From: an uncultured virus (IMG/VR IMGVR_UViG_3300009528_000001)
Taxonomy: Duplodnaviria > Heunggongvirae > Uroviricota > Caudoviricetes
IMG/VR virus record: IMGVR_UViG_3300009528_000001
Length of the DNA: 20,000 bases
Strand: one strand, 5' to 3'
The notes under the pieces were generated by a model, which saw only the letters and a list, made by a program, of their open reading frames with translations, ran no database searches and was not told where the DNA came from. Below, one piece after another: positions 1 through 20,000 of this stretch. How positions within the stretch are numbered: position 1 is the first letter of the stretch; the number at the start of each line of letters is the position of its first letter. Both the position numbers and the translations under genes were made by a program.

Positions 1-2
1 AT

Positions 3-833
3 GCGGGAACAACAGGCTCAGAGATTTTTCGTTCTGACAATGGGACTGATTGGGAAGAAGTTGAAGATTTAGGAGAATCAGATGTTTTCTCTTTAATCAT
101 TTTCAAGGGTTTTCTTTATGCTGCTACAGGAAGTAACGGCAAGATATTCCGTTCTGGTAATGGTACGACGTGGGATGAAGTTGTTGATTTGACAGAATCA
201 AGCATTAGATGTTCGGCCATTTTCAATGGTTTTCTTTATGTAGGAACGGGTACTAATGGCAAGATCTTCCGTTCAAGCAATGGCATCGATTGGGAAGAGG
301 TCGAAGAGACTAGCGAGTCATTTCTTTATTCTATGACAATTTTCGGAGGTTTTCTTTATGCTGGTGGAGGCAGTGGCAAGATATTCCGTTCTGGTAATGG
401 TACGACGTGGACCGAGATTATAGATTTAGGCACGTCTAATGTTTTTGCTTTAGCCGTTTTCAATGATTTCCTTTATGCTGGTACACATTCACAAGGCAAG
501 ATCTTCCGTTCAAGCAATGGCATTGATTGGGATGAAGTCGAGGATCTTGCTACAGAGACAAGCATTAGAACTTTAGCCGTTTTCAATGATTTCCTTTATG
601 CTGGTACAACCCCAAATGGCAAGATCTTCCGTTCAAGCAATGGCATTGATTGGGAAGAGGTCGAAGAGACCACAGAGAACAACATTCTAGCATTAATAGT
701 TTTCAATGATTTTCTTTATGCTGGAACGAGCAGTGGTGGCAAGATCTTCCGTTCAAGCAATGGCATCGATTGGGAAGAGGTCGAAGAGACTGAGCCATTA
801 AATGTTGAATCATTGGCTATTTTCACTTTTTAA
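3..833 (+). CDS. Tandem-repeat (BNR/Asp-box-like) beta-propeller protein, 5'-truncated by the window edge; probable virion/receptor-binding protein
   Basis: Frame is open from position 3 (AGTTGSEIFRSDNGTDWEE...), so the gene starts before the window. Seven ~40-aa repeats LYAGT-x-GKIFRSSNGxxW-x-L-x-FNxF, with GKIFRS at 138, 258, 375, 495, 618, 738 and a variant near 21. Lies immediately upstream of a tail-like gene. Confidence 0.8.
   Translation, partial: AGTTGSEIFRSDNGTDWEEVEDLGESDVFSLIIFKGFLYAATGSNGKIFRSGNGTTWDEVVDLTESSIRCSAIFNGFLYVGTGTNGKIFRSSNGIDWEEVEETSESFLYSMTIFGGFLYAGGGSGKIFRSGNGTTWTEIIDLGTSNVFALAVFNDFLYAGTHSQGKIFRSSNGIDWDEVEDLATETSIRTLAVFNDFLYAGTTPNGKIFRSSNGIDWEEVEETTENNILALIVFNDFLYAGTSSGGKIFRSSNGIDWEEVEETEPLNVESLAIFTF
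18..830 (+). repeat. Intragenic tandem repeat, period 117-123 bp
   Basis: 257-311 and 737-791 are identical over 55 bp, with near-identical copies at 495 and 618. GGCAAGATATTCCGTTCTGGTAATGGTACGACGTGG occurs at both 138 and 375. Confidence 0.95.
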
Positions 834-835
834 TT

Positions 836-3226
836 ATGAAATCATTAGCACCCGACATAGCCGGTTTATTTTCAGTCTTCGGTGGCGCTCGTCCCCGAAT
901 ATTGGTTGAAATAGTTACCACCGGAGGCACAAAATTCTATTCCGATCAACATATATTTGTAGATGGGCAAGGTTATGAAGCACGTATTTTATCTTGGGGC
1001 CGCATGAGTATGGAACTTGGGCTGGGAGAAGATTTTATAAAGGAAGGTAGAGTTCCCATAAAATTATCAAATTATGTACCCAGAATTTCCGATGACATTG
1101 ATGCCGGGGATGCAGTATCCATATATATCTGGGATTTGGGAGCCGCTGTAGGATCAAAATTCAAAATATTCGAGGGGACTGTTAATGATGATATTATTGC
1201 AGGATATGAGGAATTTTCCTTCACTTGCACAGATGTAAGCGCAAAATACAATAAACTTATTGGGGATAGGCTAGATATAGCAACCTATCCCGCTGCCGAT
1301 CCCAACGATATTGGCAAGATTCAAAATATACCCTATGGTTTAAATAAAAATGTTCGCTGCCTGGCAATCGAGGCTGGGGCGGCAAGCACTATAAGTGCAG
1401 ACCATGATGATTCCCAAACAACATTCAATATAACAGATACGACAAGGTTTCCCAGTTCTGATTCAAGCGCCGATCCTGCCGAGGCATTTATTGGTGATGA
1501 AAAGATTTCATGGACGGGCAAGACAGCAACAACATTAACCGGCGTTACTCGGGGCATTGACGGAACAACGGCAACATCACATTCATATGGGGATGCCATT
1601 TTACAAGCAGTAGAAACAGTAACTTATCAGGCATCCGAACGCATTGCCAAATCTCTTTTAAATGCGGCCATAGTTCCTTGGGGATCACCAAAAGAAGAAA
1701 AGGTCTCGGTTGATGACTTTGCCACTTATAGAGTTGATGATTTTGGCATCGCCACCATAGAACTATCACAATTACCTCAAATAAGAAAAAAAGTCGATAT
1801 TGCCGTCACCCAGCAGCCAGATCAGCCGGTAACTTCCGAGGGCACTCATATTCATACTGGTTCAATCGCTGGCAATTCTCAGGTAACGATAAATGCTGAT
1901 GCTATTGATTCTCAATCAGGCGTCACTAATCCAGGTAATGCTTTTGATCAAAATTCGGATACTTTTGCATCATTGGTGGCTGGATCAACTGCCCTTTTGG
2001 GATTGCAGTTTAGCTTTGCCGCGTTTGATGGATTAACAATAAAAAAAGCAACCGCTGTTATTCACCATCAGGCAGCATCTGGGGGATGGACGAATTATAG
2101 GGTTGATCTCGTTGGGAAATCATATACTCAAACGTTGGCCTCCAGTGCAGTTCCGGGAATAATTCAAAAATTTGAAGTTTCTGCATTGGTAAATGAAACC
2201 GACTGGTCTGAACTTGATGGATTGCGTGTTTTTGCCAGCGATGCAGGTGGTGTATCTGTTCGTTTATATGATTTGCACTGGGAGATTGAATATGTACCTG
2301 CCGTTACCATCAATACACATGCTGCTGACGACATATCAACCAGCCCTCGAACAACAAATGCAGCATTAGGTGGAGATTCCGTAGCTGCATCCCTTGGCGG
2401 ATATTGTGTATGCGATATTGAAGGTGAACCAGATATCGCAGGGCATTGGACGGGCTCAGGTACGGATTTAATAGAAAAACCAGTTGATGTAATCCATCAC
2501 ATTCTGGAGACTTTTACTAATGGTCCTGTTGCCCATGCCAATATCGATATATCCGGATCATTCGCAGATGCCGAAGCAGAACATCCAAACATGGATAAAT
2601 GGGGTTTTGTTATTACGCAACAGATTTGGGTGAATGAATTATTAACATATCTTGCTCAACAATTCTTTTCCCGGTTTATTTGGGAGGCAGGTATTGCAAA
2701 ATTAAATCATATAAGAATAAACTCATCAAGTGTAAACGACAAATCAATTGACACTGAGTGGGATTCCATAAAAAGGAATAGCAAATTAACAGTCAAGGAA
2801 GATAGATGGGGCAAAGACCGCGTATGGAATGATATCACAATTAACTTTGATTTAGACTTAGTCTTATCCGAAGGTAACTGGTTTGCCAATGATAATTATA
2901 ATCAGAATACACAAGATGAAGATGCAACTTCAATAACAGCAAATGGCCGCCAAACGCGCGTTTTTAATGCCTTTGCAATTGGCGACAATTCCAGTTATGC
3001 CGATGATTTAAGAGATAAATTATTAATATTTTATAAATTGAACAGGAAATGGAATTCTTTTAAATCTTGGACAAAATTGATTGACCTGGAGCGTGGTGAT
3101 GAAGTTGATATAACAACACCACAATTGGGATTAGCGTCCTTTGATGCTGAAATTGTGAATATTGAAATTGATTTACCTAGACGTGGCCAATCATTAATTC
3201 CTATAATTACTGCATTAGAAATTTAA
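836..3226 (+). CDS. Large phage tail/baseplate-associated structural protein (796 aa)
   Basis: Long acidic, beta-rich ORF. EKISWTGKTATTLTGVTRGIDGTTATSH motif of the kind seen in tail proteins. C-terminal LERGDEVDIT..AEIVNIE segment resembles tail hub/tip proteins. Family assignment is inference. Confidence 0.65.
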   Translation: MKSLAPDIAGLFSVFGGARPRILVEIVTTGGTKFYSDQHIFVDGQGYEARILSWGRMSMELGLGEDFIKEGRVPIKLSNYVPRISDDIDAGDAVSIYIWDLGAAVGSKFKIFEGTVNDDIIAGYEEFSFTCTDVSAKYNKLIGDRLDIATYPAADPNDIGKIQNIPYGLNKNVRCLAIEAGAASTISADHDDSQTTFNITDTTRFPSSDSSADPAEAFIGDEKISWTGKTATTLTGVTRGIDGTTATSHSYGDAILQAVETVTYQASERIAKSLLNAAIVPWGSPKEEKVSVDDFATYRVDDFGIATIELSQLPQIRKKVDIAVTQQPDQPVTSEGTHIHTGSIAGNSQVTINADAIDSQSGVTNPGNAFDQNSDTFASLVAGSTALLGLQFSFAAFDGLTIKKATAVIHHQAASGGWTNYRVDLVGKSYTQTLASSAVPGIIQKFEVSALVNETDWSELDGLRVFASDAGGVSVRLYDLHWEIEYVPAVTINTHAADDISTSPRTTNAALGGDSVAASLGGYCVCDIEGEPDIAGHWTGSGTDLIEKPVDVIHHILETFTNGPVAHANIDISGSFADAEAEHPNMDKWGFVITQQIWVNELLTYLAQQFFSRFIWEAGIAKLNHIRINSSSVNDKSIDTEWDSIKRNSKLTVKEDRWGKDRVWNDITINFDLDLVLSEGNWFANDNYNQNTQDEDATSITANGRQTRVFNAFAIGDNSSYADDLRDKLLIFYKLNRKWNSFKSWTKLIDLERGDEVDITTPQLGLASFDAEIVNIEIDLPRRGQSLIPIITALEI

Positions 3227-3548
3227 TTATATCAAATTATCACATTTAATTGTAAAATTTCACAATCATCTCAATTTTAATTTTTACCAGGTATTAATCC
3301 TGAATATAGGATTACCTGTCTAATCCCTGCAAGTTAGTGAATTCCACCCCTGGTTGTGGGATAGCCGCGTATTTTGAGAATTAAATCCCCGATGAAGATG
3401 CTCTTAAATTCGCAAAATTACTGATAATTAAAGCGGAGATTTAATTATTACAAATATACTTCGAGTGACTTTGTTCATCTATTACGTGAATAAAAGAGTT
3501 CTGGGTATACTATAAATTCTCATCGAGGTACAATTCCTGAAAATGTTG

Positions 3549-3592
3549 AACAAGAAAAGCCCACCAGAGAACTCCACTTCCCCGATGGACTT
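3549..3592 (-). terminator. Intrinsic terminator of the leftward operon
   Basis: Minus strand AAGTCCATCGGGGAA-gtggag-TTCTCTGGTGGGCTT forms a 15-bp stem (4 G-U pairs, so it pairs fully only on the minus strand), followed by TTCTTGTT. Starts 8 nt after the stop of 3600..3866. Confidence 0.8.
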
Positions 3593-3599
3593 ATCTTAA

Positions 3600-3866
3600 T
3601 TATTCTTTTATCTTCTTTTGTTCATTGTTTGCGTTTCGAACAAAATCAATGTTTGGTGTTTTTATACCCACCGCTTTGTTATATTCGAGTTCCAGTTTAA
3701 CAGAAGAAATTATCTTGCCAGAAGCATTGACAATTGCATTTAGATTGGCCGGTGTTGTTTCTCCTTTCCGTATTTTTGAAATTTCCTCGCAGAGCACATT
3801 TCTCAACTCCACCACGTTTGTAAGATCAACGGGCATTGTTTTTTGTCTTTCTTCCACCCTTATCAC
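3600..3866 (-). CDS. Phage hypothetical protein (helical)
   Basis: 88-aa ORF overlapping the upstream gene by 4 bp; real start may be MPVDL. ELR..L...I..A..NAIVNASGKIISSVKLELEY pattern looks like a recurrent small phage protein. Confidence 0.7.
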   Translation of the reverse strand: MIRVEERQKTMPVDLTNVVELRNVLCEEISKIRKGETTPANLNAIVNASGKIISSVKLELEYNKAVGIKTPNIDFVRNANNEQKKIKE

Positions 3867-4450
3867 CTCCTTTCTTTTTTAGCTAGTAGTACTATTTTGT
3901 GCAATGATATTAGTTCTTTTGGGATATCACCACGTTCCAAATCAGAATCTTTTGTTAATTGTTTTATTATGTAATTTTCTATATTTTTTTCACAATATTC
4001 ATCATTGTATTTCTTTCTTCTAGCCCAACGTTTTTTGTATGAGCGCTTTCCACTTTCAACAATGGCTGCTTTATGTTGATGATAATATTCGCTATCATAT
4101 CTTTTGTTATATTCTTTTCCAGCTGTTTGTCGTTCTGGGGTATTTCGGTATTCGGCATTGTGTTTATTTCTACATTTTTTGCAGTGGCTATTTTTGCCAT
4201 CTCCAGAACTTTTATTAAGATGGAACTCTTTTAGTGATTGCTCCTTTTTGCATTTAGTACAAAATTTGTATTCAGGTTTATAAATGTAGATACCAGGTCG
4301 CCACCCTCTTGCAGTAGTCCTTACTAGAAAATATCCCCTAAAATTAATTATCAACGAAATCACCATATCGCATATTAATCCAAGGAGAGTTGTTTTATAT
4401 TTTGTGCAAACCTTATTTTCCATTACAAGTACACATCTTCTTTTCCGCAT
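3863..4450 (-). CDS. Phage protein with CxxC...CxxC zinc finger and basic helical region; start uncertain (probably MENKV)
   Basis: KFCTKCKKEQSLKEFHLNKSSGDGKNSHCKKC is the zinc finger common at the N-terminus of phage HNH/Endo VII-type proteins. No HNH catalytic motif is visible here. Confidence 0.7.
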   Translation of the reverse strand: MRKRRCVLVMENKVCTKYKTTLLGLICDMVISLIINFRGYFLVRTTARGWRPGIYIYKPEYKFCTKCKKEQSLKEFHLNKSSGDGKNSHCKKCRNKHNAEYRNTPERQTAGKEYNKRYDSEYYHQHKAAIVESGKRSYKKRWARRKKYNDEYCEKNIENYIIKQLTKDSDLERGDIPKELISLHKIVLLAKKERR

Positions 4451-4615
4451 TTCCCTGGATCGGTCATGGGATACAAGTTTTTTGCGAATTCCATCTGGTG
4501 GAATTTTAACTTTCCTTCATTCCCGCGCCCTTGCTATCGGGTGGGGATCCCCGGCTTTAGGTGCCTAAGCTCTTCAGCCGGCCTCGTTTCCCGCGCCCAC
4601 CATGGCCGGGAATTC

Positions 4616-4840
4616 TTATTTCCCCCGATCCCTCAACGTCTCAAGCTCTAGGTCAGTTATCTTTTCCAGTGCCATCATGGAAACTGAGCGAGCGCTGCCG
4701 TCTGGTAGTTCGGCATAGAAACCCTTTTTCGTCCTGCCAACCGTCAGATCCTTAAATCTACCCTTATTGGGAGAGCACTTCTCCATTATGCGCAGAGCAC
4801 TAGGGTGTGCGTTTGTCATCTTTATTTTGCCATGCTTCAT
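4616..4840 (-). CDS. Hypothetical protein
   Basis: 74-aa ORF with AAGGGG RBS, co-oriented with the operon. Confidence 0.6.
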   Translation of the reverse strand: MKHGKIKMTNAHPSALRIMEKCSPNKGRFKDLTVGRTKKGFYAELPDGSARSVSMMALEKITDLELETLRDRGK

Positions 4841-4940
4841 TTTAGCCCCTTAAAAAGTTCTTCTTTCAGTTGCAAATATACTGAATTCTTCATGATTTAT
4901 TATTCTCTTTTTCTGTAATTTAAGCCAACCGCATGCAACA

Positions 4941-5336
4941 TTAACTGGCAGGGGAGTTCTTAATTTTTCCCACAAAAGGTTTATCTTTTTCCGATACCAT
5001 TGTTTTATCAAGTTCTTCTATAAATCCAAGAAACTGCTTTTTAATGCCTGCGGCCTCTATTGCCATATTATTATCTCTGATAGTTACCACATACTCAGAA
5101 AATTTTAATACCATGATGTTAGTGAGAATGTTAACTTTCAATTCTGGTGGAAAAGCTGTTAGTGTTTCTTTAACTCCATCCAAAAAAGCACTAAGTCCTT
5201 TAAACAAGTCATCATTTAAAGAATCAAGAAACTTATCAAATTTATCTGAGTTCTCTCCATCGGCATTCACTTTAATTCCTCCTAATTTAAGTTTCCCGGC
5301 CCCGATCGGCGGGGACATTTTGTAGGATTCGGCCAA
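4941..5336 (-). CDS. Hypothetical protein
   Basis: 131-aa ORF co-oriented with the operon; start uncertain. Confidence 0.6.
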   Translation of the reverse strand: MAESYKMSPPIGAGKLKLGGIKVNADGENSDKFDKFLDSLNDDLFKGLSAFLDGVKETLTAFPPELKVNILTNIMVLKFSEYVVTIRDNNMAIEAAGIKKQFLGFIEELDKTMVSEKDKPFVGKIKNSPAS

Positions 5337-5405
5337 CCGGGACCGGGGGGATTCTTGCGGAAATTGTGTAAGATTTACTTTTTGCTTACGGAATTCTATT
5401 ATCCC

Positions 5406-5594
5406 TCAAGAAATAAACACAATATCATTTGTTGAAACTTCGTATATTTGCCCATCTTTACTTTCTACAAGAGCAAATTTTTCTAGTCCATGTTCTTGGT
5501 CACCGCATTGAGCCCATTCGTGAAACAATCCATCAGCATAGGATCGATTTAATACAGTACAGTATCTAACTTTTCTTAAATCACTTTTTTTCAT
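5406..5594 (-). CDS. Small phage hypothetical protein
   Basis: 62 aa; ATGA overlap with the ATPase stop; GGAGGGGGG RBS; GLFHEWAQ..FALVESKDGQI pattern. Confidence 0.75.
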   Translation of the reverse strand: MKKSDLRKVRYCTVLNRSYADGLFHEWAQCGDQEHGLEKFALVESKDGQIYEVSTNDIVFIS

Positions 5595-7066
5595 GACTTC
5601 CCCCCCTCCCCGTAAACCCCCTGTTCTTTGAATATCTCATCCAATACCGAAAGACTTTCTTCTTCCATCTCCGCAGCAAGAATCCTTTCAATGGGTTTTT
5701 CCATGCGATCATTAAGCAATTCCAGGAGCTTGGGCTTTTGTAATGCATCTACTTCAAATAGCCAAGTCTTCTTTATTTTGTTTCTGATCACTTCGATATC
5801 TATTTTTTGTGGCTCCTTATTCTTTTCAATGCTCTTTAAATGGTCGATAATTTCATTACCCTGCTTTTTTGTCAGGTCTTTCATGCTTTTAAGGCTCAAT
5901 AGTTTAACAATACCCGCCGACTTTGCCCTGACAACGTCATGATCAGTTATCCCCTCAGTGATCTTGTAAAGGGCATGGATGGCTTTAATCTGGTCAGCAC
6001 TTATGAGGGGGTCTATGATCCTTTTAATGGTTTCTAGGCCATTCTGGAGGTCAATAAGATTCATGTTCTCAACAGCAGTCCATGAACCGGTTTTGAAAAC
6101 ATGTTTTATTATTCTTGCTTTTTCTGTTTTGTCCTTTGCGGTTGTGGAAGGATACTTCTCAACCAAACATGCCATTATCTCTTCAAGAGCAATTTTTTTA
6201 TCCTTTTGTTCAATCTGCCAATCGGGACGGCCTTGGTGGTCAAATCTACCTTCAGAGTTGCGATCAGTATTTATTCCCAAATGTTTCCCGCCGATATTAA
6301 GGGCCACGAAATGCGGTTCAAAAGATTTAAAAGTGGGATAATCAAAAGACTGTCCATTAATAAGATCAAAACGATCTTTCATGACATGGCATCGATGAAT
6401 CCATTGACTACCTTCTTTCGGTTTAAATGTTTGCCGTGCTGCCCTGGTTTTTAATTTGCTGATTTCTTCTTCATTGGCCGAAACGCGCTCCATATCTAAT
6501 ACAAGCGAAGGCTCAAACCCGAATTCGTTTTCAACCTTCATTTTTACACCGGTCTTGATGAGGTCTTTGTTCCCTCGTTCATCGAAAGTGTAATCATATT
6601 CAAACCCGGCACGCCCGCAGACAATTATATGTAGCCTGGAATTGACAAACAAATCTGTATATTTATGCCATTCTTTTTTGATGATCGCCCAATCTTGAAA
6701 TTGAAGCCGTCCGTTTCTTTTTAATTTCTCGTCATAAGATTCACATAAATCTCTCCAGACATGAGTTATGGAATCTATTATCAATACTTTTATCTTGTTT
6801 GTTTGGCATTCTTCAATTGTAGTCAATAAATCCGTAAAAGACCTGCTTTTGATGTTTAATAATTCTATCCCCGCTTTTTTAAATTTGGCGATAAGAAAGT
6901 CTGAGCCTGTTTCTGTGTCGAAAAAAGCTACTTGTTTCGTTTTCTCAAGTTCACATATCCCGATGGCTATTTCTGCCGCTGTAAAAGATTTTCCGGCACC
7001 AGAAAAACCAAGAATTCCCACTTTTCCATATGCCTGTTCAAGCGTTGCTTTTTTTAATAATGCCAT
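5591..7066 (-). CDS. Phage P-loop ATPase (AAA_24/Sak4-like RecA-fold recombination protein) with C-terminal helical extension
   Basis: Walker A GFSGAGKS, FFDTETGS, Walker B VLIIDSITHVW; AAGGAG RBS. C-terminal ISADQIKAIHAL..SMKDLTKKQGNEIID resembles tails of phage single-strand annealing proteins. Confidence 0.85.
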   Translation of the reverse strand: MALLKKATLEQAYGKVGILGFSGAGKSFTAAEIAIGICELEKTKQVAFFDTETGSDFLIAKFKKAGIELLNIKSRSFTDLLTTIEECQTNKIKVLIIDSITHVWRDLCESYDEKLKRNGRLQFQDWAIIKKEWHKYTDLFVNSRLHIIVCGRAGFEYDYTFDERGNKDLIKTGVKMKVENEFGFEPSLVLDMERVSANEEEISKLKTRAARQTFKPKEGSQWIHRCHVMKDRFDLINGQSFDYPTFKSFEPHFVALNIGGKHLGINTDRNSEGRFDHQGRPDWQIEQKDKKIALEEIMACLVEKYPSTTAKDKTEKARIIKHVFKTGSWTAVENMNLIDLQNGLETIKRIIDPLISADQIKAIHALYKITEGITDHDVVRAKSAGIVKLLSLKSMKDLTKKQGNEIIDHLKSIEKNKEPQKIDIEVIRNKIKKTWLFEVDALQKPKLLELLNDRMEKPIERILAAEMEEESLSVLDEIFKEQGVYGEGGKS

Positions 7067-7099
7067 AACATCTCCTTTATTTTGATTCCTGGCGGGTGC

Positions 7100-7525
7100 T
7101 CATTGTTTTTCCTTTACGTTATTCATGTGGTCGATCAGATCATTCATGTGCTTTTTCTTTGAATCAATTTGCTTAGAAAGTTTTTCTATTTCTCTTTTGT
7201 AATCAGATATATGCTCTTTGTATTTTTCAATTAATGCTTTTGAGGGGGTTAAATAATATTTTTCCCCTTTGTGAAAACAGTCATAAGATTCATCATCATG
7301 ATTTTTCATATCTACATATTCAAAACTGTCTGATTCATGATCAGAAGATTTTATTATTATTTCACATGGTTCACTTCCGTGGTCACAGCAAAGACATTGA
7401 ATTTCATATAAAACAGAACTTTGTCTTTTTATTTCTGCTACGACTTTATACTCCCCTATTTTACCAAAAGTGAAATAGTGATAAATCTTATCGTTTATTT
7501 TTAATCTATTTTTAAAACCTTTCAT
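7100..7525 (-). CDS. Hypothetical protein with C-terminal coiled coil (start revised to MKGFKN)
   Basis: GAAAGGAG RBS before the ATG at 7525; the longer ORF-track start overlaps another gene. Confidence 0.7.
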   Translation of the reverse strand: MKGFKNRLKINDKIYHYFTFGKIGEYKVVAEIKRQSSVLYEIQCLCCDHGSEPCEIIIKSSDHESDSFEYVDMKNHDDESYDCFHKGEKYYLTPSKALIEKYKEHISDYKREIEKLSKQIDSKKKHMNDLIDHMNNVKEKQ

Positions 7526-7526
7526 G

Positions 7527-7688
7527 TCAATAATCACTCCTTTCTGGCTTATTTTCCCTTTCTTCCCCGTCTTCCCAATGACCCAAGCACAGCCCGTCCC
7601 GAACCGCCTCCGAGGTGCATAATTCGCATTGGTCCTCATCGGGGACGTGGTGTTCGTTAAGGTCGGGATCGTAAATGTAGCCTGGCAT
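7527..7688 (-). CDS. Small 53-aa CxxC/CxxH protein (not in the ORF track)
   Basis: Manual translation MPGYIYDPDLNEHHVPDEDQCELCTSEAVRDGLCLGHWEDGEERENKPERSDY; AGGA RBS; fills the gap between neighbours exactly. Confidence 0.65.
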   Translation of the reverse strand: MPGYIYDPDLNEHHVPDEDQCELCTSEAVRDGLCLGHWEDGEERENKPERSDY

Positions 7689-7703
7689 TAAATAATCCTG
7701 TGG

Positions 7704-8102
7704 TTATTCGCATTTAATGGCATAAACCGGCGTTTCTTTGGTGGAGACTTGGACTATTTCGCATGTTGACCCCTCCACCAATGCGGTTATAACTATGGAC
7801 ACATCACCCCTGTACACCTCCCAATTTAGCCCTGTTTGTATTGGGCTGATTGTGCCTCCTTTTTCTTTCTGGTGAAACCCATTAGCTGCGAGTTTTGTAA
7901 GCACACTTGACATCCCCTTCATTGGTGAACCTACTGAAACGCTGCACCAATGCGTGAGGAAAGATCCGTGTACTCTAATGTGTCCAAAGGTATAATTGTA
8001 ATTTTCCAGAAGCGATGCGGCTAATTCAAGCGAAGGTTTATGTTTTTGGATACAAAAAATATTTTCTCGTAAGTCCAGTATTTCCTTTTCAATGCTGTTC
8101 AT
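7704..8102 (-). CDS. Hypothetical protein
   Basis: 132-aa ORF with AAGGA RBS. Confidence 0.7.
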   Translation of the reverse strand: MNSIEKEILDLRENIFCIQKHKPSLELAASLLENYNYTFGHIRVHGSFLTHWCSVSVGSPMKGMSSVLTKLAANGFHQKEKGGTISPIQTGLNWEVYRGDVSIVITALVEGSTCEIVQVSTKETPVYAIKCE

Positions 8103-8104
8103 TT

Positions 8105-8170
8105 TTATTCCTTTATTTTATTGTAGTATTCGTCAAGTTCCTTGTCATGGATGTAGCCTGGTTTTGGCAT
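8105..8170 (-). pseudogene. 21-codon fragment paralogous to the N-terminus of 7527..7688
   Basis: MPKPGYIHDKELDEYYNKIKE vs MPGYIYDPDLNEHH; shared DNA CCAGGCTACAT. Confidence 0.5.
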
Positions 8171-8180
8171 TATTCCATCC

Positions 8181-8450
8181 CTAAAGGAGCCTTTTGATTG
8201 TTTTTGTAATCTGTGACTTGACACCACTCTTATCCATGAGAGAATCACCTTTGTATGCGTCGTTTATCCATCTGTAGATTGCATTGCTTATTTCCCTTGC
8301 CTTGGTGAGCCTGGCTTTGTTGTAAGTTTCTAACGCAGAGGATTGTTTGCCATAATTACATTCCTCATAAAAACCATATACACATGTTTCTGTTTTATCA
8401 TAACAACGACAAGGATATTCTTCATCTTGAAAAAAACACGGTTTATCCAT
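8181..8450 (-). CDS. Cys-rich hypothetical protein (start revised to MDKPC)
   Basis: AGGGG RBS just before the ATG at 8450; abuts the upstream gene's stop. Confidence 0.65.
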   Translation of the reverse strand: MDKPCFFQDEEYPCRCYDKTETCVYGFYEECNYGKQSSALETYNKARLTKAREISNAIYRWINDAYKGDSLMDKSGVKSQITKTIKRLL

Positions 8451-8454
8451 CTTA

Positions 8455-8649
8455 TCATTCCCCTGTCTCGTCTTGTATCTCAAGAGCAGCGGGGATTTTC
8501 GCAAAAAGGCGGAAATCGTATGACATGACAAGCTCCCCGACCGCCTCTTCTTTATTGAAAGAGGAACATGCCGGAATACTGGTTCCGGGAACCGAGACGA
8601 TGTAAATGTCCTCGGCCAGATCGTTTCCTTTTGTTATTTTTATTTTCAT
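8455..8649 (-). CDS. Hypothetical protein
   Basis: 64-aa ORF with GAGGG RBS. Confidence 0.65.
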   Translation of the reverse strand: MKIKITKGNDLAEDIYIVSVPGTSIPACSSFNKEEAVGELVMSYDFRLFAKIPAALEIQDETGE

Positions 8650-8889
8650 GTTTCCCTCACCAGCAAAAAAACCAATCCAAAAGAGCCCCTACAAAAAGCC
8701 AGAATAAAAGCTTAAGTGCAACGTACCAAGTACCTGATCAATAAAATATTTCATAATTTTCCATGGTTTATCCTTTCATTTTATGCACCAGGATAATAAG
8801 GTTCAACCCAGTTAGGTATAAAATCAGTGAATTTAGCTCCCCATACCTAAACAGCCTTGATCTGCTTAGGAATTGATAGCTAGGATTTT

Positions 8890-9108
8890 TTATAACACCA
8901 CCTGCTCCCCCGTCCTCTTTTCTACAATGAGTATATTTATGGCAATTTGAGTTATTGTCCATATTTCCACAACAATGCTAATAATTGCCGCTTTCCACCA
9001 AGGTACTTGTGCGAATGTAGCTATACAAGAAATTGTTATTATAAATAAAACATTCCGCAGTCTTGAATTGCGCTGTTCTTTTTTATTTAGCTTGGATTTT
9101 TGTCTCAT
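8890..9108 (-). CDS. Small membrane protein (two hydrophobic segments)
   Basis: Basic N-terminus, then VLFIITISCIATFA and WWKAAIISIVVEIWTITQIAINILIV; AGGAGGGG RBS. Confidence 0.7.
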   Translation of the reverse strand: MRQKSKLNKKEQRNSRLRNVLFIITISCIATFAQVPWWKAAIISIVVEIWTITQIAINILIVEKRTGEQVVL

Positions 9109-9156
9109 CTTCCCCTCCTGTTAATTTCCTCACAATCCTACCAATCTATAAAAAGC

Positions 9157-9909
9157 TTAACCCAATTCGTCAATCTTTCTTTTTAGGTCTTTTTTCTTTT
9201 TTTCTCTTTCTTGTTCTTTGTGCTTGTTGTACTGCTTTATATATTTATTATCCAACGTAATTTCGTGTTTTTTTGCTTCTCTCATGGCATATTCTCCCCG
9301 GTCATTATTAAACAAATCCTCCAACTTCTCCTTGAAGAATTCCAACGCCTCTTCCTTTGACGCAAAAGGCGTTCCCTGCCAATAAGAATCATTAATCTTT
9401 ACTAATAAAACAGCCGCCCTATTACTCCCAGATTCAAGCCTTAAATCAAGCGTTGATTTATAAATATTGTCAAAAGAATGTATTGATGCACAATACTGAT
9501 TGTAAGTAACAACGAAAGCAATTTTATCGGTAAAATAATCCGTCAATAAAGAAGGATTGCTGATAAATGACCCAACTTTTTTTATGGCGCGAGCAATTAC
9601 CATGTCATCATTATTCAGCTCGTTCTTGACGAGCCTTAACTCTTTTACTAAGTCCATTAACTCGTTGGTTAGTTTTCGTCTTCTTGATTTTTGCTCGAAT
9701 ATTTCCTTTTTTAAGCTAGCGATCTCCGTATGATATGATTGCACTGGAGGCATGTCCAATACTTCTTTCGCTGAGATAACTATGATATTTTCGTAATAAC
9801 AAGAGCATTCACCATCCTCACAATATAATAGGGGCCTAACGACCAATAAACCACTCGTTGTTTCATGCTCTACTGTTATTTCCCGCCCGTCTTTGAGATA
9901 TTTTTTCAT
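9157..9909 (-). CDS. Hypothetical coiled-coil protein
   Basis: 250-aa ORF with GGAGGGG RBS. Confidence 0.75.
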   Translation of the reverse strand: MKKYLKDGREITVEHETTSGLLVVRPLLYCEDGECSCYYENIIVISAKEVLDMPPVQSYHTEIASLKKEIFEQKSRRRKLTNELMDLVKELRLVKNELNNDDMVIARAIKKVGSFISNPSLLTDYFTDKIAFVVTYNQYCASIHSFDNIYKSTLDLRLESGSNRAAVLLVKINDSYWQGTPFASKEEALEFFKEKLEDLFNNDRGEYAMREAKKHEITLDNKYIKQYNKHKEQEREKKKKDLKRKIDELG

Positions 9910-10023
9910 CTTCCCCTCCGGTTAAGTTCCGTTCCATTGACACTCCACGTCTGCCCACTGACGGGGCGGAGATTGAGGGTTAATCGCCGTTATACGCCTT
10001 TTCCAAATTCTCGACCGGAAGAT

Positions 10024-10320
10024 TTACAAACTCCCTTCCTCCTCTGGGATAAACCGTATTCTTTGAAGCGAACAATCAATCATGATTATTTTGTGTCCAT
10101 TATCGCCCATTCGGGTACTAAGACCAAAACCAGTTTCTGTCCCCTCCCTTCCCTTCACAACTTCATCATAAATTATCCGGGTTAGATATTGCTCGTCATT
10201 CCATCGCCATCTCTTTGCAAGGGCTCTTTGAACCCGCCCGGCTAATTCATATCCGCCCCAATGTGTGTAAATCCAAACACCTGCAGTATCACTATTCTTT
10301 ATTACGACATTCGCCCTTAG
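10024..10320 (-). pseudogene. Start-less reading frame of a phage-type protein (RANVVIK..VWIYTHWGGYELA..RWNDEQYLTRIIYDE..ETGFGLS..DNGH)
   Basis: 98 open codons preceded by an in-frame TAA (10321-10323), with no ATG/GTG/TTG near the 5' end. Overlaps the 3' end of 10292..10654 in another frame. Confidence 0.65.
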
Positions 10321-10654
10321 TTAATCTAAATTCTTTAAGGGCGGCTTTAAAACCGATCAATTCTATAGAAGAAAGAAAATTAATGAATTCTGAATCAGGA
10401 TCAAACCATTCTCCATGAATCCTTCTGTCTTTGATCATTTCATGTAATATTTCTTCCTCTTCTTCAAACCCCTCAAAAGCTATCAATAGTTTTAATTTAT
10501 CGGGAGAACTAGATTGAATAGCCTTTATTCTTGCCTTCATTCGGGTTGTGCGCCCTATCTTAATCCTGTGAGTCATTTCACCTAAGAGCACGTAAATAAA
10601 CGATTTTCCTTTAGGTTTTATTCTCATTTTATTGGTCAATCTTGGTATTTTCAC
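10292..10654 (-). CDS. GIY-YIG superfamily protein, T5orf172/MUG113-type
   Basis: FIYVL..RIKIGRT..KARIKAIQSSSP..L..E..LHE...RIHGEWF matches the T5orf172 pattern. Confidence 0.85.
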   Translation of the reverse strand: MKIPRLTNKMRIKPKGKSFIYVLLGEMTHRIKIGRTTRMKARIKAIQSSSPDKLKLLIAFEGFEEEEEILHEMIKDRRIHGEWFDPDSEFINFLSSIELIGFKAALKEFRLTKGECRNKE

Positions 10655-10681
10655 AATGGTTTAATTCCCAATCACAAACTT

Positions 10682-10710
10682 ACTCTACCAAAAACAATTC
10701 ATTTTGTCAA
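10682..10710 (-). promoter_or_regulatory. Leftward sigma70-type promoter
   Basis: Minus strand TTGACA (10710-10705), 17 bp, TAGAGT (10687-10682), with TGn extended -10. Confidence 0.7.
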
Positions 10711-10725
10711 ATATTATTTTAAACA

Positions 10726-10754
10726 TTGACAAGATAAATAATAAATGGTATAAC
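10726..10754 (+). promoter_or_regulatory. Rightward sigma70-type promoter
   Basis: TTGACA (10726-10731), 17 bp, TATAAC (10749-10754), with TGn extended -10; AAGGAGG RBS and ATG at 10783 follow. Confidence 0.75.
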
Positions 10755-10782
10755 TTAAGAAATTAACTTAAAGGAGGGTAAG

Positions 10783-10971
10783 ATGGCGCTTAAACATGAT
10801 GTGAACGATTTTAAGACAATAATAGTAAGAGATGTCCCGTTGTGGCTAGATTATGTTGTCGAGCAAAGAATGAGGGATGAAAATTTCAAGGGAAATAAGA
10901 ATGACTTCATGCTTGAAATGATTCATAAAGCATGTGATGGCACTGAAGTCTACCAGAAGATGAAGAAATAA
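10783..10971 (+). CDS. Probable ribbon-helix-helix (Arc/FitA-like) regulator
   Basis: 62 aa; KTIIVRDVP strand followed by two helices (LWLDYVVEQRM, NKNDFMLEMIHKA); first gene after the divergent promoters. Confidence 0.6.
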   Translation: MALKHDVNDFKTIIVRDVPLWLDYVVEQRMRDENFKGNKNDFMLEMIHKACDGTEVYQKMKK

Positions 10972-11198
10972 TGGAGGTAATTTTAGGGTCATGGGAAACC
11001 GATATTATGAAACAAACAATAACAGTCTGCGATCACTGCCTAATGGCAAGCTGTTGGCAAGGTATTTTTATGTGCAATGAAAGTCTGGAGGCGGGAACGG
11101 TTGAAAAGACAGTGGAAGAACTTAAGGAATTAGCACTTGAGTCTGAAAGCTTCTGGGATATTGATCCTGATACGATGGTTGCCCGGTCATGGAGTTGA
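10971..11198 (+). CDS. Cys-containing phage hypothetical protein
   Basis: TITVCDHCLMASCWQGIFMC motif; start may be the internal MKQT. Confidence 0.65.
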   Translation: MEVILGSWETDIMKQTITVCDHCLMASCWQGIFMCNESLEAGTVEKTVEELKELALESESFWDIDPDTMVARSWS

Positions 11199-11200
11199 TA

Positions 11201-11380
11201 ATGAGTGAAATTATTCACAAAACAGATGACCGACATGCCGATGATTGTAAATGCCCAGAATGCTTTGATGGTAAATGTACAAACACAGAACCGGTATTTT
11301 CAACCCCCAAGGGTGCCGTTTATCGTTCTGAGTGCAATGACGATTGTCAAAATTGTGAATACTGGGTGGAGGTAAAATGA
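11201..11380 (+). CDS. Small Cys-rich hypothetical protein
   Basis: GGAG RBS before the ATG at 11201; CxCxxC and CxxxCxxC motifs; ATGA overlap with the next gene. Confidence 0.6.
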   Translation: MSEIIHKTDDRHADDCKCPECFDGKCTNTEPVFSTPKGAVYRSECNDDCQNCEYWVEVK

Positions 11381-11643
11381 AAATAAAACAATTAGAACCT
11401 GGGAAGCTTAAACAATTCATAGACGAACTTACCGAAGCTTGGGATCATAATTATGGGACAATGAGTTATTCTGGCGCAATTAATGGCGAGCCGGAGGAAT
11501 GGTCACTAGAACTGTCAACTGGCGGATGGTCTCACAATGAGGACATTATAGAAGATTTACAGAAGTACAACTTCTTCTGGTTTATCTATTGGCAGAAATC
11601 CGAGCGAGGTGGTCATTACTGTTTCGGTCCGGGGGAGAAATGA
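11377..11643 (+). CDS. Phage hypothetical protein
   Basis: GGAGG RBS; LELSTGGWSHNEDII..FW..YW..SERGGHY motif. Confidence 0.75.
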   Translation: MKIKQLEPGKLKQFIDELTEAWDHNYGTMSYSGAINGEPEEWSLELSTGGWSHNEDIIEDLQKYNFFWFIYWQKSERGGHYCFGPGEK

Positions 11644-12215
11644 AAACCATCAGCATCCAGCGCCCCTGGCCGGAGGCCATTTTCCGGGAAGAGAAAACCA
11701 TCGAATGCCGGAGTTGGAAGACTGATTATCGCGGGACTCTCGCCATTCACGTTTCGCAAAAAGCTTGGTGTGATAATTTGTTTGACGAAAGTTATTATCA
11801 AGTAAAGGGCAAGATTGTCGGAACGGTTGAGCTCATAAATATTATTGAGTTTTTTGGACAAAATACTTTCCATTACTTTAATGATATGCATTTGATCCCC
11901 ATGGGAAACTGGACAAAATACGGATGGGTTCTTGAAAACCCGGTAAGATTTGCAACTCCGATACCCTATAGGGGGAAGTTGGGGTTGTGGGAATCACCCC
12001 GGCATGCTGATTTGTGCAAACATGCCAGTGCTTTTGAACGCGGTTTACTGGACTCTACTCATTGTTGTGGAGTTGATGTAGTGTCAGATGATGGCAAAAC
12101 GTGGTTTGAGTCTATCGACGATGTTAGGATGATAAACGCCGATGGGGGCGGTTGCGATGATTACGAGAGGTGGGAGAAGAATGGACACGACAGAACTAAA
12201 TATAAAGATGTGTGA
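11640..12215 (+). CDS. ASCH domain protein (start revised to MKTISIQRPW)
   Basis: KTISIQRPW..I....KTIECRSWKTDYRGTLAIH...GKIVGTVEL...W.LENP.....PIPYRGKLGLW is the canonical ASCH pattern; ATGA overlap. Confidence 0.9.
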   Translation: MKTISIQRPWPEAIFREEKTIECRSWKTDYRGTLAIHVSQKAWCDNLFDESYYQVKGKIVGTVELINIIEFFGQNTFHYFNDMHLIPMGNWTKYGWVLENPVRFATPIPYRGKLGLWESPRHADLCKHASAFERGLLDSTHCCGVDVVSDDGKTWFESIDDVRMINADGGGCDDYERWEKNGHDRTKYKDV

Positions 12216-12615
12216 GAAGGCGGTTGAGGTTCAGGAATTGTGGAAACCTGTAGTCGGTGATTATGTTGCATTGTCACGATTTCCAGGACAAGGGTTTCTC
12301 TTGGAAATAAAAACAAAAGGACATGAAGCTCGGCCGCTTTATCAAGTAGAACATGGGTTTAATAATCAATACAGATCGGAATTGATTTGGCTCCCAAGAC
12401 AGGATCAGTTGCAGGATATGTTAAAGGAAAAACTTCCTATTTTTTCAGACAAGGGCTTGACGAAGCTTCTAAATATCTTTACCGATAGCGTTTTGTTAAA
12501 GACATTAGAGATTGGAATAATAAGGAAAATGTCTTTCGAACAATTATGGTTAGCCTTTGTCATGGAAGAGAAGTTCAATCTCACCTGGAACGGAGAGGAT
12601 TGGGAGGCGAGATGA
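12181..12615 (+). CDS. Phage hypothetical protein (start revised to MDTTEL)
   Basis: GGAG RBS; IKMCEKA..Q, WLPRQDQLQDM and SFEQLWLAFVMEEK motifs. Confidence 0.75.
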   Translation: MDTTELNIKMCEKAVEVQELWKPVVGDYVALSRFPGQGFLLEIKTKGHEARPLYQVEHGFNNQYRSELIWLPRQDQLQDMLKEKLPIFSDKGLTKLLNIFTDSVLLKTLEIGIIRKMSFEQLWLAFVMEEKFNLTWNGEDWEAR

Positions 12616-12680
12616 CAAGAGAAGAGGCAAAAGAAGTATTTGGAATGAGGGTTTCCCGCTTGAGGACTGTGAGCTTGTAG
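12612..12680 (+). pseudogene. 22-codon fragment resembling the N-terminus of an XRE HTH protein
   Basis: MTREEAKEVFGMRVSRLRTVSL*; GGAGG RBS and ATGA coupling; stops 4 nt before the first TTGACA repeat. Confidence 0.4.
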
Positions 12681-12710
12681 ATATTTGACACCCCTTTTGA
12701 AAGGAAGATT

Positions 12711-13031
12711 ATGACTAGAGGCGAGAAAATAAAACAACGGCGGCTTGATTTAAAGCTGAGTCAACGACAATTGGGGAAAATGACAGGTATAACAGCCGCA
12801 TTCATGTGCCAAATCGAGAAAGGGAACCGGTCTTTTTCTATTGATATTCTAATAAAATTATCAAAAGCCCTTAACTTGCCCCCTGAAAGAATAATTTCTT
12901 TTGAATTGCCAGAAGAAAAGCCCCAACTTGACAGGATTGAAGAGAAGTTGAAAACCATATTAGATTTTCTTGAACAAAACTACCCTAACTCTATTTCAAA
13001 TTATGACATTCAATTAAAGAAAGAAACTTGA
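12711..13031 (+). CDS. XRE-family HTH transcriptional regulator
   Basis: GEKIKQRRLDLKLSQRQLGKMTGITAAFMCQIEKGNRSFSIDILIKLSKAL; stop TGA lies inside repeat copy 2. Confidence 0.9.
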   Translation: MTRGEKIKQRRLDLKLSQRQLGKMTGITAAFMCQIEKGNRSFSIDILIKLSKALNLPPERIISFELPEEKPQLDRIEEKLKTILDFLEQNYPNSISNYDIQLKKET

Positions 13032-13066
13032 CACCCCTTTTTTTACGAGATAGAAAGGATAATACA

Positions 13067-13191
13067 ATGAGACCCTATCGACCAATATCACCAGGAGAAA
13101 TTCTCAAGGAAGAGCTTGATGCCCGACATTGGGATGAAAAAATACTTGGGGCAATCATTAATAGGTCTGTTCAATATGTAATAAATATTAA
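13067..13191 (+). pseudogene. 5' part of a HigA-like (XRE) gene, cut by the IS
   Basis: Manual translation MRPYRPISPGEILKEELDARHWDEKILGAIINRSVQYVINI matches the HigA-type PGEILKEE start; runs into the IS terminal repeat at 13192. Confidence 0.75.
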
Positions 13192-13277
13192 CGGAATTAT
13201 CCCCTAACGTACAGTTTTTTGTTGATTTAGGTTGATATACTTGATACCCTCTTTGTTAATTATTATAAGGAGGTATC

Positions 13278-13772
13278 ATGGCGGATAAATTGTTTGATAT
13301 TGTATTTAGTTTCATAATTAATAGGTGGAGTATGGTTCAATCAGTGCCATTAGAGATTTATTTGATCTACTCATTATTGTTCTATTTTATATTTAATTGG
13401 CGTTATAGGGATATTTTCAAAACGAAAGATGAGACTATAAGCGCATTAAAAAACCAAATAAAGCACGCAGGTAAGAACACGCAAGAATCGCCTGACAATA
13501 CAACAAAAAGCTTGAAGAAACAATTAATAGAGTTATCAGATGCAATAGTCGTATTTGTTTCTAAATGCGAAGAAGATGATATGCTAATCCATGATGTATT
13601 AGAAGATTATCGAGTTCATTATAATAACAACGTAGTGCTACTCTATGAACAAGCGAAAGAACAAGGATATTCAGATGATATCCTGGATAATATTTATAGA
13701 CGGCCGCCGCTCCTTAGTTATATGAGTGCCATTGCAAAGAAATTAAGAGTAGTGTCTGATAAAATGCCTTAA
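13278..13772 (+). CDS. IS passenger gene: hypothetical protein with an N-terminal transmembrane segment
   Basis: AAGGAGG RBS; hydrophobic IYLIYSLLFYFIFNW; its stop overlaps the transposase stop (TTAA 13769-13772); lies inside the TIRs. Confidence 0.8.
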   Translation: MADKLFDIVFSFIINRWSMVQSVPLEIYLIYSLLFYFIFNWRYRDIFKTKDETISALKNQIKHAGKNTQESPDNTTKSLKKQLIELSDAIVVFVSKCEEDDMLIHDVLEDYRVHYNNNVVLLYEQAKEQGYSDDILDNIYRRPPLLSYMSAIAKKLRVVSDKMP

Positions 13773-14659
13773 CCTAAAATTGCCTGGCTTAAAACCAAAT
13801 CGAACATATTGGAATCAGATCTATTGTTCCAGCGAAAACAAAACTCGTTAATGTAATTTTGCAAATACTTAACCGACACATGATAATAAATACCGTAAAT
13901 ACCGCGTTTTAATGTAGCCCAGAAAGATTCAATATTGTTTGTATGAATATCGCCATTTGAATATTCAACTGTATGATCTATCCTCAAATGTGCATGGTTA
14001 GTCGAGGAAAACTTGTTGTATCCCTTGAATTCATCAGTAACTATTATGGAATTTTCTTTACTGTGTTTGTCCAAAATAGAAAGTAATTGAATGCCAGTTA
14101 ATTTCTTTCCTAATCCGTCTGGAACAGCTACTTCAGCATGGACTTTCTTATTGTCTCTGTCGGCCACTCCTACAACTGGAGATTTTTTAGTACCCCTGCC
14201 TCTTTTATTGTTTTCATCATCGTTATTGTTCTTTTTAGGTTTCCCGCCAATATATGTTTCATCCATTTCAAGGACTGTTTCATTAAATTTATTGTCTCGT
14301 TCATTTCCCATAGATATTCTTATTTGCTTGAGCATTCTCCAGGCTGTCTTGTATGTAACACCAATCTCTCGTTGTAATTGTAGGCCAGATATGCCTTTCT
14401 TGCCATTCAAGAAAAGATGGATAGCATACATCCATTTTCGGAGATCAGTTGATGTTTTCTCAAAGATGGTGTCTTTGAAAATAGAAAAATTATTCTTACA
14501 ATCATTACAAGCAAAAACTTTTGGATATTTATGTCTTTGATAAACTTTAAGCGATCCGCAATGATTACAAGCAACTTCTTTGCCATAACGGATAGCAATA
14601 AAATGATCTATAACTTTTTTTTCTGTTGGAAACTTATTTAAAAACTCAATGAATGTCAT
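13769..14659 (-). CDS. IS1595-family (ISXO2-like) DDE transposase, 296 aa (start revised to MTFIEF)
   Basis: Zinc ribbon CNHC..CNDC, HTH ISGLQLQREIGVTYKTAWRM, catalytic EMDETYIGG / TDEF / HTNNIESFW, YINEFCFRWN; AAAAGGAG RBS. Confidence 0.95.
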   Translation of the reverse strand: MTFIEFLNKFPTEKKVIDHFIAIRYGKEVACNHCGSLKVYQRHKYPKVFACNDCKNNFSIFKDTIFEKTSTDLRKWMYAIHLFLNGKKGISGLQLQREIGVTYKTAWRMLKQIRISMGNERDNKFNETVLEMDETYIGGKPKKNNNDDENNKRGRGTKKSPVVGVADRDNKKVHAEVAVPDGLGKKLTGIQLLSILDKHSKENSIIVTDEFKGYNKFSSTNHAHLRIDHTVEYSNGDIHTNNIESFWATLKRGIYGIYYHVSVKYLQNYINEFCFRWNNRSDSNMFDLVLSQAILG

Positions 14660-14694
14660 GGTACGCTCCTTTTGTGTCGTTAACTTATACTTTA

Positions 14695-14722
14695 AGTATA
14701 CCATGATTTTACTGTATGTCAA
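14695..14722 (-). promoter_or_regulatory. Transposase promoter overlapping the terminal inverted repeat
   Basis: Minus strand TTGACA (14722-14717), 16 bp, TATACT (14700-14695), with TGn extended -10. Confidence 0.7.
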
Positions 14723-14734
14723 GGGATAATTCCG

Positions 14735-14893
14735 AAATATAATCCAGAAAGATATGATTATGGGATAATAAAAGAAAGCTTTGTTTGTGGTTGTTCATCT
14801 TTTTCTAGTGCGAAAGATGGCAAGTTTACAATCAATACCTTCTGCACTGAATGTACTAAAATGATAGAGTTTCCCAAAAATAACCCGGCTTGA
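14735..14893 (+). pseudogene. Start-less 3' gene fragment right of the IS (CxC...CxxC), ending in repeat copy 3
   Basis: Open frame KYNPERYDYGIIKESFVCGCSSFSSAKDGKFTINTFCTECTKMIEFPKNNPA*, whose TGA is part of TTGACA at 14890. Confidence 0.6.
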
Positions 14894-14914
14894 CACCCCT
14901 TTGAAAGGAAGATT

Positions 14915-15160
14915 ATGAATAATTTAAGTTTCCAAGGTTTAACGGAAGATGGTTTTAATAGAAGATGTCGGGATTTATATTCAGACAACAGACTTGTAAT
15001 GATTTACAAAGATGGTGATGCCTGGTGTGCCTTGATTGGAGAGAATATACAAGAAGGTCATGCCGGATTTGGGAACACCGTTGAAGATGCCTTAATTGAC
15101 CTTGCTAATGGTTTAAAAGCAAACTGTTCGGATTATATAAATAATGAGGGGGAATTATAA
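14915..15160 (+). CDS. Small phage protein, possibly HicB-like fold
   Basis: IYKDGDAWCALIGENIQEGHAGFGNTVEDALIDL; RBS directly follows repeat copy 3. Confidence 0.75.
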   Translation: MNNLSFQGLTEDGFNRRCRDLYSDNRLVMIYKDGDAWCALIGENIQEGHAGFGNTVEDALIDLANGLKANCSDYINNEGEL

Positions 15161-15336
15161 TGGTTGTCGTAATCGGGCAGCGGTCCCCAAAAAACAAAAT
15201 ATTATCTTGTAATTATTGTAAATGGTCAAACATTCAGCCAAGACCTGATTGGTGTACAAGGGAACACAATGGATGTGGAAGATCGGCAGGTATAAATGAT
15301 AATAGATTCTTTGAAGAAGCGGCGAGAAACCCTTGA
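15160..15336 (+). CDS. Small 58-aa Cys-rich protein (not in the ORF track)
   Basis: MVVVIGQRSPKNKILSCNYCKWSNIQPRPDWCTREHNGCGRSAGINDNRFFEEAARNP*; GAGGGGG RBS; TAATG coupling; stop lies inside repeat copy 4. Confidence 0.65.
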   Translation: MVVVIGQRSPKNKILSCNYCKWSNIQPRPDWCTREHNGCGRSAGINDNRFFEEAARNP

Positions 15337-15361
15337 CACCCCCTTTTTTTGAGGATGAAAA

Positions 15362-15784
15362 ATGGATCACGATGAATTAGTCTTGCGAGCCGGTATATGG
15401 CTCAAGAATAGCATGCGGTGCCGTCCTGTGTTGTTAGAATGCTCAACGATGTATGGCATAGAAATACCTGATGCCCTTGGTTTTGTAACCGGCACTGGCT
15501 CGTCAATCTTGATAGAATGCAAAGCCAGTAAGGGTGATTTTAGTTCAGATAGAAGTAAAATATTCAGAAAAAATCCGGAAATAGGAATGGGTGTGAAAAG
15601 ATATTTCATGGTGGATAAAGACTTTATAATCCCTGGATCATTGCCGGATAACTGGGGATTGTTGAGGGTCTGGCCGAAACAAGTAAGGATCATAAAACAA
15701 TCTGGTGGATTCAATGCCGACAGGAATGCAGAAATTAAATTATTATTGTCGCATATCTGGAAGTTGGGGAATAACCCGGCTTGA
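15362..15784 (+). CDS. PD-(D/E)xK nuclease-fold protein (MmcB-like)
   Basis: HDELV..., EIPDALGF, ILIECKASKGDF.SD, GMGVKRYF motifs; stop lies inside repeat copy 5. Confidence 0.75.
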   Translation: MDHDELVLRAGIWLKNSMRCRPVLLECSTMYGIEIPDALGFVTGTGSSILIECKASKGDFSSDRSKIFRKNPEIGMGVKRYFMVDKDFIIPGSLPDNWGLLRVWPKQVRIIKQSGGFNADRNAEIKLLLSHIWKLGNNPA

Positions 15785-15807
15785 CACCCCCCTTTTGAAA
15801 GGAAGAC

Positions 15808-16149
15808 ATGGAACCTAAAAATATTAGACGCAGGCCTTCAATTACACATTTTTCCCGTATTATGGAAAAAGTTCTAAGAAACAATGATCATAAACAAGGA
15901 TGGTCTGATCTTCGGTTCGACATCCTTCTCACTCGCATCAGGCAGGAAACTGACGAACTGCTATATGCTCACTTCCGGAATAAGCTAGATACATTTGAAG
16001 AAAAACCATTAACCGAAAAACAAGTTGTTGAATTTGTAGCTGAATGTGCCGACATTGCCAACTTCGCAATGATGCTTTCTGAAAACATGATTCGTCGTTT
16101 TTCACAGAAAGACACACTAGAACGATATGATTTTGACTTTTTCTTTTAA
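15808..16149 (+). CDS. MazG-like all-alpha NTP pyrophosphatase-fold protein
   Basis: RIRQETDEL ... ECADIANFAMML gives the ExxE...ExxD metal-binding pattern. Confidence 0.7.
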   Translation: MEPKNIRRRPSITHFSRIMEKVLRNNDHKQGWSDLRFDILLTRIRQETDELLYAHFRNKLDTFEEKPLTEKQVVEFVAECADIANFAMMLSENMIRRFSQKDTLERYDFDFFF

Positions 16150-16213
16150 CCGTATTTTCTGAGGGGCGAGGGCTTAATTGGCACTTGGCACCCCTTTTTT
16201 TGTGGAGAAAAAA

Positions 16214-16621
16214 ATGGCAGGACTAAAACCCCAAGGACATTCTTCTGGTGGCAGTGATCTATTAGAGAGAGAATCTTTGTCGGATACTATTGCAAGGCGT
16301 TTGGATTTAGTTAAAGAGCTGCATCTCATTGAGGGCAAATTGTCTGTAGTAAATTCATTAATTAAGAGGGGCGAAATTCACCATAATTGTGACTTGCAAA
16401 AAAACATTCAACAAAGACAAATATTAATATTAGAGAAAAACAATATTATTGATTTATTAATTACTTTCAAGGATGTTATAAATAAGAAAAAACAGTCCGT
16501 AGTGGATGGGCCGGGAAGTAAAGATAAGATATTATTACATATAGAGGAAGAGCTAAATAGCATAAAATGCCAATTGCATGACTTAATAGATATTATTAGA
16601 TTTGCTATCGAGAAAGAATAA
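16214..16621 (+). CDS. Hypothetical coiled-coil protein (start revised to MAGLKP)
   Basis: GGAG RBS directly after repeat copy 6; ATG at 16214. Confidence 0.7.
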   Translation: MAGLKPQGHSSGGSDLLERESLSDTIARRLDLVKELHLIEGKLSVVNSLIKRGEIHHNCDLQKNIQQRQILILEKNNIIDLLITFKDVINKKKQSVVDGPGSKDKILLHIEEELNSIKCQLHDLIDIIRFAIEKE

Positions 16622-16628
16622 ATGCGGC

Positions 16629-16656
16629 TTGACACCCCTTTTTTTTACGCTATAAT
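16629..16656 (+). promoter_or_regulatory. Consensus sigma70 promoter (repeat copy 7)
   Basis: TTGACA (16629-16634), CCCCTTTTTTTTACGC (16 bp), TATAAT (16651-16656), upstream of the Cro-like and replication genes. Confidence 0.85.
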
Positions 16657-16699
16657 GTAGAAAACTAAGCAAAGAGTTGAACTAAATTGGGGGTTTATT

Positions 16700-16873
16700 T
16701 TGATAAAAGAGGAAATAATTGCTATTCGCAAACGTTTACAATTGTCACAAGAGAGGTTCGGTCATTTACTGGGGGTATCCAGGTCAACGGTTATTAATTG
16801 GGAGAAGGGTAGTAATAAGCCTTCATTTCTGGCGCTGGAGAAACTCAATCGTGAAAAAGAACTCCTCGGATAA
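16700..16873 (+). CDS. Cro-like XRE HTH protein, 57 aa (not in the ORF track)
   Basis: TTG start after GGGGG; MIKEEIIAIRKRLQLSQERFGHLLGVSRSTVINWEKGSNKPSFLALEKLNREKELLG*. Confidence 0.9.
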   Translation: MIKEEIIAIRKRLQLSQERFGHLLGVSRSTVINWEKGSNKPSFLALEKLNREKELLG

Positions 16874-17720
16874 TCTGCCAGCGTTCCAATTCTATCCGAA
16901 TGATTGGCTCGGCGATATGAATCTAAGAATGTGTTCGGTTGGTACTAGGGGTGTCTGGATTGACTTATTATGCCTCATGCACAAGTCAAAAAAATATGGT
17001 TTTCTTGTCCATAAAGTAGACGGAAAGTGGGCCAATATGAGTCCAAAAACAATCCAAAAACTTACCGGAATGACCACTAAACGGATAATTATTGGCATCC
17101 AAGAGTTATCCAAAAACGACGTTATAAAACATGATGCCCATGGTTTGATATATTCAAAGAGAATGGTTAAAGATCATGCACTTAGAGTGATACGGAAAGA
17201 GGTTGGAAAGCTTGGTGGTAATCCTGCTTTGGTTAACCAAAGCCCCAACCAAACGGGCAACCAAAAGACACCCCCTTCATCTTCATCTTCATCTTCTCTT
17301 TCCTCTTCAACTTCAAAAGAACCTAAACCCCCTATAGTCCCCCAAGGGGGGAATGGGATGGTGAGAGAAAGATTCGATAAATTCATAAACCTTTACCCGA
17401 ATGCTGTTGCCAAAGACAAAGCTTGGGTAGCCTGGCAGCAGCTATTCGTTAAAGGGTTTGCTGGGAGAAGGTGCACAACTAAATTTCTTTCCACTTTAAC
17501 CGATAAACTCTTTAATGAAATAATCGAAGGGGTCGAAGCCCAGACAAAAGAACGTAAGTGGAAAAAAGAAGCCAAGGTCTGGATGGCACCATGGACTCAC
17601 CCGGCCACTTGGCTCCGTGCGAAGCGCTGGGAGGATCGAGTTGAAGAAAAGCCAGAAGAAACCGTGAGGAAATTTGAATTTTTGGAGGGGGGGAATGAAA
17701 ATAAACAAGACAGATATTAA
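16851..17720 (+). CDS. Phage replication initiator/replisome organizer (YdaU/DUF1376-like N-terminus); start revised to GTG 16851
   Basis: PAFQFYPNDWLGD..LR.CS...RGVWIDLLCLMH N-terminus; low-complexity linker; FDKFINLYP..KDKAW and HPATWLRAKRWED C-terminal motifs. The ORF-track N-terminal extension is the shadow of the Cro-like gene. Confidence 0.85.
   Translation: MKKNSSDNLPAFQFYPNDWLGDMNLRMCSVGTRGVWIDLLCLMHKSKKYGFLVHKVDGKWANMSPKTIQKLTGMTTKRIIIGIQELSKNDVIKHDAHGLIYSKRMVKDHALRVIRKEVGKLGGNPALVNQSPNQTGNQKTPPSSSSSSSLSSSTSKEPKPPIVPQGGNGMVRERFDKFINLYPNAVAKDKAWVAWQQLFVKGFAGRRCTTKFLSTLTDKLFNEIIEGVEAQTKERKWKKEAKVWMAPWTHPATWLRAKRWEDRVEEKPEETVRKFEFLEGGNENKQDRY
17226..17315. other. Candidate replication origin inside the initiator gene
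   Basis: Perfect 18-bp palindrome GCTTTGGTTAACCAAAGC (17226-17243); AACCAAA at 17235, 17247 and 17259 (12-bp period); then a (CTTCAT)n pyrimidine-rich tract. Confidence 0.55.
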
Positions 17721-18044
17721 AGTTTTAAAACATTGGGGGAAAAACCTAAAAGAAGCTAAAAGATTAATTTCTGTTAAATGGGTTGTGGGAAACAAGGATG
17801 ATTCAAATTATGACCATTCATACTCATCATGCTCATATTGCCGTGTTTATAGGAAAAAAAATGCTTAGGATGTCCTATAAAAGTTTTTACGGGTGTTGGA
17901 TATTGCCAAAACACACCTTATTCCGGGATTGATTATTATTTTGAGCGCAATAGCAATTGTACAGTAGGAAAAGAATTATATGACAGAACAAAAGCAGAAT
18001 TCAAATTTCTCACTAAAATCATCAAGAAGAAAAATAGAAAATGA
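17695..18044 (+). pseudogene. Cys-rich phage protein split by a frameshift in an A8 tract (17854-17861)
   Basis: Frame 1 reads ...SCSYCRVYRKK. The -1 frame continues KCLGCPIKVFTGVGYCQNTPY...KAEFKFLTKIIKKKNRK* and ends in an ATGA overlap with 18041. Confidence 0.75.
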
Positions 18045-18667
18045 CCCAAGAATCCGCAGCAACCCTATTAAAAAATTTTTCCGAGCCCTATCTATCGCCA
18101 TACCGCTCAGAGTTGCCAGAGTGGGACGCTATGCGGTGGGTTAAGCTTTTTATGGAGTTGTCGATACCGTATAAACAGGCTGGGACTATTCTGACCGAAT
18201 ATTTATCAAATAACCCCCCACGATACAAGGAAGATGGTTCGGCTTGTGGAGTAATGCCAGATATTGATCAAATAAAATCTTTTTTATTGGGGATGGGCAA
18301 GGCAACGACTAATCCTGATTACTGCCCTTGTTGCGCCGGGTTCGGGTGGATCTTCTTTGAATCTTTGAATGGGGTTGTCCGTTGTGACTGTTCATCTCCT
18401 GAAATTGACATGGGGAAATATAATTATAGCGTCAAGACATTGAGTGATATCTACCCGAATTACGGAGAGGCAAAATGCGACTCTTTCCAGTGCGCCCCCA
18501 GGAAAGATAGCCCGTGCCCACTGGGATCACAGTTTTATAATGCCAAGAAAATTGAGTTCATGGATCGGGAAAGACAGAAGACTGGATGGAAACTCGGACT
18601 AACCTTCCATAAAAGCGGGTACGTAAAAGGGGTTATGGATTCGCTAAACGATATTGAGGGGGGGTGA
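18041..18667 (+). CDS. Hypothetical protein with zinc finger, possibly a replication accessory/helicase-loader-like protein
   Basis: YCPCCAGFGWIFF..VVRCDC motif; lies downstream of the initiator; no P-loop seen. Confidence 0.65.
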   Translation: MTQESAATLLKNFSEPYLSPYRSELPEWDAMRWVKLFMELSIPYKQAGTILTEYLSNNPPRYKEDGSACGVMPDIDQIKSFLLGMGKATTNPDYCPCCAGFGWIFFESLNGVVRCDCSSPEIDMGKYNYSVKTLSDIYPNYGEAKCDSFQCAPRKDSPCPLGSQFYNAKKIEFMDRERQKTGWKLGLTFHKSGYVKGVMDSLNDIEGG

Positions 18668-18903
18668 GTATAGATATGAGTAGCAAAATAATTTATAGAG
18701 TTGATATTACAAAATTTTGGAACGGTAGCGTTAGGAATGATTGGTATGAATTGTTTACTACAAAAAAGAAAGCGGAGACATATTCTGATAAGTATCAAGA
18801 ACATACCGAAACTTGGAGTTGTAGAGGTAGTCTTGATGGGGATGATGACGCTTCGGCTAAAGTGACGTATAGAAAAGAGATTTCAGAAGTCACAGTTTTA
18901 TAA
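18664..18903 (+). CDS. Hypothetical protein
   Basis: 79-aa ORF with GTGA overlap and G-rich RBS. Confidence 0.65.
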   Translation: MSIDMSSKIIYRVDITKFWNGSVRNDWYELFTTKKKAETYSDKYQEHTETWSCRGSLDGDDDASAKVTYRKEISEVTVL

Positions 18904-19023
18904 AAAAGAGCTTTTAAAAGAAAACAAGATCCTGCCTACCAACGAGGATTGAAAATGTTAAAGAAGAGCGGGTATGTGAAAGGGGTTATGGATAAACTTG
19001 GGGATATGGGGGAGGGGAAATGA
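18904..19023 (+). pseudogene. Orphan 3' end paralogous to the C-terminus of 18041..18667
   Basis: RKQDPAYQRGLKMLKKSGYVKGVMDKLGDMGEGK* vs RQKTGWKLGLTFHKSGYVKGVMDSLNDIEGG*. Confidence 0.7.
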
Positions 19024-19280
19024 GTATTCATGGCATATGCTTTGATACCGGACAAAGTGGAAATTGTGGAATGGATTGTGAACAGTTCCTTGATGGAGAT
19101 TGTGAATGTCCGGGAGAATTTATTGACTGGTTAGAGGTAATGACGGAAGAAGAGCGACAATTTCAGATAAATGACTATGATTTATTGAATTTGTATCCTA
19201 GCGTGTTTGATTTCCTGTATACAGAAAGCATAGAGGACAGAGTGAAGAGAATTAGCGAAAGTATTAAAAAGGGGAGGTGA
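19020..19280 (+). CDS. Cys-rich hypothetical protein
   Basis: CFDTGQSGNCGMDCEQFLDGDCEC; GGAGGGG RBS. Confidence 0.7.
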   Translation: MSIHGICFDTGQSGNCGMDCEQFLDGDCECPGEFIDWLEVMTEEERQFQINDYDLLNLYPSVFDFLYTESIEDRVKRISESIKKGR

Positions 19281-19283
19281 AGG

Positions 19284-19592
19284 ATGACACAAGAATACAG
19301 TCCCAAAAACGATGAATATAAAATAGGACGTCGTTACAAAGTTAACGGAAAAACAATGCGTTTAACTGGTTTTTGTAGGTGTAGTCACTGGAAAGAACCT
19401 TGTAAACAATGCAATAGTTATTTGTTGTGGAATGGTGTCCTGGAGGCAGATTTCCGGACTGATTGTGGATATTCAAACGGAGAAACTATTTTTAAAGAAA
19501 TTAGTGATATGCAGGGAGTTTCATGTGAAACAATAGAAGATCGCGTATTGCGAATACAACTACAAATTAAAAAGGAGGTGAGTAAAACATGA
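19284..19592 (+). CDS. Cys-rich hypothetical protein
   Basis: GGAGGTG RBS; CRC..CKQC motif. Confidence 0.7.
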   Translation: MTQEYSPKNDEYKIGRRYKVNGKTMRLTGFCRCSHWKEPCKQCNSYLLWNGVLEADFRTDCGYSNGETIFKEISDMQGVSCETIEDRVLRIQLQIKKEVSKT

Positions 19593-19783
19593 CGCCCACT
19601 GAAATTATGGAAAAAGCCCAGGCAAACATCGAGAAGGGCTTAAATGACCATGCTGTATCAGAAATCGAAGAATTGCTAAAAGAACTGTGCGCAGCAAGAA
19701 TAGTTGTCAAGAATGTGGAGGCAAGGATTGTCTCGGTCAAGAAAGACTTAACTGAAAAGCTAACCGATATCGCAGCAGTATAA
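19589..19783 (+). CDS. Small coiled-coil hypothetical protein
   Basis: AAGGAGGTG RBS; ATGA overlap. Confidence 0.7.
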   Translation: MTPTEIMEKAQANIEKGLNDHAVSEIEELLKELCAARIVVKNVEARIVSVKKDLTEKLTDIAAV

Positions 19784-19925
19784 ATACGTATAACCACCAT
19801 CTAGTTGAGCGCTGATCATAATCCCAAGACTTCCATTGATGCAATAGATTAGTTGGTGGTTGTGAGTGTTTAGTAGCATTAGGCAATTGTATATTATGGG
19901 CTGGTTTGAGGATAACCTAATGGCT
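19781..19925 (+). other. Long intergenic stem-loop pair (candidate structured RNA)
   Basis: 19781-19806 pairs with 19847-19872 (24/26 positions, 5 G-U). Second stem is AGCATTAGG (19875-19883) with CCTAATGGCT (19916-19925). Confidence 0.55.
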
Positions 19926-20000
19926 CACATTGAGGATGTCGAGGGATGAAAATGAAAGGGAATGTATGGAAAACTCGTATAAAATAATACTGGATTTATG

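Follow-up and report, generated by a model that had tools for sequence, protein, structure and literature searches.

Integron arrays combine attC sites, IntI and a Pc promoter with co-oriented, promoter-less single-gene units that are expressed from outside the cassette. Lambdoid boundary or linker sequences, associated with Susskind-Botstein modules and the HK97/HK022/HK620 comparisons, are defined by comparing different phages, and a moron brings a promoter and a terminator of its own. In T4-type myoviruses, promoter-early stem-loop (PeSL) cassettes are treated in Arbiol et al. 2010 (PMC2839356) and Comeau et al. 2014 (PMC4122927), which offer a precedent in PeSL-mediated shuffling and mini-circles; passages of the former describe PeSLs as involving stems of the form GGGG...CCCC, which may overlap with the -35 box, and also discuss morons. 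Passages of Pope et al. 2011 (PMC3203893) deal with the SAS/ESAS repeats of Cluster K mycobacteriophages, in which the SAS is a 13-bp sequence with a Shine-Dalgarno core located 3-7 bp from the start.

The locus described here belongs to an uncultured phage, siphovirus-like by its genes for a tape measure and a major tail protein, whose 32,678-b record represents about half of a roughly 67 kb genome; the window is a stretch of 20,000 nucleotides. Pattern matching, a regex scan and a profile HMM confirm seven copies of a linker repeat, TTGRCA-C4-6-T3-8, within 4 kb of this record, beginning at 12685, 13028, 14890, 15333, 15781, 16185 and 16629, exactly where the initial annotation had placed them. 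The regex scan gives seven matches on the plus strand and none on the minus strand, and the full pattern has seven sites on a single strand of the 32,678-b record, against zero for the reversed control pattern. The annotated absence of full copies elsewhere in the window extends to the whole record, with none away from the array. Against the HMM derived from them, all seven copies score E <= 8e-7, with the next matches at E 0.055 or worse. With up to one mismatch allowed, the window contains 10 matches versus 1.82 expected, a count reached by 0 of 200 window shuffles. A single deviation, TTGGCACCCC in one copy against TTGACACCCC in the other six, leaves 69 of 70 positions of the 10-nt core identical.

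The anchor genes, linkers and cassettes all lie on the plus strand. The left anchor gene encodes a 191-aa ASCH-domain protein (11640..12215; PF04266 E 1.4e-4, phrog_3193 E 3e-27), and a mini-ORF of 22 codons (12612-12680) precedes linker copy 1 (12685..12698; TTGACA C4 T4), which has a right arm of type a (GAAAGGAAGATTATG). Cassette 1 (12711..13031) encodes a 106-aa XRE-type HTH protein (PF01381 E 1e-10) and is followed by copy 2 (13028..13044; TTGACA C4 T7 plus ACG), the copy closest in sequence to promoter copy 7. Cassette 2 comprises a 5' part (13067..13191) and a Cys-rich 3' part (14735..14893) that ends NNPA* in its frame 0 translation and meets copy 3 (14890..14902; C4 T3, left arm AATAACCCGGC, right arm a). 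Cassette 3 (14915..15336) consists of overlapping small ORFs of 81 aa ('HicB-like') and 58 aa (Cys-rich), followed by copy 4 (15333..15350; C5 T7), while cassette 4 (15362..15784) encodes a 140-aa PD..ExK-motif protein (phrog_631 E 7.5e-30) and is followed by copy 5 (15781..15796; C6 T4, left arm AATAACCCGGC, right arm a). Cassette 5 (15808..16149) is a 113-aa ORFan, copy 6 (16185..16201) reads TTGGCA C4 T7, and cassette 6 (16214..16621) is a 135-aa helical or coiled-coil-like ORF. Copy 7 (16629..16656) stands before a Cro-like HTH gene with a TTG start (16700..16873; 57 aa, PF01381 E 2e-10) and the right anchor Rep, a 289-aa replication initiator or replisome organiser (16851..17720; phrog_270 and phrog_9327 E about 1e-12) that appears in the homologue alignment as a two-domain mosaic joined at a Ser run. 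A candidate sigma-70 promoter, TTGACA-17-TATAAC (10726..10754, plus strand), identified by sequence and regex match and putatively active, lies in a divergent gap at the head of the plus-strand operon that runs into the array.

Each copy occupies a stop-to-start gap between genes. In copies 2-5, the TGA of TTGACA is the stop codon of the upstream ORF (ORF ends 13031, 14893, 15336 and 15784), and in copies 1-6 the T run is followed by a purine-rich Shine-Dalgarno sequence and an ATG 11-22 nt downstream. Copy 7 alone has a -10 element (TTGACA-16-TATAAT, 12 of 12 consensus positions), making it the sole complete sigma-70 promoter. The initial annotation had read all these features correctly, from the gene-boundary position to the fused stop codons, the following ribosome-binding sites and the perfect TATAAT, and its description of the cassettes as promoter-less units of ribosome-binding site and ORF is supported. 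So is the proposed homology between the repeat and the -35/spacer segment of the cro-rep promoter, with copies 2 and 7 having in common CTTGACACCCC, a T7/T8 run and ACG.

Subsets of copies share sharp-edged blocks of perfect identity that extend into adjacent coding sequence. Copies 3 and 5 are identical over 11 nt upstream, and in this AATAACCCGGC two genes unrelated to each other have their final four codons, NNPA. On the downstream side the identity of copies 1 and 3 covers 16 nt, through ATGA, and copy 5 matches 10 nt of this arm. Differences inside the blocks are confined to homopolymer lengths (C4-6, T3-8). Between one array gene and the next lie 21-95 nt containing the repeat; the operon's six genes that precede the array lack the repeat and overlap (gaps -1 to -74).

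The cassette proteins are mutually unrelated, as the initial annotation had largely claimed; in pairwise comparison, E falls below 0.01 for one pair alone, the helix-turn-helix proteins XRE and Cro. Its individual labels fared unevenly. The PD-(D/E)xK label of cassette 4 is borne out by the PD..ExK motif readable in the sequence, but HigA-like, HicB-like and MazG-like received no family support in profile searches: the 5' part of cassette 2 and the cassette 3 ORFs had no family match, and cassette 5 reached PF01503 only at E 0.023, below its cut-off. The predicted structure of cassette 5 is all-helical, with low confidence (pLDDT 57). GC3 is 0.24-0.35 in the cassettes, with 0.44 in cassette 4, and 0.40-0.48 in ASCH, g12142, cro, rep and g18041. 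Between copies 2 and 3 lies an IS1595-family element (13192..14734, minus strand; PF12762 E 8e-35, NF033547 E 1e-58), missed in the initial annotation, that splits the 'HigA-like' gene of cassette 2. The element has 24-nt inverted repeats (88% complementary), a minus-strand transposase (13772-14659) and a plus-strand passenger ORF of 164 aa (13278-13772). The array region tolerates IS insertion.

Neighbouring cassettes are unevenly distributed among other contigs. The cassette 4 protein has cluster mates at 88-89% identity on four other contigs, and these relatives diverge exactly where the linker-encoded codons begin, the C-terminus being GNNPA here and ENKD, ENET or ENKV there. Clusters of five other array proteins, among them the 90% cluster of cassette 1, both cassette 3 ORF clusters and the cassette 6 cluster, hold this phage's own contigs only, and among 5.8 billion proteins the sole match to cassette 5 is itself. 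Homologues of the ASCH protein (68-78% identity) occur on other contigs, two of which (lengths 7,651 and 44,552) apparently also carry a Rep relative, as judged from equal lengths rather than from sequence; no cassette 5 homologue was found on these two. At the protein level, these data suggest that relatives differ in the genes they carry between the ASCH and Rep anchors, in line with the variation expected by the initial annotation. Of 11 further loci related to Rep, 9 with upstream sequence longer than 3 kb, just one has a repeat array of this kind, which weighs against the shuffling reading set out below. A distantly related phage (L010, Rep 36% identical) carries its own repeat of 7-9 copies immediately upstream of Rep. 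Compared with two relatives, L010 displays three changes: one cassette indel running cleanly from repeat to repeat, a gene replaced from a repeat onward and an insertion abutting a repeat. Of its 13 alignment ends, 6 fall within 12 nt of a repeat interval, positions that make up 9.8% of the sequence, although the ends are paired rather than independent and the count without one trivial adjacent pair is 4 of 11.

Judged from sequence comparison, the repeats are most likely shared seams where genes get swapped, as in T4-type phages. More specifically, on balance they are probably promoter-derived linkers that combine the role of intercistronic junction with that of short homology for gene shuffling, a hairpin-less and promoter-less variant of T4-type PeSL cassettes. 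In favour of this stand the restriction of the repeat to the array, the contrast between gene junctions inside and upstream of it, the sharp block edges, the uneven spread of neighbouring cassettes among contigs, the mostly lower GC3 of the cassettes, the tolerated IS insertion, the mosaic Rep, the changes in L010 and the PeSL precedent. The seven repeats would be copies by descent of one short intergenic linker, itself homologous to the -35 box and C/T-rich spacer of the early cro-rep promoter. Six copies, having neither -10 nor hairpin, would function solely as intercistronic junctions in which the stop of the upstream ORF is supplied or followed by the linker, succeeded by a pyrimidine tract, a Shine-Dalgarno sequence and ATG, whereas copy 7 would be the working promoter of cro-rep. 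The cassettes may be transcribed by read-through from an upstream promoter, with the one at 10726 as a candidate, and each would be translated from its own ribosome-binding site. Because they share 14-40 nt of near-perfect identity and the same orientation, the copies could act as short-homology patches through which general or phage-encoded recombination might delete, duplicate, import or swap small accessory genes. A possible participant is the AAA_24 / Sak4-like ssDNA-annealing-type protein encoded nearby (5591..7066, minus strand; 491 aa; PF13479 E 4e-15, phrog_124 'Sak4-like' E 1.5e-11, phrog_1366 E 4e-50), the record's 32.7 kb showing no other gene of recombination type. The common core of 10 nt plus the runs and the longest perfect pairwise block of 21 nt are short for homologous recombination, which counts against shuffling; phage annealing proteins recombine short and diverged sequences according to PMC5499656 and PMC8093625.

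The near-invariant core with its differing flanks also counts against shuffling, since selection on a protein- or RNA polymerase-binding site would look alike. It is possible, though rather unlikely, that the repeat is a regulatory site maintained by selection without recombination, either as a DNA site for a sigma factor or a phage regulator, which could be the XRE or Cro-like protein encoded in or beside the array, or, at the RNA level, as a pyrimidine-rich enhancer of translation or an operator before each ribosome-binding site, like the Cluster K SAS. The co-orientation of all copies, starting 25-39 nt ahead of the following gene's ATG, agrees with this, and passages of PMC3203893 describe SAS repeats as likewise one-oriented, confined to the non-structural half and sometimes including the stop codon of the upstream gene. 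However, with C runs differing by up to 2 nt in length and T runs by up to 5 nt, the repeat stands at no constant distance from the ribosome-binding site, and the upstream genes of the same operon have no repeat. Folding of the copies revealed no RNA or ssDNA hairpin (z-scores -1.04 to +1.86), and the repeat is non-palindromic, unlike typical HTH operators; identity reaching into two unrelated coding regions and through a start codon is unexpected for a short binding site.

Two further readings are given little weight. It is very unlikely that copies 1-6 are working promoters with a non-canonical -10 or for another sigma factor, each cassette being its own moron-like transcription unit. Six copies do have a perfect -35 hexamer, A/T-rich hexamers lie 15-18 nt downstream of all copies, and copy 1 scores 10/12 with GATTAT, a -10-like hexamer that overlaps the start codon. 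Yet TTGACA begins merely 25-29 nt before the ATG in five of six copies (39 nt in copy 2), so a transcript starting about 35 nt past the hexamer would begin within the ORF and contain neither ribosome-binding site nor ATG; a consensus -10 exists at copy 7 only, and no terminators were found between the cassette units. Most improbable is the mechanism put forward in the initial annotation, a dedicated integron-like capture system with a short non-palindromic site at the cro-rep -35/spacer and a recombinase elsewhere, each capture leaving a promoter-less copy. Its appeal lies in the co-oriented promoter-less cassettes of an array ending at a promoter and in the unique left flank of the leftmost copy 1 and unique right flank of the rightmost copy 7, and the record covers about half of the genome. 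But the annotated lack of a recombinase in the window holds for the entire 32.7 kb record, about half of the genome, in which no tyrosine or serine recombinase, integrase or reverse transcriptase was found, and the site has no attC-like fold. The extent of identity depends on the copy pair, from 10 to about 40 nt, a better fit to homology-driven exchange than to a fixed crossover, and the array was not found in the other IMG/VR contigs scanned, among the matches listed. Insertion at the promoter and regeneration of the motif at each event are not supported either.

The favoured interpretation, promoter-derived linkers acting as junctions and as seams for gene exchange, can be placed among the known systems. 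As in integrons, co-oriented, promoter-less, unrelated single-gene units are split by a repeated site; unlike in integrons, the 32.7 kb of visible sequence has no integrase, the site neither is palindromic nor folds, and the complete promoter stands at the downstream end of the array, pointing away from it. The linkers resemble the SAS, as portrayed in passages of the Cluster K paper, in being asymmetric, in one orientation and limited to the non-structural part of the genome, and in lying just upstream of starts, sometimes including the stop codon of the upstream gene, before unrelated gene families; the core here differs by having no Shine-Dalgarno sequence, a position 25-39 nt upstream and variable homopolymer spacers. 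Like lambdoid boundary sequences, they are short conserved gene-boundary sequences favouring module exchange, but they are defined within one phage record rather than between phages. Like morons, the cassettes are accessory genes added beside regulatory sequences, though without a promoter or terminator of their own.

The closest comparison is with PeSL cassettes, whose logic the array would follow in a siphovirus-type phage, minus the -10 and the terminator hairpin. The initial annotation had held that the form matches no such system. This was too strong, as GGGG...CCCC promoter elements of T4-like cyanophages have as their -35/CCCC/T-rich core the same 16-mer, GGCTTGACACCCCTTT, that is present in copies 3 and 7 and differs in copy 5 only by two extra C, a PeSL-like core; what stands is that six copies have no -10 and that a stem-loop is absent. 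Unlike PeSLs, six of the seven copies are hence no promoters, stable stem-loops and terminators are absent from all seven (two of which have an upstream G4 run), and the phage is siphovirus-like and not T4-like. Because -10 and stem-loop or terminator are lacking, the cassettes are not transcriptionally insulated and would depend on read-through. In common with PeSLs, as presented in the passages cited at the outset, the array has a short conserved regulatory-type sequence built around a sigma-70 -35 box, co-oriented repeats set between early genes that are small, non-essential and mostly orphan, and a proposed role as linker for homologous exchange without a dedicated recombinase.

The repeat TTGRCA-C4-6-T3-8 lies on the + strand at 12685, 13028, 14890, 15333, 15781, 16185, and 16629 (copies 1 to 7), exactly where the initial annotation had placed it. 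The further claim that full copies are confined to these positions extends to the complete 32,678-b virus record, which contains 7 sites, all of them on the + strand; a reversed control pattern has 0. Allowing up to one mismatch yields 10 matches in the window against 1.82 expected, a count reached in 0 of 200 shuffles. A profile of the seven copies recovers its own members at E <= 8e-7, with the next match in the whole record at E 0.055; the profile matches at 7899-7919 and 8213-8244 (E 0.055-0.077) fall inside minus-strand genes and were taken as chance. The repeat is a genuine feature, clean and with clear limits.

All seven copies are intergenic, and their anatomy agrees with the first description: in copies 2-5 the TGA of TTGACA serves as stop codon for the preceding ORF, in copies 1-6 the T run is followed after 11-22 nt by a Shine-Dalgarno sequence and an ATG, and copy 7 alone runs into a -10 box. 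The core itself contains no Shine-Dalgarno sequence, starts 25-39 nt before the next ATG (25-29 nt in five of copies 1-6, 39 nt in the other), and has a variable T run between it and the ribosome-binding site. This run alternates between short (copies 1, 3, and 5) and long (copies 2, 4, 6, and 7), and 10 of the 35 possible orders keep any two short-T linkers from being adjacent. Two of the seven (copies 5 and 6) are preceded by a G4 run. A three-frame stop signal was rejected, with all frames closed in just 2 of the 7 linkers. The operon's six genes upstream of the array, likewise on the + strand, overlap one another (gaps of -1 to -74), whereas array genes are spaced by 21-95 nt with the repeat inside each gap. 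The array's left edge carries a 22-codon mini-ORF (12612-12680), which overlaps the stop of a 157-aa gene (ATGA), ends 4 nt before copy 1, and may be the remnant of a truncated gene.

Both sigma-70 hexamers occur in one of the seven copies, at 16629, where TTGACA-16-TATAAT scores 12/12. A candidate operon promoter, TTGACA-17-TATAAC, is located upstream of the array at 10726, and the co-oriented cassettes behind it appear promoter-less. Folding revealed no stable RNA stem-loop at the seven copies, with z-scores of -0.38 to +1.86 indicating no structure beyond that of shuffles, and no attC-like single-stranded DNA hairpin in the seven top-strand and two bottom-strand copies folded (z-scores -1.04 to +1.07, MFE -0.7 to -7.6 kcal/mol). 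Pairing of the C/T tract with the Shine-Dalgarno sequence produces only a 4-bp hairpin, in copies 1, 3, and 5. A terminator reading was discarded, as a terminator-like site is found at 0 of the 7 copies. The Rfam search returned no family, with one chance match at E 0.23, and the tRNA search returned none.

The enclosed genes had been described as mostly unrelated, which holds for the cassette proteins compared with one another, except that the two helix-turn-helix proteins are related. The PD..ExK motif attributed to cassette 4 is readable in its sequence, and the protein falls into phrog_631, a family of unknown function. Family searches gave no backing for the labels HigA-like, HicB-like, and MazG-like. 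PDB sequence searches with the cassette proteins gave nothing meaningful, and their AlphaFold models are poor (pLDDT 31 and 57). GC3 ranges from 0.24 to 0.35 in the cassettes, with 0.44 in the PD..ExK gene, and from 0.40 to 0.48 in ASCH, g12142, cro, rep, and g18041.

The long gap separating copies 2 and 3 contains an IS1595-family insertion, which had escaped the initial annotation, and is not a large cassette. The complete element (13192-14734; 1,543 bp with 24-nt inverted repeats) splits the second cassette gene, encodes a 296-aa transposase on the minus strand, and carries a 164-aa passenger ORF with a promoter-like site, TTGATA-17-TATAAG, at about 13240. With the element subtracted, the six intervals measure approximately 343, 319, 443, 448, 404, and 444 nt. 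Among plasmids, the transposase finds its best relatives in Treponema and Ca. Megaera at 56-59% identity, which is uninformative on the host. Imperfect direct repeats, AAATATTA and AAATATAA, flank the insertion. A promoter-like ATGTCA-16-TATAAT (10/12) at 14716-14743 straddles the right end of the element and phage DNA, pointing toward the downstream cassettes, and from its sequence could be a hybrid promoter offsetting the polarity of the insertion.

Examination of the sequence around the cores revealed identity blocks shared by subsets of copies. The 11 nt upstream (AATAACCCGGC) are identical in copies 3 and 5, encoding NNPA as the last four residues of two unrelated proteins, and copy 7 has the CGGC of this arm in common with them. 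The 16 nt downstream, through ATGA, are identical in copies 1 and 3, with copy 5 retaining 10 nt of the arm, while CTTGACACCCC, a T7/T8 run, and ACG are common to copies 2 and 7. Differences inside the blocks are limited to C-run and T-run lengths, and beyond the blocks similarity falls to chance. The flanks to the left of the leftmost copy and to the right of the rightmost copy, the latter being the -10, are unique. Judged from sequence, such sharp-edged subset blocks are the pattern expected of recombination junctions or recent conversion, whereas a short binding site would be expected to give graded conservation instead.

Bases 1-20000 of the virus record, read on the reverse strand, make up the window; CheckV estimates the record to be about 49% complete. 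The full phage genome is probably about 67 kb, because protein look-ups also place the window's genes on contigs of 67,238 and 67,272 b. The remainder of the record contains tail genes for a tape measure, a major tail protein, and connector proteins, and the phage is siphovirus-type. The stretch is present in one sequencing run, labelled subsurface metagenome, which may be the source sample and in which a single contig of depth 11 spans 10500-18500 and shows no junctions at the motif, although contigs cannot show rare variants. Window positions 100-760, within a 5'-open ORF (3-833), carry a sequence that repeats about every 120 nt, with 10-mers recurring at 114/354/471/594/714 and 267/504/627/747. 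The encoded protein has weak DUF6242 and beta-propeller-like matches; a tail or fibre protein with internal repeats is its probable identity.

Comparison with relatives was possible at the protein level. The N-terminal domain of Rep, the replication initiator, is 73-81% identical on contigs of 67,185, 66,277, 7,651, and 48,995 b, and full-length Rep relatives are 50-58% identical on contigs of 44,552 and 17,857 b. ASCH relatives, 68% and 78% identical, are on contigs of 7,651 and 44,552 b, so that two relatives hold both anchors, ASCH and Rep, if equal-sized contigs are the same. Rep (16851-17720) is a two-domain mosaic joined at a PSSSSSS serine run, as seen with its homologous proteins P0001-P0012; its N-terminal domain is shared, at about 80% identity, with proteins having other C-terminal domains, and the converse also occurs. 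Cluster mates of the PD..ExK protein, 88-89% identical, are found on four other contigs (61,185, 48,995, 20,537, and 2,934 b), ending in ENKD, ENET, or ENKV as against GNNPA here, the difference starting at the first linker-encoded codons. No homologue of the gene directly downstream was found among 5.8 billion proteins, and of seven array proteins checked, the IS passenger included, six cluster with members from the phage's own contigs only. At protein level, this evidence suggests that the cassettes vary one by one, as a mosaic, between conserved anchors, and it places no breakpoint on the motif.

Nucleotide collections provided no close relative in IMG/VR, GenBank phages, or GTDB genomes. 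Alignment of Rep, the PD..ExK protein, the homologous protein P0004, and ASCH against IMG/VR gave relatives at 50% identity or less, GenBank phages gave no match, and searches of genome contigs gave 0 loci and then 1 distant locus. A metagenome scan with the type-a linker pattern, the right-arm type of copies 1, 3, and 5, returned two chance matches lacking both the motif and protein similarity. No second repeat array was detected in other contigs by the IMG/VR motif scans or the metagenome scan: a scan for the 16-mer type gave 13 loci with one copy each, a motif scan gave at least 119 loci, among whose listed matches only L099 has three copies, and a further scan gave 7 loci, all unrelated. 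The unrelated contig L099 (2914-3017) holds three TTGACA-Cn-Tn at 44-nt spacing, in tandem and not as a cassette array. A literature search on the 10-mer core retrieved unrelated papers only.

Related Rep genes are present at 11 other loci, 9 of which extend upstream by more than 3 kb. Of these 11, L010 (GC 0.61; Rep 36% identical), possesses its own dispersed repeat, a core CGCAAGGCAAGGGAAGTTTT inside a GGC-rich unit of about 65 nt, with 7-9 copies directly upstream of Rep, 20-45 nt before start codons. This repeat belongs to a GC-rich phage family (L010:1400-5212, L162, and L167). Relative to two IMG/VR relatives found via the repeat, L010 shows one cassette present or absent between two repeat copies, replacement of the gene past the last repeat with the junction in the repeat core, and an insertion of about 600 nt ending at a repeat. 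Six of the 13 alignment ends fall 12 nt or less from a repeat interval, a class of position that makes up 9.8% of the sequence (binomial P 8e-4, for ends that are not independent; 4 of 11 when one trivial adjacent pair is left out). The comparison shows that such arrays before this replication gene can mark exchange points, which lends the window's case support by analogy and is no evidence on the window itself. Two other Rep-related loci carry long 24-nt-period tandem repeats (L013:4457-4630 and 8364-8730; L014:6379-6890), probably inside coding sequence.

On balance, we lean towards the reading that promoter-derived linkers act both as intercistronic junctions and as short-homology substrates that shuffle accessory genes. 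Copy 7 would be the working promoter, and copies 1-6 would be junctions within a read-through operon, each running from a stop codon through a pyrimidine tract and a ribosome-binding site to a start codon. The 14-40 nt identity blocks would be both product and substrate of short-homology recombination among accessory genes, mediated by host functions or by the phage AAA_24/Sak4-like protein (5591-7066). Phage annealing proteins are reported to recombine sequences that are short and diverged (PMC5499656, PMC8093625).

The main rival, a regulatory site kept by selection, is the less probable explanation yet deserves weight: the near-perfect core would suit it too, and the sharp block edges are where it departs from expectation. 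Copies 1-6 as cryptic promoters would draw on copy 1, which scores 10/12, its -10-like hexamer overlapping the start codon. As promoters of the next gene these copies were rejected, because a TTGACA only 25-29 nt (in one case 39 nt) from the ATG puts the transcript start within the ORF, and the idea is very unlikely. Comparably improbable is a capture site at the cro-rep promoter, where promoter-less RBS+ORF units would enter at the -35/spacer by a dedicated or annealing-based process, each capture shifting the prior copy upstream as a promoter-less -35 scar, so that the array would be an ordered record of acquisition and an integron-like platform, built on a non-palindromic site of 10-17 nt with no tyrosine recombinase. 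In an integron, an IntI-type tyrosine recombinase adjoins the array, attC sites are imperfect palindromes that fold into single-stranded hairpins, and promoter-less, co-oriented cassettes are expressed from an upstream platform promoter. Here the cassettes share one orientation and lack promoters, with a candidate promoter upstream at 10726; the ORFs scanned over 32.7 kb (about half of the genome) include no recombinase family, and the repeat lacks an attC fold. Within that half of the genome, the integron-like accretion proposed in the initial annotation finds no backing, and a true system of this kind is very unlikely.

Lambdoid boundary/linker sequences place the same short sequence at gene boundaries of different phages, with mosaic junctions there. 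The start-associated sequence (SAS) of Cluster K mycobacteriophages is a 13-bp repeat that includes the Shine-Dalgarno core and sits 3-7 bp ahead of the start codon (PMC3203893), unlike the present core, which stands farther from the ATG and is free of that element. Promoter-early stem-loops (PeSLs) are strong sigma-70 promoters with stable stem-loops, generally GGGG...CCCC, that act as terminators and may overlap the -35; they cluster in hyperplastic regions of small, non-essential ORFans in T4-type phages, recombine with one another to delete, insert, or replace genes and form mini-circles, and have no known dedicated recombinase (PMC2839356, PMC4122927). The present repeat is likewise intergenic and clustered among small ORFans, but the -10 is missing in 6 of 7 copies and a stem-loop or terminator at all 7. 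The 16-mer GGCTTGACACCCCTTT, present in copies 3 and 7 and differing in copy 5 by two extra C, also forms the core of GGGGGC-TTGACA-CCCC-T-rich-TATAAT elements recovered from IMG/VR, which are conserved as promoter/stem elements at eight loci (L020, L021, L023, L024, L027, L028, L030, and L031) whose GenBank relatives are T4-like cyanophages. Because this exact 16-mer is the core of that element, the window repeat looks, in sequence, like its right half.

If the linker reading is true, linker-mediated shuffling would not be confined to T4-type myoviruses but would extend to an unrelated siphovirus-type phage of a subsurface community, in a reduced form whose surviving parts are the -35 box and C/T tract only. 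This would suggest that short regulatory fragments suffice to organise a hyperplastic accessory-gene region, and would offer a simple signature by which such regions of metagenomic phages could be found, together with their orphan genes, among them regulators and possible anti-defence genes. In the L010 family, a second, unrelated repeat has the same positional role before a homologous replication gene. The array is best filed as PeSL-like linker shuffling without a -10 or hairpin, rather than as a new gene-capture class.
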